IMG/VR virus record: IMGVR_UViG_3300021400_001778
Coordinates: 8,923 to 72,922 of that record
From: a virus
Lineage: Duplodnaviria > Heunggongvirae > Uroviricota > Caudoviricetes
DNA length: 64,000 nt
Reading direction: 5' to 3' (one strand)
In this document: in pieces, positions 1 to 64,000 of the stretch
How the letters are laid out: the number at the start of each line of letters is the position of its first letter
Position numbering within the stretch: the stretch's first letter is position 1
Made by a program: the position numbers and the translations under genes
The notes under the pieces: generated by a model
The model's input: the letters and a program-made list of their open reading frames with translations, nothing else
Told to the model about the DNA's origin: nothing
Database searches by the model: none

Positions 1-1863
1 CAGGTAATGCGTAAAGCCTTATACCACAATAACTAAGAAATTAAGTTATGAAGGTGCGAAAGCAGAAACAACATAAGGATGGCATATGGCAAAACCTAAG
101 TGCTTTTACAATCGCTGTTCTGTAGCGAAGTACCCTAACGTAATCCTTTCATCAAAAGGTAGTTAAGCCGAGGGTAAACGTTCAACGACTATTCCCATGT
201 AGGGATTCAGACATAGAGAATAATGGTGGAAATCCAGAATATCTGAATCAATAGAAGTACGGCGCAATCGCAAATGGCGTGGGAGAAAACCCCTTAAACG
301 GAAAAGGTGTTACTGCTACTCTAACGAGTGTGGTTAAGAAATAGTCTAATCCCGCATGAAAGTGCGGGTTTTATATCACATTAATAATGTAAATATTGAA
401 AAAGTATAATTATATAGATGCATGTAATGAATTTAAAAAACGAGGATATAAATTACTATCAACGGAAGATGAATATAAAAATGTATCTTCTAAATTAAAA
501 TATATATGTCCAAAACATGAAGAAAAAGGAGTGCAACAAATTTCGTTTGGTCATTTAAAAAGCGGAAAAGGTTGCTATTATTGTGGTAGGGAAAGAACTA
601 TATTATCTAAAAAAATTAAAATTGACAAGAATTATGATTCGCAATTAGCAAAAGAAAAGGGATTCGAATATATAGATTCTATTGATGAGAATGGGATATA
701 TTATATATATTTCATATGCGAAAAACATAGGGAATATGGGATTCAGAAAATGCGTAAAAGTAACATGAAGCGTAAATCTTGTGGCGGTTGTAAATATTGC
801 AATCCCGCTTCTTCTGGAGATTTTAAAAAGAGATATGACATTCAACAATTAAAAATATTAAATCCAAATATTGAGATACTTGAAGACTATGTACATTCTA
901 CAGATAGAGTTCAATGTTTATGTAGAGTACATAATGTTATTCACACAAAAACCATTAACGACATAATATCTGGCAAAGGGTGCATAAAATGTGGTATCGA
1001 AAAGAATTTGGAAAAATTAACGTTGACTAATGAAGAGGTAGAAGCAAGAGTACATATATTAAATAGTCATGTTAGTCTCATAAAATATAAAGGATATTCG
1101 AATTCTGAAAGTGTATGGTATTGTAATAAACATGACGCGACATTTAATAAAACGTTTTCTACGTTATGTAATTGTAAAAGCGGTTGTGCTTTATGTTATT
1201 TCGAAAACGTCTCAAATAGATGTACAATAAATATAAATGAAGCGAATAGAATTATACAAAACAAATTTCCATCTTTGTCTATCATAAACGATGGAAGTTA
1301 TGTAAATTTTTCAACTCACGCTAATTTTTATTGTTCTTTGCATGATTATTATTTTACATTAGCACCAGTTAGCATTGTACATAATAGAGTTTCTTGTTGT
1401 AGAAAAAGCAATGTTACGCATAAATCTGAGTTAATGTGTACGTTTTTAGAATCATTGGGATTAATTATAGAACGTGAAAAAACATTTAAAGATTGCAAAG
1501 ATACTTATACCCTACCTTTTGATTGTTATATACCAGAATATAATATAATAATTGAATATGATGGAGAACAACATTTTAAACCAGTTAGATTTAGTAATAA
1601 AGAATCCTATCAAGAGTCTTTATTAAAATTAGAATATACAAAAAAGCATGATAAAATGAAAAATAATTATTGTAAAAGAAACCAAATAGATATTATAAGA
1701 GTTCCGTATTATGTAGATAATATGGAACTTTTTTTAATACAAAATTTAAAAAATTTAGGAGTTAAAGTGTGATATAAAATGCGGAATTTGCGACTCCGCA
1801 AAATAACAATGTGCTATTATAGAACAAGTCGCGGGCAAGCGTGGTGCTTCATTCTTCTCGTCA
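1..1863 (+). mobile_element. Group I intron, 5' end outside the window, carrying a homing-endonuclease ORF in a peripheral (P9-side) position; 3' splice site lies somewhere in 1807-1863
   Basis: ORF-free structured region 1-395 contains the group I R-like element gttcaacgactat (180-192) and the S-like element aagaaatagtc (337-347), giving P7 pairing gactat/atagtc; stable hairpin cccgcatgaaagtgcggg at 345-372; the downstream tail-gene reading frame is open from 1807, upstream of the first ATG at 1864. Confidence 0.6.
396..1772 (+). CDS. Intron-encoded homing endonuclease: five tandem ~45-aa Cys/His modules (CxxH...GxGCxxCG) plus a C-terminal Vsr/DUF559-like (EDxHD-type) PD-(D/E)xK nuclease domain
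   Basis: Repeats YICPKHEE...GKGCYYCG, FICEKHRE...CGGCKYCN, CLCRVHNV...GKGCIKCG, WYCNKHDA...CKSGCALCY and FYCSLHDY...; C-terminus ...PFDCYIPEYNIIIEYDGEQHF...KKHDK resembles the vvEvDGxxH core of Vsr-like nucleases. Confidence 0.55.
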   Translation: MKKYNYIDACNEFKKRGYKLLSTEDEYKNVSSKLKYICPKHEEKGVQQISFGHLKSGKGCYYCGRERTILSKKIKIDKNYDSQLAKEKGFEYIDSIDENGIYYIYFICEKHREYGIQKMRKSNMKRKSCGGCKYCNPASSGDFKKRYDIQQLKILNPNIEILEDYVHSTDRVQCLCRVHNVIHTKTINDIISGKGCIKCGIEKNLEKLTLTNEEVEARVHILNSHVSLIKYKGYSNSESVWYCNKHDATFNKTFSTLCNCKSGCALCYFENVSNRCTININEANRIIQNKFPSLSIINDGSYVNFSTHANFYCSLHDYYFTLAPVSIVHNRVSCCRKSNVTHKSELMCTFLESLGLIIEREKTFKDCKDTYTLPFDCYIPEYNIIIEYDGEQHFKPVRFSNKESYQESLLKLEYTKKHDKMKNNYCKRNQIDIIRVPYYVDNMELFLIQNLKNLGVKV

Positions 1864-4800
1864 ATGATGACAAACTGGAAGGATGCGGAAGATGCTTACG
1901 CGGCGGCTATGAATTCTGCGGGTTCAGCAGAAAAAGAAAATCAATCGTTCCTTAACTCTATCGCGGGTAAACAGGCACAGTTTAAATCAGCGTTCGAATC
2001 ATTGTCGAATGATGTAATCAATAGTGACCTTGTTAAGTTCGGCGTTGATATGGGAACTATGATGGTTAAAGGACTTGACGGTGTTATTAATGCGACTGGT
2101 GGCGGATTAGGCACTGTTATTCTCGGCGGATTAGGTACAACTGCCATTAAGGGCGCGGGCGTATTTACAAAGAAATTTACAGAAGGACTCGGCAAAGAGA
2201 AGTTCGGCGAAGTAGTTGCGGAATATGGTAAGATTGGAACAGCAAAAATGATGGGAGAATCTTTGCTGTCCGCAACAAAAGGATTGGGAATGTTGCTACC
2301 CGCGATGGGAATAACAGCGGGTGTTGCAACTGCCGCGGCTGTCGCATTTAAATTATGGGACGATAATACTGAGCAATTAACAGAAGCGCAACAAAAATTA
2401 TCTAATAGTTTAACAAATAGTAATGCCGCAAGAAAGCAAGTTGAGGATATCACTTCTCAAATTGCAAAAAATCAAGAAGAAATTAAATCAATCGAGCAAG
2501 GCGGAGTTTCTTCTGTTGGCGAGGCTTCAAGAGTTGAGCAATTAAAAAATGAAAACGCACAACTTGGAACAAAGTTAACTTATCAAAAAACAATAGCAGA
2601 TGTTGAAGCTAAGAGTGCCGCTGAATCAGCAAGACGCGCAATTAGTATGGATAATGCATATATGCGCAATGGTGTTTCAACAAGTACGTTAACTGGTAAA
2701 ATTGGTCTCGCAATAAATACATTAGCAGGTCAAGGACATAGTAAAGGTATTTATATGTCCGAGGCGGAACACTTAGACCAAGTTACTGATAATTATATAA
2801 AAACTCAGGATGAACTCAATGCCGCTATGGAAAGCGGTAATCAAGAAACAGTTTCGAAGCTACAAGATGAATTAGTAGACTTAAATAAGGAATATTCTGA
2901 AGGATTAAGCCAACAATACGAATATCTTGACGCTTTTACGGATAAATCTACAGGTAAAGCATTATCTGGTTTCGAGAAGGAATATCAAAGTGCAAGAAAT
3001 CAGATAAATAAAATGCTTAGACCAACGATGGGTGATGACCAATTCCTCAATACTATCCTCGGTTATGGTGAATACGAGGGTGTCGCAGAAGAACTCACAA
3101 ATATGGCTTTAAATGGTGGGTTCAGCAAAGGGTGGGAAAACTCAACACAAAGTATTAGAGATTTTGTGAATGAAGTCAATGCCTCTGGAATGGATAACGC
3201 CGCTAATAAAATTAAGAATCTTTTCACTGGAATTGCAAACGGTTCAACAGATGGGTCTGTTGCTCTTGCGCTTGTGGAAGATAATTTTGAAAGCGTAACC
3301 GAAAGTATAAATGATTTTGAAAATAGATTTTCTAATACTGCGGCGGCGGCAAAAGGCGGATTTTCTTCAAAGGGATTGTCGTTTGGCGAAAAGGGTATTT
3401 TAGGTAGTAGGTATGATTCTGCTATTCAAACAACCGCGAACGGATTTAGATTGAATTATTCAGAATTTGCTAAAAATAGGGCAAGTTCAATTTCTCGTCA
3501 AAGAGCCGATAATCAAGCTGATATAAAACAACTTCAATCATACGGAGATAGTTTAGCGAAATCATATCAAAACATTCAAGATAAAATTGCAAAAGCAAAT
3601 TCGCGTGATGCAAGGCAAGGCGGTTTAGGTGCTGAAAGTATTAGTGAATTAAAATCACAAGCGGCGCAATATGCGCAAGCTATAAAAACCGTTCAAGCAA
3701 GTATAGGAAACTTAAACGATGCGCAGATAGAATTATCTGGTTTAGGTTCTAAATTAAATACATATCTTGATACAGCAAGCGGTGATTATGAATCAACTAA
3801 GAATCTCGATGCAGTTGCCGCATCGTTCGCAAACTTAAAAGAAGAAGTCGATAGAGGTTGGACGAGCGGCGCTCAGGCAAGAGCGTTTACGGACGCTTGG
3901 ACTTACGCGGATATGACAAAAGCAAGTAATCAAGAGATTGCGGATTCTTATGCCGAAGCAGAAGCTAACTACAAAAAGTTCTATGATGTAACACAAAACG
4001 AACGCAGCGGAAAATGGGAATCTGAAATAAATGGCACTAAAATTCTTTCTGAACTTAACAGCGCGGGAGAATCTTTAGGAAAAACTTTTGTTGGTGCTAA
4101 TAAAGATATTAAAATGTCCTCGGAAGATATTGCTAATGTTGCTAAAGTTTGGGGTGTATCAGAATCAATGGCATCTGAACTTGTCGGAGCATTAGATGGA
4201 TTCGAAGGGCATTCTGTAGAAATATCGAGAGTTGGCAAATCCTATGACCAATTAATGCAGTCTATCGGCGGTGCAGATGAAGCGTTACAGAAATATGGTG
4301 ACGGCATCGAAACCGTTGATAAAATATCTAAATCCACAGAAAGTCTGGCGAACCATCTTAATGATGTGCAAGAAGCCCGACATGCGGCATCTCAATCAGA
4401 TGATATTGATAGTTTCAACGCTTTAAACGCCGAACTTGCAAAAACCGCGAAACTCGCGGCACGAGTTGAAGAGCGCAATGGGTTTGAGAATAATCTTATG
4501 AACTTCAATGCTTCTGATTCTTCTTCAATGGATTTTAAGAATAGAATTGAATTACTTAAAGATGCGCAAGAAGCTGTTGAGGACTTAAATTATACTAAAA
4601 CCGTAGATAAATATGCCCCCGGAATGCTTGGCGTAGATGCTGTTAGCACGGCAGAAGGAGCTGTTGATAGCGCAAATCATGCTATCGCGCAATATATTTC
4701 AGAAAATGGATTAGCTTCAGACCTCGAAGGGTTAAGCCCAGACGCCACGCAAGAGGAAATAGCTGATTATATATCTGGTATGGAAATCAGCGACTTAGCA

Positions 4801-7800
4801 CCGAAATTAGGTATAGATTTAAGTAATGCGGAAGTTTCTGGTACTGATAACATGGCGGCAACAATAGCCGAACAAGCTAACGCTTCTGTCGCGTCAATGA
4901 TAGAAAACGCTAATGCGGTTACCGAAGCATTACAAAGCAACGGTGGATTAGAAGGTCAAAACTATTCTCTTATGATGAATAGTGATGGTAGTTTTGGAAT
5001 TCAGATTACGCCGCATGTAGACGAAGCGGCACTTGCAGAAAGTACATCAAGAGGTATTTCGCAAGGCGCAAACAGTGAAGAAGTAACTGAATCTGTTGGC
5101 AAAGGTATTTCAAGTGGTGTCGATAAAGGAACGGAACAATACGGCAAGAAACTTGGAGAGATTCACGCTGACGAACAGTTCAGTATGGGCGGTAGACCAG
5201 AACTCGGAGAAGCCGTAACTGTCGAAGCCGATGTTAAAGCAAAGGGTGATATAGACACATCTGGCATAAATCCAGAAATTGAAGCTAATGTTACGGCAAA
5301 TGAAGTGGAAATGCCAGAGGATAGCGAAGCACAAGTAAATGTAAATGCCGTTGCCGATAACGTAGAAGTTCCGCAAGGTGACGCGGGTACAGTAAACGTG
5401 AATGCTGTAGCAGATAATGTTGAAGTTCCGCAAGGTGACGCGGGTACGGTTAATGTTGACGCTGTTGCGGATAACGTAGAAGTGCCAGACGAAGCGGGTT
5501 CTGTAAGTGTTTCTGTTGAAGCGGAAGAACCGCCAGAATATCCAGACCAAAATCCGAAAGTCACATACGGTATTAATGCACCGCCCGCACCAGTGTATCC
5601 AGACCAAAATCCATCTGTTAATTATCATATTAACGCTCCTTCTCCGCCCTCTTATCCCAATATTAGTAGGACGGTAACGTATCATATAAATACTGTTGGT
5701 TCAGCACCAAAGTATAATGGAACTGCTAATTATAACGGTACTGCACATTTTGGCGGCACAGCTTATGCAAGCGGAAATTGGGGGACAAAGAAAAAAGAAA
5801 CTGCTCTTGTTGGCGAGTTAGGAATGGAAACCGTTGTTTACGGCGGTAAGTTCTGGACTGTTGGCGATAAAGGCGCGGAATTTACGAGTATCCCTAAAGG
5901 TGCGATAGTATTCAACCATAAACAAACAGAAGAATTATTCAAGAACGGAAAAGTTCTTTCTGGTGGCGGAAGGGGTAATATAGCACATGCGAATGGCACA
6001 GCTTACGCTTCTGGTACTGCTCTCGCGTCTGGAAATACTGATTACGATTTTGCCGCAATAAAAATTGACCGTCTTAATGACGAAATTAGCTTACTCGCTG
6101 ATACTATGGAACTCTTTGAAAAGTATACGGAATCTAATGCATATGCTCAAAAAGAGTTGGCAAAAGTACATGAAGCAATTCTTGCGAATGAGCAAGCGTA
6201 TGCTTATTACCTTGATAAAGCTAATCAAGTTGGGCTTGACGAGGGGCATGTTGAAAAAGTCAAAAATGGCACAATAGAAATTGAATCTATTGGCGATGAA
6301 GATTTAAAAAAGAAAGTTGATGATTATAAGAAGTGGTATGAGGCGGCTCAAAATACTCAAAGTGCAATTGTAAAACTTAAAAAGGAATTGCAAGAAATAT
6401 CAAAAATAAAACTTGATAATATAGAGAAGCAATTCCAGTGGTGGGAAGATTGGCGCGAAGCAGTACAAGAAAGAAATCAAACAGCTAATGATTTATATAA
6501 AGAATTAAATAGCCGCGACAATTTAGATAGAGTAACTACCGATATAGACCATTATGTAAGTTTAATTGCTGAGAATGAACAAAGAATAAAAACAATAGGG
6601 AAAGAACGCGACGCGCAAGTTGCGAACGGTGAAATTTTAAAATATTCTCAAGCATGGTATGAAGCATCTCAACGTTGTGTTGAAGCGCAAATAGAAATTA
6701 ATGAAGCTAAATTAAAAATAGAAGAACTTAATAATACCATAAAGGAAACTAATTGGAAGAATTTTGATAATTTATTATCAAAGTATGATTCGCTCAGAAA
6801 CGAAATTGATACTACTTACGACTTGGTTAGTGATATGAATCCATTTAGGGATGATGCTACCATGAACACAAATGGTAAAGGACAACTTGCCATGTTGCAA
6901 AGTTCTATGCAAATAGCTAAACAAGAAGTTAAAAACTACGAAATAGCTTATTCCGCTTTAAATAAAGAATTGAAAAAAGGAATAATTTCGCAAGACGAAT
7001 ATAATGAACAATTATATGATTTGCGAAAAGACCAGTTAGATGCGGTGCAATCTGTAAAGAAATACCGCGATGCAATTCTTGATTTAGTTAAAGATGGTAT
7101 AGAAAAGGAAACTGAGGCTTTTGAAAAACTTGTTACTGCCCGTCAAGATAATCTCCAAAAGCAAAAGGAAGCTGACGATTACGCGCGGAATATTCGAGAT
7201 AAAACAAAGGATATTAACGCTATCGAGGCTCAAATTGCCGCTTTATCTGGCGATGAATCTCTTGCAACTCGCGCTCAAATTAGAGATTTAGAAGCAAAAC
7301 TTCAAGAGGCACAACAGGATTTAGACGATACGCGGCGAGACCACGAGTATGACACAATGTCTAAAGCGTATGATAAAGAACTTGAAGATTTTAAAAAGAT
7401 TCAAGACGAAAAGATAAATGATTTAGAAACATATCTTGCATCACAAAAGACAGCTATCAATGACGCATTAACATTCATACGTGACGATTATAAAAATACT
7501 TATGACAGAATGAGTAGTATCGCTAAATCGTATGGAATAACACTTAATAATAGCATCTTAAATCCGTGGACTTCTGCGGCTAAAGCGGTAAAGGCTTACA
7601 ATAATGCTATATCAAATATTAAATCTGCTAATGTAAAAATTAAAACAAATAATTTCAAAGGTCAAGCAAAGAGCAAAAAGGCTCGCGGTACTTTTAATGC
7701 TTCTCAAGGATTAACGCTTACAGACGAAGAAGGTTTAGAGGCAATTTTAACCAAGGACGGTGTGTTGAGACAGCTTGATTCTGGCGATACAGTATTTAAT

Positions 7801-8055
7801 GCGCAACAACGCGAAATGCTTTGGAAAATAAGTAAAATGTCGCCATCGACATTAATTAGAAAGCCTAATATCGCGGCAAATATTAATTCTGGTAAGGGAA
7901 TGAACGGAGATATTAATATTAATTACGATATCACTGTAGAAGGTAATGCGGATAATAACACGGTTGCTGATATTGAAGATATTTGTAAACGTGCGGCGGA
8001 ATACACAAAGAGCGATATGATTAAATCATTTAGAAAAATTGGTATTGCAATGTAA
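1864..8055 (+). CDS. Tail tape-measure protein, 2063 aa from the first ATG; the frame is open from 1807, so this may be exon 2 of an intron-split gene
   Basis: Very long coiled-coil and Gly/Ala-rich ORF located before the distal-tail and tail-fibre genes; internal tandem peptide repeats; in-frame open region 1807-1863. Confidence 0.7.
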   Translation: MMTNWKDAEDAYAAAMNSAGSAEKENQSFLNSIAGKQAQFKSAFESLSNDVINSDLVKFGVDMGTMMVKGLDGVINATGGGLGTVILGGLGTTAIKGAGVFTKKFTEGLGKEKFGEVVAEYGKIGTAKMMGESLLSATKGLGMLLPAMGITAGVATAAAVAFKLWDDNTEQLTEAQQKLSNSLTNSNAARKQVEDITSQIAKNQEEIKSIEQGGVSSVGEASRVEQLKNENAQLGTKLTYQKTIADVEAKSAAESARRAISMDNAYMRNGVSTSTLTGKIGLAINTLAGQGHSKGIYMSEAEHLDQVTDNYIKTQDELNAAMESGNQETVSKLQDELVDLNKEYSEGLSQQYEYLDAFTDKSTGKALSGFEKEYQSARNQINKMLRPTMGDDQFLNTILGYGEYEGVAEELTNMALNGGFSKGWENSTQSIRDFVNEVNASGMDNAANKIKNLFTGIANGSTDGSVALALVEDNFESVTESINDFENRFSNTAAAAKGGFSSKGLSFGEKGILGSRYDSAIQTTANGFRLNYSEFAKNRASSISRQRADNQADIKQLQSYGDSLAKSYQNIQDKIAKANSRDARQGGLGAESISELKSQAAQYAQAIKTVQASIGNLNDAQIELSGLGSKLNTYLDTASGDYESTKNLDAVAASFANLKEEVDRGWTSGAQARAFTDAWTYADMTKASNQEIADSYAEAEANYKKFYDVTQNERSGKWESEINGTKILSELNSAGESLGKTFVGANKDIKMSSEDIANVAKVWGVSESMASELVGALDGFEGHSVEISRVGKSYDQLMQSIGGADEALQKYGDGIETVDKISKSTESLANHLNDVQEARHAASQSDDIDSFNALNAELAKTAKLAARVEERNGFENNLMNFNASDSSSMDFKNRIELLKDAQEAVEDLNYTKTVDKYAPGMLGVDAVSTAEGAVDSANHAIAQYISENGLASDLEGLSPDATQEEIADYISGMEISDLAPKLGIDLSNAEVSGTDNMAATIAEQANASVASMIENANAVTEALQSNGGLEGQNYSLMMNSDGSFGIQITPHVDEAALAESTSRGISQGANSEEVTESVGKGISSGVDKGTEQYGKKLGEIHADEQFSMGGRPELGEAVTVEADVKAKGDIDTSGINPEIEANVTANEVEMPEDSEAQVNVNAVADNVEVPQGDAGTVNVNAVADNVEVPQGDAGTVNVDAVADNVEVPDEAGSVSVSVEAEEPPEYPDQNPKVTYGINAPPAPVYPDQNPSVNYHINAPSPPSYPNISRTVTYHINTVGSAPKYNGTANYNGTAHFGGTAYASGNWGTKKKETALVGELGMETVVYGGKFWTVGDKGAEFTSIPKGAIVFNHKQTEELFKNGKVLSGGGRGNIAHANGTAYASGTALASGNTDYDFAAIKIDRLNDEISLLADTMELFEKYTESNAYAQKELAKVHEAILANEQAYAYYLDKANQVGLDEGHVEKVKNGTIEIESIGDEDLKKKVDDYKKWYEAAQNTQSAIVKLKKELQEISKIKLDNIEKQFQWWEDWREAVQERNQTANDLYKELNSRDNLDRVTTDIDHYVSLIAENEQRIKTIGKERDAQVANGEILKYSQAWYEASQRCVEAQIEINEAKLKIEELNNTIKETNWKNFDNLLSKYDSLRNEIDTTYDLVSDMNPFRDDATMNTNGKGQLAMLQSSMQIAKQEVKNYEIAYSALNKELKKGIISQDEYNEQLYDLRKDQLDAVQSVKKYRDAILDLVKDGIEKETEAFEKLVTARQDNLQKQKEADDYARNIRDKTKDINAIEAQIAALSGDESLATRAQIRDLEAKLQEAQQDLDDTRRDHEYDTMSKAYDKELEDFKKIQDEKINDLETYLASQKTAINDALTFIRDDYKNTYDRMSSIAKSYGITLNNSILNPWTSAAKAVKAYNNAISNIKSANVKIKTNNFKGQAKSKKARGTFNASQGLTLTDEEGLEAILTKDGVLRQLDSGDTVFNAQQREMLWKISKMSPSTLIRKPNIAANINSGKGMNGDININYDITVEGNADNNTVADIEDICKRAAEYTKSDMIKSFRKIGIAM
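5330..5650 (+). repeat. In-frame tandem repeats inside the tape-measure gene: 3 x 57 nt (NVNAVADNVEVPQGDAGTV) followed by 2-3 x YPDQNPxVxYxINAP units
   Basis: Direct repetition visible in both DNA and the translated protein. Confidence 0.7.
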
Positions 8056-8062
8056 ATATATT

Positions 8063-8092
8063 TGGGGAGGGTTACTACTCTCCCCTTTTTAT
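8063..8092 (+). terminator. Hairpin followed by a T-run directly after the tape-measure stop (possible partial terminator or attenuator inside the tail operon)
   Basis: ggggagggttactactctcccc followed by ttttt. Confidence 0.4.
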
Positions 8093-8109
8093 TATGGAGG
8101 AAAATAATA

Positions 8110-8934
8110 ATGACGGTGCAAGCTAAAGATTTTATGTTTAACGGTGTATTGTTATCAAGTTTAAATAATGATTATGAACTTGTTTCATTCGATACTTCAC
8201 CGTCAGACACAAGTGTGGGCTTTATGGATAATAAAGTCGAAATGAGCGATATAAATTATAATTCACCAGTCGTTCATTTTTATCATTCAACTGCAAAAGA
8301 TACGTTGCAATTCGATATTATGATATCGAAAAGGAATGGTAAATATTTAACACAATCAGAAATCCGCGAATTATCTGGTTGGTTAACAAGTCCTATCTCT
8401 CCTAAAGTTTTATCGTTTGTTAAATATAAAAGAGATGATGGGACGGCGGTTTATGAAGATTTAGAATATATAGGCGTGTTTAATAAAGCAGAATATTCTG
8501 AAATGGGACAAGTACAAAAAATGGGTGTAGGTTTTAGCTTCACGAATATATCTGCATTTGCTTTTACGAAAGAAAGTGAAGTGAATGTAAATAATACGTT
8601 GGAAGATAAAACTATTATTATATCAAGCGATGGAACTGCAACTGGATTACCAATATATCCCGTTATAGAGATAATGCCGACAGAAGATGGTACAGTTTTT
8701 ATTACGAATCTTTCTAATAAAAATGATACTGGTTTTGGAGTAAACGTCAAAAATGGGGAAAAAATAGTAATTAAAGATTTTAATGTATTTTCTGATGATG
8801 GCAGTTTATACAGCTTTGACAATTTAACAAGTTTAATGTTCCCATACTTAATTGACGGAGATAATGAAATTAAAATACAAGGCAGATGTACTTGTAAATT
8901 TATTTATAGATTTTTAGAAAATATAGGTGTTTAA
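8110..8934 (+). CDS. Distal tail protein (Dit)-like structural protein; the ATG at 8110 is preferred over the longer ORF starting at 8062
   Basis: Position immediately after the tape-measure gene; ggagg ribosome-binding site at 8095-8099 precedes the ATG at 8110. Confidence 0.45.
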   Translation: MTVQAKDFMFNGVLLSSLNNDYELVSFDTSPSDTSVGFMDNKVEMSDINYNSPVVHFYHSTAKDTLQFDIMISKRNGKYLTQSEIRELSGWLTSPISPKVLSFVKYKRDDGTAVYEDLEYIGVFNKAEYSEMGQVQKMGVGFSFTNISAFAFTKESEVNVNNTLEDKTIIISSDGTATGLPIYPVIEIMPTEDGTVFITNLSNKNDTGFGVNVKNGEKIVIKDFNVFSDDGSLYSFDNLTSLMFPYLIDGDNEIKIQGRCTCKFIYRFLENIGV

Positions 8935-8949
8935 GGAGGTGTTTTATAA

Positions 8950-11900
8950 TTGGCAAATAATTTACTGTCGATTATAGATGGCAAGATACAAATCAAAAAT
9001 GATGCTTACGGCAAAGTAGATACTTTTACTCCATTTATATGCCGCGCTGATAAAAAAATTATATGCTCTCTTACGGGTGTTACAAAGTTTGATGTTGCAT
9101 TAAAACTTACCGACATCTCCGAGATAGATTTTACAGTATCGAAATATATAACAAATTCTTCTACTTTCGAGCAAGAATTAAACCCCGCTTACAAATATCT
9201 CAATTCGTTTTACGGAATTTTAATACCAGAATTAGGGCAATATGGGTATTTCCGAATCAATGAAGAGCCAACAATAAAGGCGGAAAATACGAGATATGAA
9301 ATGAAGTCGTTTACTGCTTATTCTGGCGAAAGTGTTATGCAATATGAACATATTACTGGTTTCTTTGTAAATCAAGGAACTACACAAAGTCTTGAAATGT
9401 TTACAGAAAATCTCACACCGACAGGATTACCAGAGAAAAAAATTCAGTTATATAATCCTGATGATTCAAAATTAAGTTTGCTTGATTTGGTTCTTTCGGA
9501 TGATTATTATGGTTGGACTATAGGACACGTTGATAGGTCTATTCAAACATTGATGCGGGCGTTTTCAATATCGAATAGCCAGAATGTATATTCATTTTTA
9601 ACAAAAGATGTCGCACAAGCATTTAGATGTATTTTTGATTTTGATACAATTCATAATGTAATTAATGTTTATTCTATAGATGATTACGGCAAGAATACAA
9701 ATATTTATCTTTCTTTCGAAAGATTTGTTCAAGAGATAAAAGTTAAGCAAAGTAATGACGAAATTTATACAGTATTTAATGTTCGCGGTGATAATGATTT
9801 AGATATATCTTATGTAAATTTTGGTAGCAATAAAATTACAAATGTTGATTATCCTCTTTATATGATGGATAAAGAAATTTATAATACATACAAATTATAT
9901 GAATCTTATCGCGATTCATTAAGACAAAGTTATAAAGATTTAATGATTGATTATAGTCATCAGCAACAGTTACTTTCGGCTTTAATGGATAGACAACCAC
10001 AAGATTCTATTAATAACAATTGGTCTTCTACTGTATATTATTCTCTTGATGATTTACAAACCGATTTAGCAATGTTTAAGGCGGCGGTGGAATTAATAGA
10101 GCAAATATATACAGATGAAAGCGGTGTTATTGATTATGAAGAGTTAAATAAATCGGCTGACGCGGCATTATATTACTCTTATAAATCTGTGAATATTCCA
10201 GATATAGAAAATGAAATTAAATATAGAAGTGGTGAAATCGGAAAACGTGAAGATAAAGTTAATAGTGATATAGTTTGGGAAATGTATGGTTTAAACGACC
10301 TTATACTAAAACGTGAAACGTATTTGGAACTTATTAATACTCTTGCTGAGTCTGGATATACAGAACCGTGGGATAACACTAAAACTATATCGCGAGAAAC
10401 GTGGAATGCACATTATCAAGAATGGCAAGATTATCAGGTATACGTAGAAGAACTTGACGAATTAATTGACAAGAAAACAGAACAAGTAAATGATATTAAA
10501 GAAAGAATTGATGATGATTTATCACAATTAAAGGATATAGCGGAAAAATCATCTCTTGAATATTATTATAATACATTTGGCGAAAACTTTTCTGAGGATG
10601 CAGTTAATTATCCACAAATTATAAAATCACTTTATAAAGAAAGTGATTATGTAGATTCTAATTATTTGATAACTTCTACAGATGATACGCTTGCTATTAT
10701 TGCGGAATCAGAAGAATTATATCAAGCGGCAAAGAAAAGACTTGATATCGAATCAAGACCGCAACTTGTATGGAGCGTAGATACTGATAATTTATACGCA
10801 ACAAAAGACTTTGAATCTCTCAGAAACCATTTACAGCTTGGAGATTTTATAAATCTCATTTTCGACACTGAACGATTCGCACATCAATATAATGACTCGA
10901 ACATCAATATGGAATTAGAAGATAGTTTTGATGTAGAGGATGATACTATTGGTAGAAATATTTTATTAAATACTAAAAATGCACGCACAAGTGCCGCCGC
11001 CGAAAATAATTCAGCGTATACAACTTATTATTACGCGACAGATTTCGGTGAAAATTATTTTGACGAGGAAGGTTGTGTTTTAACGATTACTGCGGATTAT
11101 GAAGTAATCGGAGAAGTTACGGACAACTCTCATTTATATGTCCAGTTAAACGGTACTGCGATTGTTCCGACAGAAGGTCAGCGTGTTCAACAGTATGTTG
11201 CGAACAATAAAATTGGTGTATATGAAAGAACATTTAAACTTACGGCAAATCAACTTAGTTCTGAATATACACGTTTAAGATTTAGATTATACGGAAATGG
11301 AACATTAGATGGCGCGAAAGTTAAAATTAGTAATGTTAAGTTAGAAATTGGAAATAAAGCTACTGCATATTCTCCCGCACCAGAAGACGGCGATTTAGTG
11401 GTAAATATAGCTGATAATATTAACATAGAAAATAACACTTTTATAGGAAAAAATTGCCGTTTTAGGGTATCTGAAATCAATTTTAATGCATTAGATTACT
11501 CCGATTTTTCAATAACATTTGCAGATATTATTAAAAGTAGGGCGGGCAGTTCTGATATAGAGTCAATTTTAGATTCATATATTTCATCACGCTCTAACCA
11601 AATTAGGATTGATGCGTCAAATAATGCTTCTGCTGTTGCTTCTGAGGTGGCGGCTTCGTTAATAAAGCCATATTTGCAAGTAACCAATACCGCAATAGAG
11701 AATGCACAGATTACAAATGCACAAATTGAAGATTTGGAAGCGGTCAACGCAACTATAAGAACTTTAATGACAAATTATCTCGAAGCGGACTCCGCTACAA
11801 TTTTCGATTTAGTTACTGAAAATATTACAGTAAACAAGTATCTTGAAATTGTTAGCGATATAAACGGTTCTGTCGCGTTTGATAATTCGCGCATGAAATT

Positions 11901-13620
11901 CTTTGACGCTAATAGCGACCTTCGTATGCTAATCGGCGCGGATACCAACAATGTTTATGACATTAAGATTTATAGCGCGGCTGACAGCAACGGAAACCAA
12001 AAGCTGTTATGGAATACTCAAAGCGGTATTCAGAGGGACGCTATAGCAGATAGCTTGATAAGTACAAATATGCTTGGCGATAACTCTGTTACAAAGAATA
12101 AGATTAATTGGACAGGAATCTCAGATAGCGTTGATGCAAGTGGAACGCCAATATTCAATTCAAATCAAATCACACTTAACGGCAGTAGCTTAACGACACA
12201 ATGGGGTGCGATGCAAACGACAACAAACGGAATTATTTCGGACGTTGCTGATGTATCTATGTCCGCCGATAAACTTTTAATGGTGGTTTCGCAGTCTGTT
12301 AATGATACACAAACTTCTGGCGCAGATGGTGTTTATGACAATACAAAGTCTTATAGCGCGGGTGATATAGTTGTATATAACGGCAAGTTCTACAAAGCGT
12401 TAGTTTCTACAACTGGTAATCTCCCAACGGACGCGAATTATTGGGATGATGTGTCGAGTGATTATTCTGATTCTATTGTTAAAACTGCGTTTAGTGAGAT
12501 TGCCGCTTTGCGCGATAGCATTACTCTCGCTGTTAGTGGCACTAACGGTTCTTCAACGCTGAATCTTAAAGACGGTACTTTGTCGCTAACGGTAACAGAT
12601 GTCGCCAACATTTTAGCTAATAAGCAACTAAACTTAACGTCACAGAACGGCGTAATTAATATTTACGGCGGCGGAGGCGTTAATATCGGAACTGACACTC
12701 TTGGTTCTTTAACGGTACATAGCCCAAATTTTAAACTAACCAATAGCGGATATATGGTTGCTTCACGCGGGACTATAGGTAATTGGGAAATTAAAGAAAA
12801 TGAATTAAGTAGTTTTAAAATATTTGACACCAATAATGATGAATATACATTTAATAATCCATGGATTTCTGGATATTATTACAGAGTTGGCGACCAAGTT
12901 AATTTATATGAATTGTCAAATAATTATTCATCATACACCCGTACACATATGACATGTGTCCAAGACCATATTTCATCAAGTAACAAATTAGGAAGAGATT
13001 ATTGGAGTAGCGGTACTATTGATGAAGTTACTATAGAAGGTGTTTTATACAATACTATTATAGATTCTTATAATTCTAAAATTGATTTAATTAGACGTAA
13101 TGTTACTGGTGATATAGACGGACAATCCTATGACGAAACAATTTTAAATGCTAACGGATTAGAAGTTGATTCTCTTACTGGCAAATCTATATTTCATAGT
13201 AATGGTATAAATCATACAAAACTTGATAATGACGATTTTTCAATTTCATCTACTGGTGACATTGTTTTAAATAATATCAGTTTGGGTAATACGTCTATAT
13301 CAAGCATAGGTGACGGAAGTATAACGGGAGCAATATCAAATCTAAATAGTAGTAAATCAAACTTGTTATCTAAAACGACATACACTACATCCGACGAATC
13401 AATAGCCGCGTCAGCAATAAATGAAATTTCTATTAATGTTGCGACGAATGATAAAACACCAATAGGAATAATTGAGTGCGCCGCTTTTGGTTCTGCGAGT
13501 GCATGTTTAACGGCTTTTTGGTTTGACAACAGTACAACAGTCAAAGTGCGCATAAAAAATTTATCAACAGGTAGTATACAGTGTCATGCAAGAGTAACTA
13601 TTTTATATGTTAATAATTGA
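8950..13620 (+). CDS. Tail-associated protein / tail fibre (Tal-like, 1556 aa) with a TTG start
   Basis: aaggaggtg ribosome-binding site at 8933-8941; follows the Dit-like gene; large multi-domain protein typical of a siphovirus-type Tal or receptor-binding protein. Confidence 0.55.
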   Translation: MANNLLSIIDGKIQIKNDAYGKVDTFTPFICRADKKIICSLTGVTKFDVALKLTDISEIDFTVSKYITNSSTFEQELNPAYKYLNSFYGILIPELGQYGYFRINEEPTIKAENTRYEMKSFTAYSGESVMQYEHITGFFVNQGTTQSLEMFTENLTPTGLPEKKIQLYNPDDSKLSLLDLVLSDDYYGWTIGHVDRSIQTLMRAFSISNSQNVYSFLTKDVAQAFRCIFDFDTIHNVINVYSIDDYGKNTNIYLSFERFVQEIKVKQSNDEIYTVFNVRGDNDLDISYVNFGSNKITNVDYPLYMMDKEIYNTYKLYESYRDSLRQSYKDLMIDYSHQQQLLSALMDRQPQDSINNNWSSTVYYSLDDLQTDLAMFKAAVELIEQIYTDESGVIDYEELNKSADAALYYSYKSVNIPDIENEIKYRSGEIGKREDKVNSDIVWEMYGLNDLILKRETYLELINTLAESGYTEPWDNTKTISRETWNAHYQEWQDYQVYVEELDELIDKKTEQVNDIKERIDDDLSQLKDIAEKSSLEYYYNTFGENFSEDAVNYPQIIKSLYKESDYVDSNYLITSTDDTLAIIAESEELYQAAKKRLDIESRPQLVWSVDTDNLYATKDFESLRNHLQLGDFINLIFDTERFAHQYNDSNINMELEDSFDVEDDTIGRNILLNTKNARTSAAAENNSAYTTYYYATDFGENYFDEEGCVLTITADYEVIGEVTDNSHLYVQLNGTAIVPTEGQRVQQYVANNKIGVYERTFKLTANQLSSEYTRLRFRLYGNGTLDGAKVKISNVKLEIGNKATAYSPAPEDGDLVVNIADNINIENNTFIGKNCRFRVSEINFNALDYSDFSITFADIIKSRAGSSDIESILDSYISSRSNQIRIDASNNASAVASEVAASLIKPYLQVTNTAIENAQITNAQIEDLEAVNATIRTLMTNYLEADSATIFDLVTENITVNKYLEIVSDINGSVAFDNSRMKFFDANSDLRMLIGADTNNVYDIKIYSAADSNGNQKLLWNTQSGIQRDAIADSLISTNMLGDNSVTKNKINWTGISDSVDASGTPIFNSNQITLNGSSLTTQWGAMQTTTNGIISDVADVSMSADKLLMVVSQSVNDTQTSGADGVYDNTKSYSAGDIVVYNGKFYKALVSTTGNLPTDANYWDDVSSDYSDSIVKTAFSEIAALRDSITLAVSGTNGSSTLNLKDGTLSLTVTDVANILANKQLNLTSQNGVINIYGGGGVNIGTDTLGSLTVHSPNFKLTNSGYMVASRGTIGNWEIKENELSSFKIFDTNNDEYTFNNPWISGYYYRVGDQVNLYELSNNYSSYTRTHMTCVQDHISSSNKLGRDYWSSGTIDEVTIEGVLYNTIIDSYNSKIDLIRRNVTGDIDGQSYDETILNANGLEVDSLTGKSIFHSNGINHTKLDNDDFSISSTGDIVLNNISLGNTSISSIGDGSITGAISNLNSSKSNLLSKTTYTTSDESIAASAINEISINVATNDKTPIGIIECAAFGSASACLTAFWFDNSTTVKVRIKNLSTGSIQCHARVTILYVNN

Positions 13621-13641
13621 TTGAATTAAAGGAGAAATACG

Positions 13642-13968
13642 ATGAAGTTATCTAACAAAGATATGCAATATTATATCAATGAGTATGTTAGGGCGGCACA
13701 AAGTAATTTGCCTGATATCAACATACTTATCTTATACAAAATTCGTAAAAACTTTTCGCGAATCGAAGATGCACTAAAACCTTACTGTAGTTTATTAAAA
13801 GAAATAGTTGCAAGAAATAAAAATGCTGAGGATATAAAACAAGATATCGCAGAATTAGGTGAGCAAGAAGTTGATGTTGATATAGAGAAAATATCAATTG
13901 CAGACTTCGGAGATATCAAAACGTCCTCGGCTTTCATTAACTCAATCTTCTTTATGTTGGAGGATTGA
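13642..13968 (+). CDS. Hypothetical protein (108 aa)
   Basis: ORF preceded by an aaggag ribosome-binding site. Confidence 0.4.
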   Translation: MKLSNKDMQYYINEYVRAAQSNLPDINILILYKIRKNFSRIEDALKPYCSLLKEIVARNKNAEDIKQDIAELGEQEVDVDIEKISIADFGDIKTSSAFINSIFFMLED

Positions 13969-13998
13969 GTCTTATTTTTTTATAAAGGAGGATTTTAT

Positions 13999-14505
13999 AT
14001 GAGTTCAGAAGCAGTAGAAATAATATCACAAACAAGTCCGTGGGTGATATTCCTTATAGTATTTGGATTGTTATCAATAATTCTTCAATGTATTAATGTA
14101 TTAAAGAATTTACGTGACGCTTTCGGTATAGAGTTAAAAGACGATGTTGAAAAACGGGAAATTAAGGAATCTATATCTGGACTATCATCGGAATTTAAAA
14201 CGTCTATAAATTCTTTAGAATCACAAATTAAAAATTTGAGAGAACAATATGATGGATTTAAGGTGGAAATAAACAATATCACCGTTGCTACTCGCGAAGA
14301 ACTTGGGGATAAAATCAATCTTAAATTTAAAAGGTACTTTGAGTTGGGTTATATACCATCAGATGAATTTGATGAATTTGTGAATTTACATAATGCTTAC
14401 AATCTTGTTGGCGGAAATCACAGCGGAGACGCTAAATATAACAAATGCATCACTTCGCTCAAGGTTATAGATGACTCAACACCAGAGTCCAAAATAAATA
14501 TTTAA
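13999..14505 (+). CDS. Membrane-anchored hypothetical protein (one N-terminal transmembrane helix) in the lysis region
   Basis: aaggagg ribosome-binding site; hydrophobic stretch WVIFLIVFGLLSIILQCI. Confidence 0.4.
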   Translation: MSSEAVEIISQTSPWVIFLIVFGLLSIILQCINVLKNLRDAFGIELKDDVEKREIKESISGLSSEFKTSINSLESQIKNLREQYDGFKVEINNITVATREELGDKINLKFKRYFELGYIPSDEFDEFVNLHNAYNLVGGNHSGDAKYNKCITSLKVIDDSTPESKINI

Positions 14506-14524
14506 AATTTAGGAGGTATACATT

Positions 14525-14788
14525 ATGGAAACTTTCGGAATTGCTACTGTCGCGGCTATCACTCTTATTTGTTATTGTATCGGTATGATTATTAAAACTA
14601 CTGAATTTATTGATAACAAATTTATTCCCGCAATTGTGCTTGTTGTTGGCGCAGTTCTTGGAGGAATCGGGATGTATGTTATTCCAGAATATCCCGCAAG
14701 CGACATTATTACGGCAATCGCTGTAGGTTTCGCATCTGGCGGAACTGCAACAGCAGTCAACGAAACAATTAAACAACTTGGACAGTAA
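14525..14788 (+). CDS. Putative holin (87 aa, two transmembrane segments)
   Basis: Small protein with two hydrophobic helices and a charged C-terminus, sited just before the cell-wall hydrolases; aggagg ribosome-binding site. Confidence 0.55.
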   Translation: METFGIATVAAITLICYCIGMIIKTTEFIDNKFIPAIVLVVGAVLGGIGMYVIPEYPASDIITAIAVGFASGGTATAVNETIKQLGQ

Positions 14789-14796
14789 TTAAATCA

Positions 14797-14826
14797 AGGG
14801 GAGTGCGGAAAGCACTCTCCTACTTT
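14797..14826 (+). terminator. Rho-independent terminator-like hairpin after the holin gene
   Basis: ggagtgcggaaagcactcc followed by tacttttt. Confidence 0.4.
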
Positions 14827-14843
14827 TTAATAAGGAGTTTTGA

Positions 14844-15761
14844 ATGAGAATAAGTGATTTTACAGAAATATTAAAAGCGGGCAAGGATTCTATTATACCT
14901 ATAGTCACGGGCAAAATTAATCGAAAAATAACGATTGATAACTTAAAGAAAAGTATGGAGTTATCAAGCGATGATATATCTTATAGCAACCAAAATAATT
15001 TAGACGGCGGTAATACAGTGCAAGATGCAATAGCGAGTATAGCAAACGCTGTAAATCAACTTGCGCGTGACGGTGTTGCTTTAGCCGATATTCAAGCAGA
15101 GATTACTAATTATTTCAATGAGCATCCTATAGCTTCTTATTCATATACATTAGTAAGAGATGGTAGCACTGGCGCATATAATCTTAATGATATAAATGGA
15201 AATTCTTGTGGAAATCTTTCGCCAGTACATACGATAAGTGATGATAGTGAATCAATCGAAATTCCTACTTCTGGCGCGGTTAAAACTCTTGTTGATAGCG
15301 CGACAACTTTAGGGAAAAAGAATAATGTCGTTGTTACTGACGCAAATTTCAAACCTGTTTCATCAGATATTTCTACAACAGTTTTAAATAAAATAGTTAC
15401 AGATACAGGTTGGAAAGCTGTAACAACATTAAGTAAGAAATTTGAATTGTATTATAACGGTAGCACCGTTCAATATAGAAAAGTTGGTCAAACAGTATTC
15501 ATTCGCGGCGTTGTAAGTCCTTTAAAAAATTTAACTGCGGCGGCTGTCAATGAAAATGCGGAAGTAATTTTTACACTCCCAAGCGGTTTTATGCCAACGA
15601 GAAATTGTCAATTTGTTTGTCAAGGTTCTGGCGCAAATCGTTGGCTATTAAGTGTTTATAATACTGGTGAAGTAACGTTGAGTAGATACGGCGCATCGTC
15701 TTTTATAGATTGTCCTATAGGGGCATATTTACCATTTAATGTTTCATTTTTAATTAATTAA
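14844..15761 (+). CDS. Hypothetical protein (305 aa), possibly virion- or cell-wall-associated
   Basis: ORF with an aaggag ribosome-binding site; no recognisable motif. Confidence 0.35.
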   Translation: MRISDFTEILKAGKDSIIPIVTGKINRKITIDNLKKSMELSSDDISYSNQNNLDGGNTVQDAIASIANAVNQLARDGVALADIQAEITNYFNEHPIASYSYTLVRDGSTGAYNLNDINGNSCGNLSPVHTISDDSESIEIPTSGAVKTLVDSATTLGKKNNVVVTDANFKPVSSDISTTVLNKIVTDTGWKAVTTLSKKFELYYNGSTVQYRKVGQTVFIRGVVSPLKNLTAAAVNENAEVIFTLPSGFMPTRNCQFVCQGSGANRWLLSVYNTGEVTLSRYGASSFIDCPIGAYLPFNVSFLIN

Positions 15762-15773
15762 TGGAGGAAATAT

Positions 15774-17564
15774 ATGAACGAACACAATAAGTTAGTTATG
15801 GCTAACATAATCTCAGGTGTAGAAACTGGCGGTCAAAGATACGGATATGGTCGTTGGGATGATTATACGAGACCATATAAAAATACAAGTGGAGAGCATA
15901 CTTGTACATTGGGCGCGTTTCAATTTTACGGCGGCGAGGCAAATGAATTATGCAATATGATTTTTAAAGCCGATAAAAATTTATTTCGCAGACTTGATAC
16001 TTGTTCGCCAAGTATAGAATCTATGTTAAATAAGGATTGGGTTGGTATGCGTTGGAATCCGTCTTCTTCACAGGCGGCTACTTTGTCTGCGCTTATCTCA
16101 ACCGAAACTGGTATTAAATGCCAGAAAGAACTTTTCGCGGTAAAACAGTTAAATGCTTACGAAAAACGCGCCACAGAATACGGCGTAAAGGATGTAAAAG
16201 CACGAATGATGTGGATAGAAATTCAACATTTAGGCGGCGGTAATGCCCCTAAGAGAATATTTGCGCGTTGTAATGGTAACTATTCTGTTGATAACATTCT
16301 CGATTGTTTAAATCCGAGATATGCGGATTATAATAAATACAATGAGCCAGTTGAAGCAAAAATATTTTGGACGCGCCATGTGTGCTGTGCAACTTGGATT
16401 AAACAATATGCAGAAGACGAGGGTGAAACACAAACTGCAACGAAAACATATCTTACAACAGGTTCTTCTGGCGAAAAGGTTAAAGAATTACAATCTAATT
16501 TGATGCTTGTCGGATTATGCGATTGTGGATATTACAGTAGTCCGCAACGCTTCATTGATGGCGACTTTGGAGATAATACAAGAAAATCTGTTGTCGCACT
16601 TCAAGAAATTAGCGGTATTGAAACAGACGGGATTTATGGCGAACAGTCAGAAAAAGCACTTACCGCATTAGTTAAATCAGCAAATGAATCTAAATTTAAT
16701 TTAACCGTTGGCGAATTTTTAAATAACGCAAAGAAAGTTGCTGATTTTGTACGCGAGAAAAACTTTAAGTATGGTAATGCCGCGTTCATTCCGTCTGTAT
16801 ATTATCCGCACGAGAAATATGTATCTTGCGATAGATTTGTTGATATGGTTCTTTTTGAATCTGGTTTAAAAAATGTCGGAAATAGAAATGTAGGTTCTTT
16901 AGAGTTATATCTTGCCGCAAATGGTTGCAAAAAGATAACTAATAAATCGGAAGTTAAGGCGGGCGATATTATCTACTTTAAAGGACATGTTTTTATTCTT
17001 GGTGAGAAAAGAAATAACGGGTTGTATGAAAGATATGATTGTGGCTCAAACGCGCGTATTCAAGGCATACAACCGTTCGTAGAAAACATCGACGGTTTTA
17101 TTTACGCTTATAGATTACCGTTTAAGGCGAATGTAAGTAATGATGATACTAAGACGCGACTCGTTAAAAGCGGTCAAGTTCATCTTAATAACTACGTAGG
17201 GGCTGGTTTAAGCGTTGATGGTGATTATGGCACAGATACTCGCCATGCGTTTATAAAGGCTCTGCAAAGGGCAGTAAATAGGGATTACGGGTATAGTATG
17301 CATACTGTCCTACTCGAAAATGGCGAGTGGAATAATTCCCTTGAAAAAGTTATAAAGGAACACCCTGTTACGATATACACGGAGCAACCCAACATAACAC
17401 TCGTATTAGCGATAGGACTTTATATAAATGGGATTGAGCCATACGGTTTAACGATGAGTGAAAAACTGATAAATGCGTTAAAGAAATATCAAAAGAAAAA
17501 CAGTCTTGAAGTAGACGGCGCGGCGGGCGTTAAAACATTCAAATCTTTGGCTACAATTAAATAA
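15774..17564 (+). CDS. Cell-wall hydrolase with PG_binding_1 repeats and an NlpC/P60- or CHAP-like C-terminal domain (endolysin candidate 1)
   Basis: PG_binding_1-like repeats (GSSGEKVKELQSNLMLVGL...DGDFGDNTRKSVVALQ...DGIYGEQSEKAL); C-terminal Cys/His region (...GDIIYFKGHVFIL...). Confidence 0.6.
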   Translation: MNEHNKLVMANIISGVETGGQRYGYGRWDDYTRPYKNTSGEHTCTLGAFQFYGGEANELCNMIFKADKNLFRRLDTCSPSIESMLNKDWVGMRWNPSSSQAATLSALISTETGIKCQKELFAVKQLNAYEKRATEYGVKDVKARMMWIEIQHLGGGNAPKRIFARCNGNYSVDNILDCLNPRYADYNKYNEPVEAKIFWTRHVCCATWIKQYAEDEGETQTATKTYLTTGSSGEKVKELQSNLMLVGLCDCGYYSSPQRFIDGDFGDNTRKSVVALQEISGIETDGIYGEQSEKALTALVKSANESKFNLTVGEFLNNAKKVADFVREKNFKYGNAAFIPSVYYPHEKYVSCDRFVDMVLFESGLKNVGNRNVGSLELYLAANGCKKITNKSEVKAGDIIYFKGHVFILGEKRNNGLYERYDCGSNARIQGIQPFVENIDGFIYAYRLPFKANVSNDDTKTRLVKSGQVHLNNYVGAGLSVDGDYGTDTRHAFIKALQRAVNRDYGYSMHTVLLENGEWNNSLEKVIKEHPVTIYTEQPNITLVLAIGLYINGIEPYGLTMSEKLINALKKYQKKNSLEVDGAAGVKTFKSLATIK

Positions 17565-17573
17565 GGAGGAATT

Positions 17574-18773
17574 ATGGGAAGTATTTTTAATATAATCGCG
17601 AAGGAAAGACACTACGCTTCTATTCCTTATACCGAAGTGGGAAGTTCTAATTATCAAAAATTTAGCACAATTGTCGATAATGCAGGACTTATGGGATGCC
17701 AAGGTCAGCCGTGGTGTGCAACATATCAATTCGCTTTAGAAATAGAAGAATTCGGCAAGTTACAAGCATTGAAGAACTGGAATATGACATCGAGTAATTA
17801 TTGCGGCTATAGCGTTTTCGAAACCCGTGATAAGTTTGAGGCGGCGGGCAAAACTGGAAAAGTACCGAAGATTGGTGCGCTTGTAATTTTTAGTCAGTCT
17901 CATATCGGGCGCGTTTTATCTATTAATGAAAGAAATAGAACCTTTGAATGTGGCGAGGGAAATACGTCAAATATTCAATATGATAGAAACGGTAACGCTT
18001 GTGCAGTAAAAACATATAGTTGGAATAATAGAAGAATTTTATGTTTCTGCTATATTGACTATGACGTTAATAAAGAATATCTCTCTATTGGCGATGTTGG
18101 CGATGATGTGAAGCGTATGCAAGAAAAACTTATTGCATGTGGATTCTCTTGCGGAAGTTATGGTGCAGATGGCGATTTTGGAAGTGGAACTGATAAAGCG
18201 GTTAAAGCGTTTCAAACGAGCGTTGGCATTAAAGTTGACGGTTGTTTTGGAAAGGAATCAAGTGCGAAACTCGAAGAACTTTACAAATCCGCTATCGGCA
18301 AAACAGACAATATCGACAATAAGTTTGTTAAGGTTGACGCGAAGGAAAATGTAAAAAAGGGACAGGAATATCTTAATAACACATATTCAACAACTATCAT
18401 TGCGGCGAATAGACGTAGGATTTCCGTTGATGGTATTTATGGCGGCGAATCAAGAAATGCCGCTGTTGCCGTATGGAAGCAAATTGCAAACAATAAGTTT
18501 GACGCTAATCTTACTATATCAAACATAAACTTTTTAGATACTTGTAAAATTTATGCGGCTAAGATGTTTATTAAGATTGGCGACACTAAAGACGAAGTAT
18601 ATCTTTTAAAATTTGTTTTGTCTGGATTTGGATATTTTAATGGCGCGATGAATCGCACATTTGATAAAGATTTAGAGAAAGCAGTTAAGGCATGGCAAAC
18701 CGCGCATAAACTTGAAGTAGATGGTATATGTGGCGCAGAAACATGGTATTCTATCTTTAATGACTTAGATTAA
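17574..18773 (+). CDS. Endolysin candidate 2: N-terminal CHAP-like amidase/peptidase plus PG_binding_1 repeats
   Basis: GCQGQPWCATY...SHIGRV (Cys...His pattern); repeats VKRMQEKLIACGF...DGDFGSGTDKAVKAFQ and LEKAVKAWQTAHKLEVDGICGAETW. Confidence 0.6.
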   Translation: MGSIFNIIAKERHYASIPYTEVGSSNYQKFSTIVDNAGLMGCQGQPWCATYQFALEIEEFGKLQALKNWNMTSSNYCGYSVFETRDKFEAAGKTGKVPKIGALVIFSQSHIGRVLSINERNRTFECGEGNTSNIQYDRNGNACAVKTYSWNNRRILCFCYIDYDVNKEYLSIGDVGDDVKRMQEKLIACGFSCGSYGADGDFGSGTDKAVKAFQTSVGIKVDGCFGKESSAKLEELYKSAIGKTDNIDNKFVKVDAKENVKKGQEYLNNTYSTTIIAANRRRISVDGIYGGESRNAAVAVWKQIANNKFDANLTISNINFLDTCKIYAAKMFIKIGDTKDEVYLLKFVLSGFGYFNGAMNRTFDKDLEKAVKAWQTAHKLEVDGICGAETWYSIFNDLD

Positions 18774-18782
18774 AAATAAAAA

Positions 18783-18812
18783 GGCTATGAGAAAATCTCG
18801 TAGCCTTACTTT
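18783..18812. terminator. Bidirectional rho-independent terminator at the switch between the plus-strand late block and the minus-strand block
   Basis: Hairpin aaaaaggctatgagaaaatctcgtagccttacttttt flanked by A and T runs, between convergent genes. Confidence 0.55.
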
Positions 18813-18820
18813 TTGCGCAT

Positions 18821-20143
18821 TCATTCTTCAAACTTATCTTTGAGTTTTAAATAAAGTTCGTATAATTCTTTTTCTCTGTCGCGCGACAAATTATTTTTAT
18901 AATCGTCAAGAACGGCTTTAGATGGTGTTGTAATAGCACTTAAACTTTCTTTTGTTGCATGGGTATATACATTTTCTGTATTAATCGCCCTGTGTCCTAC
19001 CATAAGTGCTGTACTAACTACATTCGCCCCTTTCGCATTATTAGCGATAGATATAGCTGTATGTCTTAAAGAGTTAATTGATAATCCTTTCATTCTCCCT
19101 GTTTTAGTTAAATGTACATCTCTATCAATCCCCATCTTATCGCAAACTAAATTAAAGCCAACGCGCATAGTTGCGTTACTTCTTCTTTTGCCGTTTCGGA
19201 ACGTGGGATAGAGTAAATCATCTGGATTATTCAGACAATGCAACTTAGTTTGTTCTTGCATATACTCAACACATTCTCGGCATAAATCGGACATAACAAC
19301 AAACCTACTTTCGCCGTTCTTCGGTACTTTCACATATTCTTCTATGCCGTTATTCTTCTCATTGTTTATGAATCTCGTTGAACGTGTTTCAACAATGTTA
19401 ATTATATTCTGTCTAAAGTCAATGTTACTATTTCGCAAAGATGCAAACTCGCTTTCTCGCATACCCGTTTCTAAAAGGAATAGTATTACAACTGGATACT
19501 CGCTAATATTTTTCTTATAAGCGTAATAGAATTTTTGTATGTCCTCGGCGGTAAATACTTCTTTGCGATTTTTTAATTCTTGTTCGCGTTTGTGGTCGTA
19601 TTCGTCTGCTACTTCTCGCGGTACTCTTGCAATTTTCGCGTAATTCTCATCTAACAAACTTCTGTTTACAAGGTATTCGCAACACCTTCTGCATAGTTGA
19701 ATAGGCAAAGAGCATGTTTTTCTTGATTTCTTTTCAAGGATTGAGTTGTAATAACTTTCAAATTCTGTCGATGTAAGCAAATGAAGCTGATAATTTGCAA
19801 TCGGGAATGGATAGAAATTAACCTTCATATTTGAGCAGTAAGTTTTATAACCACTTGCAGTTATATTCGGCTTAATCTCGTTATCTATAAACTCGCTCAT
19901 ATATTCGCCAAATGTTTTACCTTTTGGAATTTTCGCATCCTTTCCTTTCTCTATCTCTTTCTCCCAAGCACGTTTAGCCATTAGCGCGTTTTTCTGCGCT
20001 TCTTCCTTTGTGCTTCCCCTTCTTTTAATTCTTTTTGCATTACCTGTTTTGGGATTTGGATATTTCGCAACCATAACGCATTCATATTTACCGTCCGTTA
20101 ATTTTCTTACGCTACCCTCTCCGTTTTGTGCCTTATTTCTCAT
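18821..20143 (-). CDS. int: Tyrosine-type integrase (site-specific recombinase, 440 aa) with an N-terminal arm-binding domain
   Basis: C-terminal catalytic motifs ...LRHTAISIA...MVGHRAINTENVYTHAT (R...HxxR...Y); N-terminal AP2-like segment SVRKLTDGKYECVMV. Confidence 0.85.
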   Translation of the reverse strand: MRNKAQNGEGSVRKLTDGKYECVMVAKYPNPKTGNAKRIKRRGSTKEEAQKNALMAKRAWEKEIEKGKDAKIPKGKTFGEYMSEFIDNEIKPNITASGYKTYCSNMKVNFYPFPIANYQLHLLTSTEFESYYNSILEKKSRKTCSLPIQLCRRCCEYLVNRSLLDENYAKIARVPREVADEYDHKREQELKNRKEVFTAEDIQKFYYAYKKNISEYPVVILFLLETGMRESEFASLRNSNIDFRQNIINIVETRSTRFINNEKNNGIEEYVKVPKNGESRFVVMSDLCRECVEYMQEQTKLHCLNNPDDLLYPTFRNGKRRSNATMRVGFNLVCDKMGIDRDVHLTKTGRMKGLSINSLRHTAISIANNAKGANVVSTALMVGHRAINTENVYTHATKESLSAITTPSKAVLDDYKNNLSRDREKELYELYLKLKDKFEE

Positions 20144-20449
20144 TTTGCCTCCGTTATCACATTTTTAAAAATTGTATGCGAGAGTGATAATTTTTTGTGA
20201 TAATGGAAACATTATAAAACGCCCCGAAACATAATTCAATTAGTAATTTCTACCAATCCGAATCACGTTTTGAGGCGTTTCGTCATGTTTTATTTGGTTT
20301 AGATGAACAATTTTTAATTACTTAGCATAATGAATAACTATAACAAAGTTATTCACTATTTGTTGGATTTATGCGTCTTTTCATAATGATAGATTGTAAA
20401 TGTGATAATTATTTGTGATAATTAAAAAGCGGCGAAACATTACAAAACA
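20144..20449. promoter_or_regulatory. Intergenic region upstream of int with repeated TGTGATAAT motifs: candidate int promoter and arm-type or operator sites (possible attP vicinity)
   Basis: tttttgtgataatgg (~20190) and aatgtgataattatttgtgataatt (~20399-20425); no ORF. Confidence 0.3.
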
Positions 20450-20644
20450 TTATATTATTACGTTCTTACCTTTATACAATTCAAAAAATTTCGCGTTGTA
20501 CTCGGCGGTTGTGTAATACTGTTTGCCAACTTTGAATGCATATTTTATATTATACATTAATTTTAAAATCCGTAAAGCCTTATCACTTTCACAATCATAC
20601 ATATGCATAATATCCTTTTTGCTTATGTAATCTTGTTTGTCCAT
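20450..20644 (-). CDS. Small DNA-binding protein, excisionase (Xis)-like
   Basis: 64-aa basic protein immediately upstream of int. Confidence 0.4.
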   Translation of the reverse strand: MDKQDYISKKDIMHMYDCESDKALRILKLMYNIKYAFKVGKQYYTTAEYNAKFFELYKGKNVII

Positions 20645-20655
20645 CTATTCCGTTG

Positions 20656-21009
20656 TTATGCCTCCTTGCTCGGTATATCTACATAATCGCAAGGATTAGC
20701 GATAATATAATTGTCCAACACAGCGTCAATTAACATCTGGCTGAACAATGCTCTTATATCTTTTACATATCTCCTTGTGTATCCAATTCCTGTCTTACTT
20801 CGTTTATTTGGTGCTTCAAATAGTAAGTAATTATAAAAATCTTTGATATCTTCGCGAGTAACATCTTCTAAATTCTTACGCTTATCGCTAAAATAATTTC
20901 TGATTAATTTATATCTGTAATGGTATCCTTCTTGTGTTTTGCCGTTAATTATTTTATTTTTATTCTTAATCCAGTTATCACAGTATTTTGTAAATAAAAT
21001 ATTTTTCAA
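20656..21009 (-). CDS. Stand-alone integrase N-terminal SAM-like domain (truncated second integrase or remnant; no catalytic domain follows)
   Basis: ...REDIKDFYNYLLFEAPNKRSKTGIGYTRRYVKDIRALFSQMLIDAVLDNYIIANPCDYVDIP resembles the Phage_int_SAM N-terminal domain that normally ends in the ANP motif. Confidence 0.5.
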   Translation of the reverse strand: MKNILFTKYCDNWIKNKNKIINGKTQEGYHYRYKLIRNYFSDKRKNLEDVTREDIKDFYNYLLFEAPNKRSKTGIGYTRRYVKDIRALFSQMLIDAVLDNYIIANPCDYVDIPSKEA

Positions 21010-21026
21010 AATTTCACCCCGCTCTC

Positions 21027-21812
21027 TTAGAATAATTTTTCGATATATTCTCGCCCTTCTTTCTTAAATGCGGGAATTTCTAAGTCAATATACCACTTGT
21101 CTCTTGCGAAAACGCTCTGTTCTAATGTCGGCGCAGTTTTGATAAGGGGAACTTTTTTCTTTATACAGCAACTACCCAAAAGATGATGCGATTCGTAATT
21201 AGACAGATAGTCGTTCTTTTCGTGGAGCATACCAATAACTTCATCTCTTGATTTGTTTTTTAATTGCTTATCAGAATAATGCGTCCTTGCAATCATATTT
21301 ACTGCATTCCTAAAAGCATCAGATTGCCGCCAGTAAAAATAATTCGTAACTTCTTCTTTAGGAATATTAAACGTTCGGCAATCAAATGTGACATATTTAT
21401 GGTCATAATATCGTTCAAAAAGTTCATCGAATTCATTTTCGTAATCTTCTACATTTGCTTCGTATCTATTCAAGAAAGCCGCAGTTGCCATACTTGCGAT
21501 AACGGAGCAAAGTTTCTGAACTCTATACCCGAAAAACGGTTCTGCTCTTTCATTTAAATAGTTCGCAAGAAGCAGAGATATTTCGTCCGACTGTGTATAT
21601 CCTAATACGCAACCTTGCACATTTTCACAAAGATACTGCATAGTATCGCGCATTGTTCTTGAAAGAACATCATCAAATGGCTTTTGAAAATTCTTTGTGA
21701 ATGTATGAAAACATCTGCCATCGACCCTAACAATGACTGGCTCGTATGGGTCGAGAGCGACATTAAACTGCCGCTCATAACCCTTCATTCTCTTATCAAA
21801 TTCTGTATACAT
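21027..21812 (-). CDS. Thg1-like protein (tRNA-His guanylyltransferase family 3'-5' nucleotidyltransferase)
   Basis: PYEPVIVRVDGRCFHTFTKNFQKPFDDV and LGYTQSDEISLLL match the Thg1 motifs VVRxDGRxFHxF...KPxD and GYGQSDEYSF; size 261 aa. Confidence 0.7.
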   Translation of the reverse strand: MYTEFDKRMKGYERQFNVALDPYEPVIVRVDGRCFHTFTKNFQKPFDDVLSRTMRDTMQYLCENVQGCVLGYTQSDEISLLLANYLNERAEPFFGYRVQKLCSVIASMATAAFLNRYEANVEDYENEFDELFERYYDHKYVTFDCRTFNIPKEEVTNYFYWRQSDAFRNAVNMIARTHYSDKQLKNKSRDEVIGMLHEKNDYLSNYESHHLLGSCCIKKKVPLIKTAPTLEQSVFARDKWYIDLEIPAFKKEGREYIEKLF

Positions 21813-22027
21813 TAAAAACTTCTCGCTTTCATAGAATTAAAATACTCTTCAAGATATTCCATTGCTTTATCGTCTTCTATGTAGAAAATGTCTACAATAC
21901 CTTTTTCTGAAAACACCCATCTTTTGAAGTTTTCAATTAATTGGCAAAATCGCCAATCTGGAACAAAATCTTTGTGATATTCTGCTAATGTCATATAAAA
22001 CGGTTTAATTCTTTCTGGATTTCTCAT
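21812..22027 (-). CDS. Hypothetical protein (71 aa)
   Basis: ORF whose stop is coupled (ATGA overlap) to the Thg1-like gene start. Confidence 0.3.
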   Translation of the reverse strand: MRNPERIKPFYMTLAEYHKDFVPDWRFCQLIENFKRWVFSEKGIVDIFYIEDDKAMEYLEEYFNSMKARSF

Positions 22028-22043
22028 TTAAATTCTCCTTTAT

Positions 22044-22292
22044 TTATAATTCTTCAAATTCAAAACAATTCCAAAATACTCTGCTTACTGTTGTGCAAAA
22101 GAATTCGTGATATTCCTCTCTATTGTCATCCATTGAAACGTCAAGTGTTTCTGCATACCCCGCCAATTTTGTTTGGCGAATATTATATGTTATATAAATA
22201 ATATCTCCGACTTTCAAATCTTTAAAAAATTTCGCGTTTGTTTTCTTTAACACTTTTGTTACTTTGAAACGTCCTGATAATTTCGAATTCAC
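22044..22292 (-). CDS. Hypothetical protein (82 aa)
   Basis: ORF only. Confidence 0.3.
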   Translation of the reverse strand: MNSKLSGRFKVTKVLKKTNAKFFKDLKVGDIIYITYNIRQTKLAGYAETLDVSMDDNREEYHEFFCTTVSRVFWNCFEFEEL

Positions 22293-22313
22293 TACTTATA
22301 TACTCCTTTTTAT

Positions 22314-22904
22314 TTAAAATTCTCGCGCTATATAATGTTTAAACTCTGAATATGTATTAAATTTGCTCCTAAAACTCGATTGAATATCTTCGAGATGCAA
22401 TCCGAATTTTTCTGTTACAAAATTAATATACTCAAAATCATATACCTTTTTTCTACGTTTATTTTTCTTTTTGATAATATCGAAAACTTCACTTTTAGGA
22501 ACTTTATATTCTGCGAAAAGATAATTAGCCATATCCCGCGAAGAATATTCTTCAAATTGACAAATGGGACAAAATTCTTCTGGCATTTCATAGCACCATT
22601 CTGATAGAATGTTTTCAATAAGTTCACCGTCACTCATCTCGGTAATCTCATCTTCCGAAAGTCTATAAAATTCACTCATTCTATAAACTTTCCTCATACT
22701 ATTGTTGATTTGAGTTATAAATTCTAACAACTTATCTCTCGATGGAATTAACATATGTTCATCACAAATAACGTGTCCATTCATACATTCAAACATATCC
22801 CCATCTCGTACTGAACAATCCCATCCTGATACTTCGTTGCCGCATATATCACACACATATGATGACGAACTTGAATTTGTTACAAAATCTTTTCTGTATT
22901 TCAT
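22314..22904 (-). CDS. Paralog family member 1 (MKYRKDFVTNSSSSSYV N-terminus; Cys-rich, Zn-binding-like C-terminal part)
   Basis: Shares the N-terminal ~16 aa with four neighbouring ORFs; the remainder is unrelated. Confidence 0.6.
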   Translation of the reverse strand: MKYRKDFVTNSSSSSYVCDICGNEVSGWDCSVRDGDMFECMNGHVICDEHMLIPSRDKLLEFITQINNSMRKVYRMSEFYRLSEDEITEMSDGELIENILSEWCYEMPEEFCPICQFEEYSSRDMANYLFAEYKVPKSEVFDIIKKKNKRRKKVYDFEYINFVTEKFGLHLEDIQSSFRSKFNTYSEFKHYIAREF

Positions 22905-22916
22905 TTTTACCTCCGC

Positions 22917-23396
22917 TTAATGATGACTAAAACGCTTGATAGTACAATCGAGATATGGCATAATATCATGCTCAAGGTCTCCGTCAGTGTGGTCACAATA
23001 TTCGACTTCTGCCAAATATTCACAATCATCAATTTTTTCTTTGAAACGCTTATATAACTCATCTATCTTTGAATTTACAGCATCATCAAATTCTTTTTTA
23101 TTTTCTTCCTTCTCAATCCATTTTTCAAAATTTGTATAACCACCCAATTTATCCTCGTAACTATCTTCTAAATAAAATTTCACATTCCATCGAACTTCAT
23201 CTTTAAATATTTCAAGCGCATATTCTTTTGTTATTCTGTGTTTTTTTATATCACGCAAAACTTCATCATATTTATAAATACTGTCACATTTAACCATTGA
23301 TTCTTTTAATTGTGAATCTATATCATTTTCGCTTTTAAAACCAACTATAAAACTACTTGAACTACTATTTGTTACGTAATCGCATCTTATTTTCAT
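22917..23396 (-). CDS. Paralog family member 2 (MKIRCDYVTNSSSSSFIV...)
   Basis: Conserved N-terminal motif; acidic, divergent C-terminus. Confidence 0.6.
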   Translation of the reverse strand: MKIRCDYVTNSSSSSFIVGFKSENDIDSQLKESMVKCDSIYKYDEVLRDIKKHRITKEYALEIFKDEVRWNVKFYLEDSYEDKLGGYTNFEKWIEKEENKKEFDDAVNSKIDELYKRFKEKIDDCEYLAEVEYCDHTDGDLEHDIMPYLDCTIKRFSHH

Positions 23397-23408
23397 AATA
23401 AATTCTCC

Positions 23409-23909
23409 TTATCCTACATCGTGTTGTATTAATAAGTGTTTGCGGCATGTCTGTTTTAAAAACCCGTTTCTTATAGCCCATTCAAGTAATCCACCATTTG
23501 TATCCCAAATTGTAGAAAACACAATCTTTTCAGAATTATCTATTTTGTTTATAGATTCAATATAATTATTATCGTTTTTTATTTTATCATCTATTAAATC
23601 TTTACACTCTTTAGATTTTAGATACACGAATAATTTGATTAATGATAAATTTTCAGTTTCATTTTTTATGTTGTTTTTTACTTCTTTTTCATATTTTGCA
23701 TAATATACATTATATAAAAACTCTTTCGCCCGTTTTTTCAATTCTTCTTGTGATGCTCTGTGTAATTGCGACTTAATAAATGTCAGTAATTCGTTATAGT
23801 CATACCAATCCATTTCTTCTACAAATTCTGCATAATCATCATTTGTGCTAAATGTTAAAATAAAACTACTTGAACTACTGTTTGTAACATAATCGTTTCT
23901 AATTTTCAT
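23409..23909 (-). CDS. Paralog family member 3 (MKIRNDYVTNSSSSSFIL...)
   Basis: Conserved N-terminal motif; divergent C-terminus. Confidence 0.6.
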   Translation of the reverse strand: MKIRNDYVTNSSSSSFILTFSTNDDYAEFVEEMDWYDYNELLTFIKSQLHRASQEELKKRAKEFLYNVYYAKYEKEVKNNIKNETENLSLIKLFVYLKSKECKDLIDDKIKNDNNYIESINKIDNSEKIVFSTIWDTNGGLLEWAIRNGFLKQTCRKHLLIQHDVG

Positions 23910-23911
23910 AA

Positions 23912-24350
23912 TTATTCCTCTATTAAAACTATGAAATCTTCTGACTCCGCGGCGGCGATAACCTCTTTAAATTTATCCGATTCATCGTAATCAACATGTT
24001 TTTCAAATATAGAATACCCTTTACTTATATACTCTTTACCTTTTTCATAAAAAAATCTGGTGCAGTAATCATCTTCAAGAATTTCATCTAATGTGTTACA
24101 TTTCGACCAAGGGTAAGAGTACTGTTCTATAATATAGTTTTCAAGTTCTTTGACACTATTAATTATATAAGCGTCCTCCGTGTAATTATTATCATTACCG
24201 TATAATATAAAAATCATCAAACATTCTTTGTAAACAATCAATAAATGGGTATTTCTCTCGTGTCTCGCAATCAACTTCTGGGAATTTTTTATAAGCGACT
24301 ACAAAACTACTACTGCTTGAGTTAGTTACAAAATCTTTTCTAATTTTCAT
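23912..24350 (-). pseudogene. Paralog family member 4, frameshifted: MKIRKDFVTNSSSSSFVV... starts at 24350 and stops after 50 codons; the 120-aa ORF 23912-24274 continues in another frame
   Basis: Manual translation from the ATG at 24350 reaches a stop near 24198; overlapping ORF in a different frame. Confidence 0.45.
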
Positions 24351-24903
24351 TTTCGCCCTTTCTAATTTTATTATAAGTATATAAATAAAACATGTTATCT
24401 ATCGCGTTACCAATTGTCGCAACCCAAAGCATAAAAACAAAACCAGAGTTGGCAATCATAGAAATTAAAGAGCCAATTATAGTCGCGATGGCGTAACATG
24501 ATGATTCGTTATTATCATATTTCGCGCGTTCATCATCACTATATATCAGCGTTTTTAGTTTATTACTACCACAAATGATATTACGAGACACTATTGCGAA
24601 AATCAAAGTATCCGCTATATAGTAGGCGCGAATATCATTCGTAGTAATAACATAAATTGTTAAGCTAAAAGTTAATACTATTTCACAAAAACAAAAGACA
24701 GGAAAGTATCTAAAAAGTATTTTTTGTCTATTCCATATAAATCCAAAAAATACAATTGATAGGCAGTTCGTTATCTGGCTAAGAGCAATTAACTTATTAC
24801 TTACATTCTCCATGATTACTTTATGTATACATGGATATGACGCTGAATAAAATATAGTTGCAAATAACGCGCCAAGCAACATACTATCAAGTTTAATCTT
24901 CAT
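24340..24903 (-). CDS. Polytopic membrane protein (187 aa, about 5-6 transmembrane helices)
   Basis: Multiple hydrophobic segments; embedded within the paralog cluster. Confidence 0.45.
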   Translation of the reverse strand: MKIKLDSMLLGALFATIFYSASYPCIHKVIMENVSNKLIALSQITNCLSIVFFGFIWNRQKILFRYFPVFCFCEIVLTFSLTIYVITTNDIRAYYIADTLIFAIVSRNIICGSNKLKTLIYSDDERAKYDNNESSCYAIATIIGSLISMIANSGFVFMLWVATIGNAIDNMFYLYTYNKIRKGENEN

Positions 24904-25174
24904 TTGTCATATACTCGCGCTCCATGTCTTTACACTTATCGGCTCGTTTTTTATCTCCGTGTTTATAATTACCTTTACCGCACCAGTCGCTATTTGTTTT
25001 ATAACAATCTTCATGGTCGTGGATTTTACCGTCAATATACTTTCCTAAAATTCCGTCATTATAATCTTCCGCGTCGCCCCATATTTCATTGCAAAGTCTA
25101 TATTTCCTTATTGCTTTGCGATACTTGTCTTTTCTTCTTTTGCCGCGCTTTTCCTTTTCGTAATTTCTACTCAT
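24893..25174 (-). CDS. Small highly basic Lys/Arg-rich protein (93 aa)
   Basis: ORF; an overlapping plus-strand ORF 24904-25197 is judged spurious. Confidence 0.3.
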   Translation of the reverse strand: MSRNYEKEKRGKRRKDKYRKAIRKYRLCNEIWGDAEDYNDGILGKYIDGKIHDHEDCYKTNSDWCGKGNYKHGDKKRADKCKDMEREYMTNED

Positions 25175-25177
25175 ATA

Positions 25178-25528
25178 TTATTCAGAACCCTTCTTAAAAT
25201 ATTCGCTATCGTAGTCAAGAGAATTATAAAGAAATCTGTCAATATACCCGTCATCGCTATCAGCAGTACCGCTGAAAATCTTCCAATCTCCAAGCGTTAA
25301 TAAAGGCGTAGTGTGTAATTCGCATGAAATATATCTTTGTATATCTTTTTCTTTCTTTTCCTGTGTAACACCGCAACCCCACTTCTTTTCATAATCTGTA
25401 ACTTCGCTTGCCTCTTTATTTGCTAATACAAATTTCTTAACTTCATCTTCAATGTTAGCATCTTTATGAATGGCAATGACGTAAGAACTCGAACTGCTAT
25501 TTGTCACAAAGTCTTTTCTTATCTTCAT
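25178..25528 (-). CDS. Paralog family member 5 (MKIRKDFVTNSSSSSYVI...)
   Basis: Conserved N-terminal motif; divergent C-terminus. Confidence 0.6.
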   Translation of the reverse strand: MKIRKDFVTNSSSSSYVIAIHKDANIEDEVKKFVLANKEASEVTDYEKKWGCGVTQEKKEKDIQRYISCELHTTPLLTLGDWKIFSGTADSDDGYIDRFLYNSLDYDSEYFKKGSE

Positions 25529-25530
25529 TA

Positions 25531-25713
25531 TTATTCATCCTTCTTAATATATCCCGCTTTTTCAAGAACATTAAAAAAATCTTCTACCATATGTTTGCCC
25601 ATTGTTGGCGTAATATGCGAGAAATCAATATTGTAATCTAAAAGAATAGATGCTAAACATCCCCATTCTGTTAATACAAATTTTTTATCATCATTAATTT
25701 CATTATTTTTCAT
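25531..25713 (-). CDS. Hypothetical protein (60 aa)
   Basis: ORF only. Confidence 0.25.
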   Translation of the reverse strand: MKNNEINDDKKFVLTEWGCLASILLDYNIDFSHITPTMGKHMVEDFFNVLEKAGYIKKDE

Positions 25714-25730
25714 TATTTGTTATCCTCTAA

Positions 25731-26033
25731 TTAATCACCGTTTATATAAAAAGCATTATTGTCGCATTCAACGAAAATAACATCTTTACCTCTACCATAA
25801 TGATTTCCCGCATAACATTCACCCATTATTTGATTATGAATATTTTTAAAGTATTCAATATTTAACTTAATGTATTCAATCGCGCCCTCTTTTGTTTCAA
25901 AATCCTGTTCTGTTTCCCAAAAGAACGCCCGTTGATTTGTTACAAAAAACGTGTCTATATCAGGACAAAAGGCTATAACATAAGTATCATGTTCTCTCAT
26001 TGCGTCATCTGGTATTTCTTCATAAATTATCAT
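25731..26033 (-). CDS. Hypothetical protein (100 aa)
   Basis: ORF whose start is coupled to the stop of the upstream gene. Confidence 0.3.
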   Translation of the reverse strand: MIIYEEIPDDAMREHDTYVIAFCPDIDTFFVTNQRAFFWETEQDFETKEGAIEYIKLNIEYFKNIHNQIMGECYAGNHYGRGKDVIFVECDNNAFYINGD

Positions 26034-28390
26034 TTATTTCTCCATATCACTAAATGTCTATCTACATTATTGCACAAAGTAATTTCATTCCTAATGGGAC
26101 ACCCGCCCATGCATTCATTTCTTCTTTTACAGTTTGGACATGAGTTTCTAAAAATATTTCTAAAGTTTTCAAAAACATTACTATCCCATGCGTTTTGAAT
26201 CGTATCATTAGAAATGTCATAAGCCCACTTCATATCCTGATTATCAAAGCTACAAGGTAACGCTTTCATATCAGAAGTAATATACATACTCCATCTTCCG
26301 CCCTCGCAAGTATCAAAGCTATCTGGATTTACTTTTGTAGTGTAATTAATAAGCGCGGGAACTGTGCAACTATCAAATCCAATCTTAAAATTGTGGTCTA
26401 CATTTTCGATAGCTTCAAAAAATCTCTTTACTCGCGGGTCATCTGTGTGTAATACTTTTTCCTGTGTACCTAATCCAACTGGCTTATAAAGCAGAAAAAT
26501 TACAGCGTTGATACCTTTCGGAAAATCATTATTCTCAATTCTTGTAATAGCTTCATCAATGGAATTATTACTAAGAACGTAATGAATATTTGTTTTAACT
26601 CCCGCATTTAGTAGTAAATTTACCGCTCTCTTTGTGTATGGTGCATGATGCTCGGATACAGCCACCGCTCCACAATATTTTTTACATAATTCAGCCTTTT
26701 CTTTTGTCATCATTATTCCACTTGTAGTAAAATTTGGAACAATATTGTATTTTTTACAAATTTTAAGTAAATCTTCAAAATTTTCATGGGTATCAACGTC
26801 ACCCGCCCCACCCATTGCGCAATTATGAGAAACAATAAAATGTGTTGTCACAAACAAGTGTTCTTTTGAATTTATATTTATATCAATAACTCTTCTTTTA
26901 CCGACATTTTTTATTGAATTTACAATGTATCCTTTTCTATGTCTCAAATAATTCTCATTATGTTCTACATTTATAATTGTATTTAAAAAATTGTCGTAAT
27001 CTATGTGTTCAGAAATTACTTTATAAATTTTTCTAATCTCTAATAAATTTGATATTATAATTCTATAGCGTTTCTTTCTATTTATAATCCTTTTATCATT
27101 TTTTGAAAATTCGAATTGTCCGCCATTTTCTGTATTTACGGAATAATCAACATTTATTTTTGATAAAAGCATTGTTAAATCTTTGAACAATTTTTCGCTT
27201 GAAGTATTAAAAATAATTTCGCCATAATTACCATCATGTGTTTTAATATCTATATTGCCATCGCAAAAATAACCTTCAAGAAAATACAAAATCATTTCAT
27301 CGCTTACGCTATATATGAAAATCGGTAACTGTTTTTCTCGATTAGGAGTTCTACATCCAAAAATATTGTCAAATAATTCTTCATGGAGCATGTTACTACT
27401 TAATTCAATTATACAAGCACCTTGCGAATATCTTGTTGTATATGAGAAATCATCAAAACAATTCTGTAGACATTTTTTTATTGAATCAATCATTTTTGTT
27501 TGTTTTTCATTTACAACATATCTCCTTCGCGAACCATTACCAATATAATGACCAAGTAATATCATAAAATCTTTCGTTATTGGATATATCGTTTTAAGCC
27601 TATAGGGAGAACGAGCTTTTGATATTTTTGCGTCTCTATAATTTATTTCCTCTAAATGATTTTTAATTTTTGATATTAATACAGTTTTATTCCTATTCCT
27701 TTTAATGTTATATTTATTGCATACTTCCATTAAACCTTCACAGTCTGATAAGAAAAAATAATCGTCTAATCCGCGGGAAATAATTAATTTAACAACATCA
27801 ACTTCATTGATTGATTGTATATTCTTTTTGTTTTTAGCAGTTACGAATTCGTCCCCTACTTTTAATTCTTCAACAGTTTTTAGACCATCCACTGTAAGAA
27901 ATTTATGTTCTTTTGTTGCTTTAATTGTTTTGCCGTATCCGATATTTATTTCATATACATCGTCATATTTTTCGCGTTTTTCATATACATCGTGAAAACC
28001 GTCTCCGCAATAAATATTATCTCCGACTCTAATATTTTTAATGTATACACTACTTATATAGTTACCAGATTTGCGTAAAACAACTTCATCTTCGTGTAAA
28101 CATTGAAACATTTTACCAGACGATTCTTTCATTATTTTTTCGAAGTTTTCGACGCTCATATTTTTGCCTTTGCGCTCTATTGCTTTTTGATAACAATCAA
28201 CATTACAATATTTTGCACAAACACACGTTTCCATAACCCCAACGTCAATAAGTTCTGGAAATGAAGACATAAATGGGTCTACGCCAGTATCAACACCATT
28301 CTCAATAATCCCTGTTCTCGCGTAAAATCCAGTTTCCGTATTAAAGGTTGAAATATATTTATATTTAGCATCGTGTTTAGTGATAATCAT
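26030..28390 (-). CDS. Radical-SAM/SPASM-like Fe-S enzyme (exteins ~359 aa) interrupted by a LAGLIDADG intein
   Basis: N-extein Cys cluster TCVCAKYCNVDC; C-terminal SPASM-like CPNCKRRNECMGGCPIRNEITLC (Cx2Cx5Cx3C); inserted 427-aa element begins CLHEDEVVL and ends FIVSHN followed by C. Confidence 0.55.
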   Translation of the reverse strand: MIITKHDAKYKYISTFNTETGFYARTGIIENGVDTGVDPFMSSFPELIDVGVMETCVCAKYCNVDCYQKAIERKGKNMSVENFEKIMKESSGKMFQCLHEDEVVLRKSGNYISSVYIKNIRVGDNIYCGDGFHDVYEKREKYDDVYEINIGYGKTIKATKEHKFLTVDGLKTVEELKVGDEFVTAKNKKNIQSINEVDVVKLIISRGLDDYFFLSDCEGLMEVCNKYNIKRNRNKTVLISKIKNHLEEINYRDAKISKARSPYRLKTIYPITKDFMILLGHYIGNGSRRRYVVNEKQTKMIDSIKKCLQNCFDDFSYTTRYSQGACIIELSSNMLHEELFDNIFGCRTPNREKQLPIFIYSVSDEMILYFLEGYFCDGNIDIKTHDGNYGEIIFNTSSEKLFKDLTMLLSKINVDYSVNTENGGQFEFSKNDKRIINRKKRYRIIISNLLEIRKIYKVISEHIDYDNFLNTIINVEHNENYLRHRKGYIVNSIKNVGKRRVIDININSKEHLFVTTHFIVSHNCAMGGAGDVDTHENFEDLLKICKKYNIVPNFTTSGIMMTKEKAELCKKYCGAVAVSEHHAPYTKRAVNLLLNAGVKTNIHYVLSNNSIDEAITRIENNDFPKGINAVIFLLYKPVGLGTQEKVLHTDDPRVKRFFEAIENVDHNFKIGFDSCTVPALINYTTKVNPDSFDTCEGGRWSMYITSDMKALPCSFDNQDMKWAYDISNDTIQNAWDSNVFENFRNIFRNSCPNCKRRNECMGGCPIRNEITLCNNVDRHLVIWRNK
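26822..28102 (-). mobile_element. Intein (~427 aa) with a LAGLIDADG homing-endonuclease domain inside the radical-SAM-like gene
   Basis: Intein block A CLHEDEVVL; LAGLIDADG-like MILLGHYIGNGS and LYFLEGYFCDGNI; terminal blocks ...KRRVIDININSKEHLFVTTHFIVSHN with +1 Cys. Confidence 0.6.
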
Positions 28391-28392
28391 AT

Positions 28393-29550
28393 TTAATATT
28401 TATAACCTCCCGTTTCACTACAAGATAAATATAGATGCTTTGCTGCTCTCTGTAATTCTAATAATTCTCTATATGTTTTAATAGGAACTTCGTTTGTGTG
28501 CGTAACAAAAATTGAAAAATCCCTGTTTGCATCGTTCCTAATTCGTGTTATTAATTCATCAAAATCTAATGTGCCGTATCTCAAACTTCCTTGGTGCGGG
28601 TTAGGAATGTTCGTTCTATCAACTCTGATATTACCTATATTCTCTTTTGCGCATTCTGTTTTAAATTCACCCGCGCCGTGTCTTGTCATGTATGTGCGAG
28701 TGACATAAATTGGTTCAACATAAAAATCGCCAGAGAAAGAGTTTTCAATTTCTACGATATTTTTCATTCCAGTATTACTCGGAGTTGTATGCACATTATC
28801 TTTATCGCTATTTAACAATAAACCTTGTCCATTCTCGAAAATAATAGAATCATAATTTCGTATCACTTCCGCGTCAGATTCAATTGTATTATCAATCATA
28901 AACATTAAGTCATCAATAAAGTGGAATCGTATTTTATAATCCTCGATTAATGGCTTCCAATAATAATAAATTTCGTCTGTTATTGCTCCACTTGTACGGT
29001 ATTTACTAAGTGTATGTCTAAATAGATACGCGCGGATTTCAATTTCTTTCATTGTTTCATATAAGTCGGCTTTCTTAAAATCGCCATATCTCCAACAATA
29101 ATTATTATTATCGTATAATTTAACCGTTTCCCATATTCCTAACCCACAACTGCCATGTTTAGTTTTACGGCTTTGCTCCAACATCTGATTCAAAAAAGAT
29201 TCATAAAACGTAGATATTCTACAATTTTTGTCAATATAGACTTTTGGTTTATAACCTAATTTGACAAGTTCTTCAAATTCTTTTCTAAATACAATCGGAT
29301 TAAGTATAAAATATTCAGATAAATATGTATCTGCTCTTCTAAATGTTCCGCTACCGAAATGGCTAAAAGCGTGTCGCGTACCGTCTTCCAAAACAACAGT
29401 ATGGGAACGTTGCGCTCCTCCGTTGTTACAAATTACGAGACAATTACCGTATGTATTCATCGCTTCATCAGCAAGAGCATCTGTGGCAAGTCCCTTACCT
29501 TCGTCACCATAATTAGCACCAATAACAGATTTTGCGTCAATCGTTCCCAT
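28393..29550 (-). CDS. Adenylosuccinate synthetase (PurA) family protein; a PurZ-type 2-aminopurine pathway enzyme is possible
   Basis: GANYGDEGKGL (compare GTQWGDEGKGK), GGAQRSHT (compare GGHNAGHT), FENGQGLLL (compare FEGAQGTLLD), TRHGAGEF (compare TRVGAGPF). Confidence 0.75.
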   Translation of the reverse strand: MGTIDAKSVIGANYGDEGKGLATDALADEAMNTYGNCLVICNNGGAQRSHTVVLEDGTRHAFSHFGSGTFRRADTYLSEYFILNPIVFRKEFEELVKLGYKPKVYIDKNCRISTFYESFLNQMLEQSRKTKHGSCGLGIWETVKLYDNNNYCWRYGDFKKADLYETMKEIEIRAYLFRHTLSKYRTSGAITDEIYYYWKPLIEDYKIRFHFIDDLMFMIDNTIESDAEVIRNYDSIIFENGQGLLLNSDKDNVHTTPSNTGMKNIVEIENSFSGDFYVEPIYVTRTYMTRHGAGEFKTECAKENIGNIRVDRTNIPNPHQGSLRYGTLDFDELITRIRNDANRDFSIFVTHTNEVPIKTYRELLELQRAAKHLYLSCSETGGYKY

Positions 29551-29570
29551 TTAACAAACTCCTTTTATAT

Positions 29571-30455
29571 TTACCAAGAAATACCGTCTGTTGCTGTAGT
29601 ATTACCCGTTGCGATTACTATGCCGTCATTGTTATTATTATTTGTCGCGGAGATAATAATTTCTGTAATTATATCCGCCACATTGTTGAGATTTGCTTCA
29701 TAATAATTATTTTTACCGATAACATCTTTAAAGGACTTCGGAATATCATCGTATGAATAATAACTATGTGTCACATTAATGTGATAGATGTCAAATTTAT
29801 CAGACGCAAGTTTAAATAAATTCTTTGTATCAACATCGGACTGTAAATTATCGCCAACAAATTCTTTAATTTTATCTTTTTGCAAATAAGGATTAAGTGT
29901 TTCATCGCCAAGTGTAATAATAATTCCCTTCTTGCCGCGTTTCCAACAATCGAGTTTTGTATGGTATAATCCCATATACCAAGCGGCTGTATATGACTCG
30001 TAATTATTAGCACCGCCGCCGAACTCGAAATATACCTTGTCAAGATGTTCGGCAATTCTTACATCGGATTCAAACTGTGACATCTGAATTGGTGCGTGGT
30101 CGCAATACAAATCACCAATACCCATAATACAGAACTCAACATCGGTAATTTCATCATAGAGTTTTGTCATAATAACATTTAAACTCTTTGCGACTTCTAC
30201 TGCGGCACTTCCCATAGAACCAGTTACATCGAGCGCAAGAATCACTGGAATCGTATTCGGATGCTCTTCTGTGTCGCAACATTCGCGCATAATGTTTTTC
30301 GGGAACAAATCTGCGTGTATCTGTCGCTGTTTGTAAATAGCTTGATTCGATGATACGCCAGACCCAGTAAGTCTACCCAAACTATCAAGTGTTGCGCTTT
30401 TTGTCGCGGAACTATAACTTGCATAACTATCTCTACTCCAACTTCCAGAACCCAT
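29571..30455 (-). CDS. von Willebrand factor A (vWA) domain protein
   Basis: MIDAS-type motif VILALDVTGSMG. Confidence 0.6.
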   Translation of the reverse strand: MGSGSWSRDSYASYSSATKSATLDSLGRLTGSGVSSNQAIYKQRQIHADLFPKNIMRECCDTEEHPNTIPVILALDVTGSMGSAAVEVAKSLNVIMTKLYDEITDVEFCIMGIGDLYCDHAPIQMSQFESDVRIAEHLDKVYFEFGGGANNYESYTAAWYMGLYHTKLDCWKRGKKGIIITLGDETLNPYLQKDKIKEFVGDNLQSDVDTKNLFKLASDKFDIYHINVTHSYYSYDDIPKSFKDVIGKNNYYEANLNNVADIITEIIISATNNNNNDGIVIATGNTTATDGISW

Positions 30456-30474
30456 TACTCACAAACTCCTTTCT

Positions 30475-31113
30475 TTATTCGCCCAACAACGGCTCGGCTG
30501 TTTCAATATCTGCAAGACACAAATCAAAAGCATCATCTTCATCGGTGTCATCGTCAAAGTTAAACATATCACCAAAAGTTTTACCAAAGTCGCCGCCAAA
30601 CATCATCATTGGCATCATCATGGACATATTACCCATCATATTATTAGTGCCGTTATTATCGGTGTTCCCGCCGCTGAACATTTGCATCATAGCCATATAC
30701 TTAAAAATCTTGCCAACTTTACCTTTGACGTTATCGCCAAACATGGAAATGATTTTACCGTAGAAATATGTTTTACCCATGAATACATGGCGTTCTGGAA
30801 TGAGTGTCTTCACTTCTCCGCTCTCATAGTCGATAGCAGTAATCTGATTCTCGTCTGCTTTAATGACGCATTTAGGAGTACCACCGATAAGAACGATATC
30901 GCCCTTCTTTACTCTGTTTGTCGGGAAAACAAAGAAGAATTCCTCGCCAATGTTAAAAACGAAATTTGCCTGATTAACAAGTCTGCCAGTCTTGACATTA
31001 TATGTCTTATATCCGTTGCTTGTCTTTACGGCAATATCGCCGTTCATGGAAAGTCTGCACATTCCAGAGGCAAGTTTACCGTACATTTTGCCGAACATAT
31101 TATTAAAATCCAT
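30475..31113 (-). CDS. Hypothetical protein with a Met/Gly-rich low-complexity region and an acidic tail
   Basis: ORF only. Confidence 0.35.
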   Translation of the reverse strand: MDFNNMFGKMYGKLASGMCRLSMNGDIAVKTSNGYKTYNVKTGRLVNQANFVFNIGEEFFFVFPTNRVKKGDIVLIGGTPKCVIKADENQITAIDYESGEVKTLIPERHVFMGKTYFYGKIISMFGDNVKGKVGKIFKYMAMMQMFSGGNTDNNGTNNMMGNMSMMMPMMMFGGDFGKTFGDMFNFDDDTDEDDAFDLCLADIETAEPLLGE

Positions 31114-31218
31114 ACCTTATTACCTCCTTAAAAATAATATCCAATCGTGTATCCTACGACCAAAGCTATAAGCGAAATTAGCAACCACGCTACAGCAATT
31201 TCAGAATTGATGTATTTA

Positions 31219-31533
31219 TTAATTAAAGTATTCAATTTTACCACCCGTATTATGATTATTGATAATGTAATTCAAAGCATTTGAGTTTGTGTTGTCTATA
31301 CTTTGATTATCGAACAAACATGTATCCCATTTCTGACTAAGTTTAGCGCGGTACATGTAGGGCTTATAGCAAGCCCATACAGTACCATCATTAAACTCAA
31401 TAACACATTCATTAATAAGATTTTCGCGGCTAACAACAGTTATACCAGAGGAAGCCTTATCGTTTTCTACTGCGCGAATAATTGTTTCGCCAAGCGGAAA
31501 ATCAAATGTATAAATTAAGTTAAGACTCGCCAT
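31219..31533 (-). CDS. Hypothetical protein (104 aa)
   Basis: ORF only. Confidence 0.3.
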   Translation of the reverse strand: MASLNLIYTFDFPLGETIIRAVENDKASSGITVVSRENLINECVIEFNDGTVWACYKPYMYRAKLSQKWDTCLFDNQSIDNTNSNALNYIINNHNTGGKIEYFN

Positions 31534-32464
31534 TATCTTTATTCTGTGCCTCCGCTAATTCCTTAGCAACCTGTTCTGCAACCTTCTTTGCGTATTCTTC
31601 ATCGTTTCTTTCGTCCGCGATTACTGATTCAGCACCTTGAATAGTTACCCATCCATGTTGCAGTCTTGCCTCAGCCTCTTTCATACGAATAAGATTTTCG
31701 GTGATAGATTCTGAAATAACTCTATTTGCTTCCGCTTCCGCTTCTGCTTCGGTAACTTTAATTTCGGCTTCTTTCTTAGCTTGAATAAGTTCGGTTTCAG
31801 CCTTAACTTTAATTGCATCCTGTTCGGCTTTCGCTTGTGCCTTGGACTGCTGTGCCTGTACTCTTGCCTCAATAGTCTTTTTCAGATTTTCGTCTGGATG
31901 CGAGTTAATAATTGATGCATCAATAACTTCGATACCGTAAAAATCTCTCAATTCTTTATTAAGATAATCTGTAAGTTCATCATTAATCTGTTTACGATTA
32001 CCAGAATAAATGTCCATTAGCGAGTAATTAGTTGTAATCTCAGAAACTTTTGATTTCAAGACAGTACGGACGCGATTTTGCACAATATCGTTTCCATCCA
32101 TACCCTTAAACTTCTTATAAGTTTCAACAAGTTTCTCAGGAATAAATCTATAGGACATCTGAAAGTCGATGCTAATGCTTGCATCATCAGATGTGGCTAC
32201 CTTAAAAGATTCGTCCGTTTCTGAACCCTCGCGGCTGTCCTTTGTTAAGACAAGCTGTTCATTTGAAATTGTAAACTCCTTAACCCTAATGGTTGGAGAT
32301 ACGAGATGCCATCCCTGACCAAGTGTTTCATCCTTTACACCGCCAGAAACAGAATACTGAACACCTTCATATCCAACAGGAATCTTTTCGATACAACTAA
32401 TACCGCCAACAAGTAAAACAACAATCACTAATGCCGTAACAATACTACCAATAAATCCTTTCAT
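31520..32464 (-). CDS. SPFH/band-7 (prohibitin/HflC-like) membrane protein
   Basis: N-terminal transmembrane helix followed by an SPFH-like core and a long AEAEAE/KAQAKA coiled-coil tail. Confidence 0.6.
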   Translation of the reverse strand: MKGFIGSIVTALVIVVLLVGGISCIEKIPVGYEGVQYSVSGGVKDETLGQGWHLVSPTIRVKEFTISNEQLVLTKDSREGSETDESFKVATSDDASISIDFQMSYRFIPEKLVETYKKFKGMDGNDIVQNRVRTVLKSKVSEITTNYSLMDIYSGNRKQINDELTDYLNKELRDFYGIEVIDASIINSHPDENLKKTIEARVQAQQSKAQAKAEQDAIKVKAETELIQAKKEAEIKVTEAEAEAEANRVISESITENLIRMKEAEARLQHGWVTIQGAESVIADERNDEEYAKKVAEQVAKELAEAQNKDNGES

Positions 32465-32479
32465 TCTTACATTCTCCTT

Positions 32480-32710
32480 TTATTTTAAATATTTGTTCAT
32501 GTATATTTCAAACTGCTCTTTAGCAGATTCGAAATCAATATCGTCTTTAATAATTGGTTCTGGCTCTTTTTCATCTTCATCGTGCATAATTCTATTTAAT
32601 CCATTCGCTCTTTTTATTACAGAACCGCCGATGAATTGAAAAATTCTTCTTAGGATATACCAGACGAGCGCGGCAATTATAATTATTGCAAACCAAAATA
32701 CCCAATTCAT
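32480..32710 (-). CDS. Small membrane protein (76 aa)
   Basis: N-terminal hydrophobic helix; start coupled to the HD gene stop. Confidence 0.35.
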   Translation of the reverse strand: MNWVFWFAIIIIAALVWYILRRIFQFIGGSVIKRANGLNRIMHDEDEKEPEPIIKDDIDFESAKEQFEIYMNKYLK

Positions 32711-32711
32711 A

Positions 32712-33380
32712 TCATTTTACCTCTAATAAATGTGTAGCTTCCATATCAGCTTCATGTAAAGCTAACGCAAGCGGGAATTTCTCGAAAGCATTTCCTAACG
32801 AATTCCAGATATTTTGACTTTCATACGCGCCCATATGGAATCTGATTGCTACAGCTTCTTCGTCCGTAAGCGTGATATATTTATTTACAAGATATACGCT
32901 CTTATCGCCATGCCCGAACGGGAATTGTTCATCAGGTTTGTAATACGGTACTGTTTCCCATATAAAGTTACCGTTACTGTCTGACTTAATTTGCCAACGT
33001 GCGGCGGCGTTCACCTTATCTTCATCGTATGTTTTCTGGTTTCTATAATCCACTTTATAGAAATTTGCTTTACATACATCATGGAGTAAGGCGGCGAGAG
33101 CAAGTGATTCATCTGGCGTATCTCTCAAATATTTACTCCATAACTCATTCTTTTTCTTTTTCAAGATACAAGTGTAAACATTCAAGCTGTGAGCGACAAG
33201 TCCGCCCTCGTAATCACAGTGGAATCTTGATGACGCGGGTGCTGTGTAAAAATCAGTAGATTCAAGATACTTAATCAACTCTTCAATGCCATCGCGCTTA
33301 GTGTCTCGCAGAATCATATTAAATATTTCACTATTAGATAAATTTGATTCATTGAGAAGTGATTCATTGTTACCTTCCAT
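32712..33380 (-). CDS. HD-domain phosphohydrolase
   Basis: VAHSLNV...ALLHDVCK matches the H...HD metal-binding signature. Confidence 0.6.
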   Translation of the reverse strand: MEGNNESLLNESNLSNSEIFNMILRDTKRDGIEELIKYLESTDFYTAPASSRFHCDYEGGLVAHSLNVYTCILKKKKNELWSKYLRDTPDESLALAALLHDVCKANFYKVDYRNQKTYDEDKVNAAARWQIKSDSNGNFIWETVPYYKPDEQFPFGHGDKSVYLVNKYITLTDEEAVAIRFHMGAYESQNIWNSLGNAFEKFPLALALHEADMEATHLLEVK

Positions 33381-33525
33381 TAAATCCTCCTTTTAAAAAT
33401 AAATTCATAATCAAGCCAATAAATCAAATATACATCTGGACAAATGTATAATCGCGGCTTAATTCGCCATAGAAAGTTTTTGATTTGTTTCATCACTTTG
33501 TTGTATCACCTCCAATCTACGGTCA

Positions 33526-33554
33526 ATTATACTACTTACGTTCCCCTTTGTCAA
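33526..33554 (-). promoter_or_regulatory. Sigma-70-type promoter TTGACA-17-TATAAT on the minus strand driving the HD / SPFH / vWA / PurA-like operon; a 37-codon leader ORF with a GGAGGTG ribosome-binding site lies between the promoter and the HD gene
   Basis: Reverse complement reads TTGACAaaggggaacgtaagtagTATAAT, 29 of 30 positions identical to the promoter at 54484-54512. Confidence 0.5.
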
Positions 33555-33569
33555 GCGGAAATTTAACGA

Positions 33570-34181
33570 TTAATCCCAACCATATCTCTCTCCATCTGCT
33601 AAGAAACTTTTGTAGCCAGAAATATAACTATCATTATCTAAAGATTTCCACATATCCACAAATTGCGTAATGGTATCTTTATAATTGGAAAAATCATATT
33701 TAATAGTTATTTGTTCGCCAAAACAGTAACCCTTTATATCTTTATGGTGACCACGAATCTGTATGCCGCCCGCATGAACATCGCAAAAATCTATCCCTTT
33801 AAAATTAGGATACGATTTTAGATTTTTACCAATCTCCTTTTCTATATAGCGCAATTGTCCTTTATGCTTCTCTAATATTTCTATATTTACATATGGTTTC
33901 GCGAAAAACCCGCTGTATAATTTCTTTACATGTTTATCATATTTTGCCGCTTCTTGATAAGATTCAAATAATAATTCCCACGACACCATAGATGTCCACT
34001 CTGATAGAATCCATTCAATATTAAAAAATCGCACACCAACGAATATAGAATCACAATAACCATTACTTATGATACATGGTCGAATGCTATTATTATTAAT
34101 GCTGTAATGATAAAAAACTCGGTTCAAAAAATTCCGATTAAATTGCTCTTTTGTCGTACCTTTCTTCGGCGGATTAACCAA
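33570..34181 (-). CDS. Hypothetical protein (203 aa)
   Basis: ORF only. Confidence 0.35.
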   Translation of the reverse strand: MVNPPKKGTTKEQFNRNFLNRVFYHYSINNNSIRPCIISNGYCDSIFVGVRFFNIEWILSEWTSMVSWELLFESYQEAAKYDKHVKKLYSGFFAKPYVNIEILEKHKGQLRYIEKEIGKNLKSYPNFKGIDFCDVHAGGIQIRGHHKDIKGYCFGEQITIKYDFSNYKDTITQFVDMWKSLDNDSYISGYKSFLADGERYGWD

Positions 34182-34244
34182 TATTATACCTCGCTATTTA
34201 CTTTCTTTGTGCATATTGCATAAAATATTTATGGCTATTTTATT

Positions 34245-34811
34245 TTATTTTATTTCATTAATAAGTACATTATAATATTTTGATTTTTCGCCACTATTTA
34301 CATATATTTCGAAGAAGTTTTCGCGTGAAAGTTCTTCTACAGTATTATCATCATCACCAACGACAATCACGCTAATACTGTTCTCTTTTACTCCAACAAT
34401 GAGCGCCCTTACGCCAGTAATAGGCTTTTGCCAAATTTCGCCAACTTTCGGATTAGTATCAAATTCATTAATTAGTTTTATAATTTCTCTATATTTAAAA
34501 AAATTAACAACTTTATAAAGTGTATCTACACCGAATATGACATCTAACTGGCGGGTTGATAAAGACACGAGACGCTTCATAATGCTTTCGAAAGTTTCAA
34601 TTCGCGCAAGGCTTTCTGCAACTTCATAATCTTCTATTATGTCATCATTCGGAATACTTAAAATAACACCACCATCATCCCAAACAGGAATCACACTACT
34701 ATCATCCCATATTTCCACATCGTCTGATGCAATAGTTGTTCTCCCCGCTTTTGCTGACGGCATATTTTCGTCATTTTCGTACATGTACATTGGAATATAA
34801 ACTTTTTTCAT
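34245..34811 (-). CDS. Hypothetical protein with a PKVGEIW-motif domain (paralog of 42889-43266 and 44614-45123)
   Basis: Shared segment NPKVGEIWQKPITGVRALIVGVKEN. Confidence 0.4.
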   Translation of the reverse strand: MKKVYIPMYMYENDENMPSAKAGRTTIASDDVEIWDDSSVIPVWDDGGVILSIPNDDIIEDYEVAESLARIETFESIMKRLVSLSTRQLDVIFGVDTLYKVVNFFKYREIIKLINEFDTNPKVGEIWQKPITGVRALIVGVKENSISVIVVGDDDNTVEELSRENFFEIYVNSGEKSKYYNVLINEIK

Positions 34812-35253
34812 AACTCTCCTTTTTTCGATAACTAATATTATGTTATTGATTAAAAAATTATTGATTATTAATCATCAATTGTCATCGTCGCGAGTATAAA
34901 GCGAAACAGTAACTTCAACATCTTTTTCGAAATTTGAAAAAATTGTACTCAACAATGACGATAAATCTTCTTCTGCGGCGTAAGCCTTTAATTCATTATA
35001 ATTGTTCTTTTGCTTGATTTTTAAAACATATTTTGTGAGTTTGATATCATCAAATCCGCTCATTATTATTCTCCTTCTTCATTATAGTTATTATTATACG
35101 TTGACAAATATGTATATCCGCCACATCCCGCAGTATCCAACGCTCTCACCCACTTTTCGTGATAGTCGCAAAACCCATAACCATCATCATCGTACTGGTC
35201 GAAATATAAACAACCTTCACAACCTTTGCCTTCTCCCACGCTCTAATACCCCC

Positions 35254-35898
35254 TTAAATGAAATCGCAAACCTTGATTTTTGTAATAATTCTGTTGTGCT
35301 GTCTGTCATAAAGGTCTATTATTGGCTTACCGACCACACCCTCCATTTCGTGATTCGGGTTAATAAGTGAACGAGGTTGAGTCTTGATAAATTCAATAGC
35401 ATCATTAATCGTTCCAATCATAACTAATGGCACGGTTTTAATGCCGAATGCCTTTGCGATATCTTGAATATCCTGATATTTAAGCCAAGTATCTGAACCA
35501 ACCATATACACATCGAACAAGATAAAATCACAGCCATCTGGAATATAATTACCGCCGCCTTTCTGAATTTTCGCGCCGTAACCTTCGCCAAACAGAACAA
35601 CTTCTTTCTCGCCAAACAGTTGTTCAAACATCTCTTCGGCTTCATTCGTACCGAAAATCTCAATCAATCTATTCGTAAGATGTGCGGGAATCTGCGCTCT
35701 CTCCGTTCTTCCCTGATAGTTTACTTTGTGTCCGTTCCAGTATATGCCCGTATTTGTTCCGTCCACTTTTTCACTAAAGAACCAGAGATTATTAGATAAA
35801 AATTTGACTGCATCGTTTCTATATTCTCCCTCAATAAGTTTCTTAGTGCCTTCAATATCTCTAACAAATGGTGTTTCAATTTTTGTGTAAGTATACAT
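35254..35898 (-). CDS. ATP-dependent RNA ligase (Rnl2-like nucleotidyltransferase domain)
   Basis: Motif I EKVDGTN (KxDGxN), motif IV FGEGYGAKIQ, motif V ILFDVY, C-terminal ...KIKV lysine motif. Confidence 0.65.
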   Translation of the reverse strand: MYTYTKIETPFVRDIEGTKKLIEGEYRNDAVKFLSNNLWFFSEKVDGTNTGIYWNGHKVNYQGRTERAQIPAHLTNRLIEIFGTNEAEEMFEQLFGEKEVVLFGEGYGAKIQKGGGNYIPDGCDFILFDVYMVGSDTWLKYQDIQDIAKAFGIKTVPLVMIGTINDAIEFIKTQPRSLINPNHEMEGVVGKPIIDLYDRQHNRIITKIKVCDFI

Positions 35899-35911
35899 AT
35901 TTTCTCCTCAT

Positions 35912-36578
35912 TTATCCCCACTGTGAAGCCATAGCATTAGCAATTCCAATGAAAGTTTTGCTTCTCGTTCTACTATCTCGAAATGTCACACCGCCATTTT
36001 CTTTGCGTTGTCTGCAATTTACCCATGAAGCAATCGGCTCTATTATATTTGTCGGCTCTAATTTCGGTAATCCTTTTAACCACAAACAGGTTCTTTTTAA
36101 ATAAGGTTCGCCAAACTCATAAGGTTGTATAGCTTGTGTGTATTTCGGTAATCTATATATTCCAGAAGGTGTTGGATTCTCTATCGCTATCTTTTCACAG
36201 TCACAATTATAAAAGTTCATAAAAAATTCTTTCGCATCTAAACCGAGTTCAAATCTGCTCTTTTTTATATAGGACTCACCATCTATTCTCTTAAATAAGT
36301 GGTTTGCTCCCGCGTTCGACAGATAAGTGCAAGGTGGATGCGCGATAATCATATCCCACTTCTCAATAAAATGAGTAGTGCCATCCATTGTTACGAATTG
36401 CCCCCCGTAGTATCGGAAGAACATCACCTAAAATGTGCCATTCTGGATGACCGCCAGACGGCTCTTGAATATCGCAAGAGTAGGCTTCATGCCCTTTTGC
36501 GCGGAACGCTCCGCATACTCTCTGAGATTCTTCGCAAGCAATTAACACGTTCAACTTACATTCTCCTTTCTTCAACAA
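35912..36578 (-). pseudogene. C5-cytosine DNA methyltransferase-like gene lacking a canonical motif I and split by a frameshift (ORFs 36363-36578 and 35912-36427 overlap)
   Basis: Motif IV-like DMIIAHPPCTYLSNAG (compare ILCAGFPCQAFSISG) and ENP (compare ENV); IACEESQ sits where FxGxGG would be; frame change near the CCCCCC run at ~36403-36408. Confidence 0.45.
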
Positions 36579-36876
36579 CTTTATTTATTTTCTCCGCGCC
36601 TTTAATATTCCAATTTTTCATTTTTCTCCTGTGAATCTCGCAAACAATCTCGCTTACATCTATTGATGTTAAAAATACGTCAAGTTCTTTGCTATCTTCA
36701 TCCTTATAGAATCTTTTCTCAATCCAGTCGATTAATTCGTTTGCGTTAATATATTCCTTTAATACGTTGCGATAATATTTGCTATCGCTATCTATGGTTA
36801 AAACTATACCTATAATCCATCCAAATGGAATACCTATAAAGAATGCCACTACAAAAACAACTACTGATGTTGGCAA
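36556..36876 (-). CDS. Hypothetical membrane protein (106 aa)
   Basis: ORF with an N-terminal hydrophobic segment. Confidence 0.3.
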   Translation of the reverse strand: MPTSVVVFVVAFFIGIPFGWIIGIVLTIDSDSKYYRNVLKEYINANELIDWIEKRFYKDEDSKELDVFLTSIDVSEIVCEIHRRKMKNWNIKGAEKINKVVEERRM

Positions 36877-36879
36877 TTT

Positions 36880-37299
36880 TTATCCTCCTTTTAAATTTTT
36901 TAATACTGGATTTAAATTTACAGTTTCGCCGCTAAAACTAAAAAACTCTCTTAAAGTAGTTCTTGACCAACTGTGAACACCAGTATCATCTAATAGCCCA
37001 TATTTTGCGCCATCATAATAATATATAATATATCTTTTACCATCTGCTGTATGTATATATACATCGCCAATTTGAGGTTCATGTATACTATCGCACGATT
37101 TTATAATTTCGTCAGTTGTCAAATCATCAAACATATCTAAAAAAAATCCGCATTTTTTATTAAACAACTGGTTAAACAACTGGTATCGTTCATCAAATGA
37201 TAGTTCTTTTAATTTCTTTAATGCACCAAATAAATCATCTGCCGAAAATTCACTTAATGCATCTTTTTCTACCCAAAAAAAATAGCGTATTATTTTCAT
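36880..37299 (-). CDS. Hypothetical protein (139 aa)
   Basis: ORF only. Confidence 0.3.
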   Translation of the reverse strand: MKIIRYFFWVEKDALSEFSADDLFGALKKLKELSFDERYQLFNQLFNKKCGFFLDMFDDLTTDEIIKSCDSIHEPQIGDVYIHTADGKRYIIYYYDGAKYGLLDDTGVHSWSRTTLREFFSFSGETVNLNPVLKNLKGG

Positions 37300-37730
37300 A
37301 ATCTACATATTTAAGTCTTACATAATTGCCAGTAGTATCTTCATTTTCTTCTAAAAATTCTACTGGCAAATATACAATATCACCACTCTTCATTTAAACC
37401 AATACCTCCAAGCAAAATAAAGTACAACGATAATTAATATTATTGAAACGATAAGATAAATGCCATACACAATAGCACATTTAATACTAATATCTAAAAT
37501 CTTTTGTATAATTTCTTCTGTTATCATATTGCCCTCTTAAAATATACTTAAAACATCATTAAGTTTTTCTTCTACATCTGGCGAATCGAGATTCGGTACT
37601 TCGAACGTGTGTACTTCATTACCTTTCAACGCCATAATTCTACATGAATTTTCGCGGTAAAGCATATCGTATGATATATATACCGTTGGATTTATTCTCT
37701 TCGCCAATTCTCTGATATCGTGTATCGTTC

Positions 37731-38012
37731 TCATTCGAATGAATATTTATTAATCCTTTCTACTTTTTCGATATATCTTGTTTTTCTGCTTCCGCAAATT
37801 GGACAATAATAATATAGTTTATTAGCGTCTGGCTCTCTACAAATTGGACAATAATATAGTCCATTAGCGTCTGGATCTCTGCCAATTGGCGAGCCGTTAA
37901 TGCCCTTATCACATCTATATCTAAAACCGCAACTACATTTAGCATATATAGCCGCATCGCCTAAATACTTAACAAATCTCCATATATGGTCTTTTCTTCT
38001 ACCCTTTTTCAT
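37731..38012 (-). CDS. Small Zn-finger protein (93 aa) with repeated CPIC motifs
   Basis: CSCG...YYCPICRE...YYYCPICGS. Confidence 0.35.
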   Translation of the reverse strand: MKKGRRKDHIWRFVKYLGDAAIYAKCSCGFRYRCDKGINGSPIGRDPDANGLYYCPICREPDANKLYYYCPICGSRKTRYIEKVERINKYSFE

Positions 38013-38016
38013 AAAA

Positions 38017-39297
38017 TTATGCTGTTTGGATACTCGCGACTTTAGCCGTGAGAGGAAAACAACTTCTCCTTTCTATAAGATATCCATTAACATGTTCTAA
38101 TAATTTTAACTTCTTATAACTAATATTTCCTTTATTCACTTTATCTCCACTTAAATTTCTTATATCAAAATACCCAGTTTTTCTTCTTGCGAAGATAAAA
38201 TACTGTTTCCCTTGATACATTACTCTATCGTATAAATGAAACCCATGTATATCATAATCTGTCTGATTTCTTTTCTTTACGCCACCTTTGCAGATATTGA
38301 ATTTATGAATTTGGCGATTATGTCTTCTAACTTTCCTATAATAGTAAATACAATCATCGTCTTTTGCTAATGTATTTCCGCTAATACATCGCGCGTCTAT
38401 ATAATGTTCTTTCGGCAAACCATGAAGAATCCTACTGTTCTTTGTAATATATCCGAATGTCATAGATACATCTTTATATCTACTTTTTAATTCGTTGTAG
38501 AACGCCCATCGCATAATCCCCATAAACGTTGCGTCTCTAAAAGACATGCCACGTTTGATTGTATTAGGAAGTTTTACCGTCCCATTGTGATATCCTTTGT
38601 GGCAAGTTTCGCAAAGTGTAATTAAATTGTTTGGCGCATCACCACCCGTCTTTCTACTTTCGATATGATGAACATTTAAAATCTTATCTTTTGACTTACC
38701 TTTACAGCATTGGCAAGTGTGACCATCTCTGAACAATACATATTCACGCACGTTCCAAAATCCAAGCTGTTCACCCTCTTGATACATTTCGTTATGTATA
38801 TCAGGGTTTTTAATCTTCTGTATATCAAAAGACGCTGTTTCAACCACAATCTTTGATATAGGAAGAATATTATAAATCTTATCAACCACAGATAAATGCG
38901 TTTCAATTTTGTGTCTGATGCTTGGCGATAACCATTTCTCGCATCGCTTTCGGTTGTTGAAACGTGCTTTGCGATATCTTGTTTTGCGATTTCTTCGTTC
39001 TTTTCTTGCTCCGCGCCTTGTAGATAACTTCTCTACAATATCGTTTCGGAGTTCTACTTCCGATTCAAATAAAACTTGATTACTTGTAGTTGCTGATAAT
39101 CCTATAGTTTTACTTCCACTATCAACTCCAAGAGAGATATCTTGAATAACATTTCCAGTTTCGTATAATAATTGAATCGTGAACGGATTTTTATTAATTA
39201 CCTTTGCTTTATTGTCTCGCAAAAGTCTTCTTACTTTCCCAAAACGCTTCGTTGGCATTAAAGGTTTTCCGTCTCGATTTATCACATAAACAAACAT
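38017..39297 (-). CDS. iscB: IscB (OMEGA-system RNA-guided nuclease, IS200/IS605-associated ancestor of Cas9)
   Basis: N-terminal PLMP domain (INRDGKPLMPTKRFGKVRRLL), RuvC-I (ISLGVDSGSKTIG), Arg-rich bridge helix, HNH (CQCCKG...NVHHIESRKTGGDAPNNLITLCETCHKGYHN), RuvC-III (KEHYIDARC); 426 aa. Confidence 0.85.
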   Translation of the reverse strand: MFVYVINRDGKPLMPTKRFGKVRRLLRDNKAKVINKNPFTIQLLYETGNVIQDISLGVDSGSKTIGLSATTSNQVLFESEVELRNDIVEKLSTRRGARKERRNRKTRYRKARFNNRKRCEKWLSPSIRHKIETHLSVVDKIYNILPISKIVVETASFDIQKIKNPDIHNEMYQEGEQLGFWNVREYVLFRDGHTCQCCKGKSKDKILNVHHIESRKTGGDAPNNLITLCETCHKGYHNGTVKLPNTIKRGMSFRDATFMGIMRWAFYNELKSRYKDVSMTFGYITKNSRILHGLPKEHYIDARCISGNTLAKDDDCIYYYRKVRRHNRQIHKFNICKGGVKKRNQTDYDIHGFHLYDRVMYQGKQYFIFARRKTGYFDIRNLSGDKVNKGNISYKKLKLLEHVNGYLIERRSCFPLTAKVASIQTA

Positions 39298-39620
39298 AAT
39301 ACTCCTATGATATGTTTTGTTGTTGTAAACCAGTACATATCAACTGTAAGATAACCATCGTCAATGTTATGGAAAGGTTTACATATGCACAACACTGTTC
39401 CTACCCATTAGAACTGTTTAATCATGCGTCGTAGAGTTACAGACTTGGTTATACATCCGTAAGTACCTATACATTCTTTCCTAACGTAGTGTCCGAAACA
39501 CTTAGACTAATCAATAACGAACTTTCGCAAGTCCGTGACTTTAGTCATGGGTTATTGACGCTCTTTCCACTATTTCAAGAGCATCACTTAATATTGAATT
39601 TACCATAAATATGCCTCCTA
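39298..39620 (-). ncRNA. Candidate omega-RNA (HEARO-type) for IscB: ORF-free, higher-GC region immediately 5' of iscB
   Basis: About 320 nt with no ORF and many inverted repeats, in the position expected for an IscB omega-RNA; a promoter lies just upstream at 39627-39655. Confidence 0.5.
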
Positions 39621-39626
39621 CTTTTC

Positions 39627-39655
39627 AGTATACTACTTATATTCTCCTATGTCAA
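39627..39655 (-). promoter_or_regulatory. Minus-strand promoter TTGACA-17-TATACT positioned to transcribe the omega-RNA and iscB; followed by AGGAGG plus a 21-codon mini-ORF
   Basis: Reverse complement of 39627-39655 reads TTGACAtaggagaatataagtagTATACT; the taagtagTATA part is shared with the two other promoters. Confidence 0.45.
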
Positions 39656-39658
39656 TAG

Positions 39659-39937
39659 TTATTTCTCAACCATTTTTGCCCCGCAATAAGGACAGAAATT
39701 ACTTTCGAAAGCTACATGTATAAAATTTCCGTCTACTTCGTCAAGAGCATATCTGCCACATTCAGAACAGCAATAACCGCCACCTTTCTGACTCACCCAA
39801 CGTCCTGTCTTGCGCTCTGGCTGTGCAGTTGGAATTTTTCTAAAAATATCTTTTGCATATTCCAAATCTGCGTAAGTATCAACGCTCCCAATGCGTTCAA
39901 CCGCGTCTATCGCCGCTTCCCTTTCAATTAAACTCAA
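39659..39937 (-). CDS. AQPE / C-terminal CPxCGAKM zinc-ribbon family member 1
   Basis: ...IPTAQPERKTGRW...CSECG...NFCPYCGAKMVEK. Confidence 0.5.
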   Translation of the reverse strand: MSLIEREAAIDAVERIGSVDTYADLEYAKDIFRKIPTAQPERKTGRWVSQKGGGYCCSECGRYALDEVDGNFIHVAFESNFCPYCGAKMVEK

Positions 39938-39940
39938 TTT

Positions 39941-40306
39941 TTACCACCCCTTATCTTCCATTTTCGCGCCACAGTTCGGACAGTAGTTATATGTCGGTTC
40001 ATCATCTTCAAAAACACATCCACACTCCGAACATTTCCACTCGTAGTAAACAGGACTTCCGTCTGCGTACCCATCAAATTCAGTTCCAATGAAATACCCC
40101 GTCCTCTGCTCTGGCTGTGCGGGTGGTAAACCTTCAAGTAATTGTTTAACTGTGCCAATAAACCCCTCTGCCGTACCTTCCTCAACATACCAATCACCAT
40201 ACGCATCAATCGCCGTTTGTCTGCTTATCAGGTCATCATTCTGGCTCATACAAATCCCTCTCCCTTCTAAGACAGTTGCGGCATCCCGCATATTCGTAAT
40301 AATCAT
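39941..40306 (-). CDS. AQPE / CPNCGAKM zinc-ribbon family member 2
   Basis: ...LPPAQPEQRTGYF...CSECG...YCPNCGAKMEDKGW. Confidence 0.5.
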   Translation of the reverse strand: MIITNMRDAATVLEGRGICMSQNDDLISRQTAIDAYGDWYVEEGTAEGFIGTVKQLLEGLPPAQPEQRTGYFIGTEFDGYADGSPVYYEWKCSECGCVFEDDEPTYNYCPNCGAKMEDKGW

Positions 40307-40487
40307 ATTTGCACCCTTTGCAAGTCAATACTGGCTGTGCGGATTCAAGCATGTCCTTTATTTCGGTTAATGCTTGCGCGTAGTGCCACAAATCACTGTG
40401 TTCTGCCTTGCCAATATCTGCTAAAATATTGATTAACCAATTAACGGCTTCTCTGTTATCCATCAGTTCTCCTTTCATGACTTTCAA
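40236..40487 (-). CDS. Hypothetical protein (83 aa)
   Basis: ORF only. Confidence 0.3.
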   Translation of the reverse strand: MKVMKGELMDNREAVNWLINILADIGKAEHSDLWHYAQALTEIKDMLESAQPVLTCKGCKYDYYEYAGCRNCLRRERDLYEPE

Positions 40488-40694
40488 TACTTGTAGAAAA
40501 CCATCTGACCTGTCTCAGCGGTATATGCCGATTTGAACCATTTGAAAGCCTCAACCAAAGCAAGTCACATCCAAAGCGCACCTCTGTGCATTCAAACTCT
40601 TCCAGATATCCGTCCCACCATCTTACAGTTACTATGTTATTCATCAGTTCTCCTTTCCGTTAAAACCAGTTGCTTTATAATTTCCTTTTACACC

Positions 40695-41000
40695 TCATTT
40701 CACAAGCAAATCTCTTCCACACATCGGGCAGTATCTAATTTTTGCGCTTCCATGCCATCCATTTGCTTTTAAACTCAGTTCCCACCCGTTTATGCCAAAT
40801 CGTATAAATGCGTGTCCGTTCTTCTCAATTGGCTTTACATAACCATCAGAATCTTTATTACAGTATTCGCAAACTCCCAAACGTGCGCGAAGTTTGTTTT
40901 CATCCCTTCCATGTCTGCACAATGCATAATATTCACACGGTTCTGGCTGTGCAGGCGATAACTTTTTTTCAAGTTGCTCAATGTCGATTAAATCACTCAT
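40695..41000 (-). CDS. AQPE / zinc-ribbon family member 3
   Basis: ...LSPAQPEPCEYY...RYCPMCGRDLLVK. Confidence 0.45.
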   Translation of the reverse strand: MSDLIDIEQLEKKLSPAQPEPCEYYALCRHGRDENKLRARLGVCEYCNKDSDGYVKPIEKNGHAFIRFGINGWELSLKANGWHGSAKIRYCPMCGRDLLVK

Positions 41001-41181
41001 TTCTTCCCCTCATCTTCGCGCCGCAATTCGGGCAAAAATTAAATATTACATTATCTCCTACATATGGAACAAGTATATCCGCCCCACATTCAGAGCATTT
41101 GCATATCATATATCGTGGAATACTTGTGTATGTTAACCATACACCAGTTTCGCATTCTGTTTTTGTCTTATATTTATTCAT
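40993..41181 (-). CDS. Zinc-ribbon family member 4 (short form)
   Basis: ...CKCSECGADI...NFCPNCGAKMRGRNE. Confidence 0.45.
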   Translation of the reverse strand: MNKYKTKTECETGVWLTYTSIPRYMICKCSECGADILVPYVGDNVIFNFCPNCGAKMRGRNE

Positions 41182-41374
41182 TATTCTCCCGTTTTAAAAG
41201 TTCCTCATAATATTTCCGTATGTGTTCGGCGCAATATCTCTCTGTACAGTCGCCAAAACAACACCAACTTTTTATACATAATACACACATCTCTTTTGAG
41301 ATAAGTTGCGCGAGTTCGTCAATTGTGAACAATGATTTTATATTTTTTATAAATTCACTATTTAAACTTTTCAT
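41174..41374 (-). CDS. Hypothetical protein (66 aa)
   Basis: ORF only. Confidence 0.3.
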   Translation of the reverse strand: MKSLNSEFIKNIKSLFTIDELAQLISKEMCVLCIKSWCCFGDCTERYCAEHIRKYYEELLKRENNE

Positions 41375-41406
41375 TTTTTTATGTATATATTAATTACATT
41401 CCCCTT

Positions 41407-41979
41407 TTATTTTTTCATTTTAGCCCCGCAATTCGGACAATAATCTGCCATTTCGCCATTTTGCGGTTCTGTCATGCAAGCGGAACAATATGGATAATAA
41501 CCATCCGAATTAATAATCCACCGAGCCTCGCGCGTTTTATTTTTTTTATTATCAACCACATCATCATCACTTCTATAATTCCATGATTTTATAACATGTT
41601 CTTTGTTATCACGCCATCCGAATTGTGCATCACACTCCGCAGTACCGCCCCCTCCGTATTCATCGAAATAGTTTTCAATATCTTCTTTGAGACAGCTTCC
41701 GTCACAATCCACTTCATCGTAATGTACGGCAATACTCAAGGCATTAAGCACATATGGACTCTTCCATGCAGTTTCAAGCAATTCATGTGTTGATTTCAAG
41801 AGCGTCCTTGCTCTCGACAGTTCCTTTAGCCATTCCGCTTGTTGATGATAATTTGTGGCTATTTGCAAACATACCTTTTTCGCTTCTTCACTCGTCAAAC
41901 GGTGCAACCTATCTCTATAACTTAGTTCTAAATATTCATTCGACTTGATAGCCTCTTCGATTGTCATTCCATTAATCAC
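41407..41979 (-). CDS. Zinc-ribbon family member 5 (long N-terminal extension)
   Basis: ...YCSACMTE...DYCPNCGAKMKK. Confidence 0.45.
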   Translation of the reverse strand: MINGMTIEEAIKSNEYLELSYRDRLHRLTSEEAKKVCLQIATNYHQQAEWLKELSRARTLLKSTHELLETAWKSPYVLNALSIAVHYDEVDCDGSCLKEDIENYFDEYGGGGTAECDAQFGWRDNKEHVIKSWNYRSDDDVVDNKKNKTREARWIINSDGYYPYCSACMTEPQNGEMADYCPNCGAKMKK

Positions 41980-42114
41980 CTCCTGCTAACGCTCCTGCGA
42001 CCACAATAGCTATGCTTATCAGTGAAGCATCATCAGATATAACCACTCCGCTTATTCTCATGCATGTGATTACTGCTGATGTAATAGTTAGAGCGGCAAA
42101 TGCATATACAAATC

Positions 42115-42396
42115 TCATTCCTCATCACCGTCCTCTGCTTCGATTACTGTCGGTTGCATATTAACCGCATCAATATTTAACGGTATCCACCGTTCTGCAC
42201 AAAATTCTATTAGTGCATTTCTGTCAATCAAATCGCCGTGTGGAACAGAAACTTCGAAAATCGGACACGGTTTTTCGCAATCCCAAAAATCTCTATCAAT
42301 CGCTCCGTGGGTAATTTTACAATAACAATCATACATGTTAAAATCACAACCAAAGCAATTCTTTGGTTTATCCATACCTTTTATAACAACGCTCAT
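42115..42396 (-). CDS. MSVxIKxM...PHGDLID paralog A (Cys-rich)
   Basis: Pairwise similarity to the adjacent ORF: MSVVIKGMDKPKNCFGCDF...CPIFEVSVPHGDLID. Confidence 0.45.
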   Translation of the reverse strand: MSVVIKGMDKPKNCFGCDFNMYDCYCKITHGAIDRDFWDCEKPCPIFEVSVPHGDLIDRNALIEFCAERWIPLNIDAVNMQPTVIEAEDGDEE

Positions 42397-42728
42397 TTTG
42401 TCTCCTCCGCTTCAATTACTATCTTTGGAAGTCTCACCGCCTTATCGTTCAGCAAATCCTTTACCGTTGTTACCTTCAATCCGTCTTTGATTCCAATGGT
42501 TATTTTACTGTCAATGTCAATCAAATCACCGTGCGGAGCGGAAACTTCCACAAGAGGACAGAAGTCTGCTCGTTTCTCATAAAATTCTCTACTATTGTCT
42601 TCAAAACATGGTTTAAAATAGTAATTTCCGCAATTGCAAGCCTTTGTCTGATGGAGATTCGACCATTCGCTAAACTCGCATCCGTAACAGCGGCTCGGCA
42701 TCTCCATATCTTTTATAAATACGCTCAT
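42393..42728 (-). CDS. MSVxIKxM...PHGDLID paralog B
   Basis: MSVFIKDMEMPSRCYGCEF...CPLVEVSAPHGDLID. Confidence 0.45.
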   Translation of the reverse strand: MSVFIKDMEMPSRCYGCEFSEWSNLHQTKACNCGNYYFKPCFEDNSREFYEKRADFCPLVEVSAPHGDLIDIDSKITIGIKDGLKVTTVKDLLNDKAVRLPKIVIEAEETK

Positions 42729-42888
42729 TCCGTATCACCGTCCTTCTTTTCCGTTATGAAGTCTGCTATCACCGCAAGACTGCCCGCAATCTCCGCAAGA
42801 AAAATAACTATTGCATCATCATTGCTTAAATGAGAATTATCATTAAGCGTGTCTACTGCGTCAGTGTATGACTTTGTTCTTGTTTCGG

Positions 42889-43266
42889 TCATCCAGACAC
42901 CTCTTCCATTTCGCTAAGAAAATCATCAAGATACTTCGACCTATACTCAGTTTTCGTGAATCTGTTCACAAAATATTTAATTGAATAAACGTCATAACCA
43001 TCACGGTAGCAAATCCATATCGTATCTCCTTCAACGTCAACACACCAAACAACCGCAACTTCACCATTTCTTTTCCAATACTCGCCAACCTTCGGCAAAT
43101 CATTGTATGCACGGTACTTCTCGATTAAATCTGATGCTGAAAAATCCTTTACATAACTACCAACAATCGTACTTACACCAAAAGCGTTTTTTCGCTCGTC
43201 TCCGTCCATATTAGGAATCGCTCTTAGCACTTCACGATATTCCTCTGCTGTATAATTTTCACACAT
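42889..43266 (-). CDS. PKVGEYW-motif protein (paralog trio member)
   Basis: NDLPKVGEYWKRNGEVAVVWCVDVEG. Confidence 0.4.
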   Translation of the reverse strand: MCENYTAEEYREVLRAIPNMDGDERKNAFGVSTIVGSYVKDFSASDLIEKYRAYNDLPKVGEYWKRNGEVAVVWCVDVEGDTIWICYRDGYDVYSIKYFVNRFTKTEYRSKYLDDFLSEMEEVSG

Positions 43267-43448
43267 AATTAAATTCCCCTTTCTTCTTTATCATTCGCCC
43301 AATGTCTGCACCAATGCACCATCACGGTTATATGCGGTAAATATTTTCCGTCCACTTCGCAATGACAACGTGTGTAAATATCTTCTTCGTCTCTTTCCCG
43401 TATACAGTGACGGCAGTTGCAACAGATTTTTCCGTTTTCAACACTCAT

Positions 43449-43694
43449 TCAACATCCCCCTTTATTTTCATCGCGCCCAATAATAATATTTATATTAATA
43501 TTATGATTAGGATATGACCGACCCAACCCTAAATATGTGTTTATGACCTCAGTCAGACCAATCCTACAATTATCGCAAAGGTCGAGTGGCGTGTGAATTG
43601 TATTGTAATTATTCAGCGTTATTTCAGTTTCAGTGTTTTTTAAAGATATTTCAGCACCGCATTTATCGCAGTAATATTTCAAAGTGTATGCCAT
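43449..43694 (-). CDS. Small zinc-ribbon protein (81 aa)
   Basis: CDKCGAEI...CDNC. Confidence 0.35.
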   Translation of the reverse strand: MAYTLKYYCDKCGAEISLKNTETEITLNNYNTIHTPLDLCDNCRIGLTEVINTYLGLGRSYPNHNININIIIGRDENKGGC

Positions 43695-43755
43695 CTATTT
43701 CACCATAATCTATTTTGTATTTAAAAATATTTACGAATTACCATTTTTATTATAA

Positions 43756-44046
43756 TTATCCTATTAATTTATATTTAACAATTTTATAACCATCGCCAAG
43801 TTTACGTAATTTTATTTTCGCTTCATCAATGTGTCTGTAGCAACCGCCGCGAGCATTAAAGATTATTTCGCCAGTTGTGATGTCTTCTATAGCATACAAT
43901 TCTGTTGGTCGCTTTACCTGTAAAGCCTTGAGTTGTCTATACTCTTCAAGCCATTTGATAAGCTGTGCATTTTTATATTCCGATTCTAAATCACATAAAT
44001 TCCCGTTTAATGATTTAAGTTCGTTTATTCTTTCATCAAGAGTCAT
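43756..44046 (-). CDS. Hypothetical protein (96 aa)
   Basis: ORF only. Confidence 0.3.
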   Translation of the reverse strand: MTLDERINELKSLNGNLCDLESEYKNAQLIKWLEEYRQLKALQVKRPTELYAIEDITTGEIIFNARGGCYRHIDEAKIKLRKLGDGYKIVKYKLIG

Positions 44047-44096
44047 TTTATGTTCTCCACTTTATTTCTCGAAAAGTTTAAGTTGTTAAAACTCAA

Positions 44097-44588
44097 TTAT
44101 TCATTTGACTGCTCGATAATTTCTACATTGTTTGCAAGCATTATAGCTGTATTATTAACGGCTTTTTGAAGTATATCTGTACTTATTTCTATTTGTCTTA
44201 TTTCGCCAGTTCGCGCCATTCCCGCGCAGACACAATCACAAATCATCTCAATAATGTCGATTAGATTTACATCATCTGGACAATATTTATTCAAATGATG
44301 TCGTTCAGTTTCACAATGCATCTTATACCATTCGCCGTCTTCGAAATTTATTTTGCCACTGATGGCATCGCATAAATCTCTGTAAAAAATGCTTTTATAA
44401 GGCTCTATTACCTTAGTATCATCATGTTTCGTTCTTCGCTCTCTAATTCTCTCGTTAATAAAATGCATTGCGTCACTTACTTCTTCCCTATGACTTCTAT
44501 TGGCTATTCCAAATTCATTGATTGTCGGAATGTGTTTCGCGGTTCGCGAATCTCCGTTTGTGTTTCTCATTATTTTAATAACTTCCAT
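44097..44588 (-). CDS. Hypothetical protein (163 aa)
   Basis: ORF only. Confidence 0.35.
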   Translation of the reverse strand: MEVIKIMRNTNGDSRTAKHIPTINEFGIANRSHREEVSDAMHFINERIRERRTKHDDTKVIEPYKSIFYRDLCDAISGKINFEDGEWYKMHCETERHHLNKYCPDDVNLIDIIEMICDCVCAGMARTGEIRQIEISTDILQKAVNNTAIMLANNVEIIEQSNE

Positions 44589-44613
44589 TTATTAACCTAC
44601 TCTCTTTCAAGTT

Positions 44614-45123
44614 TTAAAATTTATCTAACCCAGACTTATCTTTAAATTCCTTTATAAATGTACTTAAACTTCCACATAATACATCAGTGTTTTTATATAG
44701 ATGTACAAATTTATCAATATGTTCCTCGCCTTTCCAAAATCCATTACAAGTCCAATATTCAACAATTTTATCACCGCCGAATTCTTCAATACCGATAATA
44801 ATAACTTTGTAACCATCCTCATTCATCCAAATTTCGCCAACTTTAGGAGCGTTTTTATATTCCTTATATTTATTTACCAACTCTTCTGGCGACATATTTA
44901 AAACTTCTCTTAGAGAATAAGTTCCCCAAATGTTCTTACTTTCCTGATACAGAAGGTCACTGTATACATGCAAAGTATCAACATAATCTTGTACTTCTTT
45001 TATTTCAAATGGCGATTTGAGCAATTCATTTGCACAATTAAACTCACTACCTACTGCGGAAACCAATGATGAACTTGTACCCTCTTTGATAACATTCACT
45101 GGTAAATATTTAATTTCGTTCAT
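44614..45123 (-). CDS. PKVGEIW-motif protein (paralog trio member)
   Basis: KNAPKVGEIWMNEDGYKVIIIGIEEFGG. Confidence 0.4.
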   Translation of the reverse strand: MNEIKYLPVNVIKEGTSSSLVSAVGSEFNCANELLKSPFEIKEVQDYVDTLHVYSDLLYQESKNIWGTYSLREVLNMSPEELVNKYKEYKNAPKVGEIWMNEDGYKVIIIGIEEFGGDKIVEYWTCNGFWKGEEHIDKFVHLYKNTDVLCGSLSTFIKEFKDKSGLDKF

Positions 45124-45139
45124 TTGATAATCTCCTTAT

Positions 45140-45667
45140 TTAGTAATAATAATTTGTTTGTTCAAATGTAAAATAACCCCAACCGCCAATCGTCATACAA
45201 ATATTATTTTTACAAGGTAAACGCCATACATTTTTAAAAGTTTTACCGCCGCAAGTACCAGACGCTTTCCACGTAAATTTGAATAATTGCGTATCTTTTA
45301 TAACTTCCATTCCGTATTTATCTGTTTTTGGTTCGGCAAGTTTGAAACAGCTTTTTGTATATGTAATGTAACGCTGAGTATAACTACCGTTATTAAATTC
45401 GCGAAAACCATAATATCCCGCATGACCAGTAGGGATAATTGTGAATATCTGGCTACTTTTATTAGCAACTGGTTTAGCCCACGATAATGTCCCATTTGAT
45501 TTTGCTTCGAGTACCCAATTATATACTGGATGATGTATAATTATTGTCGGGGAATAACCTTCGTATTCGAATTTCTTTTCAATATATTTGCTTTCCGCGT
45601 TAACTGGAATTGCTGATAATGCCAAAATTGAAATAAAAATAATTACTGTTTTAATAAAATTTTTCAT
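45140..45667 (-). CDS. Secreted protein (signal peptide), 175 aa
   Basis: N-terminus MKNFIKTVIIFISILALSAIPVNAES. Confidence 0.4.
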   Translation of the reverse strand: MKNFIKTVIIFISILALSAIPVNAESKYIEKKFEYEGYSPTIIIHHPVYNWVLEAKSNGTLSWAKPVANKSSQIFTIIPTGHAGYYGFREFNNGSYTQRYITYTKSCFKLAEPKTDKYGMEVIKDTQLFKFTWKASGTCGGKTFKNVWRLPCKNNICMTIGGWGYFTFEQTNYYY

Positions 45668-45679
45668 CTACTTTTCTCC

Positions 45680-46189
45680 TTAATTTTTTGTTATATTTAC
45701 AAGTTCTGAAATATTTATATTTTTGCCAAGGAACTGAAATTTGTCGTAAAAATCGTTTTCCTCGATGTTTGATATATAACCCTTACCAATGAAACGAACA
45801 GTGTGTTCTCCTAAATTTTCATCGTAACAATAATCAATAACAACGACATTTGCACCAGAAAGTCTTGATACATATACATCGCCCTGTTTCGGAATACGAC
45901 TATTCATTTTTTCTACGCGGTAAATAATATCTTTCGATGTAAAATAATTAAGTATATCAATAATTAAAAAGTATCCGTTGAAATGTCTTCTTATAATATC
46001 TATCCAATCTTTATTTGTTTCTTTAATATGTACAATACAGTCAAGAGCCTGATGTAACTTTATCGCGCCCGCCATTTCAGCACCTTCTAATGATATTAAA
46101 TCATCAATATCGTATGATTTTGGAACAATAATTTCGCGGACATCGCCTTCTTTCTTTACAATAACTTTAAGGTACATTTCCTTTTCCAT
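45680..46189 (-). CDS. Hypothetical protein (169 aa)
   Basis: ORF only. Confidence 0.3.
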   Translation of the reverse strand: MEKEMYLKVIVKKEGDVREIIVPKSYDIDDLISLEGAEMAGAIKLHQALDCIVHIKETNKDWIDIIRRHFNGYFLIIDILNYFTSKDIIYRVEKMNSRIPKQGDVYVSRLSGANVVVIDYCYDENLGEHTVRFIGKGYISNIEENDFYDKFQFLGKNINISELVNITKN

Positions 46190-46551
46190 TACTTATTTTC
46201 TCCTTGCTCAATAATTTCGTACACTCTTCCGCGATACCAGAACGGCATTGTTTTTGGTTCGCCGTTCTTATCTAATGGAATAAGCATTTTCTTTTTGCCT
46301 AAATCTGCACTCCTATATTTAACATTCGATAGTTCGAACATTTCGATTAATGACAAGAATAATTCCGCATCATTAAAGTCATGCGCGTAAACCACATAAG
46401 TTTTATTGTTTTCAAGTTTTACTCCATACGGCTGAACTGTTAGCGCACCTTCCAGAATCCATTTATATTCTAAATCTTTTCGCCGCTTATACTTATTTTC
46501 CATTCGTACCTTCCTTTTCTTTGATTGTAAATTGCAAATCATATTTTTCAT
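46189..46551 (-). CDS. Hypothetical protein (120 aa)
   Basis: ORF whose stop is coupled to the downstream gene start. Confidence 0.3.
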   Translation of the reverse strand: MKNMICNLQSKKRKVRMENKYKRRKDLEYKWILEGALTVQPYGVKLENNKTYVVYAHDFNDAELFLSLIEMFELSNVKYRSADLGKKKMLIPLDKNGEPKTMPFWYRGRVYEIIEQGENK

Positions 46552-46771
46552 AATCTGAAACGCCTAAAACGCGAAGTAATTTAACACCGTTAATTTCATG
46601 TATATAGTGTTCGACCCCGCGCCACACATCAAACTTATAGCGTTCATCTTTTTGCATTGCCTCCTCTTTCGAAGAAGCAATAACAAAAATTTCTCTCAAA
46701 CCGAGCAAATCATCATATGTTCTCAAGCAATATAATTTCATTTTTATCCTTTCTATCGCCAGAAGAAACAT
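46493..46771 (-). CDS. Hypothetical protein (92 aa)
   Basis: ORF only. Confidence 0.3.
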   Translation of the reverse strand: MFLLAIERIKMKLYCLRTYDDLLGLREIFVIASSKEEAMQKDERYKFDVWRGVEHYIHEINGVKLLRVLGVSDYEKYDLQFTIKEKEGTNGK

Positions 46772-46813
46772 TCAATAACTACTCTATCATTTTACACTAC
46801 TTACATTCTCCTG

Positions 46814-47617
46814 TCAAGGATTATATTTCAACATATTTGACTCCATAACCTTATTATATTGTGCTTTGCCAACTTCAAAACCATAGCTGTGACGACCTAA
46901 TTCAAGCGCGGCGCGAAGTGTAGACCCGCTACCCGCAACTGGGTCAATAACAACATCACCTTCATCAGTAAAAGTTTTAATCAGCGTTTTAAGCAAACTC
47001 ACTGGCTTTTGCGTTGGGTGTAGTTTCGGGATACTCTTATCGTCCTTTGTATATTCAAACCAGTTAAACACCATTCTGCCATGTTCTACACCATTCTTGT
47101 CAATCCATTTTTCGTTGCGGAACTTCGGCAGATATCCGCGATAAAGTAACATGCCGTACTCTGTCGCGCCAACAACTCTCATGTTCGCTTTGAGTGCTTG
47201 CGGAGAATAATTCTTAATAAATACAAGTGGAATACAATTCACGAAACCATGCTTCTGCGCGTATTTCAGAACTGTAAACTGCTGAGTCCATGAGCAAAAT
47301 ACAAGCATACACGGAGCATCCGAACTTCTTCCTCTCTCGCCGCCCTTGTTTGGCTCTTTCTTCAACAGTCTATTGCAGAAATGAAAGTATTCCGCAATAT
47401 TAAAATTAAAGTCCGTGTTAAAAGCCGCCTTACCCGCGAGTTTACTTTCACCATTCTTGTTATCGCCTCCGATGTACCAGTTCGGATTACTACCATAGAA
47501 ATTTGTGCCAATATTAAAAGGGATGTCCGCAATCACCATCTGTGCTTTTGGAATCCCATATCTCTTGTAGTTCTGAAAATTGTCGTTATATAATTCACAT
47601 TTAATTTCTTTCGCCAT
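46814..47617 (-). CDS. DNA methyltransferase (N6-adenine / N4-cytosine, beta-class) 1
   Basis: C-terminal SAM motif VVIDPVAGSGSTLRAALELGR; N-terminal ADIPFN in the position of the DPPY motif. Confidence 0.6.
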   Translation of the reverse strand: MAKEIKCELYNDNFQNYKRYGIPKAQMVIADIPFNIGTNFYGSNPNWYIGGDNKNGESKLAGKAAFNTDFNFNIAEYFHFCNRLLKKEPNKGGERGRSSDAPCMLVFCSWTQQFTVLKYAQKHGFVNCIPLVFIKNYSPQALKANMRVVGATEYGMLLYRGYLPKFRNEKWIDKNGVEHGRMVFNWFEYTKDDKSIPKLHPTQKPVSLLKTLIKTFTDEGDVVIDPVAGSGSTLRAALELGRHSYGFEVGKAQYNKVMESNMLKYNP

Positions 47618-48279
47618 TATACCACCTGTTTATTAAAATCGTTAAGTCGTTTTGTTGCTATGTCGTAATACTTTTTTTGGATTTCTACGCCAATATATTT
47701 TCTGTTTTCTTCCGCCGCAACGAGACAATGTGTACCACTACCACAACAAGGGTCAAAAACAATATCGCCAACATTACTATTATCAAGAATTAACTCGCGT
47801 ATTAAGTCGTGATTCTTTTCTGTCGGATGTAGTTTACTTCTGCCGTTCGGGAATTTGAAAACTGTATTTTTACATCTTGCGTTAAAGACTCCGCCGCGCT
47901 TCTTGTACCATACGGCATTTTCGATACCAGAAAGATACACATACTCGCCGTTCATTGGCGAAGGATTAGATTTTTGCCATATCAACTGTCTGGTAGTTCC
48001 TTGCTTTGCCGCGAAAAATTTATATATTTGTGATAGCTGTTCTTTTGCGCAAAAAATAATTACAGTGCCAGTAGTAATTTCATACACAAGATTAAGAAAT
48101 TCATCTAATTCGAAATTAATATTATCGGCATCGCCTTTATCAATCACGCGCAATCCATTACTTTTCTTGTTTACTACCCCGAAGGGGATATCTGTAAGCG
48201 TAATGTTTACAGTACCCCCCCCGTTCTTATACTGCTTCATAAAATTAATACAGTCGGCATTAATAATTTTGTTAATCAA
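47617..48279 (-). CDS. DNA methyltransferase (N6/N4, beta-class) 2, in tandem with the previous gene
   Basis: IVFDPCCGSGTHCLVAAEENRKYIGVEI and N-terminal TLTDIPFGV. Confidence 0.6.
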   Translation of the reverse strand: MINKIINADCINFMKQYKNGGGTVNITLTDIPFGVVNKKSNGLRVIDKGDADNINFELDEFLNLVYEITTGTVIIFCAKEQLSQIYKFFAAKQGTTRQLIWQKSNPSPMNGEYVYLSGIENAVWYKKRGGVFNARCKNTVFKFPNGRSKLHPTEKNHDLIRELILDNSNVGDIVFDPCCGSGTHCLVAAEENRKYIGVEIQKKYYDIATKRLNDFNKQVV

Positions 48280-48664
48280 CTTCGCCTAACTCCTGCAATT
48301 TCTTCAAAAGTTCCTCTTCGGAAAGATTCTCAAGTGCTTCCTCTCTCTTCTTTGCGAGAACATCAAGCAACTTCTGTCTATCACGACTTCTTTCAGCCGC
48401 CGCCTTGCGACTCTTGATAATAGAGTCTTTATAGTTGTAAATACTCGACACAATATCAATCTTCTCGTCAAGTTCTACATCGCCAACTTCTCGCGGTGAA
48501 AGCAAACTCTTCTTAGGTTTAGCGTCTTTCTGCTCGCAAAGCGTTCCGTAAATCTTATCGAGAGTTTTTAAATCAACATCGAAAAGCTGTTCAACTGTAA
48601 GAAAGCCGCGCTCTGACGGGAATCTGTATTTGTTTTTTACTGCATTAAAGAATAAATCTGCCAT
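48272..48664 (-). CDS. Hypothetical protein (130 aa, charged or coiled-coil)
   Basis: ORF only. Confidence 0.3.
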   Translation of the reverse strand: MADLFFNAVKNKYRFPSERGFLTVEQLFDVDLKTLDKIYGTLCEQKDAKPKKSLLSPREVGDVELDEKIDIVSSIYNYKDSIIKSRKAAAERSRDRQKLLDVLAKKREEALENLSEEELLKKLQELGEVD

Positions 48665-48683
48665 TACTTATAATCTCCTTTCG

Positions 48684-50732
48684 TCAAAACTTCACATTAT
48701 ATACTCTATATCCGTTGTTATTTTTAACTCTAATAACAACATTATTTCTTTGCGTTTCTGAGAAACCTACACCAGAAAGCTGATTGTCGCTTTCGGCAAC
48801 TTTCGCTCTATTGCCGAGTGCTTCAAAAACTCTCTTATGATTAGTTACTAAATCCGCGCTAAGATACTCGTTATACCAACCGTTAGGAGTATCAGGATTT
48901 TTGCAACCATCAAGCATAAAGAAATAATGTTTATTACCTATTGCGTTATCATCCCAATAATTAGGACTTAACATGACGGTAGTAACTGGAATGAATGTAT
49001 TGGTTTTAATTCCCCAAATATCGCCAGAAGAAAAATGTGTGTCAACTGGTTCAATGAAATGTTTGATATTTGTAATATTCCCTTTACCATCGCATGTGAC
49101 TTCTGCGACATTAATATGTCTTTCTCCGCGAACAGACCCGTAGTTGTAGTTGTACACCTCGCCATTTATTTCAATTTCTGCTTTAAATCCGCCGATGCCA
49201 CCTCTATAAGAATATACATCTACAAAGAATGAGTATGTACCCTTTTTCATAGTCTTCGCGTCTTTGTACACAATGTTTTCAACTGCGGGAATTCCATTGT
49301 CGGGAGTAATAATATCGACATCGAGTTTGCCGCCGTTCGGTGACTTTCTCTCTCTGTTGCCGAAATATATTTCATAATTTGGTTCTTTGCAATGCGCATC
49401 AAGGTCATTCCCGTCATATCTCTCGCCGTCATTCCACTGGATACTAAAACGCACATCGCCTTCCGTATCGCCGCCCGCTTTCTTTACATTCTGCTTAATA
49501 TCGGAATCGGCTATATTCCCGTTGTACGCCCATGAAAATGCGTTACCCCATTTAAACATTGTCGGCGCGTCACCATTAATCGGCGCGATAAGTGACATAA
49601 GGTTTTTGCCGTGTCTTCCTTCCATCAATACTTCGACAGAACTTGAATTTGGCAATATATTGTCAACAAATTCCTTAATTGAAATATCAGTTGCTCTAAT
49701 TTTTTTAGGATTAACAACCGCTTCCTTTTCCAGTTCCCCAAATAAGTCAACTGTGCAAGTGTTTGTAGAGGCATCCATGTTTGTAAATAAAACATTATTA
49801 ACATTGATATCGTCAAGAGTTGCGAAACGGCGACCGAGTGATTCAGTATAGCCGAGTTTTTCTACAGTCTTTTTGGCATCTTCTAACATTTTCTTTGTGA
49901 AAATTGCTTTCGGACGCTTATAATTATACGGAGCAACAATTTCTTCATACTTTCTAACCGCCGTTTCAATGTCTACTCCGTTATTAATATCTTTAAGAAG
50001 TGTTCCAATAGAACTATTTCTTAAATGGCGCAGAATTGAAATATCAAAATTTTCCCATGCGAAAAGCATCTTGTCATATTCAATCTTATCGAACTTAACC
50101 TTTGTTTTTCTAAGCGTTTCAAGCGCAAGTTTATGTTCATTGCCACGATAAAGCGAATCATCTGAAATAAGTTCAAGTATTACATCAATAGATTCTAAAG
50201 AGAATTCGGTTAATGTTTTATACATGTTATCTGCGGCATCTCTGCAATTTGCGCGTTTTGTTTCAAGTAAATCCTTCTGATAGATATAAGCGGCGGGAAT
50301 ATCTGCATAAAAATGCTTCCATACAAATACTTTGCCACTCTCGTCAAGTTCTTTATTAGATTCTACGCCTACTCTACTCTGGCGATACATATAAACATTA
50401 TTGATTACAGCGTGGCTATATACATATTCAGCAAGTTTATCAGCAACAACTTGATACACATCATTATCGCCAACTTTGAAATCCCAAATTGACTTAAATT
50501 TGCCGTCTTTAAGGGCAACAACAAGACCAATGTCTTTTATAAATCTGCGGCATTCTGAACAATCATGTTCCGTTCTCGTTCTGAAAATCTCGTTACTGCC
50601 TGACGGATAACTGTCAAGATAATACTGATAAAACTCGTCTTTATCAGCGTCAATTTCATAAAGATGCGGATAATCCTTGAACATTTTATCAATATTGTTT
50701 TTTAATTTTTCTCTAAACTCCAAAAAATTCAT
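48684..50732 (-). CDS. Large hypothetical protein (682 aa)
   Basis: Long ORF with no recognisable motif. Confidence 0.4.
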   Translation of the reverse strand: MNFLEFREKLKNNIDKMFKDYPHLYEIDADKDEFYQYYLDSYPSGSNEIFRTRTEHDCSECRRFIKDIGLVVALKDGKFKSIWDFKVGDNDVYQVVADKLAEYVYSHAVINNVYMYRQSRVGVESNKELDESGKVFVWKHFYADIPAAYIYQKDLLETKRANCRDAADNMYKTLTEFSLESIDVILELISDDSLYRGNEHKLALETLRKTKVKFDKIEYDKMLFAWENFDISILRHLRNSSIGTLLKDINNGVDIETAVRKYEEIVAPYNYKRPKAIFTKKMLEDAKKTVEKLGYTESLGRRFATLDDINVNNVLFTNMDASTNTCTVDLFGELEKEAVVNPKKIRATDISIKEFVDNILPNSSSVEVLMEGRHGKNLMSLIAPINGDAPTMFKWGNAFSWAYNGNIADSDIKQNVKKAGGDTEGDVRFSIQWNDGERYDGNDLDAHCKEPNYEIYFGNRERKSPNGGKLDVDIITPDNGIPAVENIVYKDAKTMKKGTYSFFVDVYSYRGGIGGFKAEIEINGEVYNYNYGSVRGERHINVAEVTCDGKGNITNIKHFIEPVDTHFSSGDIWGIKTNTFIPVTTVMLSPNYWDDNAIGNKHYFFMLDGCKNPDTPNGWYNEYLSADLVTNHKRVFEALGNRAKVAESDNQLSGVGFSETQRNNVVIRVKNNNGYRVYNVKF

Positions 50733-50756
50733 ATTTTAACTCCTTTGTAGTGCCAC

Positions 50757-51002
50757 TTAGTTTCTCTTTACTTCATACTTTTCGCGCATTTCATCAATGA
50801 ATCTATTAAGTTCATTGGGATTATGACTTGTCATTTCTACTTCAAGAGTATGACCCGCCGCGTAAGCATATACCCCCATCGCGCTTTTTGCGTCAACAAT
50901 ATAATGATTATCAACAATCAGGTCAATTGGCGAATCATAACCGTTGCATGTTTTTACAAATTCCTCTGCCCTTGTGATACTGTCGTTAAATGTAATTTTC
51001 AT
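50757..51002 (-). CDS. HPr-like (phosphocarrier-fold) small protein; start taken at MKITFND (AGGAGG ribosome-binding site at 51012-51017)
   Basis: ...DLIVDNHYIVDAKSAMGVYAYAAGHTLEVEM resembles the HPr core VNLKSIMGVMSLGVAKGAEITI. Confidence 0.4.
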   Translation of the reverse strand: MKITFNDSITRAEEFVKTCNGYDSPIDLIVDNHYIVDAKSAMGVYAYAAGHTLEVEMTSHNPNELNRFIDEMREKYEVKRN

Positions 51003-51104
51003 TTTAAATATTCCTCCTTTTAATTTTATATAAATTAAGCCACTACTCAATAAAGGATTATGCATAACCAATTCTTATATAAGATTATTATGAATAAATT
51101 ATTA

Positions 51105-51165
51105 CGTTGCCGCCAAGCTAATTGCTACTAAGCTAATTGCTATTAAGCTAATTGCCACCAAGCTA
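51105..51165. repeat. Tandem array of about four 15-bp repeats (consensus AAGCTAATTGCYAYY) in a 440-bp AT-rich intergenic region
   Basis: ccaagctaattgctactaagctaattgctattaagctaattgccaccaagctaacaat. Confidence 0.6.
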
Positions 51166-51513
51166 ACAATAATATTTATTCTAATCTTTTATAAATTAAA
51201 AGAATAATGTCGTTTATTGTATTTATGTTTTTAATGTTAATCGTATTATCGTAATATAGACTTTGCCGTTTACGGATTGAAGAATCTGCATACTGGATAA
51301 CGGTTATCAATTCTTGTGCAATATATTCTCTTGTTATATAAGCCTATGTAAAATAAATTAAAGTATGATTTTATCACTTATTTCTACAGCTTTTGAAATA
51401 GGTTTTCATACTGCCATTTTAGAGTATGGCTACTCCGCAATATCATATTTCATTTGCGATGAAACGGTTAAAACATAATCCTTAATTGAATAGTGGCTTT
51501 AAACACCACTTAA

Positions 51514-52176
51514 TTATTCATTATTTTCTTCGATGGAATTAACGTATCTCTCATATGCCTCTTCGAAACTCTCGCCAATCTCAAATATCGTTTCGAAATC
51601 AACAGTGTTTGGCATAACGGCAATTTCATCAATCTTTTCAGATACGGCGTTGCATTTTGCGCGAATTGATGCGGCTAAAGATTTTGTATAATTTCTATTA
51701 AAGTCAATAGTTGAAACTTCTTTAGTATCATATACATATTCTACCTGTTCGCCATCATTATTAAATTTTCTTCCGTATGCTGATGACTGCTTTTCCTTAC
51801 TCTTAAAAGTATTTACATAGCAGAGAACCGAAAGAAGTTCTCTATTAATGATATTTTGCGAAGTTAAAGCATCATAATCTTTTATATAAGTTTTGGTTTT
51901 TGCGTTTACGATTGCGTCGTCCAAACGTGTTATTGTATCTCTAATAAAAACTGTAAACGAAATTAAACCGTTCGGACTAATATAGCTATACGAACTTCTA
52001 ATTATGCTATCGTTTTCTTCCACTTTATCTTCTTCTTCTTTGTTTACTCGATTAATATAGTGGTAAACTTTCGTTTTTGTCATAAACGACTCGTTTCGTA
52101 ATAAACTAACAGCATTGTTAAAAAGCTCTTTGAGATAATTTTTATACTCAAAACTTTTCTTTAAAGAGCATCCCAT
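51514..52176 (-). CDS. Hypothetical protein (220 aa)
   Basis: ORF only. Confidence 0.35.
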   Translation of the reverse strand: MGCSLKKSFEYKNYLKELFNNAVSLLRNESFMTKTKVYHYINRVNKEEEDKVEENDSIIRSSYSYISPNGLISFTVFIRDTITRLDDAIVNAKTKTYIKDYDALTSQNIINRELLSVLCYVNTFKSKEKQSSAYGRKFNNDGEQVEYVYDTKEVSTIDFNRNYTKSLAASIRAKCNAVSEKIDEIAVMPNTVDFETIFEIGESFEEAYERYVNSIEENNE

Positions 52177-52326
52177 TTCTTATAATCTCCTTTCATTTTT
52201 ACTATTCGCGCAGTCAAACAATCCCTAAAATCCTATCATTCAACTGCGCTTTGCATTTACAGATTGGTTATTTTGCCTACTTAGACCTTTCACGGATTCG
52301 CACCGCACCTCTTCTCACCAGACCTC

Positions 52327-52354
52327 AACCACCGAGCGGGAATCGAACCCGCCT
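52327..52354 (-). other. Orphan tRNA 3'-half-like fragment (T-arm plus acceptor 3' strand) without a matching 5' half
   Basis: Reverse complement reads GCGGGTTCGATTCCCGCTCGGTGG; no complementary acceptor strand can be found within tRNA distance. Confidence 0.3.
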
Positions 52355-52358
52355 TAAT

Positions 52359-52430
52359 TGTGAGTTCGGGACTCGAACCCGAAACCTACCGCTTATAAGG
52401 CGGGTGCGCTCACCAGTTGCGCTAACTCAC
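52359..52430 (-). tRNA. tRNA, anticodon read as UAU (Ile); possibly a different identity if the anticodon stem is mis-drawn
   Basis: Reverse complement GTGAGTTAGCGCAACTGGTGAGCGCACCCGCCTTATAAGCGGTAGGTTTCGGGTTCGAGTCCCGAACTCACA; 7-bp acceptor, TCGGG/CCCGA T-stem, GTTCGAG T-loop; anticodon loop CTTATAA. Confidence 0.45.
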
Positions 52431-52439
52431 ATTATTTAA

Positions 52440-52512
52440 CAGGGGTAGTTGGATTCGAACCAACGAAATGCAGCAGTCAAAGTGCTGTGCCTTACCTCTT
52501 GGCGATACCCCT
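52440..52512 (-). tRNA. tRNA-Gln (anticodon UUG)
   Basis: Reverse complement AGGGGTATCGCCAAGAGGTAAGGCACAGCACTTTGACTGCTGCATTTCGTTGGTTCGAATCCAACTACCCCTG closely resembles E. coli tRNA-Gln (3-bp D-stem; anticodon loop CTTTGAC). Confidence 0.7.
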
Positions 52513-52627
52513 ATTTTTATTATACTGTGCCTTTCGCAATAAAGGATTTCGCGACGCGTCACTACTTTCCACACTTCCGTAAAAGCTGTCTTTCACCGTC
52601 AATCCGCAAATTTCGGAGGGCATTTAT

Positions 52628-53446
52628 TTATTCTTCTACCAATTTAATAAATTTTGCTGTACCTCTATTTAAATCTTCGAGAGAATTAAATTTACTTACG
52701 CCACCCGTCGGTCGTACATCTCCATCATCATCTATAAGTTTACCATCGGAAATTTCATAAACCTTTCCAAGTGTGTATCCTTCGTACTCTTTTGTACAAA
52801 CAACTTTCATATTAAACTTTTTATTGTAAATTTCATCCTTTGATTCAGTGTATAAATCGAAGCAACTACAATCTACCCACCAGTAGTCGCTATTATTACC
52901 TTCTTTATGCACCTTCATTCGGAATTTAAGTTCTGGTGTCATTCTAATATTTATTTCTGAAACAACACCAATCCAACCTTTATTTGTCAAAGCGTAATGG
53001 TTCTTGTCATTACCTATAACTTTATCACCAACAGTAAATCCTAAAATAAGGCGACTGAAAGCGAGAATTGCACCAGTTTTAAAATCATACTTATCCTTCG
53101 GATTGCACTTTGCTGTACACTTTTCTTTGGTGTTTTTGTTAAGAGCGGTGACAACGCTCCCATTATTGTAAATCACAATAGATTCCTTAGATGGCAATTC
53201 TTTTTCAACCTTCTCTAAGCCGCGTTCATCCCAAATATACGGTGGGATATCAGATAATATATAATAAATCATACCATCTTTATTTGATGATACTGATTCA
53301 ATAGTATGTTCTTCGCCAATATACTCATTCATTCCCTCTTCACCAACCGACCAATTACCAGTGTAATTTTCGATTTTTGAGCCATCCATGATTCTTACTT
53401 TATCGCCAACTTTGAACTTACCAGTAATTTTTTCTTCTTTCATTTC
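52628..53446 (-). CDS. Hypothetical protein (start taken at MKEEKITGKF; the longer ORF would overlap a tRNA-like gene)
   Basis: ORF lying between tRNA genes. Confidence 0.4.
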   Translation of the reverse strand, partial: EMKEEKITGKFKVGDKVRIMDGSKIENYTGNWSVGEEGMNEYIGEEHTIESVSSNKDGMIYYILSDIPPYIWDERGLEKVEKELPSKESIVIYNNGSVVTALNKNTKEKCTAKCNPKDKYDFKTGAILAFSRLILGFTVGDKVIGNDKNHYALTNKGWIGVVSEINIRMTPELKFRMKVHKEGNNSDYWWVDCSCFDLYTESKDEIYNKKFNMKVVCTKEYEGYTLGKVYEISDGKLIDDDGDVRPTGGVSKFNSLEDLNRGTAKFIKLVEE

Positions 53447-53474
53447 AAAAACCCTTTCTTTTTTATTTTTAATA

Positions 53475-53543
53475 TTGGAGTGGCGGGATTCGAACCCGCA
53501 CTCCGTTGTACAAACGTACTCTTCCACTAAGCTACACTCCGAA
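53475..53543 (-). tRNA. tRNA-like gene of atypical length (~68 nt) with canonical D- and T-arms and a C1:A72 mismatch; anticodon uncertain (GUA, Tyr-like, if a 3-bp anticodon stem is assumed)
   Basis: Reverse complement CGGAGTGTAGCTTAGTGGAAGAGTACGTTTGTACAACGGAGTGCGGGTTCGAATCCCGCCACTCCAA; T-arm GCGGG-TTCGAAT-CCCGC. Confidence 0.35.
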
Positions 53544-53544
53544 C

Positions 53545-54230
53545 TGGCGACCCCTTGTACTTCGGTGGTACTTTAATGCTCATTAACACACCAGTTTTAT
53601 GTACGTTCGATTTGGTTACGGCTACTCTCGACAAAGTAACTATTGCGCACTGGTCACTTCCGTACAAAATACACTTACAAGCTACCGAAAGCCCGCCCCT
53701 TTGCCTTTACTCTTATTACGCTACGTGAGGGTTTTAAGTGCCACTTGTCGCCAAGCACAACCTGTCGTTTTACGCGCATATGCGGTATATTTCACTTGTA
53801 AGATGGCAGAAAAGAGATATTTATCAGCTAATATCACTTTATACGCTACCTATTTTCTCCTTATAACCACCCCCAACACACCATTCGCTGATAAATACGT
53901 GATTATAAGGTAAAAAATTCTTACGCATCTGCCTATTGTTCTGATAAGGATTTGCACCTTACATGCAAGAGTTTTTAAACCACGCGTGCTAACTATTGTA
54001 TGCATCCAATCCCTTGCACAGCACGCTTTACGTCTACCTATTCCGCCACAGAACATGTTATTTTGTCTCCACAAAGGTTACAAACCTAAGAATCGAAATC
54101 ACGCTTTCGCTTCTCATTTTGAACGGGTTCGCGCGACCCGCCCGCGCCGATTTTAAGTTATATTATATCGGGAACTTAGGCAGTCTAAAGGAAACTTACC
54201 ATCCCTCTGCTGTTTGAGTATACAGCATAA
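53545..54230 (-). ncRNA. About 690-nt ORF-free, GC-enriched region flanked by tRNAs and downstream of a strong promoter: candidate large structured ncRNA (ROOL/GOLLD-like); strand assumed from co-orientation with the tRNAs
   Basis: No ORF of 60 aa or more apart from two short overlapping ones on both strands; GC-rich helices such as cgggttcgcgcgacccgcccgcgccg; ROOL and GOLLD RNAs are typically found next to tRNAs in phages. Confidence 0.45.
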
Positions 54231-54314
54231 TGCGGATAATGGGATTCGAACCCACATGGTTAAATAACCGAGGGATTTTAAGTCCCTTGCGTCTGCCAAT
54301 TTCGCCATATCCGC
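54231..54314 (-). tRNA. tRNA-Leu (anticodon UAA), long variable arm
   Basis: Reverse complement GCGGATATGGCGAAATTGGCAGACGCAAGGGACTTAAAATCCCTCGGTTATTTAACCATGTGGGTTCGAATCCCATTATCCGCA resembles bacterial tRNA-Leu(UAA). Confidence 0.7.
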
Positions 54315-54483
54315 TTATTTGGCGGCGGTTACAGTGTGAAAACCGTACATTGAAAAAGAAAGGAAGGATAATAGCCAAAGAACTAACTATAACCACCGCC
54401 ATTAAAGGAAGAAAAAATATGAAAAACTGTGCCGAATGCACATGTATTTGTTTTTTTCGTGTTATCTCCTAACCACTGTAGCC

Positions 54484-54512
54484 ATTATACTACTTATGTT
54501 CCCCTTTGTCAA
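54484..54512 (-). promoter_or_regulatory. Sigma-70-type promoter TTGACA-17-TATAAT on the minus strand driving tRNA-Leu, the large RNA and the tRNA cluster
   Basis: Reverse complement TTGACAaaggggaacataagtagTATAAT, near-identical to the promoter at 33526-33554. Confidence 0.5.
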
Positions 54513-54534
54513 CAACAATTTTCAATAATTTTCA

Positions 54535-55050
54535 TTAATTCTCGTCTGTTGAACCGATTCCGCCTTTTCTTTCACCGGACGCCGAATCATCGCTTGTTAT
54601 AAGATACTTCATAAAAATACCTTGAGCATATCCTTTACCACGTTGAAGTGTTAAATCTTTATTTCCATTATTAACTATCTTAATAAAGATATGACCTTCA
54701 TTTAATTCATTATTATAATAATCTTCATCAATAATACCAACAGTATTATATAATCCAAGTTTATATTTAAAACCAAGTCCACTTCGCGGCAAAATAGATA
54801 AAAACACATCGTCACTCATTTGCGCTTTAATGCCAGTAGGAACAACTATACTATCTCCGCTCTTTAATACTGTATCTTTAAACTGCCAAAAGAAATCATA
54901 ACCCGCAGAATGCGCAGTTCCACGCCTCGGAATGATTATATTTTCGTAACTTTTCTCTGCTTCAAATCTTTTAAAAGAACTATTTAATCCGAATAAATTA
55001 TCGCAAGATTCTATATAATTATCATAAGATACCTTTTCAAACTTAATCAA
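54535..55050 (-). CDS. dut: dUTPase (trimeric dUTP pyrophosphatase)
   Basis: Motifs ...PRSGLG..., GIIDEDYYN, ...RKGGIGSTD. Confidence 0.7.
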   Translation of the reverse strand: MIKFEKVSYDNYIESCDNLFGLNSSFKRFEAEKSYENIIIPRRGTAHSAGYDFFWQFKDTVLKSGDSIVVPTGIKAQMSDDVFLSILPRSGLGFKYKLGLYNTVGIIDEDYYNNELNEGHIFIKIVNNGNKDLTLQRGKGYAQGIFMKYLITSDDSASGERKGGIGSTDEN

Positions 55051-55064
55051 AATTCTTTTACTCC

Positions 55065-55877
55065 TTAATCTGTTTGTATTTTCATAACCAATTCTCTGTT
55101 AAACCACGGCATCATATCTTCTAATTGGCTCTGTATTTCTTCTACGCATTCTTTAAGTTCTGGATGTGCCGTTCCGTTCATATTTCGCTCTCTATAAACG
55201 TGTGCCCATTCTGTAAGGTTGATTTTAAAAATAAACGCACTCGGTATGCTTTCCATATACAATCCGCGCTTTACATCGCGCTTGTCTTTTAAATCTTCTC
55301 TGATGTAGCCATTAACCGCTTTGAGAAATGTTTCGCTATCAACTGTAATCATTTCTGGAAGTTCTATGTTAAGTTGTTCACATGCAACATCTGTCGGAAT
55401 AATTTTATCTTTGTAATAATCTGACATTTCGCCAGACGAAAAATCTCCTAATCTTGTACTCGCGCGAATGATTCTGTTATCCATTCTTTTTGCATGACTG
55501 TCTAAGTCATCCTGACCGCCGCGATGTAACCCATCAACTGTAACAGATAAATCAATAAAGCGTAGCATTGTTGCATGTCTTGTGCCCCACTTGCATAACT
55601 TATTCATATAGTCTACGAATTTATCATTATTATTACCGTACATATCATAACTACCATCTAAATGTGTAGAATCAAAAACGACATTTCTTATCGTCTCTTC
55701 CTTTTCTCTTGTCCATGAACGCTTGGAAAAATACATCGTGGTTATAGCATCGTCAATACCTGTAATTTTATTTAAATATACCTTCACTCTTTCAACCCAC
55801 TTTCTATAATATTTATCTGACAATTTCTCATTGTTGTAATCGCCGCATCGTGATTCTCTTTGGTAGTACCCGCGCAT
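55065..55877 (-). CDS. thyX: Flavin-dependent thymidylate synthase (ThyX)-like
   Basis: C-terminal EWAHVYRERNMNGTAHPELKECVEEIQ resembles the ThyX signature W.HF..LR...HAQ.EIR; 270 aa. Confidence 0.5.
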   Translation of the reverse strand: MRGYYQRESRCGDYNNEKLSDKYYRKWVERVKVYLNKITGIDDAITTMYFSKRSWTREKEETIRNVVFDSTHLDGSYDMYGNNNDKFVDYMNKLCKWGTRHATMLRFIDLSVTVDGLHRGGQDDLDSHAKRMDNRIIRASTRLGDFSSGEMSDYYKDKIIPTDVACEQLNIELPEMITVDSETFLKAVNGYIREDLKDKRDVKRGLYMESIPSAFIFKINLTEWAHVYRERNMNGTAHPELKECVEEIQSQLEDMMPWFNRELVMKIQTD

Positions 55878-56314
55878 AAATCTTCTACTACGTAAATCTC
55901 ATTTTCTGGATAATGTGCTTTGAGTAGTAACGCATTTGAAACAACACAAATATCCGTACATACTCCGCAAAAATACACATCATTTTTCTCGTATCTAAGA
56001 TATGAAATCAGCGACAGACAAGCAAACTGATTCTTTAAGAATCGAATACCTTTTGATTCTAATATACCTTTCACTTCTCCCGTTAATTCGCTACCTACTG
56101 TGCCAACAATACAATGCTTGACTGGTAGTTTACGCCCTTCCTGCGTATTTAAATATTCATTGTCTAAATGGATATCGCATGTATAGAATATATCGCCGTT
56201 AAAATTTTTAATATATTCCGCAACCTTCGGCGCGATTCTTTTTGCTTCTGGTGTACCCAAAACGCCGCCAACAAAATCATTTTGCATATCAACAACAACT
56301 AATACTTTTTTCAT
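55784..56314 (-). CDS. Isochorismatase-family cysteine hydrolase (nicotinamidase/PncA-like); start taken at MKKVLVVVDMQNDF
   Basis: VLVVVDMQNDF; Cys in CGVCTDICV; ctcct ribosome-binding site upstream of 56314. Confidence 0.55.
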   Translation of the reverse strand: MKKVLVVVDMQNDFVGGVLGTPEAKRIAPKVAEYIKNFNGDIFYTCDIHLDNEYLNTQEGRKLPVKHCIVGTVGSELTGEVKGILESKGIRFLKNQFACLSLISYLRYEKNDVYFCGVCTDICVVSNALLLKAHYPENEIYVVEDLCAGTTKENHDAAITTMRNCQINIIESGLKE

Positions 56315-56894
56315 AGAACTCCTTATTAATACTCTCGATATTTTTATGTGGCAAACTTGCCATTTCTTCAACAATTCTATCTATTTCGTAATCGTGCATA
56401 AAGAATCTATACGTTATATCTGCCAAAAATAACTTTGTGTTATTATCATCGTATATAACTTCATACATTCTTTGATTTGTATTACGACTATTAAGCCCGC
56501 CGCAAGATTCTATATAATTCCCAATCTTAATATAGTCGAGGCAAGCCGTGTCGTAAAATACACTAAACACTTTTGTGCTTCTACTACCGCTATATATACA
56601 AACTTTGTAGCCGCGCTTCTTAACTCTTTTGCATAAATCATATAATTCGTTTAAATTTTGGTCGCCACCCATAAAACATACACAAGTTATGAGCGAATTA
56701 TATTTATCTATAAGTTTGTCTAAGTCGTCGGAAATATAATTACCAGTGTACTCCCAAAGATATTGGGAGTGGCAACCCTTACATCTGTAAGGGCAACCAC
56801 TAATATTAATAGCAAGCGATATCTCGTCAGGGACTTCTTCGCAAACTACAGCATAACTAACATATTTAAGTTTCTGTCGTTTCTGCATCACCAC
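56289..56894 (-). CDS. nrdG: Anaerobic ribonucleotide reductase activating protein (radical SAM)
   Basis: CPYRCKGC (Cx3Cx2C) near the N-terminus; adjacent to nrdD. Confidence 0.7.
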   Translation of the reverse strand: MVMQKRQKLKYVSYAVVCEEVPDEISLAINISGCPYRCKGCHSQYLWEYTGNYISDDLDKLIDKYNSLITCVCFMGGDQNLNELYDLCKRVKKRGYKVCIYSGSRSTKVFSVFYDTACLDYIKIGNYIESCGGLNSRNTNQRMYEVIYDDNNTKLFLADITYRFFMHDYEIDRIVEEMASLPHKNIESINKEFYEKSISCC

Positions 56895-57342
56895 TCCAAT
56901 AATAACGCTTATGTTCTTCTTCCTGTCTCTTTTCGGAGAACTTCGATACGCGCTTTAAATAACCGATAACTCTTGTTGCATAATCAATATTCTCAGAGCC
57001 GCAAACAGGACACTCAGAGTATCTATGCTTGCTAATATTACCGCAATCATTACAGATTGTATTCGGTACATTAAACGTAAAATATGAACAGCCAGTCTTA
57101 ATAGCTACGTTCATTAAATGACGATACTGCTCTTTGCTCAAGTGTTCTTGCAGATTCGCATGAAGCGCAGAACCGCCATCAAGCCACTTAGTTGTCTTAT
57201 CGCCATGAAGAATAAACTTATCCAATAGTGAACAGGTTTCATCTTCTGGTTTATAAAAATACGAATTATAGCAATCGCGAGGTGAGAAGTATCCGTCTTC
57301 CTTGTCCCACTTTGCATTTTTTACGCCGAGATTTTCAGCCAA
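56866..57342 (-). CDS. nrdD: Anaerobic ribonucleoside-triphosphate reductase NrdD, C-terminal exon (Zn ribbon plus glycyl-radical motif)
   Basis: CNDCG...CPVCGS...ATRVIGYL (RVxGY glycyl radical site); separated from the N-terminal ORF by a 218-nt ORF-free gap. Confidence 0.65.
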   Translation of the reverse strand: MAENLGVKNAKWDKEDGYFSPRDCYNSYFYKPEDETCSLLDKFILHGDKTTKWLDGGSALHANLQEHLSKEQYRHLMNVAIKTGCSYFTFNVPNTICNDCGNISKHRYSECPVCGSENIDYATRVIGYLKRVSKFSEKRQEEEHKRYYWSGDAETTET

Positions 57343-57560
57343 TCTGTTACTTTTATGACCAGTTATAACTGGCGGTCAAGGTTCTTCGACCTCAACTCAT
57401 GCATTTTATTTAAGGTTATCGTGCATGTTCAGACTATCACATCCCCATCATAAATGGAGTCCTCTTATTTAGTCGTTCACGGTGTATTTAAACTTCCGCC
57501 CTGTTGTCCACCTCTGGATTTCCAAGTCAATTAAAGAGGATTGCTATAGCGGATTATGTA
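57343..57560 (-). mobile_element. ORF-less group I intron splitting nrdD (exact boundaries uncertain)
   Basis: On the minus strand an R-like gtgaacgactaaa (reverse complement of ~57470-57482) and an S-like gatagtctgaac (reverse complement of 57427-57438) give P7 gacta/tagtc; nrdD introns are known in T4-like and Bacillus phages. Confidence 0.55.
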
Positions 57561-59738
57561 TTATGCCGCTAAATGCCCACGTAGTTTAGGCACGTACTCA
57601 GTATTAAACATATAATGCTCAGTTTTTGCCGCTTTATTCTCTTCGTAAATTGGTTTTAAGCAACGTGTACAGTATTCGAAATACTCTTCGTTTGGCGAGA
57701 TATCAATACCTAAGAATTCCGCGCCCTCGACAAGTCCGTTAATACCAACTGTCAAGAATTGCTTATCCATATTGATGAATCCCGCGTCATAAATCGGAAG
57801 CATCTTTGCTTTCAAGAAATCACGCAGATTATCATCATAAGCGATTTGATACTTGTGTACTAATCTCACCTGTTCTCTGATTTTGCTGTCTAAATAGTTA
57901 TAAAACTCTTCTTTATCTCTCCACTCCTTATACTTATATGCGTCTTGCACAAGTCGATTGAAGTTAATTGTGATAACACTCTTGCTACCTGTTGATACGC
58001 CGCCCGCTCCGAGAGTATACGAGAATGTATTGTCTTGTAGTTCGTTGCGCAAACGACAGTTGTAATTATGGATACCATTCGCGAGAGTAAACATATCATC
58101 AGTCTTATCATCCATTTCAAAACAGTACACTTCATCATCGTAATCATATTTTTCTATGGATTTGATTCTGAAATAATATTTACCATTATCACAGATATTA
58201 TCTTCTGATTCTTCTAATTCGTTCGAGTTATATCTACTCAAGCAGTAGAATTTTAAACCATCTTTTTCAAAAGTATATCTGCGCGTTATACACCCATCAA
58301 TAGTACATATAGCATCTAAACTATCCGTAAATCTTTCGCATAAGCTACTATACACATTCGTATCTGAGAATACACCGTCTAATAATCCTCGTCTGAATTC
58401 GTTATCTATAAACGCCCACCTTAAATTAACTTCTAATAAACGATGATTCCGTATTAACGCTCCGTAATTATGACCCATTCTGTATAAATCCAAATCATTA
58501 TCATCGAGGAATGTGTCATAAGGTGTCGAATTAACCATTAAATAATCATTGGTTGTAAGGTCTTTTGTTAATTTCATACCACCGAAAACATTATTTCTAT
58601 GGTTGTCGGTTGCTATCATCTCCTTGTTATTTGTTAAAGTAACCTTATACATCTGTCTATTCGGTAATTTAACAAGTTTACCTTTACACCAACGTCCATT
58701 ATTGAATATCTCGTATCCATTATCATCAAATTTCATTGACTCAATATCTTCAAATTTTACTCTATAAACACTTTTTGAGTCTTTAATTAAAACATAGGTA
58801 TCTTTTGAGTAACAACATGAAGCTAACGAATCAACTGAATTACTGCGGTACATAAAGAACGAATGTCCTTTAGCCCACATTTCAGCAACAAAATCGGCAA
58901 ATTCTTTATCTACATAATCAACTCCATCATCTAAAAGATTTACTGTTTCAACAGGGAAAGTGAGAATTGTTCTCAGACGTTCTCTATTGAACCAATTCAT
59001 AAACTTTTTCTGTAACCACAGCACTGATTCATACTGTGGTTCTGTGCCATCGGGGAATACAAAATCCTCGAAGATACTTTCAAAGTACGGTCTGTCAAAA
59101 TAAGCGATATTCCAAAATACGCTCTGGTAGTTTCTCGCCGCCGCAGGTTGATTTAAACTGTAAACAACTTCTTGAAAGCACTGACTAATTACACTGTCAA
59201 TATCTCTGCGTCTTTTTGACAAATCAACAACTTCATTGCTTCTTAAATAATAGTCATCTCCGTATTCTTTGCGGATAAAGTAATCCATATAAGTTAAAAA
59301 CTCAGGTGTACTTACCGCGCCCGCAAACTGCGATGCAACAGCAAAAACAAGATTCACAAATGACCCGCAAAATGACTGTAAATTCTTCGGCGGTTCTGAA
59401 ATACCGCCAATATTTTTCATCCCTTTAAATAAATACGGATACATTGTAATGCTAACGCAGTACGGATAAATACTTGTTTCATCATGTTTATAGATTTGAT
59501 GTTTATCTAACTGCTCAATGTATTTTTCTGCTACTGCTTCGCCAAATAATTCTTTCTGTTTGTCGTACATCATTGTACGGTTAATTCCAATCATTAATTT
59601 TTTTGGAATCTCACCAGTTAAGGTTGTAATATTTTTGTTTTCTACATTAGCGTTCGAATCTACCGCACTACCAGTTGCGGCGTTCGATGCTCTCGTATAC
59701 TTCTTAATGAATTTTATTTCGCTATCATATCTCTTCAA
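57561..59738 (-). CDS. nrdD: NrdD N-terminal exon (725-aa ORF) containing an approximately 250-aa intein
   Basis: ...RLRNELQDNTFSYTLGAGGVSTGSKSVITINFNRL... is typical of class III RNR; the segment between SLASC and CRLRNEL is an insertion. Confidence 0.7.
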   Translation of the reverse strand: MKRYDSEIKFIKKYTRASNAATGSAVDSNANVENKNITTLTGEIPKKLMIGINRTMMYDKQKELFGEAVAEKYIEQLDKHQIYKHDETSIYPYCVSITMYPYLFKGMKNIGGISEPPKNLQSFCGSFVNLVFAVASQFAGAVSTPEFLTYMDYFIRKEYGDDYYLRSNEVVDLSKRRRDIDSVISQCFQEVVYSLNQPAAARNYQSVFWNIAYFDRPYFESIFEDFVFPDGTEPQYESVLWLQKKFMNWFNRERLRTILTFPVETVNLLDDGVDYVDKEFADFVAEMWAKGHSFFMYRSNSVDSLASCCYSKDTYVLIKDSKSVYRVKFEDIESMKFDDNGYEIFNNGRWCKGKLVKLPNRQMYKVTLTNNKEMIATDNHRNNVFGGMKLTKDLTTNDYLMVNSTPYDTFLDDNDLDLYRMGHNYGALIRNHRLLEVNLRWAFIDNEFRRGLLDGVFSDTNVYSSLCERFTDSLDAICTIDGCITRRYTFEKDGLKFYCLSRYNSNELEESEDNICDNGKYYFRIKSIEKYDYDDEVYCFEMDDKTDDMFTLANGIHNYNCRLRNELQDNTFSYTLGAGGVSTGSKSVITINFNRLVQDAYKYKEWRDKEEFYNYLDSKIREQVRLVHKYQIAYDDNLRDFLKAKMLPIYDAGFINMDKQFLTVGINGLVEGAEFLGIDISPNEEYFEYCTRCLKPIYEENKAAKTEHYMFNTEYVPKLRGHLAA
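58059..58814 (-). mobile_element. Intein in NrdD (about residues 309-560), with a degenerate LAGLIDADG-like region
   Basis: Begins CYSKDTYVLIKD (block A-like), has TDNH (block B-like TxxH), ends ...VYCFEMDDKTDDMFTLANGIHNYN followed by Cys; RRGLLDGVFSD is LAGLIDADG-like. Confidence 0.5.
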
Positions 59739-59739
59739 A

Positions 59740-59952
59740 TCAATTTTTTACCCCCACATTATTCAGCCATTTAACCGCTTCGGGAAATGTCATTACTTTG
59801 TCGTCTACTTCTAACAACGGTACTGTTTGGAATCCAAGTTTCCGCGCTTCTTCAACATCAATAGTTGACTCGTAATCAAGTCCGAGACTATCCATTTTAC
59901 TTTTTAAAAACTCACATTTGGGACAGCCAACATTAGAATAAAGTTTAATCAA
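59740..59952 (-). CDS. nrdH: Glutaredoxin-like protein (NrdH-like)
   Basis: CPKC redox motif near the N-terminus; 70 aa; adjacent to nrdD. Confidence 0.55.
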   Translation of the reverse strand: MIKLYSNVGCPKCEFLKSKMDSLGLDYESTIDVEEARKLGFQTVPLLEVDDKVMTFPEAVKWLNNVGVKN

Positions 59953-60028
59953 TCAATTCACATCCTCTCCTTAAATTTTATTAAACAACTATTTGAAATT
60001 CGGCAATTAATATAACTGCCGAAAATCG

Positions 60029-60424
60029 TCAAAACTCAACTGTGTACTGCGCTAATCCGTACTTTTCAGCGTTTTCAATCATATTCTTAGTGCCGCGAGA
60101 CTTACCATCCCAAAATGCTACAAGAATACCCTCGTCATCTTCATCTTCATATTCTGCGGCGTATTTAGCCATCTCTTCATTTCTGATAACACCCGCCGCC
60201 TTGCCATACTTATCCCAATCTGCGGGAAAATACTTTATCGCATAATTATTTTCCTTTGCGAAACGTTCGCCAAGCATATCAGCACCACGGCACATTCCGC
60301 ATATAATTTCAATTTGCTCCTTCTCTTTATCAATCCCGAACAAATTAAATAATACATCCATGTTTGACTTCAAAAAATCATAATTGTCAAATTCTCTACT
60401 GCCCGCGATAATAATTTTTACCAT
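60029..60424 (-). CDS. SLOG-superfamily (YspA/DprA-LOG-like) protein
   Basis: KIIIAGSREF...ICGMCRGADMLGERFA pattern. Confidence 0.45.
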   Translation of the reverse strand: MVKIIIAGSREFDNYDFLKSNMDVLFNLFGIDKEKEQIEIICGMCRGADMLGERFAKENNYAIKYFPADWDKYGKAAGVIRNEEMAKYAAEYEDEDDEGILVAFWDGKSRGTKNMIENAEKYGLAQYTVEF

Positions 60425-60433
60425 AAATCACCT

Positions 60434-61192
60434 TTACACTATTCTTACTATTTTTTCATATAAAATATTAAATTTGCCAAATATTTGTTTCTCGCAATGA
60501 TAATGACCGCAATACCATTTGTTAAATTTTAAACCGTTGATTAGTAGTAAATCATTGAAATATTGTGTTAAGTAATCTCCGTCCATACATCCTATGCAAA
60601 CAGAAACGTCTTGTGGAAGACAATGTGTTATAACATAATCCACTTCGTAATTAACGTCTTCAAGCGATTGTATACCGCGCTTCATTTCTTCCTCTGATGG
60701 AAGTTCTTCTTCCCACCACGAAACGCCTTTAACACGGAACATTTTATTATGTTTTCGCCACGAATTATAAACTCTTTTAAATTCTTCTTTGGTTTCAAAT
60801 TCATTTGGGTCTAAAATTCCATCTTGAATATCATGCGAACTTGCGCCACCGAACGCGAAAAACTTTTTACCGACAAGATTGAAAACATATCCGCGCATCA
60901 GGTGATAAATATTATCAGCTATCTTGTGCGCTTTCCCGCCGCAAAAATCTACAACAGGGAATGTATATAACATGTTGAAACATTCGTGATTACCATCGAC
61001 AAATAATGTCGTAAACGGCTTATCATTTAGCCAATCAAGCCAGTATTTTTCTTCTTTTGAGTTAGACCAAATTCCACTAAAATCGCCTAATATAATAACA
61101 AAATCATTTCTTGTCATTTCTTTTTGCTCTGGAAATTTTGAAGTAGAAAATCTCCTAAAATCCCCGTGGCAATCTCCTGTAATGTATACCAT
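60434..61192 (-). CDS. Calcineurin-like metallophosphoesterase
   Basis: YITGDCHGDF, VIILGDFSG and VDGNHE motifs. Confidence 0.65.
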   Translation of the reverse strand: MVYITGDCHGDFRRFSTSKFPEQKEMTRNDFVIILGDFSGIWSNSKEEKYWLDWLNDKPFTTLFVDGNHECFNMLYTFPVVDFCGGKAHKIADNIYHLMRGYVFNLVGKKFFAFGGASSHDIQDGILDPNEFETKEEFKRVYNSWRKHNKMFRVKGVSWWEEELPSEEEMKRGIQSLEDVNYEVDYVITHCLPQDVSVCIGCMDGDYLTQYFNDLLLINGLKFNKWYCGHYHCEKQIFGKFNILYEKIVRIV

Positions 61193-61204
61193 ATAAAACC
61201 CTCG

Positions 61205-61801
61205 CTATATATATCGAAACCTATATCCGCCATGAGATTTCTTTTTCCCATTCAAAACAGCCCATATATTTTTGTAATTCAATGACATTTTTCTTGCACA
61301 TTCATGTATATTATTCCAAATCACTTCAGTTTCTACACAAATAAACTCTTTATTTCTTGTCGTGTTGAGCATCTGTTCTGCTATAGAAACAAACCTACAA
61401 TTTGATGGTTCATAATTCCCATTAACATCTATCCTGTCTAATGTACATTCTCCGTATTTTGCGCCATCGTCATATCCGTTTTTGTAAGCCCAATTTCTAA
61501 AAGACTCATAACTATTTTTCCAATCATCACAGACTTTAATGTTGCGTTCACCGTAATTTTTATATTTATTATTGTTTTTGTTATAACACCTTTCTTTCAT
61601 GCCTGCCCAAACAGAATATAGCCTTTCACCATAATGCCCATGATAGCTATAAACATCCCGATGACCCAAACATCCACAACTCTTTTTATGTCCACTTAAT
61701 AATGCCGATGTCGATACATCGCACTCGTTTCCGCATTCGCAAATACAATGCCACTGTACTGCTCCCCAACTATTTCTTCCGTTTTCATATAATACTTTCA
61801 A
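61205..61801 (-). CDS. Free-standing HNH homing endonuclease (HNH_3 type)
   Basis: ...LDRIDVNGNYEPSNCRFVSIAEQ... plus a Cys-rich N-terminal region. Confidence 0.6.
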   Translation of the reverse strand: MKVLYENGRNSWGAVQWHCICECGNECDVSTSALLSGHKKSCGCLGHRDVYSYHGHYGERLYSVWAGMKERCYNKNNNKYKNYGERNIKVCDDWKNSYESFRNWAYKNGYDDGAKYGECTLDRIDVNGNYEPSNCRFVSIAEQMLNTTRNKEFICVETEVIWNNIHECARKMSLNYKNIWAVLNGKKKSHGGYRFRYI

Positions 61802-61848
61802 CTTATTAAAAGTTTTACCTGTTAAATCTGCTTTTATTCTATTACTCG

Positions 61849-62469
61849 TTATTCATACCTCTTTAGTTTCTGTCCTTTAGTTCTTAAAATAAACTCACGA
61901 TATTCTTCATAGTCTTTAAACTTGATATACTTTCCATTAATTACATCGAAACATTTTTCGTTTCTGGCAAATTCATATGCATTTGCACTGATAACAAAAT
62001 AAATATCTTTGTTTTTCTCAGTTTCTATAACCAATGGAATTAGACTTTCTTTTATATCAATTACATTATCAATACTTAATCCACTATCAACACCGTCAAA
62101 CAAGAACCATAATTCTTTAGCATTTGGATTATCTTGCGACATGCGCCCCATTTTTCTGACTATATCTTCAAGGACATTTATAATATTTTCTCCTTCACTG
62201 TTTATGACTGTTCTTGATAGCGTGGAAAAGTCGCCAGTCCAAAGTGATTTCTCTCTTAATGCTCTCACACCGTTTGTTAAGTTGTTATGATACAGCACAG
62301 GTATATTATTCTTGTTTAAATTATTTTCTATTTGTTTTAACAATGTTGTTTTTCCTGCACCATTACACCCGACCAATACCGTTAGACCTTCTTCTAATAC
62401 GATATTTTTCTTTTTAAACATTTCAAAATTACCACCATACCAAGTATTTGATAATGTAAATTTTCTCAT
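61849..62469 (-). CDS. P-loop ATPase (small AAA/ABC-like)
   Basis: Walker A VLVGCNGAGKTTLLK; Walker B-like LWFLFDGVDSGL. Confidence 0.55.
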   Translation of the reverse strand: MRKFTLSNTWYGGNFEMFKKKNIVLEEGLTVLVGCNGAGKTTLLKQIENNLNKNNIPVLYHNNLTNGVRALREKSLWTGDFSTLSRTVINSEGENIINVLEDIVRKMGRMSQDNPNAKELWFLFDGVDSGLSIDNVIDIKESLIPLVIETEKNKDIYFVISANAYEFARNEKCFDVINGKYIKFKDYEEYREFILRTKGQKLKRYE

Positions 62470-62490
62470 TACTTATATTCCCTTTCGAAA

Positions 62491-62949
62491 TCAAAACAAA
62501 AATATGTACTTTTTAAGATATTTAATCAAATCTTTCTTTTCATCTGCACAAAATATCTTATCGGACATATGCAATACAAACGGATGAATATCGAAAAAAT
62601 CCACATCATTACTGTTGGTATCGTAAAGATAGAGAATTATCGGTACATTATTAGCATAGGCATATGTTATTTCCGCCATAGTGCCAAGAGAATCTTGTTC
62701 TTTATTCCATCCAACAACAATTACCTTGCAATTTTTCGCTTGTCTTAATTCCCATCTCACATATTCTTTATCCGTATCATATGTATGAGAATCTATTGTA
62801 TTATAATAATCAACGGGATTTACTATTCTTGCATACCTATATAGTTCTCTTTCAATCTTGTCAGACAAGTCAGACCGCCAAGAATCCATATCATGTTTTG
62901 TAAGTCCAGTCATTTTACCAGAGATATAAATTGTGTCTATCATTCCCAT
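62491..62949 (-). CDS. Nucleoside 2-deoxyribosyltransferase-like Rossmann protein
   Basis: IYISGKMTG N-terminus and overall size. Confidence 0.3.
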   Translation of the reverse strand: MGMIDTIYISGKMTGLTKHDMDSWRSDLSDKIERELYRYARIVNPVDYYNTIDSHTYDTDKEYVRWELRQAKNCKVIVVGWNKEQDSLGTMAEITYAYANNVPIILYLYDTNSNDVDFFDIHPFVLHMSDKIFCADEKKDLIKYLKKYIFLF

Positions 62950-63236
62950 ATATCATACACTCTTTCAAAATAGTAAATTGAATTTTCTGTGTAAATTCTA
63001 ATATAACCCAAATCTTTACCAATGCAATAACTTATAACCTTAGATGTAATTACCGACTTTAAATAGCTTGGCTTTACGCATTCAAGAAAAATGGAATATC
63101 CTACGCTTCTTTTAATATAATCCATGTGAATATCAAAAACTCTTCCCACTCTATCTCTTGCGTAAGTATCTTTCTTTTCTCTGTATCTTTTATCTTCTAT
63201 TTTATACAATTTAAAGTATGTAATATAATTATTCAT
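62940..63236 (-). CDS. Hypothetical protein (98 aa)
   Basis: ORF only. Confidence 0.3.
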   Translation of the reverse strand: MNNYITYFKLYKIEDKRYREKKDTYARDRVGRVFDIHMDYIKRSVGYSIFLECVKPSYLKSVITSKVISYCIGKDLGYIRIYTENSIYYFERVYDIWE

Positions 63237-63455
63237 TTATGTCAAAGCCTCATTTAAAATATCAATAAACTCATAATTTATCGCTTCTTTTGTTTCTTTA
63301 CAATGCTCAAGGTATAAATTTATAATTAATAAAACATTATCAGCGCGTATTAAACTGTCATATGTTGATTGATTTATTTCAATTGTATTATTCGTAATAT
63401 CCATCACACTCCCCCTTTTTATCTGGCGACCAATTATATGTATTAATAGGGACAT
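63237..63455 (-). CDS. Hypothetical protein (72 aa)
   Basis: ORF only. Confidence 0.3.
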   Translation of the reverse strand: MSLLIHIIGRQIKRGSVMDITNNTIEINQSTYDSLIRADNVLLIINLYLEHCKETKEAINYEFIDILNEALT

Positions 63456-63579
63456 TCCAAGGTTGTTTTAAATGGTGTCTCCCACATTCATATTTTGTGC
63501 ATTTCCAATTTCCACAATATACATAATTTTCGCAATTAATTTTATCGCATTTAAAATTGCAACATGTAACTTTTATCAT
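63388..63579 (-). CDS. Cys-rich small protein (63 aa)
   Basis: CCNFKCDKINCENYVYCGNWKCTKYECGRHH. Confidence 0.3.
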   Translation of the reverse strand: MIKVTCCNFKCDKINCENYVYCGNWKCTKYECGRHHLKQPWNVPINTYNWSPDKKGECDGYYE

Positions 63580-63590
63580 TATTTTATCCC

Positions 63591-63866
63591 TTATTCATTA
63601 ATAAGCATCACATCGCGCATATTTTGCGGTAAATCATCCAGAATATCATCTGCGTTTTCATTTAACAACCTTTTAAATTCCGCAATATACCATTTAGCTT
63701 TATCAATATCTTCGTCCCCATTTTTATCTTCAAATCTCCAAAGATACTTGAAAGCATTACAGACACAAAAATCAGCTACAGGAATATCTCCGAAAATATA
63801 ACGCATAGCATCAATACATTGTATTTTTTCTTGTCGATAATGCGCGGGATTTATAGCATCACTCAT
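63591..63866 (-). CDS. DUF3310-family phage protein
   Basis: MSDAINPAHYRQEKIQCIDAM...FCVCNAFKYLWRFEDKNGDEDIDKAKWYI matches the PxHY...ECID...GNxxKYLxR...KxGxEDLxKAxxY pattern. Confidence 0.5.
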   Translation of the reverse strand: MSDAINPAHYRQEKIQCIDAMRYIFGDIPVADFCVCNAFKYLWRFEDKNGDEDIDKAKWYIAEFKRLLNENADDILDDLPQNMRDVMLINE

Positions 63867-64000
63867 ATAATAAAACCTCCATATATGTCACTAAAATTTA
63901 AATTATGATTATGGCATAATTTTATAAACTCATTTTTAAAATCAACGCATTCTGTAGCGTCATATAAATCGAACAGAATATTCGCCAATTCCACTAATTC

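Follow-up and report, generated by a model that had tools for sequence, protein, structure and literature searches.

A phage PurA-like gene paired with a MIDAS-type vWA gene: a candidate purine-modifying enzyme distinct in sequence from PurZ

The PurA-like gene and its vWA partner

The stretch of viral DNA analysed in this study, hereafter the window, is 64,000 nucleotides long, and the genes and motifs at the locus are as follows.

28393..29550, minus strand: PurA-like enzyme, 385 aa, an ATG-to-TAA ORF matching PF00709 and PHROG 1211
29491..29508, minus strand: P-loop GDEGKG (aa 15-20) of the PurA-like protein, with the catalytic Asp (E. coli D13) kept where PurZ has Ser
28663..28686, minus strand: TRHGAGEF (aa 289-296) of the PurA-like protein, with His for E. 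coli Val273, invariant in the clade
29571..30455, minus strand: MIDAS-type vWA protein, 294 aa, matching PHROG 2971, no Pfam match
30438..30455, minus strand: MGSGSW N-terminus of the vWA protein, its start codon supported by an AAAGGAG Shine-Dalgarno site just upstream
30210..30233, minus strand: MIDAS motif LDVTGSMG (D76-x-T78-x-S80) of the vWA protein, with D76, T78, G79, and S80 invariant in the alignment
30475..31113, minus strand: 212-aa protein, the usual first gene of the cassette, with a beta-rich conserved N-domain, a Met/Gly-rich linker, and an acidic tail

The Met-rich 212-aa protein, the MIDAS-vWA protein, and the PurA-like protein are encoded here as a three-gene cassette with gaps of 19-20 nt, and the arrangement is operon-like, with Shine-Dalgarno sites (AAAGGAG upstream of the PurA-like ORF) and, on the strand of the genes, nothing that resembles a terminator. 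When the PurA-like protein was compared with Pfam, it matched PF00709 (Adenylsucc_synt) with 103.4 bits and E=1.5e-29 against a gathering score of 27, which is far beyond chance, and on this sequence evidence the ORF is a real member of the adenylosuccinate synthetase superfamily. The four PurA signature segments quoted in the first-pass annotation were all found in the ORF, namely GDEGKG, NGGAQRSHT at aa 43-51, FENGQGLLL at aa 238-246, and TRHGAGEF, and its call of an adenylosuccinate synthetase paralog in a phage was thus borne out by the motifs together with the PF00709 match. An identical protein is encoded on 3 independent metagenome contigs. The PHROG 1211 profile, which is labelled '2-aminooxy adenylosuccinate synthetase', matched the protein with 190 bits (E=1.3e-55). 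In RefSeq, one product name is used for the true PurZ (phiVC8 p27) and for the PurA-like clade alike and, because of this, membership in PHROG 1211 is silent on function.

The PurA-like clade is uncharacterised and is found in large phages and some bacteria, almost always directly after a vWA gene. The vWA gene is immediately upstream of the PurA-like gene in 83/83 loci and, when the search was anchored on the vWA gene, the PurA-like gene was next to it in 74 of 75 loci. The pair is present in about 220 deposited phage records, comprising Bixzunavirus and Rhizobium and Vibrio phages of ~190-207 kb, and the counts of its two genes in deposited phages match closely (202 vs 201 in Mycobacterium, 10 vs 10 in Rhizobium, and 6 vs 6 in Vibrio phages). 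It also occurs in prophage-like regions of Lachnospiraceae and on a single Legionella-like contig of chromosomal type, it is kept in all three informative divergent contexts including that contig, and it spans phages of Actinobacteria, Proteobacteria, and Firmicutes.

The vWA partner has the Rossmann-like vWA fold and the D-x-S/T-x-S MIDAS, and its family numbers about 1,800 clusters at 50% identity. Its N-terminus in the clade reads Met-Gly-x-Gly-x-Trp/aromatic, a pattern seen in 137 of 138 fetched loci and in nearly all of 46 diverse vWA representatives. The vWA domains of BchD, NorD, and CobT are among its fold matches, and a BFVD fold search returned uncharacterised or generic VWFA matches only. 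In a megaphage the vWA homolog lacks both the Met-Gly N-terminus and the PurA-like partner, and its gene is paired with a pyruvate-kinase-barrel-like ORF, which is a different phosphotransfer-type protein. In locus L142 and in the U-box fusion P0415 the Met-Gly motif is kept without an adjacent PurA-like gene.

The genes around the pair are less constant. The first cassette gene can be extremely Met-rich (21-39 Met), but this slot is interchangeable and the Met-richness is not universal. In divergent loci a 131-aa gene lies upstream of the vWA gene and is unrelated to the 212-aa protein; Mycobacterium phages and one megaphage have a Ser/Thr kinase gene ahead of the vWA gene, the megaphage kinase carrying a confirmed J-domain, and in some gut loci an HPD-motif ORF occupies the kinase slot. 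NAD or nucleotide-salvage genes lie no more than 6-8 kb away in 67 of 164 loci (41%), and in 45 loci the next gene after the PurA-like gene encodes an NrtR-type Nudix protein; NAD-type genes are absent from the immediate neighbourhood of the cassette in the window. A Radical-SAM/SPASM gene lies directly downstream with a 2-nt gap and was considered as a pathway partner, but it was rejected as it is present in 1/83 loci. The window also encodes NrdD, a ThyX-like protein, and two N6/N4 DNA methyltransferases.

Relation to PurZ and the Z-genome pathway

It had been suggested in the first-pass annotation that the gene could be PurZ and that an HD-domain hydrolase 3 kb away in the same operon could be an analogue of DatZ. 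The HD protein is encoded as follows.

32712-33380, minus strand: HD-family ORF, matching PHROG 28876 (E=4.8e-40) and Pfam HD with 20.6 bits, just under the cutoff of 22

In PurZ, the N6-succino-2-amino-2'-deoxyadenylate synthase of Z-genome phages, the P-loop has Ser where PurA has its catalytic Asp (S14 in phiVC8 and S23 in S-2L; PMC8342488; bioRxiv 10.1101/2025.10.22.683976), and this Ser has been used to define dZ phages (bioRxiv 10.1101/2025.10.22.683976). At this diagnostic column the target and all 122 clade members that have a residue there carry Asp and not Ser, whereas all five PurZ controls have G-S. The NCBIfam PurZ model NF038379 scored 26.4 bits against a cutoff of 300 and aligned with residues 7-139 only, and BLASTP of the PurA-like protein to phiVC8 PurZ gave no significant similarity (E=2.5). 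In a neighbour-joining tree of 350 columns that included five PurZ sequences, the PurA-like clade, PurZ, and PurA were each recovered in 100/100 bootstraps, so that the PurA versus PurZ phylogeny proposed as a check splits the five PurZ sequences from the PurA-like clade. By these comparisons the PurA-like gene is a member of a distinct clade, separate from PurZ and from ordinary PurA. A profile of the clade scored 121-129 bits against bacterial PurA structures, ~69.5 bits against archaeal short PurA, and 19-31 bits against PurZ-type structures, with 23-31 bits for the solved PurZ structures, and the clade appears to be derived from a bacterial-type adenylosuccinate synthetase.

The genomic context was examined for the partners of a Z cluster, in which purZ is linked to datZ, mazZ or dutZ, and a Z-selective polymerase. 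Nothing was found in the 64-kb window with phiVC8 DatZ and DpoZ as queries (best E=0.085), and there was no recurring polymerase or HD cluster among 164 loci. The HD ORF does lie ~3.2 kb upstream on the same strand, with five genes, a 247-nt gap, and promoter-like sites between it and the PurA-like gene. Its identity as a DatZ analogue was rejected; BLASTP to DatZ gave E=1.5, DatZ matches the YfbR-type 5'-deoxynucleotidase model while the HD protein of the window has faint MobH, Cas3-HD, and HDIG matches only, and an HD protein is near the PurA-like gene in just 2/83 loci.

What can be said for a PurZ-like enzyme, which would turn dGMP into the precursor of dZMP for a genome with 2-aminoadenine while the HD protein served as DatZ, is that the two proteins share a superfamily, that PHROG 1211 with its PurZ name in RefSeq matches the protein, that there is an HD protein 3.2 kb away, and that the residue at the D333 position is Asn as in the ATP-using phiVC8 PurZ. 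Against this are the Asp at the diagnostic position, the model and BLASTP scores, the separate clade, the lack of DatZ and DpoZ in the window, and the unrelated HD protein; the phage organisms and genome sizes also differ between the search listings for the PurA-like clade and for PurZ, and the two DNA methyltransferases of the window are a weak and indirect point on the same side. Taken together, this makes the Z-genome proposal scarcely credible, and we infer that the PurA-like enzyme does not make 2-aminoadenine.

Retained catalytic residues and a rebuilt acceptor site

Two further segments of the PurA-like protein differ from PurA.

28573..28614, minus strand: rebuilt acceptor loop TNIPNPHQGSLRYG, in place of the Asp-binding loop (G)ATTGRRRR(TG) of PurA
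28489..28503, minus strand: THTNE, where PurA has TKLD for guanine specificity (K331 to H and D333 to N)

When the residues of the PurA active site were compared across the clade, it was found that the catalytic Asp13, Lys16, His41, and Gln224 are invariant or nearly so and that Thr239 and the TR motif are conserved; the residues that phosphorylate O6 of IMP in PurA (Asp13, Lys16, His41, Gln224, and Thr239) are thus kept. Elsewhere the clade differs from PurA, mainly at the acceptor site. V273H is present in 126/126 clade members, and this His is found in the Legionella-like, Rhizobium, Vibrio, and Mycobacterium members as well; T129C is present in 122 and N38Q in 123 members. R131 and R303 are lost, and an equivalent of R143 is present or absent depending on the alignment. 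The acceptor loop follows the pattern TN..N..QG..R, in which N..QG is conserved, T301 is replaced by N, and there is one basic residue compared to 3-4 in PurA. Consequently, the loop TNIPNPHQGSLRY departs from the aspartate-binding pattern of PurA (T300-T301-G-R303-x-R305 together with Val273). In four PurA and five PurZ sequences, the loop still has T-T and at least two basic residues. The register of the loop is ambiguous and differs between alignments, although R303 and T301 are absent in every register; the best alignment of many sequences, 27 in number, retains T300 and one Arg. Mutagenesis in E. coli by Gorrell et al. in 2002 reportedly found T301 and V273 to be important for aspartate recognition. 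R303 contacts the aspartate substrate and the 2'-OH of IMP (PMC8342488). An Asn of the loop could still bind a carboxylate, which would leave room for the use of aspartate.

In the nucleotide site, N is present at D333 in 117/126 members and H at K331 in 123/126. In the same alignment phiVC8 PurZ also has N at the D333 column, and N297 of phiVC8 PurZ is located in the ATP-base site (PMC8342488). D333 is kept in the Rhizobium, Mycobacterium, and Legionella-like members and, because of this, members of the clade may differ in the NTP that they prefer. The PurA-like protein lacks the C-terminal subdomain and with it the S414 region, so that neither TKxD with D333 nor the S414 region is there for recognition of the GTP base.

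These observations bear on the possibility that the gene is an ordinary auxiliary metabolic gene, as had been allowed earlier. The PurA-like protein scored 77.3 bits with the NCBIfam PurA model NF002223 (cutoff 402) and 67 bits with TIGR00184 (cutoff 395.55), and two canonical PurA proteins of 399 and 424 aa from phage-collection records group with E. coli PurA and not with the clade. The low score, the rebuilt acceptor pocket, and the vWA linkage speak against a plain PurA. In a streamlined form, the protein would be a functional adenylosuccinate synthetase using IMP and L-Asp that boosts or deregulates AMP synthesis, the altered NTP site could escape ppGpp/GTP-linked control, and the vWA protein would be a regulator or scaffold. 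All the phosphotransfer and IMP-base residues are kept, as would be expected from this, T300 and one loop Arg are retained in the 27-sequence alignment, PurZ accepts K, Q, or N close to the place of R303, and the solved structures of PurZ and archaeal PurA have short chains as well, of 339-367 residues. In addition, NrdD and the ThyX-like protein are nucleotide-metabolism genes in the window, and the active site of PurA is a target of ppGpp according to the passage of PMC6136348 that cites Hou et al. 1999. However, the protein falls far below the equivalog cutoff, the clade has its own invariant changes concentrated at the acceptor site (H273, N at T301, loss of R303 and R131, and a conserved N..QG), the canonical PurA proteins of phage-collection records group elsewhere, and a near-obligate vWA linkage across phages of Actinobacteria, Proteobacteria, and Firmicutes and on a Legionella-like chromosome is unexpected for a simple metabolic gene. 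We therefore regard a streamlined adenylosuccinate synthetase as rather unlikely, although it is the rival to be taken most seriously.

The protein could also be an NTPase switch or chaperone, like the SIMIBI-class NTPases, that has no nucleotide substrate and functions with the metal-binding vWA and Met-rich proteins, either to handle metals or cofactors or to assemble proteins. vWA proteins often pair with NTPases in chelatase or maturation systems, the vWA domains of BchD, NorD, and CobT are among the fold matches, and the Met-rich first gene and the pyruvate-kinase-barrel-like partner of the megaphage vWA point the same way. However, the invariant residues (D13, H41, Q224, T239, and the TR motif) are those of IMP chemistry and not of mere NTP hydrolysis, the strongly conserved acceptor loop suggests a defined small ligand or peptide, and the first gene slot is interchangeable and not always Met-rich. 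A switch without a nucleotide substrate is thus quite improbable.

Proposed activity and comparison with known systems

The reading we favour, to which we give a probability of roughly 45%, is that the PurA-like enzyme is an NTP-dependent purine-C6 ligase with a non-aspartate acceptor that functions in a vWA/PurA-like two-gene core. The earlier suggestion of another purine-modifying enzyme survives in this form, as the phosphotransfer residues are kept and the acceptor pocket is rebuilt. The PurA-like enzyme would be the enzymatic component of the conserved core, in which NTP, probably ATP in the gut clade, would activate C6 of a hypoxanthine-type (deoxy)nucleotide and the activated C6 would be joined to some amine that is not L-aspartate. 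This would yield an N6-substituted (d)AMP or, with ammonia as the amine, plain AMP. The enzyme probably works in complex with the vWA protein, and it is the gene order that leads us to infer a physical interaction between the two. What the variable context of accessory genes suggests is a phage tool for manipulating nucleotide/NAD pools or host conflict systems, and not bulk purine supply.

As to which amine is the acceptor, a long shot is that it is the free N-terminal Gly2 of the vWA partner and that the purine nucleotide becomes covalently linked to it through N6. The initiator Met would be removed, exposing the N-terminal glycine, the PurA-like enzyme would place a phosphate on O6 of (d)IMP, and the alpha-amine of Gly2 would displace this phosphate to give a protein-linked analogue of adenylosuccinate, which is about +330 Da for IMP. 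A Gly2 acceptor would account for the near-obligate pairing and the invariant Met-Gly-x-Gly-x-aromatic N-terminus, for the loss of the ligands of the aspartate side-chain carboxylate, and for the trimming of the C-terminal subdomain and of the loop, both of which cover the active site.

Phage PurA homologs are now widely taken as markers of Z genomes, and RefSeq/Pharokka-style annotation gives this clade the product name of true PurZ, including in >200 Bixzunavirus mycobacteriophage records. Recognising a third, separate clade will prevent false Z-genome calls, and it brings out a widespread vWA/PurA-like module, probably with new chemistry that combines the phosphotransfer machinery of PurA with a different acceptor. 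The module is carried by cultured and genetically tractable phages of Rhizobium and Vibrio and by the Bxz1-like phages of M. smegmatis. If the proposal is true, a new N6-modified nucleotide or a protein-nucleotide adduct would be a new enzyme activity in phage-host conflict, and a Gly2 linkage would be a previously undescribed protein modification in large phages and Legionella-like bacteria.

The literature on PurA-like and vWA genes in phages, or on PurA-like adenylosuccinate synthetase, returned genome announcements only. No component model of PADLOC-DB matches the PurA-like, vWA, or 212-aa proteins, and a known defence system was rejected on this ground. NARP3 and other NAD-reconstitution pathways were also rejected since their components are unrelated to the cassette, NAD-type genes flanking 41% of the loci as stated. 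The published counter-measure to Kongming dITP signalling is the dNMP phosphatase Dmp, with no PurA-like enzyme mentioned; that the cassette is a counter-defence against such inosine-nucleotide signalling is speculation. Adenylosuccinate-synthetase-domain genes do occur in operons with DarT-like ART, AAA, and NUDIX genes (PMC12522546). The likeness is a PurA-family gene in an NAD/ADP-ribose-type operon, as with the Nudix gene that follows the PurA-like gene in 45 loci, whereas the cassette here showed neither an ART domain nor an AAA gene.

Prokaryotic systems that combine vWA with a kinase or NTPase include the TerY-type vWA/kinase/phosphatase triads and the MoxR-vWA pairs. The cassette resembles them in that a MIDAS-vWA protein is encoded beside a phosphotransfer enzyme, and also in the Ser/Thr kinase ahead of vWA in Mycobacterium phages and one megaphage, and differs from them in that no PP2C phosphatase or AAA+ MoxR was seen with it; we know of no PurA-like partner enzyme described for either system.

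The best sequence match is bacterial PurA (EC 6.3.4.4; E. coli 1ADE, Yersinia 3HID), with 27% identity and E=3e-17, and the fold family, GDEGKG, His41, Gln224, Thr239, and the TR motif are common to both. Unlike bacterial PurA, the PurA-like protein is ~45 residues shorter and without the C-terminal guanine-binding subdomain, it has THxN for TKxD, V273H, T129C, N38Q, and the TN..N..QG..R loop, and it always has a vWA partner. The short PurA of archaea (Pyrococcus horikoshii 2D7U/5K7X) is likewise reduced in length and without part of the C-terminal region, but its ~69.5 bits come with a best-scoring stretch in the N-terminal ~130 residues. The shortening of the clade is probably independent of that in archaeal PurA because the clade looks closer to bacterial-type PurA. 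Finally, PurZ/PurZ0 (phiVC8 6FM1, S-2L 7ODX) are also phage-encoded PurA paralogs of similar length, and the ATP-using phiVC8 PurZ and the gut clade both have Asn at the D333 position. PurZ, however, keeps the T-T and basic aspartate loop that the clade has lost, and while phiVC8 purZ adjoins datZ and dpoZ in a ~40 kb genome, the PurA-like gene comes after a vWA gene, and its phages have about 150-210 kb.

The PurA-like protein and its clade

The PurA-like ORF proposed in the first-pass annotation was borne out at 28393..29550 on the minus strand, where it runs from ATG to TAA behind an AAAGGAG ribosome-binding site and encodes 385 aa, and the four motifs quoted for it were all located, at residues 15-20, 43-51, 238-246 and 289-296. 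In the Pfam search it matched PF00709 (Adenylsucc_synt) with 103 bits (E=1.5e-29), E. coli PurA matched it by BLASTP with E=3e-17, and three independent metagenome contigs encode an identical protein. The profile of its clade, that is, its relatives in large phages and some bacteria, scored 121-129 bits against bacterial PurA structures, about 69.5 bits against archaeal short PurA, 29-31 and 23 bits against the PurZ of phiVC8 and S-2L, respectively, and 19 bits against structure 7VF6.

The suggestion that this protein might be PurZ, and the phage a 2-aminoadenine (Z-genome) phage, is not supported: no PurZ feature is present. At the P-loop position where PurZ has Ser and PurA has Asp13 (E. coli numbering here and below), Asp is found in the target and in 122/122 clade members with a residue there, whereas G-S is found in 5/5 PurZ controls. 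The curated NCBIfam PurZ model, with its cutoff at 300, gave 26.4 bits, and the BLASTP match to phiVC8 PurZ was not significant (E=2.5). The phylogeny of PurA versus PurZ put the target in neither group: a neighbor-joining tree built on 350 columns with 100 bootstraps splits into its clade, a PurZ group and a group of canonical PurA, each with 100% bootstrap support. With PurZ as the tblastn query ~40-kb phages of Arthrobacter, Vibrio, Microbacterium and Acinetobacter were found, and with the target 150-210-kb phages of Mycobacterium (Bixzunavirus), Rhizobium and Vibrio. No relative of phiVC8 DatZ or DpoZ, the expected Z-cluster partners, was found within the 64-kb window.

Reading the target as an ordinary PurA, and so as an ordinary auxiliary metabolic gene, fared no better, since the two PurA equivalog models gave only 77 bits (cutoff 402) and 67 bits (cutoff 396) and the acceptor and NTP-base contacts are replaced. 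When 126 unique clade members were aligned to the E. coli numbering, the phosphotransfer and IMP-base residues were seen to be kept (G12-D13-E14-G15-K16-G17, H41, Q224, T239, T271-R272), but V273 is H in all 126, T129 is C in 122, N38 is Q in 123, A39 is R in 121 and S240 is P in 124. R131 is absent, the C-terminal S414 region is missing, and TKxD has become THxN (K331 to H in 123/126, D333 to N in 117/126). The register of the aspartate loop is ambiguous, and the alignment and gapless readings differ. In a larger alignment PurA has xTTGR[RP]RR and PurZ has TTVT[KQN]xxRR, which have in common T-T and at least two basic residues, whereas the clade has T-N-x-x-N-x-x-Q-G-x-[LIM]-[RK] with one basic residue; the gapless reading, which is possible with 35 residues between the flanking anchors in both proteins, sets P-H-Q-G-S-L against T300-R305. 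Under no register is R303 restored, a residue in contact with both the substrate aspartate and the 2'-OH of IMP (PMC8342488). The members from Rhizobium and Vibrio phages and the Legionella-like one share the signature TRHG and TN..N..QG..R with D13, and a slightly varied form of it is found in the member from Mycobacterium phage Cane17. Canonical PurA genes with xTTGRPRR (399 and 424 aa) also occur in phage-collection records, one in a megaphage of 735 kb and one on a gut-phage scaffold, and these group with E. coli PurA, apart from the target. The target is shown to belong to the PurA superfamily, with its step-1 catalytic residues intact and its acceptor pocket and NTP-base motif rebuilt, and by the defining features tested it belongs to neither PurA nor PurZ.

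Genetic coupling to a MIDAS-vWA gene

The target is the last gene of a three-gene cassette whose other members are:

29571..30455, minus strand: vWA partner gene, 294 aa, directly upstream of the target (PHROG 2971, no Pfam hit)
30475..31113: 212-aa gene preceding the vWA gene

The gaps between the cassette genes in the window are 19-20 nt, each gene has a strong Shine-Dalgarno site, and no terminator-like site was found on their strand in the window. The PurA-like gene is genetically coupled to the MIDAS-vWA gene: a same-strand vWA gene is directly upstream in 83/83 loci with relatives of the target and, in the reverse test on 80 bacterial-genome loci fetched by the vWA partner, the PurA-like gene came next in 74 of the 75 with enough downstream sequence to be informative. 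In Rhizobium phage TM30 (E=4e-40) and Vibrio phage pv27 (E=1e-57), too, the 'hypothetical protein' encoded directly before the PurA-like gene is homologous to the vWA partner. In deposited phages the two genes are distributed nearly alike: 202 versus 201 in Mycobacterium, 10 versus 10 in Rhizobium, 6 versus 6 in Vibrio and 1 versus 1 in Mycolicibacterium.

The 212-aa gene precedes the vWA gene in 75/83 target-anchored and 67/73 vWA-anchored loci. In its product a beta-rich N-domain, strongly conserved, is followed by a Met/Gly-rich linker and then an acidic tail, its low-confidence structure model gave weak small-beta-barrel matches at most, and its counterparts in Rhizobium (gp016, 33 Met) and Vibrio (CDS0142, 39 Met) are Met-rich. 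This first slot is interchangeable. It is filled by homologous Ser/Thr kinases (E=1e-18) in Cane17 (gp250) and a 485-kb megaphage, by an HPD-motif ORF, J-domain-like at its N-terminus by motif reading alone, in some gut loci, and by a 131-aa protein unrelated to the 212-aa protein in two divergent loci. In that uncultured megaphage (LR745208, 485 kb; L176:3836-6799) the Ser/Thr kinase protein, which has a DnaJ domain by Pfam, is followed by a vWA homolog that lacks the N-terminal Met-Gly. The gene after that is not PurA-like but encodes a pyruvate-kinase-barrel-like protein, and 1.5 kb beyond it lies a Thg1-like gene.

The vWA partner in Cane17, gp251 (L006:3921-5738), reads as split by an intein immediately ahead of the conserved 'GDE' MIDAS strand (...GRKGYC / NTPDAP...ASSN / CIFIGDE), and the start annotated for it probably precedes the conserved MGSGAW by 12 codons too many; the vWA without intein is known in other Bixzunaviruses, e.g. 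Rizal. P0415 (L177:258-1487), also of the vWA partner family, ends in a U-box domain of the E3 ubiquitin-ligase type, and the next gene on its 2.5-kb contig is not PurA-like. P0415 and L142 keep the Met-Gly motif with no PurA-like gene beside them, whereas the megaphage homolog has neither. An apparently chromosomal, Legionella-like pair, vWA first and PurA-like second (L182:5001-7201; JGI 3300076649, 83-kb contig), whose PurA-like member bears TRHG and TN..N..QG..R, neighbours Legionella_OMP, lactonase, PAS-GerE and an adjoining RES-Xre toxin-antitoxin pair.

Surroundings of the cassette

When 2,987 ORFs from 164 loci were clustered de novo, no genes other than the three of the cassette proved ubiquitous. 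An NrtR-type Nudix gene lies directly downstream in 45 loci, a metallophosphatase gene and the following types also recur in the flanks, and in 67/164 loci one or more NAD-type genes are located within 6-8 kb of the cassette. Examples of the NAD-salvage type are:

L143:8062-8970: NrtR-type Nudix
L050:9102-9905: Prs-like PRTase
L025:10667-12616: NAMPT
L104:2076-2636: isochorismatase

The sole such gene in the window is isochorismatase-like (55805-56311) and 26 kb from the cassette. In a survey of Legionella ARTs, AdSS-domain genes were found in operons with DarT-like ART, AAA and NUDIX domains (PMC12522546).

The nearby HD protein, put forward earlier as a possible DatZ analogue, is unrelated to DatZ (E=1.5), its NCBIfam matches differ, and an HD gene is near the PurA-like gene in 2/83 related loci only. 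Two promoter-like sequences suggest that the HD gene need not share a transcription unit with the cassette:

33526-33554, minus strand: perfect sigma-70 consensus (TTGACA, 17 nt, TATAAT) ahead of the HD gene
32482-32511, minus strand: sigma-70-like site, 10/12 match, preceding the Band_7 gene

Besides a ThyX-like gene, the window also carries:

1864-8055 and 8950-13620, plus strand: giant ORFs, 2063 and 1556 aa, left of the integrase
18821-20143, minus strand: tyrosine integrase
21027-21812, minus strand: Thg1-like gene (tRNA-His guanylyltransferase family)
26030-28390, minus strand: radical-SAM/SPASM gene with LAGLIDADG-type intein (Intein_splicing, LAGLIDADG_3, SPASM)
35254-35898, minus strand: Rnl2-like RNA ligase
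38017-39297, minus strand: RRXRR/HNH endonuclease
46814-48279, minus strand: two adjoining genes for N6/N4 DNA methyltransferases of 267 and 220 aa
52358-54314, minus strand: tRNA-Ile(tat), tRNA-Gln(ttg), tRNA-Leu(taa)
53476-53699: ARAGORN tmRNA call with an atypical 30-residue tag
57561-59738, minus strand: intein-bearing NrdD, anaerobic ribonucleotide reductase

The radical-SAM/SPASM gene, one of two intein-bearing genes here with NrdD, follows the target after a 2-nt gap but was rejected as a conserved cassette neighbour, being present in 1/83 loci. The Thg1-like, Rnl2-like and RRXRR/HNH genes are RNA-repair-type accessory genes around the cassette, and Thg1 recurs 3-4 kb downstream of it in about 15 related loci. 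The tmRNA call may be a false positive because it overlaps the start of ORF 52628-53527. In its other genes the window looks like a large and possibly temperate phage whose hosts are Lachnospiraceae or related Clostridia. That the phage is very large and temperate is suggested by the position of the integrase where gene orientation and GC skew switch (~18.8 kb), by the giant ORFs to its left and by the relatives inside Mb-scale Lachnospiraceae contigs.

Proposed activity and known relatives

We propose tentatively, as the likeliest reading, that the target would activate C6 of a hypoxanthine-type nucleotide, would join the activated nucleotide to an amine other than L-aspartate, and would form a working complex with the vWA protein. 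In the gut clade the donor may be ATP, by analogy with phiVC8 PurZ, which has Asn at the D333 position. The main rival, that it is a streamlined, genuine adenylosuccinate synthetase with a regulatory partner, we consider less likely given the replaced acceptor contacts; T301 and V273 reportedly have a role in aspartate recognition in E. coli, from mutagenesis. A further, quite improbable reading is that the vWA partner provides the acceptor through its own invariant N-terminal glycine, which would give a protein-N6-purine-nucleotide adduct.

In the literature searched, no paper was found on the clade, its residue signature or its vWA linkage. Databases label the clade 'PurA-like adenylosuccinate synthetase' or give it a PurZ-type PHROG name, and the latter is misleading. 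The PHROG 1211 name '2-aminooxy adenylosuccinate synthetase' stands on true PurZ (phiVC8 p27) and on the non-PurZ clade in >200 phage records (among RefSeq and GenBank phages, NC_054716, NC_070966 and OR413349 versus NC_027118) and could yield false Z-genome predictions. The clade matters for its wide distribution and its well-defined, unusual gene arrangement; recognising it also puts right an annotation error that is spreading, and cultured phages make it testable. Its closest characterised relatives are bacterial PurA, which has the same chemistry core but differs from the target in the acceptor and NTP sites, and, on the functional side, PurZ, a PurA paralog of phages whose substrate specificity has changed.

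Follow-up and report, generated by a model that had tools for sequence, protein, structure and literature searches.

On the minus strand of the window, that is, of the whole 64-kb stretch of phage DNA analysed here, an IscB/omega-RNA insertion sequence of 1547 bp lies between members of a zinc-ribbon paralog family, where a preliminary description of the same DNA had already placed it. IscB and its omega-RNA are the transposon-borne ancestor of Cas9. The features of the locus are as follows.

38013..39559, minus strand: the whole IscB/omega-RNA insertion sequence (1547 bp), non-autonomous, IS605/ISC-type, delimited with independent copies and element-free relatives
38017..39297, minus strand: iscB coding sequence, 426 aa, full length, catalytic residues intact
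39346..39559, minus strand: omega-RNA scaffold (HEARO), full-model match to Rfam RF02033
39560..39575, minus strand: predicted 16-nt guide AAAUAGUGGAAAGAGC, adjoining the first scaffold base on its 5' side, phage flank inside the truncated mini-ORF
39533..39550, minus strand: subterminal imperfect hairpin of the omega-RNA end, CCATGAC-TAAA-GTCACGG
38033..38052, minus strand: matching subterminal hairpin of the end next to the transposon-adjacent motif (TAM), CTCACGGC-TAAA-GTCGCGAG, within the 3' end of iscB
38008..38012, minus strand: TAM, ATGAA (TTCAT on the plus strand), its ATG doubling as the start codon of the 93-aa gene downstream
37731..38012, minus strand: downstream 93-aa zinc-ribbon gene, intact, its ATG being the first three bases of the TAM
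39541..39606, minus strand: chimeric mini-ORF, MVNSILSDALEIVERA followed by SITHD and a stop, the first 15-16 codons from the phage, the last codons and the stop from the element
39627..39655, minus strand: phage sigma-70-type promoter, TTGACA-17-TATACT, outside the element

The preliminary description had recognised an IscB with PLMP, RuvC-I/II/III and HNH, and the profile and structure comparisons uphold it. In Pfam the ORF matches RRXRR (2.8e-64) and HNH (1.7e-08); it scores 380.7 bits against the NCBIfam equivalog 'guided_IscB' (cut-off 175) and matches the solved IscB structures in the PDB with E = 1e-55 to 1e-53. The architecture is that of the family: an N-terminal PLMP/RRXRR region, in which the PLMP motif occupies residues 12-15, a RuvC domain split by an HNH insertion and, at the C-terminus, a region for interaction with the TAM. 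The RuvC residues D59 (RuvC-I), E153 (RuvC-II) and H298/D301 (RuvC-III) are all present, as are those of the HNH region (C195/C198, H210/H211, N224 and C229/C232/H233/H237), and all of them are invariant among four relatives.

Likewise, the candidate omega-RNA was recovered by the HEARO search that the preliminary description had proposed. The match to RF02033 at 39346..39559 (131.7 bits, E = 2e-28, cut-off 83) is the sole HEARO match in the window, and it lies directly upstream of iscB on the same strand, the arrangement by which members of the family are recognised. HEARO was found in 18 of the 18 relatives checked, each time with at least 108 bits, and in the omega-RNA alignment of these relatives 23 of the 38 consensus pairs have compensatory changes. 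The Rfam model leaves out the 3' extension that reaches the start of iscB (Meers et al., PMC10055086), and the omega-RNA of the window probably continues to ~39298, including a terminal hairpin just ahead of the iscB ribosome-binding site.

The ends of the element, 38013 and 39559, were defined by a comparison with related phages, another of the checks proposed beforehand. A copy that sits in an unrelated phage context, L003, is 93% identical and aligns with the window between 39559 and ~38005; five independent copies have GTCAATAAC in common, the sequence just upstream being unrelated among them, and three more junctions besides that of L003 support the omega-RNA end. In element-free relatives, homology to the window ends at 39562 and restarts at 38012. 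The pattern CAYGRCTAAAGTCRCG has only two matches in the window, at the two end hairpins (chance expectation 0.14), and a 20-nt foot (38013..38032, minus strand) follows the hairpin at the TAM end. The latter hairpin reads CACGGC/GTCGCG in the window and CATGAC/GTCACG in L003, so that the pairing is preserved whereas the encoded amino acids differ. Defined ends with subterminal imperfect hairpins and without terminal inverted repeats are those of the IS200/IS605 superfamily (ISC-type).

The target motif is also of the IS200/IS605 kind, for an element-free relative regains homology exactly at ATGAA. Among the relatives, ATGA stands 12-24 nt past the hairpin in 49 of 62 distinct TAM-side ends (background 8.9%), 35 of the 49 having ATGAA, and the TAM determined experimentally for GstIscB, TTCAT (PMC10055086), is the same as the motif of the window element. 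The ATG of the motif opens an ORF of at least 50 codons in 29 of 48 distinct insertions, versus 31% of background ATGA sites; more often than by chance, the motif places IscB elements so that they separate the start codon of a gene of the same orientation from its ribosome-binding site. A reading of the mini-ORF and the 93-aa gene as the halves of one split gene, joined in frame at 38005, was rejected: the TAM statistics and the relatives set the boundary at 38013/38012, and the relatives have two separate ORFs there.

Beyond the omega-RNA end, the mini-ORF had been suspected to be the beheaded start of a gene that the element interrupted, and the relatives agree. Its counterpart in those free of the element is a phage ORF of 33 aa, MANSLLNDALEIVERQEVKERAKKNLDLDANYC, which in the window is broken after codon 15-16 and then runs through five codons of the element. 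On the other side, no relatives of the 93-aa target gene were confirmed in IMG/VR. The guide, earlier expected near 39600-39620, is to be sought elsewhere, in the 16 nt that immediately precede the scaffold on its 5' side (39560..39575), the length of 16 nt being inferred from the published IscB guide length. As for the promoter, said to be a consensus one and the element's own, the first part of the claim stands and the second does not. It fits 11 of 12 consensus positions and is the best in the region, but it sits 68-96 nt beyond the omega-RNA end of the element and is one of a four-member phage family (TTGACAnAGGrGAAyrTAAGTAGTrTA, at 33526, 39627, 46789 and 54484); element-free relatives carry the same promoter and leader.

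Two further observations concern the phage itself. It encodes an integrase and is therefore probably temperate. An adenylosuccinate-synthetase-like gene, which raises the PurZ question, gave a weak match to PurA structures, and the protein next to it, which has an HD-type motif, gave no match.

The absence of an adjacent TnpA, already remarked upon, extends to the window: no Y1 TnpA (PF01797) was found in the 64 kb among the 91 candidate ORFs scanned, each 45 aa or longer, a set from which a dozen running against the local gene direction or overlapping tRNA genes had been left out. With no TnpA in cis, the window element is non-autonomous. Along the same line, a crude screen (HUH motif and clustering) of 157 related loci turned up no HUH-type ORF at a distance of 1.5 kb or less from iscB. 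TnpA in cis is not a defining feature of the non-autonomous class; iscB adjoins tnpA in only ~1.5% of iscB genes, and ~98% of iscB loci are non-autonomous (PMC10055086). IscB elements are very frequent in phage contigs: viral contigs yielded at least 463 relatives, and bacterial and archaeal genomes at least 282.

That the element has moved is indicated by the unrelated flanks of the 93% identical L003 copy, together with a presence/absence polymorphism: sheep-rumen relatives that are 93-98% identical in the flanks are without the element, and element-bearing and element-free forms both occur among the sheep-rumen samples of one study. The relatives do not, though, display a simple insertion. 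In them, five small genes that make up a 1550-bp block occupy exactly the place that the element has in the window, and the precise empty site, GAAAGAGC of the left flank joined to ATGAAAAAGG of the TAM flank, is absent from the JGI metagenome assemblies. A left-flank 24-mer matched one contig only, a known one with the five genes, a 26-mer of the flank is absent from IMG/VR, and IMG/VR likewise has no match to the empty sites predicted for the copies L003 and L005; blastn and tblastn did not find the five-gene block elsewhere in the window. Since the only element-free relatives found have this block between the flanks, a second event has to be assumed: a deletion adjoining the element, or a block replacement.

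Taken as a whole, the feature is very probably a non-autonomous IS200/IS605-superfamily (ISC / ISGst5-like) element in a probably temperate sheep-rumen phage, with a history and a mode of action of the following kind. Its cargo is IscB and the omega-RNA only. A Y1 TnpA acting in trans, and probably coming from a bacterial host, would once have set the element immediately 3' of TTCAT on the plus strand; read on the iscB strand, the element directly precedes ATGAA, the motif with which the 93-aa phage gene begins. Transcription from the phage promoter (39655..39627) would read through the 16 nt of flank that constitute the guide into the scaffold and iscB. The IscB-omega-RNA complex would cut only DNA in which AAATAGTGGAAAGAGC is followed by ATGAA, namely the joint that a precise excision would leave (predicted as GAAATAGTGGAAAGAGC joined to ATGAAAAAGGGTAG), and repair from an element-bearing genome copy would then restore the element, a process of restorative homing. 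A counterpoint is that the transcript from this promoter would have ~45 extra nt 5' of the guide, so that trimming would be required. The element is complete and probably active.

A different outcome of cleavage would be non-restorative homing, or a phage-to-phage gene drive, in which IscB would cut element-free related phages at co-infection or prophage induction and repair would copy the element and its flanks into them. Such a drive has been discussed as possible (PMC13565253), and the setting would suit it: the element lies downstream of a strong phage promoter and in the direction of the operon, several other homing-type elements are present in the window, both forms of the locus occur in the sheep-rumen samples of a single study, and the replacement of the 1550-bp block could be a co-conversion footprint. 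Yet the element-free relatives have no valid target, the allele at their guide site being AAATAGTGGAAAGACA-AGAAG, with two TAM-proximal differences from the guide and no adjacent ATGAA. The search for guide targets that the preliminary description had called for yielded no external match: guide plus TAM, as an exact 20-mer, is not found in IMG/VR, and GenBank phages have only partial matches at chance level (E at least 0.6). For the window element, a gene drive is accordingly an unlikely reading. I would give a similarly small chance to the wider proposal that IscB elements of rumen and gut phages are RNA-guided gene drives between co-infecting phages, in which guides would come from read-through, ATGAA would direct the elements to gene starts, and the 1550-bp/1547-bp swap would be the co-conversion footprint of break repair and not an unrelated deletion.

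It is very unlikely that the element is an inactive remnant, a decaying passenger without a working nuclease-RNA complex. No TnpA in the window, no empty site and a rearranged left flank are what such a passenger might leave behind, and the preliminary description had named a missing omega-RNA and mutated catalytic residues as its marks. Neither mark is present: the omega-RNA is far over the threshold and fits the covarying structure, no catalytic residue is missing from the full-length ORF, and both ends are intact. In addition, the dN/dS of iscB against the L003 copy is 0.16, which points to purifying selection.

An intact gene, under purifying selection and preceded by a phage promoter, might also have been taken over by the phage, and the preliminary description had raised the possibility of domestication for guide-directed targeting. 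In this reading IscB would serve the phage, whether or not the element transposes, as a weapon against the host or against rival mobile elements. This is most improbable, as the guide is the adjacent phage flank, as for any IS copy, neither the TnpA-type hairpins of the two ends nor the TAM have been lost, and the locus is polymorphic, not fixed. External targets of the guide are lacking in IMG/VR and GenBank phages, as noted, and with up to three mismatches allowed the window contains no match beyond the guide's own locus; no CRISPR repeat array and no second guide were found. A flank-independent guide, lost ends and syntenic fixation were looked for in vain, and neither the same guide conserved at a syntenic site of diverged phages with degraded ends nor a guide matching another element beside ATGAA was seen. 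The element is intact yet ordinary, canonical for its kind, and bears no sign of domestication by the phage. Lastly, a free-standing HNH homing endonuclease that recognises its target by protein, the usual GenBank annotation of the phage homologues and one that the HNH domain would justify, has practically no chance of being correct, being refuted by the domain architecture (RRXRR/PLMP and split RuvC, guided_IscB cut-off passed, matches to solved IscB-omega-RNA complexes) and by the HEARO RNA directly upstream.

The main outcome is a settled annotation: the element is a complete IscB/omega-RNA one whose ends, guide and TAM have been mapped, and its phage lineage has no close relative in GenBank (a megablast of 37000..41000 found none among GenBank phages). 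The current model of IscB biology is unchanged by these findings. Rumen samples in which element-bearing and element-free phage relatives occur are a natural system for testing RNA-guided homing between phages.

Read as a non-autonomous ISC-type element, the feature resembles ISGst5/GstIscB of Geobacillus stearothermophilus (Meers et al., PMC10055086) in having iscB as the sole gene carried, an omega-RNA upstream of iscB that is bounded by the transposon end, the TAM TTCAT (ATGAA on the iscB strand), a guide that is flanking sequence, and a dependence on TnpA in trans. The published nuclease-dead mutant of GstIscB, D58A/H209A/H210A, corresponds to D59/H210/H211 of the window IscB. The window copy is a distant relative of GstIscB and resides in a rumen phage; the protein of L072 (Anoxybacteroides tepidamans, of the same bacterial family as the source of GstIscB) is ~57% identical to it. 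OgeuIscB-omega-RNA (PDB 7UTN, 7XHT, 8CSZ) has PLMP/RRXRR, split RuvC and HNH in common with the window protein (E ~1e-53), as well as a HEARO-type omega-RNA, but OgeuIscB is 496 aa long, with the TAM NWRRNA (PMC12660989), versus 426 aa and ATGAA here. From HEARO itself (RF02033) there is no notable difference, the full-length match having 131.7 bits and the covarying structure being conserved.

Among isolated phages, IscB-like genes are found in Clostridium phage c-st, Clostridioides phage pCD1602_4, Ralstonia phages, Staphylococcus Silviavirus and cyanophages; these homologues are at most 54% identical to the window protein, belong to other phage lineages and are mostly annotated just as HNH endonuclease or hypothetical protein, and a published report describes HEARO in Silviavirus genomes (PMC13346280). 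The free-standing homing endonucleases of T-even phages (Seg, Mob) differ from the window element in that the protein recognises the target, with no guide RNA, transposon ends or TAM. They resemble it as selfish phage nuclease genes, whose cleavage followed by recombinational repair could bias inheritance.

The IscB locus of this rumen phage, read from its sequence, is an intact, canonical non-autonomous IscB-omega-RNA element of the IS605/ISC type. It is probably expressed through read-through, and it can probably cleave the joint that its own excision would leave. Its parts and immediate surroundings are as follows.

38013..39559, minus strand: whole element, 1547 bp, delimited by shared ends and element-free relatives
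38017..39297, minus strand: iscB ORF, 426 aa
39346..39559, minus strand: HEARO omega-RNA (Rfam RF02033), full-length model match
39560..39575, minus strand: predicted guide, 16 nt immediately 5' of the scaffold
39533..39550, minus strand: imperfect hairpin at the omega-RNA end, CCATGAC-TAAA-GTCACGG
38033..38052, minus strand: imperfect hairpin at the end bearing the transposon-adjacent motif (TAM), CTCACGGC-TAAA-GTCGCGAG
39541..39606, minus strand: mini-ORF, a chimera, MVNSILSDALEIVERASITHD
39655..39627, minus strand: promoter-like site TTGACA-17-TATACT, 11/12 consensus positions, best in the region
33526..33554, 39627..39655, 46789..46817 and 54484..54512, all minus strand: phage promoter family with conserved extended spacer

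The IscB recognised in a preliminary description is confirmed by Pfam matches to RRXRR (2.8e-64) and HNH (1.7e-08), by the NCBIfam equivalog 'RNA-guided endonuclease IscB' (380.7 bits; cut-off 175) and by solved IscB structures (E = 1e-55 to 1e-53). The PLMP motif occupies residues 12-15; the RuvC (D59, E153, H298/D301) and HNH (C195/C198, H210/H211, N224, C229/C232/H233/H237) residues are all there, and no catalytic residue varies across four relatives with 63-93% identity. Compared with the copy in L003, a contig from another phage, dN/dS is 0.16; the element is not decaying. An inactive remnant, with mutated catalytic residues and no omega-RNA, is contradicted both by these residues and by the omega-RNA model search that had been proposed, which returned a full-length HEARO (131.7 bits, gathering score 83; E = 2e-28), the only match in the 64 kb, upstream of iscB and on the same strand. 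HEARO matches of at least 108 bits lie immediately 5' of iscB in 18/18 relatives checked, and the window omega-RNA fits the covarying consensus structure from the alignment of these 18 RNAs, with compensatory changes at 23 of 38 consensus pairs.

Comparison with related phage loci, also proposed beforehand, set the ends. The L003 copy (93% DNA identity) sits in an unrelated phage contig, and its similarity starts precisely at 39559, the first HEARO base (GTCAATAACCC...), and stops just beyond the iscB stop. Three more omega-RNA-end junctions (L005, L006, L007) all start GTCAATAACCC, the sequence directly upstream being unrelated, and together with L003 they place this end at 39559. At the other end, homology of element-free relatives to the window restarts precisely at 38012, the A of ATGAAAAAGG, thus fixing the element at 1547 bp. 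ATGA follows the stop codon by 3-7 nt in 12/12 window-type copies, in differing contexts (ATGAA in 11/12). Among 62 distinct ends with a recognisable terminal hairpin, 49 carry ATGA 12-24 nt past the hairpin, most commonly at 18-19 nt, against a background rate of 8.9% in the same loci; 35 of the 49 have ATGAA. The hairpin motif is the same at both element ends, and the window holds no other match. Between the window and L003 both arms of the ATGAA-end hairpin differ, with pairing kept and the encoded amino acids altered, as would be expected if a transposase recognises this hairpin in DNA form.

These IscB elements tend to adjoin the ATG of a co-oriented gene, with the RBS on the other side, because the motif is ATGAA. 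When window 38008..38012 is taken together with the TAM-side ends of loci L003-L165, 29 of the 48 distinct insertions have an ORF of at least 50 codons that begins at the ATG of the motif; among background ATGA sites the share is 31%. The empty site inferred for L003 and L005 consists of an RBS and an ATG. Two HEARO RNAs (1..189 and 2586..2817, about 2.6 kb apart) are present in L013, an Oscillospiraceae contig, the second being downstream of iscB and possibly part of a second or tandem element. In L031, from Eubacterium ruminantium ATCC 17233, the IscB element is preceded at a distance of about 3.3 kb by a Pistol ribozyme (379..454, -; 65.6 bits).

The contigs 99.98% identical to the window, and the relatives 93-98% identical across the locus flanks, derive from sheep-rumen metagenomes; those with the element (L001, L002, L171, L177) and those without it (L166, L167, L168, L175, L176) come from samples of one study. 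The assemblies of L001 (start, window 39505), L002 (start, 39443) and L171 (end, 39466) break inside the omega-RNA; three independent breaks suggest other elements with near-identical omega-RNA segments in the same samples.

Relative to the sole element-free relatives found, the element is not, by alignment, a simple insertion. Homology ends within the mini-ORF at 39562 and restarts at 38012; in between, the relatives have 1550 bp (L167 5377..6926) and the window 1549 bp, nearly all of it element. The relatives' block comprises five small genes (46, 75, 104, 138 and 94 aa), found nowhere else in the window. On the right the exchange is bounded by the ATGAA motif, present in the relatives as well. 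In the simplest history, the element would have inserted at the shared ATGAA in a block-carrying ancestor, and a deletion starting at the omega-RNA end would then have extended into the mini-ORF, automatically re-specifying the guide; alternatively, a block-less relative would have existed and acquired the element by simple insertion. A search of JGI metagenomes did not turn up the predicted empty site. Several further block replacements distinguish the same genomes and the 39.5-43 kb region is mosaic, hence the near-equal lengths of the two segments (within 1 bp) may be coincidence. At the guide site of the element-free relatives the two TAM-proximal guide positions differ and ATGAA is absent; this lack of a valid target is evidence against ongoing homing into them.

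The promoter-like site lies 68-96 nt beyond the omega-RNA end. Its extended motif, TTGACAnAGGrGAAyrTAAGTAGTrTAnnnT, has four copies in the window, all on the minus strand, and the 39627 promoter, leader included, also occurs in element-free relatives. It is therefore a phage promoter that has the element behind it, not the element's own as first thought. Transcription reading through from this promoter probably supplies the omega-RNA. The mini-ORF had been suspected to be a truncated phage gene start, and indeed its counterpart in element-free relatives is a 33-aa ORF, cut in the window past codon 15-16 and closed by a stop codon within the first omega-RNA hairpin. Given the scaffold boundary, the predicted guide must be the 16 nt adjoining its 5' end, AAAUAGUGGAAAGAGC, rather than a segment at 39600-39620 as earlier placed. 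It occurs once in the window, allowing up to three mismatches; the exact guide plus ATGA is absent from IMG/VR, and GenBank phages yield partial matches at chance level only, so that no external target beyond chance emerged from these three sources.

Domestication of the element had also been envisaged. Nothing was found for it: the guide is flanking sequence with no external match beyond chance in IMG/VR or GenBank phages, the TAM is retained intact along with the two transposon ends, and the locus is polymorphic. No repeat array was found. In short, the preliminary description was right in its identification; its readings of promoter, guide position and domestication find no support.

The window is phage DNA, encoding tail proteins, endolysin, integrase, DNA methylases, tRNAs, anaerobic ribonucleotide reductase (NrdD) and several homing-type nucleases; a megablast with 37000..41000 gave no close relative among GenBank phages. 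Selfish nucleases are of several kinds: an HNH endonuclease (396..1772, +; phrog_559, 3.5e-46), an I-HmuI/NUMOD-like protein (61205..61801, -), both homing-type, and a 786-aa ORF (26030..28390, -) with intein splicing and LAGLIDADG domains. NrdD is divided between ORFs 57561..59738 and 56866..57342 (-), about 220 nt apart, the second holding the C-terminal NRDD segment; a selfish element or intron lying between them may account for the split. An adenylosuccinate-synthetase homologue (28393..29550, -; phrog_1211, 1.3e-55) is suggested by family annotation to be of the phage PurZ (2-aminoadenine) type, its PDB sequence matches being to ordinary PurA only (E = 1e-12); about 3 kb away is a protein with an HD-type motif (32712..33380, -) and no PDB sequence match. 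A Thg1-like tRNA-His guanylyltransferase (21027..21812, -) and an RNA ligase (35254..35898, -), beside tRNA-Ile(TAT), tRNA-Gln and tRNA-Leu, point to a module for repairing or supplying tRNAs. The ARAGORN 'tmRNA' with a 30-aa tag (53476..53699, -) overlaps ORF 52628..53527 and an Rfam tRNA match (53475..53541, 46 bits), and may be a false call or an interrupted tRNA. Four paralogous ORFs (22314..22904, 22917..23396, 23409..23909 and 25178..25528, -), none with a Pfam match, share the N-terminus MK(I/Y)RxD(F/Y)VTNSSSSS(F/Y).

Phage-borne IscB is not rare: at least 463 relatives are confirmed in viral contigs, some with two copies, and thirty GenBank phage records have homologues, labelled mostly HNH endonuclease; HEARO is also reported from genomes of Staphylococcus Silviavirus (PMC13346280). 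The absence of TnpA, remarked on at the outset, is borne out, with no Y1 transposase among the scanned window ORFs (91 candidates of at least 45 aa; about 12 candidates against local gene direction or overlapping tRNA genes were left out) and, by a crude motif screen across 157 related loci, no HUH-type ORF at distances of up to 1.5 kb from iscB. In ISGst5 of Geobacillus, the omega-RNA lies upstream of iscB with the transposon end as boundary (Meers et al., PMC10055086), the motif recognised by IscB as well as TnpA is 5'-TTCAT-3' (ATGAA on the opposite strand), and the nuclease-dead IscB mutant is D58A/H209A/H210A, tnpA being near only about 1.5% of iscB genes (PMC10055086). The window element agrees with all four points: omega-RNA layout, TTCAT, catalytic residues and tnpA scarcity.

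What the first reader, a model, noticed from the sequence alone, without database searches (positions are those of the whole stretch)
53545..54230. About 690-nt ORF-free GC-rich block co-transcribed with tRNAs: candidate large structured RNA (ROOL/GOLLD-like)
In a genome where almost every base is coding, this block has no ORF of 60 aa or more apart from two short overlapping ones on both strands. It is markedly more GC-rich than its surroundings and contains many GC helices. It lies between tRNA genes, downstream of a strong consensus promoter. That arrangement is characteristic of ROOL and GOLLD RNAs in phages of Firmicutes. It is not an intron, because no gene is interrupted.
Basis: inference. 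Interest (0 to 1): 0.7.

Follow-up and report, generated by a model that had tools for sequence, protein, structure and literature searches.

The report
New structured RNA in phage tRNA operon
The gene-free block is a real, conserved, folded non-coding RNA built from tRNA look-alikes and a small three-armed module, in the tRNA operon of an uncultured phage; it is not ROOL or GOLLD but appears to be an undescribed family with the same sequence signature of RNA-to-RNA pairing.

Summary
Window 53542-54230 (minus strand) lies between tRNA-Leu(UAA) and a tRNA look-alike, downstream of a perfect TTGACA-17-TATAAT promoter. It has 42% GC against 35% for the window and holds no conserved ORF.

It is not ROOL or GOLLD: Rfam 15 gives no hit even at E<=10, here or in relatives.

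About 12 related metagenomic phage contigs keep the block at 77-94% identity. Indels ignore the reading frame and there is no codon periodicity. Helices covary.

The block is modular:
- a strain-specific 5' part;
- tRNA-like A, which is tRNA-Leu-like, has seven different acceptor sequences that are always fully paired, and has no anticodon arm;
- three core domains, one of 78 nt that is identical in most relatives;
- a 53-nt three-way-junction module;
- tRNA-like B, whose anticodon arm is a mini-hairpin.

A covariance model finds the module in 28 distinct versions in uncultured-phage tRNA islands (99% paired; 10 of 18 pairs covary) and in none of 50,697 GenBank phages.

The central four bases of its 9-nt loop are always a palindrome (GGCC, GUAC or GCGC). 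The same switch was used as evidence for intermolecular kissing loops in OLE and GOLLD.

Best model (inferred): RNase P and RNase Z release a stable RNA that self-pairs. Function is unknown.

The parts
54484..54512 (-). Sigma-70 consensus promoter: -35 TTGACA at 54512-54507, 17-nt spacer, -10 TATAAT at 54489-54484.
   Evidence: 12 of 12 matches. It is conserved in L001 and the other relatives.
54315..54477 (-). Transcribed leader. It holds a hairpin plus U-run at 54442-54428 and a 14-bp hairpin (54400-54387 with 54334-54321) that encloses a CU-rich loop.
   Evidence: It is 95-98% identical in relatives. By my reading, the long hairpin covaries with L001.
54231..54314 (-). tRNA-Leu(UAA), canonical.
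   Evidence: ARAGORN; Rfam tRNA, 60 bits.
54063..54230 (-). Lineage-specific 5' segment (168 nt, 44% GC) holding the GC-rich hairpins. Only the window's own near-identical contigs share it, and L014 shares it in part; other relatives have a hairpin plus an AT-rich spacer of about 50 nt here.
   Evidence: Compensatory changes against L014 were read from the alignment (GCUGU/ACAGC against GUUGC/GCAAC; CGAAA/UUUCG against AUAGA/UCUGU).
53936..54055 (-). tRNA-like A. Acceptor stem UGUUCUG/CAGAACA; tRNA-Leu-like D arm GCGGAAUAGGUAGACGU; 6-bp T stem GUAAGG/CCUUAU with T loop UGCAAAU; discriminator A. There is no anticodon arm: a 67-nt insert takes its place.
   Evidence: Thirteen distinct versions were found in the fetched loci, with seven different acceptor sequences, each paired 7 of 7. 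Neither Rfam nor default ARAGORN calls it.
53805..53933 (-). Core domain 1, closed by GGCAGA/UCUGCC (53933-53928 with 53810-53805). Candidate pseudoknot: Pa CCUUAUAAUCAC/GUGGUUAUAAGG and Pb AUUUAUCAGC/GCUGAUAAAU.
   Evidence: The closing stem is 100% paired. Pa has compensatory changes but is only 74% paired column by column. Pb is 86% paired and does not covary, so the exact fold is uncertain.
53674..53802 (-). Core domain 2. Long-range helix CUUACAAGU/GCUUGUAAG, inner helix CCGC/GCGG, and a CUUG-GCGA-CAAG hairpin. Conserved junction strands are GUGAAAUA and CGGUAG.
   Evidence: The long-range helix is 100% paired with two covarying pairs. The same domain, with GCAAGU/ACUUGC, occurs in unrelated contigs L089, L091, L095 and L086.
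53596..53673 (-). Core domain 3 (78 nt): predicted helices UGUACG/CGUACA and GUUACUUU/AGAGUAGC. It is 100% identical in most relatives.
   Evidence: Because it is invariant, the structure is predicted but cannot be tested by covariation.
53543..53595 (-). Three-way-junction module. Stem S1 ACUGGU/GCCAGU; hairpin H1 UGUU-AAUG-AGCA; invariant junction UUAAAGU; hairpin H2 ACCACC/GGGGU with the 9-nt loop GAAGUACAA, whose centre GUAC is a palindrome.
   Evidence: Model R1 scores it 77.9 bits, and it is the only copy in the window. There are 29 copies, 28 of them distinct.
53475..53541 (-). tRNA-like B. The acceptor, D and T arms are kept; the anticodon arm is reduced to 13 nt (CGU-UUGUACA-ACG) and differs between relatives. 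It starts 1 nt after the module and ends 31 nt before the start codon of the next ORF.
   Evidence: Rfam tRNA, 46 bits. Default ARAGORN does not call it as a tRNA. Alignment; pair counts.
52628..53443 (-). Downstream 271-aa ORF of unknown function, same strand, with its ribosome-binding site directly after tRNA-like B. Its homologues served as the anchor for fetching relatives.

Best explanation
The block is part of one polycistronic tRNA-operon transcript of an uncultured phage of about 136 kb. It encodes a modular structured non-coding RNA of a family that Rfam 15 does not hold.

Two tRNA look-alikes keep what RNase P and RNase Z need, namely the acceptor stem, the T arm and the D arm. They have lost the anticodon arm, so they cannot decode.

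Inferred step 1: they act as processing handles. RNase Z would cut after tRNA-like A and RNase P before tRNA-like B. This would release an RNA of about 390 nt (window about 53935-53542), made of three core domains and ending in the three-way-junction module, whose closing stem would cap the new 3' end. In other phages the same cassette releases much less, in some cases little more than the module.

Inferred step 2: the module's 9-nt loop carries a self-complementary GNN'C, so two copies pair loop to loop. That would give a dimer, or with further contacts a higher oligomer, as established for OLE, ROOL and GOLLD.

What the released RNA does in infection is not known.
For: Shown: operon context.
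- There is a consensus promoter, everything is co-oriented, and no strong terminator lies between the promoter and the ORF after tRNA-like B.

Shown: the block is conserved and non-coding.
- It is conserved at 77-94% nucleotide identity in about 12 distinct relatives. That is comparable with the flanking thyX and the 271-aa ORF, which are 78-90% identical.
- One 78-nt stretch is 100% identical in most relatives.
- 26 of 32 indels are not multiples of three. Variable columns by codon position of the antisense ORF number 37, 29 and 31.

Shown: the block is folded.
- Over 102 proposed pairs, 95.3% of cells are paired, against 39-50% when partners are slid.
- 12 pairs change on both sides, against 3-6 when slid, and 0 of 500 shuffles reach the score.

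Shown: the module is a robust motif.
- It exists in 28 distinct sequences from phage tRNA islands, with 99.2% of cells paired and 10 of 18 pairs covarying.
- Its covariation score is 0.40, against at most 0.14 when slid.

Shown: the tRNA-like elements.
- tRNA-like A has seven different acceptor sequences, each paired 7 of 7.
- 17 of 29 module copies are followed within 1-7 nt by a fold with an acceptor stem and a T arm, but with a total length of 66-171 nt.
- L087 and L113 have tRNA-like A only 3-4 nt before the module, so the core is an insertion into a minimal cassette.

Shown: the loop palindrome.
- The loop dinucleotide is GC in 19 sequences, UA in 8 and CG in 1. It is never non-complementary.
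- The changes occur in different module lineages: L098 and L084 have UA next to GC-loop relatives with near-identical stems.
- Kretsch et al. 2025 (PMC12286853) used the same palindrome switching as evidence for symmetric intermolecular kissing loops in OLE L9.3 and GOLLD L21a.

Established knowledge (mine, not tested here):
- RNase P and RNase Z recognise the acceptor/T-arm stack and do not need the anticodon arm.
- The 3' end of MALAT1 is made this way, at mascRNA.
Against: - There are no expression or end-mapping data, so processing and stability are inferred only.
- The MFE z-scores are unremarkable.
- Relatives of the full block are close (about 80-95%), so much of the core, domain 3 above all, is invariant and says nothing about structure. 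The domain 1 pseudoknot is weakly supported.
- The palindrome rests on three loop variants. With G and C fixed, each change had roughly a 1-in-5 chance of staying self-complementary.
- 12 of 29 module copies lack a detected downstream tRNA-like fold (some loci are cut), and in L064 an ORF follows directly. A role in the 5' UTR of whatever lies downstream is therefore not excluded.
- Module composition varies between phages: L001 has the module but not the core, and L062 has tRNA-like A but no module. The parts may work independently rather than as one RNA.
Confidence: 0.55

Rival explanations
1. It is a divergent member of the ROOL or GOLLD families.
For: The context is the same: phage, tRNA island, consensus promoter, and probably a rumen or gut source. 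Like GOLLD it has a variable 5' part, a conserved 3' part and a tRNA(-like) element inside, and it shows the palindromic-loop signature.
Against: Rfam 15 models give no ROOL or GOLLD match at gathering thresholds or at E<=10 on a 1.2-kb slice with lax filters. The most divergent relative gives none either, nor do 22 distinct related or module-bearing loci at gathering thresholds. The conserved unit that recurs across phages is a 53-nt junction plus tRNA-like elements, which matches neither published architecture.
Confidence: 0.03
2. It is debris of a tRNA island: decaying tRNA pseudogenes and spacer DNA, conserved only because the phages are close relatives.
For: The tRNA-like pieces lack anticodon arms. 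One 168-nt segment is strain-specific. Module content differs between phages. Overall identity is no higher than that of neighbouring genes.
Against: Compensatory changes keep every acceptor stem of tRNA-like A paired across seven sequence versions. The module's helices are kept paired across 28 versions from otherwise unalignable contigs. A 78-nt stretch is invariant while the adjacent ORF differs by about 20%. Decay would not preserve pairing.
Confidence: 0.07
3. The module, with or without the core, is a cis-acting 5' element of whatever lies downstream (the tRNA-like element or an mRNA). It could be a processing guide, a stabiliser or a riboswitch-like regulator, rather than part of a free-standing RNA.
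For: The module always sits 1-7 nt before a tRNA-like fold, or, in L064, about 30 nt before an ORF start. It has an invariant 7-nt junction (UUAAAGU) and a conserved hairpin, H1, as an aptamer or a protein site would.
Against: The downstream partners are heterogeneous: tRNA-like folds of 66-171 nt, other structured segments, or unrelated ORFs. There is no expression platform (terminator or sequestered ribosome-binding site) next to the module. The self-complementary loop is not explained by this model.
Confidence: 0.2
4. The block hides a protein gene on the plus strand. The antisense ORF is 104 aa here, and metagenome gene callers list it as 129-167 aa in relatives.
For: Long stop-free frames on the plus strand in most relatives were called as genes in L018, L067 and L068.
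Against: The open frame shifts between relatives, and the amino-acid sequence changes where the nucleotides are conserved. 26 of 32 indels are not multiples of three, and there is no third-position excess of changes. There is no Pfam or PHROG match. It also runs opposite to every neighbouring gene.
Confidence: 0.02
5. It is a tmRNA (ARAGORN calls one at 53476-53699), a group I intron, or another known catalytic or mobile RNA.
For: ARAGORN calls a tmRNA. The genome is rich in mobile elements: two inteins and IscB with its HEARO RNA. Domain 1 has a pseudoknot topology.
Against: The tmRNA call appears only in the window and in none of 13 related sequences. The 'tag' frame is broken by indels. No Rfam tmRNA, intron, RNase P or ribozyme family matches at E<=10, apart from a 14.6-bit T-arm match to permuted tmRNA. 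No gene is interrupted.
Confidence: 0.03

Closest known systems
ROOL and GOLLD RNAs (Rfam families; Weinberg et al. 2017, PMC5737381; Kretsch et al. 2025, PMC12286853)
   Same: Both are encoded by phages and prophages, often in or beside tRNA islands, and are probably co-transcribed with tRNAs. Both are multi-domain with a variable region. GOLLD has a variable 5' and a conserved 3' region and sometimes a tRNA in its linker. They assemble as homo-oligomers through kissing loops, and palindrome-switching loops are the comparative signature of that assembly. Their function is unknown.
   Different: The Rfam covariance models detect no sequence or structure similarity. The widely conserved unit here is small (a 53-nt junction). 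The tRNA-like elements are integral and have lost their anticodon arms. The large core (about 340 nt) is confined to one phage clade. Oligomerisation here is inferred, not observed.
MALAT1/mascRNA and MEN-beta (and the gammaherpesvirus MHV68 tRNA-like/miRNA transcripts): tRNA-like elements used as RNase P / RNase Z processing signals. This comparison rests on my own knowledge.
   Same: A tRNA look-alike that keeps the acceptor and T arms, but not a working anticodon arm, sits directly 3' of a structured element. RNase P cleavage would create the 3' end of the upstream RNA, and that end is closed by a stable structure.
   Different: Those systems are eukaryotic or eukaryotic-viral. There the protective element is a triple helix, not a three-way junction. 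Cleavage here is untested.
Stable RNAs C and D (species 1 and 2) of the phage T4 tRNA gene cluster. This comparison rests on my own knowledge.
   Same: They are small stable non-tRNA RNAs encoded inside a phage tRNA cluster, co-transcribed and processed with the tRNAs, and their function is still unknown.
   Different: No sequence relation was tested or is expected. The T4 RNAs are about 120-140 nt and are not known to have a self-complementary loop.
Symmetric kissing-loop dimerisation elements: OLE L9.3 and GOLLD L21a (PMC12286853). HIV-1 DIS and phi29 pRNA loop-loop pairing are cited from my own knowledge.
   Same: Each has a hairpin loop with a central self-complementary tetranucleotide flanked by purines, and variants jump from one palindrome to another (here GGCC, GUAC and GCGC).
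   Different: Only 4 nt are involved, and the outer G and C are invariant. No biochemical evidence exists. phi29 pRNA uses two different complementary loops to form rings, not one palindrome.
tmRNA
   Same: It is a tRNA-like domain joined to a large structured insertion. ARAGORN reports a tmRNA here.
   Different: The tRNA-like elements here are closed folds of their own and are not formed by the two ends of the RNA. There is no conserved tag reading frame, and no Rfam tmRNA match above 15 bits.

Membership tests
ROOL RNA (Rfam) | [quoted passage not shown] | tested here: not met
   No match at the gathering threshold over the whole window. No match at E<=10 on 53300-54500, either strand. No match on the L020 block. 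No match in 22 distinct related or module-bearing loci at gathering thresholds.
GOLLD RNA (Rfam) | A match to the Rfam covariance model, at least to the universally conserved 3' region. | tested here: not met
   The same searches as for ROOL gave no full or partial match.
ROOL/GOLLD-like kind (phage tRNA-island ornate RNAs) | Encoded in a phage, in or next to a tRNA island, on the same strand as the tRNAs. | tested here: met
   The window block and all 29 module copies lie among tRNA genes on phage or viral contigs.
ROOL/GOLLD-like kind (phage tRNA-island ornate RNAs) | Conserved complex secondary structure supported by covariation. | tested here: met
   The module, domain 2's long-range helix and the tRNA-like stems are well supported. 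Domains 1 and 3 are weak or untestable.
ROOL/GOLLD-like kind (phage tRNA-island ornate RNAs) | RNA-only homo-oligomer (nanocage or dimer). | not testable with these tools
   Only the comparative signature is seen: a palindromic loop dinucleotide, GC in 19 sequences, UA in 8 and CG in 1, interpreted by analogy with PMC12286853.
Canonical decoding tRNA (for 53475-53541 and 53936-54055) | Cloverleaf with a 5-bp anticodon stem and a 7-nt loop carrying an anticodon. | tested here: not met
   tRNA-like B: its anticodon arm is 13 nt here, a 3-bp tetraloop hairpin in most relatives, and a different sequence again in L014 and L001. tRNA-like A: a linker of about 10 nt plus a long stem replaces the arm, giving inserts of 48-133 nt. 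Default ARAGORN calls neither.
Canonical decoding tRNA (for 53475-53541 and 53936-54055) | Acceptor stem, T arm and D arm (the RNase P / RNase Z substrate features). | tested here: met
   tRNA-like B scores 46 bits against the Rfam tRNA model, and its stems are 100% paired in 12 sequences. tRNA-like A has a 7-of-7 acceptor stem in 13 versions, a 6-bp T stem and a tRNA-Leu-like D arm.
tmRNA | A tRNA-like domain formed by the 5' and 3' ends, a conserved tag reading frame, and pseudoknots; a match to the Rfam tmRNA models. | tested here: not met
   ARAGORN calls it only in the window and not in 13 related sequences. The best Rfam tmRNA-type match is 14.6 bits (gathering score 47), on the T arm only. 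The frame is not conserved.
Group I / group II intron | An interrupted host gene and a match to the intron core models. | tested here: not met
   No Rfam intron match at E<=10. tRNA-Leu is intact, and no flanking gene is split.
Protein-coding gene | A reading frame kept among relatives, indels in multiples of three, and an excess of third-position changes. | tested here: not met

The most novel reading that the evidence does not exclude
The three-way-junction module with its palindromic loop is the assembly element of a third, independent class of phage tRNA-island RNAs that form RNA-only homo-oligomers, after ROOL and GOLLD. In this reading the tRNA-like elements are both the processing handles and possibly the cargo or docking points. 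tRNA-like A keeps tRNA-Leu identity features (D arm, A73), so it might even be charged.
Probability: 0.2. Interest if true: 0.85.

Novelty: new variant of a known kind. Interest (0 to 1): 0.62.

Why it matters
ROOL and GOLLD showed that phages carry large RNAs in their tRNA islands that assemble without protein, yet nobody knows what these RNAs do. A third, unrelated family with the same genomic habit and the same comparative signature of loop-to-loop pairing would suggest that self-assembling RNAs are a general feature of phage tRNA operons, not two curiosities.

This family is unusually tractable. Its conserved core unit is only 53 nt. It comes in a graded series, from the module alone to the module plus about 340 nt. 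It is framed by tRNA look-alikes that make a clear, testable prediction about how the RNA is cut out.

It also warns annotators in three ways:
- tRNA finders and gene callers mislabel these regions, as a false tmRNA call, as a 'tRNA' without an anticodon arm, and as antisense ORFs called as genes.
- Rfam has no model for the family.
- No cultured phage in GenBank carries the module, so it is at present visible only in metagenomes.

Tried and rejected
- ROOL and GOLLD: Rfam found nothing at gathering thresholds or at E<=10.
- Folding energy as evidence: the z-scores of -0.7 and -1.9 are not informative.
- GenBank phages: a distant blastn of the block found only tRNA-Leu, and the module found nothing.
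- JGI metagenome protein-pattern scan for the neighbouring ORF: nothing.
- Bacterial and archaeal genomes: a 19-nt core pattern gave six hits, all weak by the model (about 20 bits), so chance matches.
- tmRNA: rejected.
- Antisense ORF as a gene: rejected.
- First idea for the module, a T-arm-less tRNA with a GUAC/GUAC hairpin: replaced by the CCNCC/GGGGG helix once L021 (UUCUC/GAGAA) and L064 were seen. The alternative H-type pseudoknot is not kept in L064.
- First idea for H1 (UUAAU/AUUAA): replaced by UGUU/AGCA after variants with CGUU/AACG appeared.
- Intramolecular partner for the loop's GUAC: the other GUAC sites in the block do not change when the loop becomes GCGC.
- Mimic of the 23S GTPase-associated centre (a 58-nt three-way junction with a UUUAAAG junction): model R1 does not hit E. 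coli 23S rRNA. This is kept only as a lead.
- Function from neighbours: the 271-aa ORF and its neighbours have no informative Pfam or PHROG match.
- Literature: searches found no description of this motif. The supplement of the IMG/VR structured-RNA catalogue (PMC10690425) is not held, so overlap with its 10,006 candidates could not be checked.
Full report
**1. What is at the coordinates**

All genes around the finding are on the minus strand. tRNA-Leu(UAA) lies at 54231-54314(-). A 67-nt sequence that passes the Rfam tRNA threshold (46 bits) lies at 53475-53541(-). The gap between them is 53542-54230, 689 nt.

A perfect sigma-70 consensus, TTGACA-17-TATAAT, sits at 54512-54484(-). A leader of about 160 nt follows it. 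After the second tRNA-like element comes a 271-aa ORF (53443-52628) with a ribosome-binding site, and then tRNA-Gln and tRNA-Ile.

The block has 42.4% GC. The window has 34.9% with sd 4.0, which places the block in the top 3% of 689-nt windows.

Mechanical ORFs of 104, 74 and 73 aa overlap the block.

Minimum-free-energy z-scores are unremarkable, at -0.7 and -1.9.

**2. It is not ROOL or GOLLD, nor any Rfam family**

Rfam 15 at gathering thresholds finds only four tRNA-type matches in the window, plus a HEARO RNA elsewhere. With E<=10 and lax filters on 53300-54500, nothing but chance-level matches appears. There is no ROOL, GOLLD, intron, RNase P or ribozyme match. The only tmRNA-type match is 14.6 bits, on the T arm.

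The same holds for the most divergent relative and for 22 distinct related or module-bearing loci at gathering thresholds.

ARAGORN's tmRNA call at 53476-53699 occurs only in this strain and is a false positive.

**3. Relatives**

The window comes from a contig of about 136 kb, ENA ERZ12302850 NODE_89. No GenBank phage resembles the block.

The neighbouring 271-aa ORF has a graded series of homologues. Fetching their contigs gave about 12 distinct syntenic loci, arranged as dUTPase, promoter, tRNA-Leu, block, ORF.

The block is conserved at 77-94% nucleotide identity from window 53965 downwards. That is comparable with the flanking thyX and the 271-aa ORF. A 78-nt stretch, 53673-53596, is 100% identical in most relatives.

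This part is specific to this strain and is shared in part with L014. Other relatives have a short hairpin and an AT-rich spacer there.

One IMG/VR relative (L001) lacks the core altogether. It keeps only the last 55 nt or so, plus the tRNA-like element.

**4. Not coding**

Stop-free frames shift between relatives, so the amino-acid sequence changes where the nucleotides are conserved. Of 32 distinct indels in the core, 26 are not multiples of three. Variable columns by codon position of the antisense ORF number 37, 29 and 31. There is no Pfam or PHROG match. The antisense 'genes' of 129-167 aa listed by metagenome gene callers in L018, L067 and L068 are artefacts.

**5. Anatomy (minus strand)**

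a. *tRNA-like A, 54055-53936.*
- It has a 7-bp acceptor stem and a D arm nearly identical to that of tRNA-Leu.
- Its T stem is 6 bp, its T loop is UGCAAAU, and its discriminator is A.
- There is no anticodon arm. A linker of about 10 nt and a long stem take its place.
- A pattern search of all fetched loci found 13 distinct versions. They have seven different acceptor sequences, each paired 7 of 7, and inserts of 48-133 nt.

b. *Domain 1, 53933-53805.*
- It is closed by GGCAGA/UCUGCC.
- It may hold a pseudoknot (Pa and Pb), which is only moderately supported.

c. *Domain 2, 53802-53674.*
- It is closed by CUUACAAGU/GCUUGUAAG, which covaries.
- The domain recurs in otherwise unrelated contigs, for example as GCAAGU/ACUUGC in L089.

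d. *Domain 3, 53673-53596.*
- It is invariant, so its predicted helices cannot be tested.

e. *A 53-nt three-way-junction module, 53595-53543.*

f. *tRNA-like B, 53541-53475.*
- Its acceptor, D and T arms are conserved and covary.
- Its anticodon arm is 13 nt here and a 3-bp tetraloop hairpin in most relatives.

Over 102 proposed pairs in 12 sequences, 95.3% of cells are paired, against 39-50% when partners are slid. Twelve pairs change on both sides, against 3-6 when slid. None of 500 shuffles reaches the score.

**6. The module is a family of its own**

A covariance model built from eight sequences finds one copy in the window. After two pattern scans of IMG/VR it finds 29 copies, 28 of them distinct, all on viral contigs among tRNA genes. 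None is found in 50,697 GenBank phages. Matches in bacterial genomes are at chance level.

With the helices refined from the new variants, 99.2% of cells are paired and 10 of 18 pairs change on both sides. The covariation score is 0.40, against at most 0.14 for slid partners, and 0 of 500 shuffles reach it.

The junction UUAAAGU is invariant.

Of the 29 copies, 17 are followed within 1-7 nt by a fold that has an acceptor stem and a T arm but a total length of 66-171 nt. In L087 and L113, tRNA-like A lies 3-4 nt before the module. The minimal cassette is therefore tRNA-like A, then the module, then tRNA-like B. The window's core of about 340 nt is an elaboration inserted into that cassette.

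**7. The loop**

H2 carries the 9-nt loop GAAG-NN'-CAA. In 28 distinct sequences the central dinucleotide is GC (19), UA (8) or CG (1). The tetranucleotide is therefore always GGCC, GUAC or GCGC, and never a non-palindrome.

The changes occur in different module lineages. L098 and L084 carry GUAC next to GGCC relatives with near-identical stems, and the window clade has GUAC and GCGC.

Adjacent bases cannot pair with each other within one loop, and the other GUAC sites in the block do not co-vary.

Kretsch et al. 2025 used exactly this behaviour as evidence for symmetric intermolecular kissing loops in OLE L9.3 and GOLLD L21a. [quoted passage not shown]

This is suggestive, not proof. With G and C fixed, each change had about a 1-in-5 chance of staying self-complementary.

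**8. Model**

Shown:
- one promoter and co-orientation;
- a non-coding block;
- covarying structure;
- a modular family in phage tRNA islands.

Inferred:
- The tRNA look-alikes keep what RNase P and RNase Z recognise and have lost what decoding needs. They would therefore act as processing handles, as mascRNA does for MALAT1 (my own knowledge).
- Processing would release an RNA from about 53935 to 53542, whose 3' end is closed by the module's stem.
- The released RNA would self-pair through the palindromic loop.

The biological role is unknown, as it is for ROOL and GOLLD (PMC5737381, PMC12286853).

**9. Rivals**

- tRNA-island debris is contradicted by the compensatory changes.
- A cis-acting 5' element of the downstream unit remains possible. 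In L064 the module directly precedes an ORF.
- A coding gene, a tmRNA, an intron, and ROOL or GOLLD membership were all tested and not met.

**10. Novelty**

In kind, this is a structured RNA in a phage tRNA island, probably self-associating, and so it sits next to ROOL and GOLLD. In sequence and architecture it is a different family, and Rfam 15 does not hold it.

I found no description of it in the searchable literature. I could not check the unannotated IMG/VR catalogue of 10,006 candidates.

Noticed in passing
window 38017-39559 (-): A HEARO RNA (131.7 bits, 39346-39559) lies directly upstream of a 426-aa ORF with RRXRR and HNH domains (38017-39297). This looks like an IscB-type RNA-guided nuclease element inside the phage genome.
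   Followed up: partly
window 57561-59738 (-) and 26030-28390 (-): The anaerobic ribonucleotide reductase NrdD carries an intein. A second ORF carries an intein with a LAGLIDADG domain plus a SPASM-like end. The genome is rich in selfish elements, and a tyrosine integrase lies at 18821-20143 (-).
   Followed up: partly
window 54315-54477 (-): The leader between the promoter and tRNA-Leu is 95-98% identical in relatives, more than most genes. It holds a hairpin plus U-run about 35-50 nt after the likely start (54442-54428), and a 14-bp hairpin (54400-54387 with 54334-54321) that covaries with L001. That hairpin encloses a CU-rich loop, UCCUUCCUUUCU, which resembles the 3' end of 16S rRNA. This may be an attenuator or an anti-Shine-Dalgarno-like element.
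   Followed up: partly
window 54420-54472 (+): Antisense to the leader is a 17-codon ORF (MKNCAECTCICFFRVIS) with a strong ribosome-binding site (AAAGGAAG, then 7 nt, then ATG). In L001 the same start reads on for more than 40 codons. It is probably a by-product of the conserved leader hairpin.
   Followed up: partly
window 53476-53699 (-): ARAGORN reports a tmRNA with a 30-residue tag. The call is absent from all 13 related sequences tested and has no Rfam support. It is a false positive seeded by the T arm of tRNA-like B.
   Followed up: yes
window 54162-54189 (-): A second promoter-like site, TTTAGA-16-TATAAT (10 of 12), lies inside the strain-specific 5' segment. It is not conserved in L014.
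   Followed up: no
L011 4018-4268; also L014 1876-2126, L020 3988-4239, L021 3992-4235; L015/L016 2626-2811: Several relatives carry a non-coding cassette of about 251 nt between tRNA-Gln and tRNA-Ile, where the window has 7 nt. A copy that is 74% similar sits after tRNA-like B in L015 and L016, followed by an odd 84-nt 'tRNA-Met'. The cassette shows at least one compensatory change (CUGCAAGG..CUUGCA against CUGUAAGG..CUUACA). It is a second, movable structured element of these tRNA operons, and it is absent from the window.
   Followed up: partly
L062 3166-3500 and L001 5609-5830: L062 is a more distant phage whose ORF homologue is 50% identical. After its tRNA-Leu it has a different structured segment, which shares GCUACUACGGCGAAAGGCUGUG ... 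CGGUAGCG with L001. Then comes a tRNA-like A (acceptor UAUCCGG/CCGGAUA), but no module. The parts of these arrays are therefore shuffled between phages.
   Followed up: partly
window 53573-53595 (-), compared with E. coli 23S rRNA (L119 1692-1749): H1 plus the junction of the module (GUGUU..AGCAU-UAAAG) resembles the base of helix 43 plus the junction (AUGUU..AUCAU-UUAAAG) of the 58-nt GTPase-associated centre, which is also a three-way junction. The module's covariance model does not hit the rRNA, so this is only a lead.
   Followed up: partly
L094, L096, L098 (upstream of their module copies): A third kind of tRNA-like element lies between tRNA-like A and the module in some contigs. Its acceptor is GAUCCUAU/AUGGGAUC, its T arm is UCUGG-UUCAACU-CCAGA, and it has an odd central region.
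   Followed up: no
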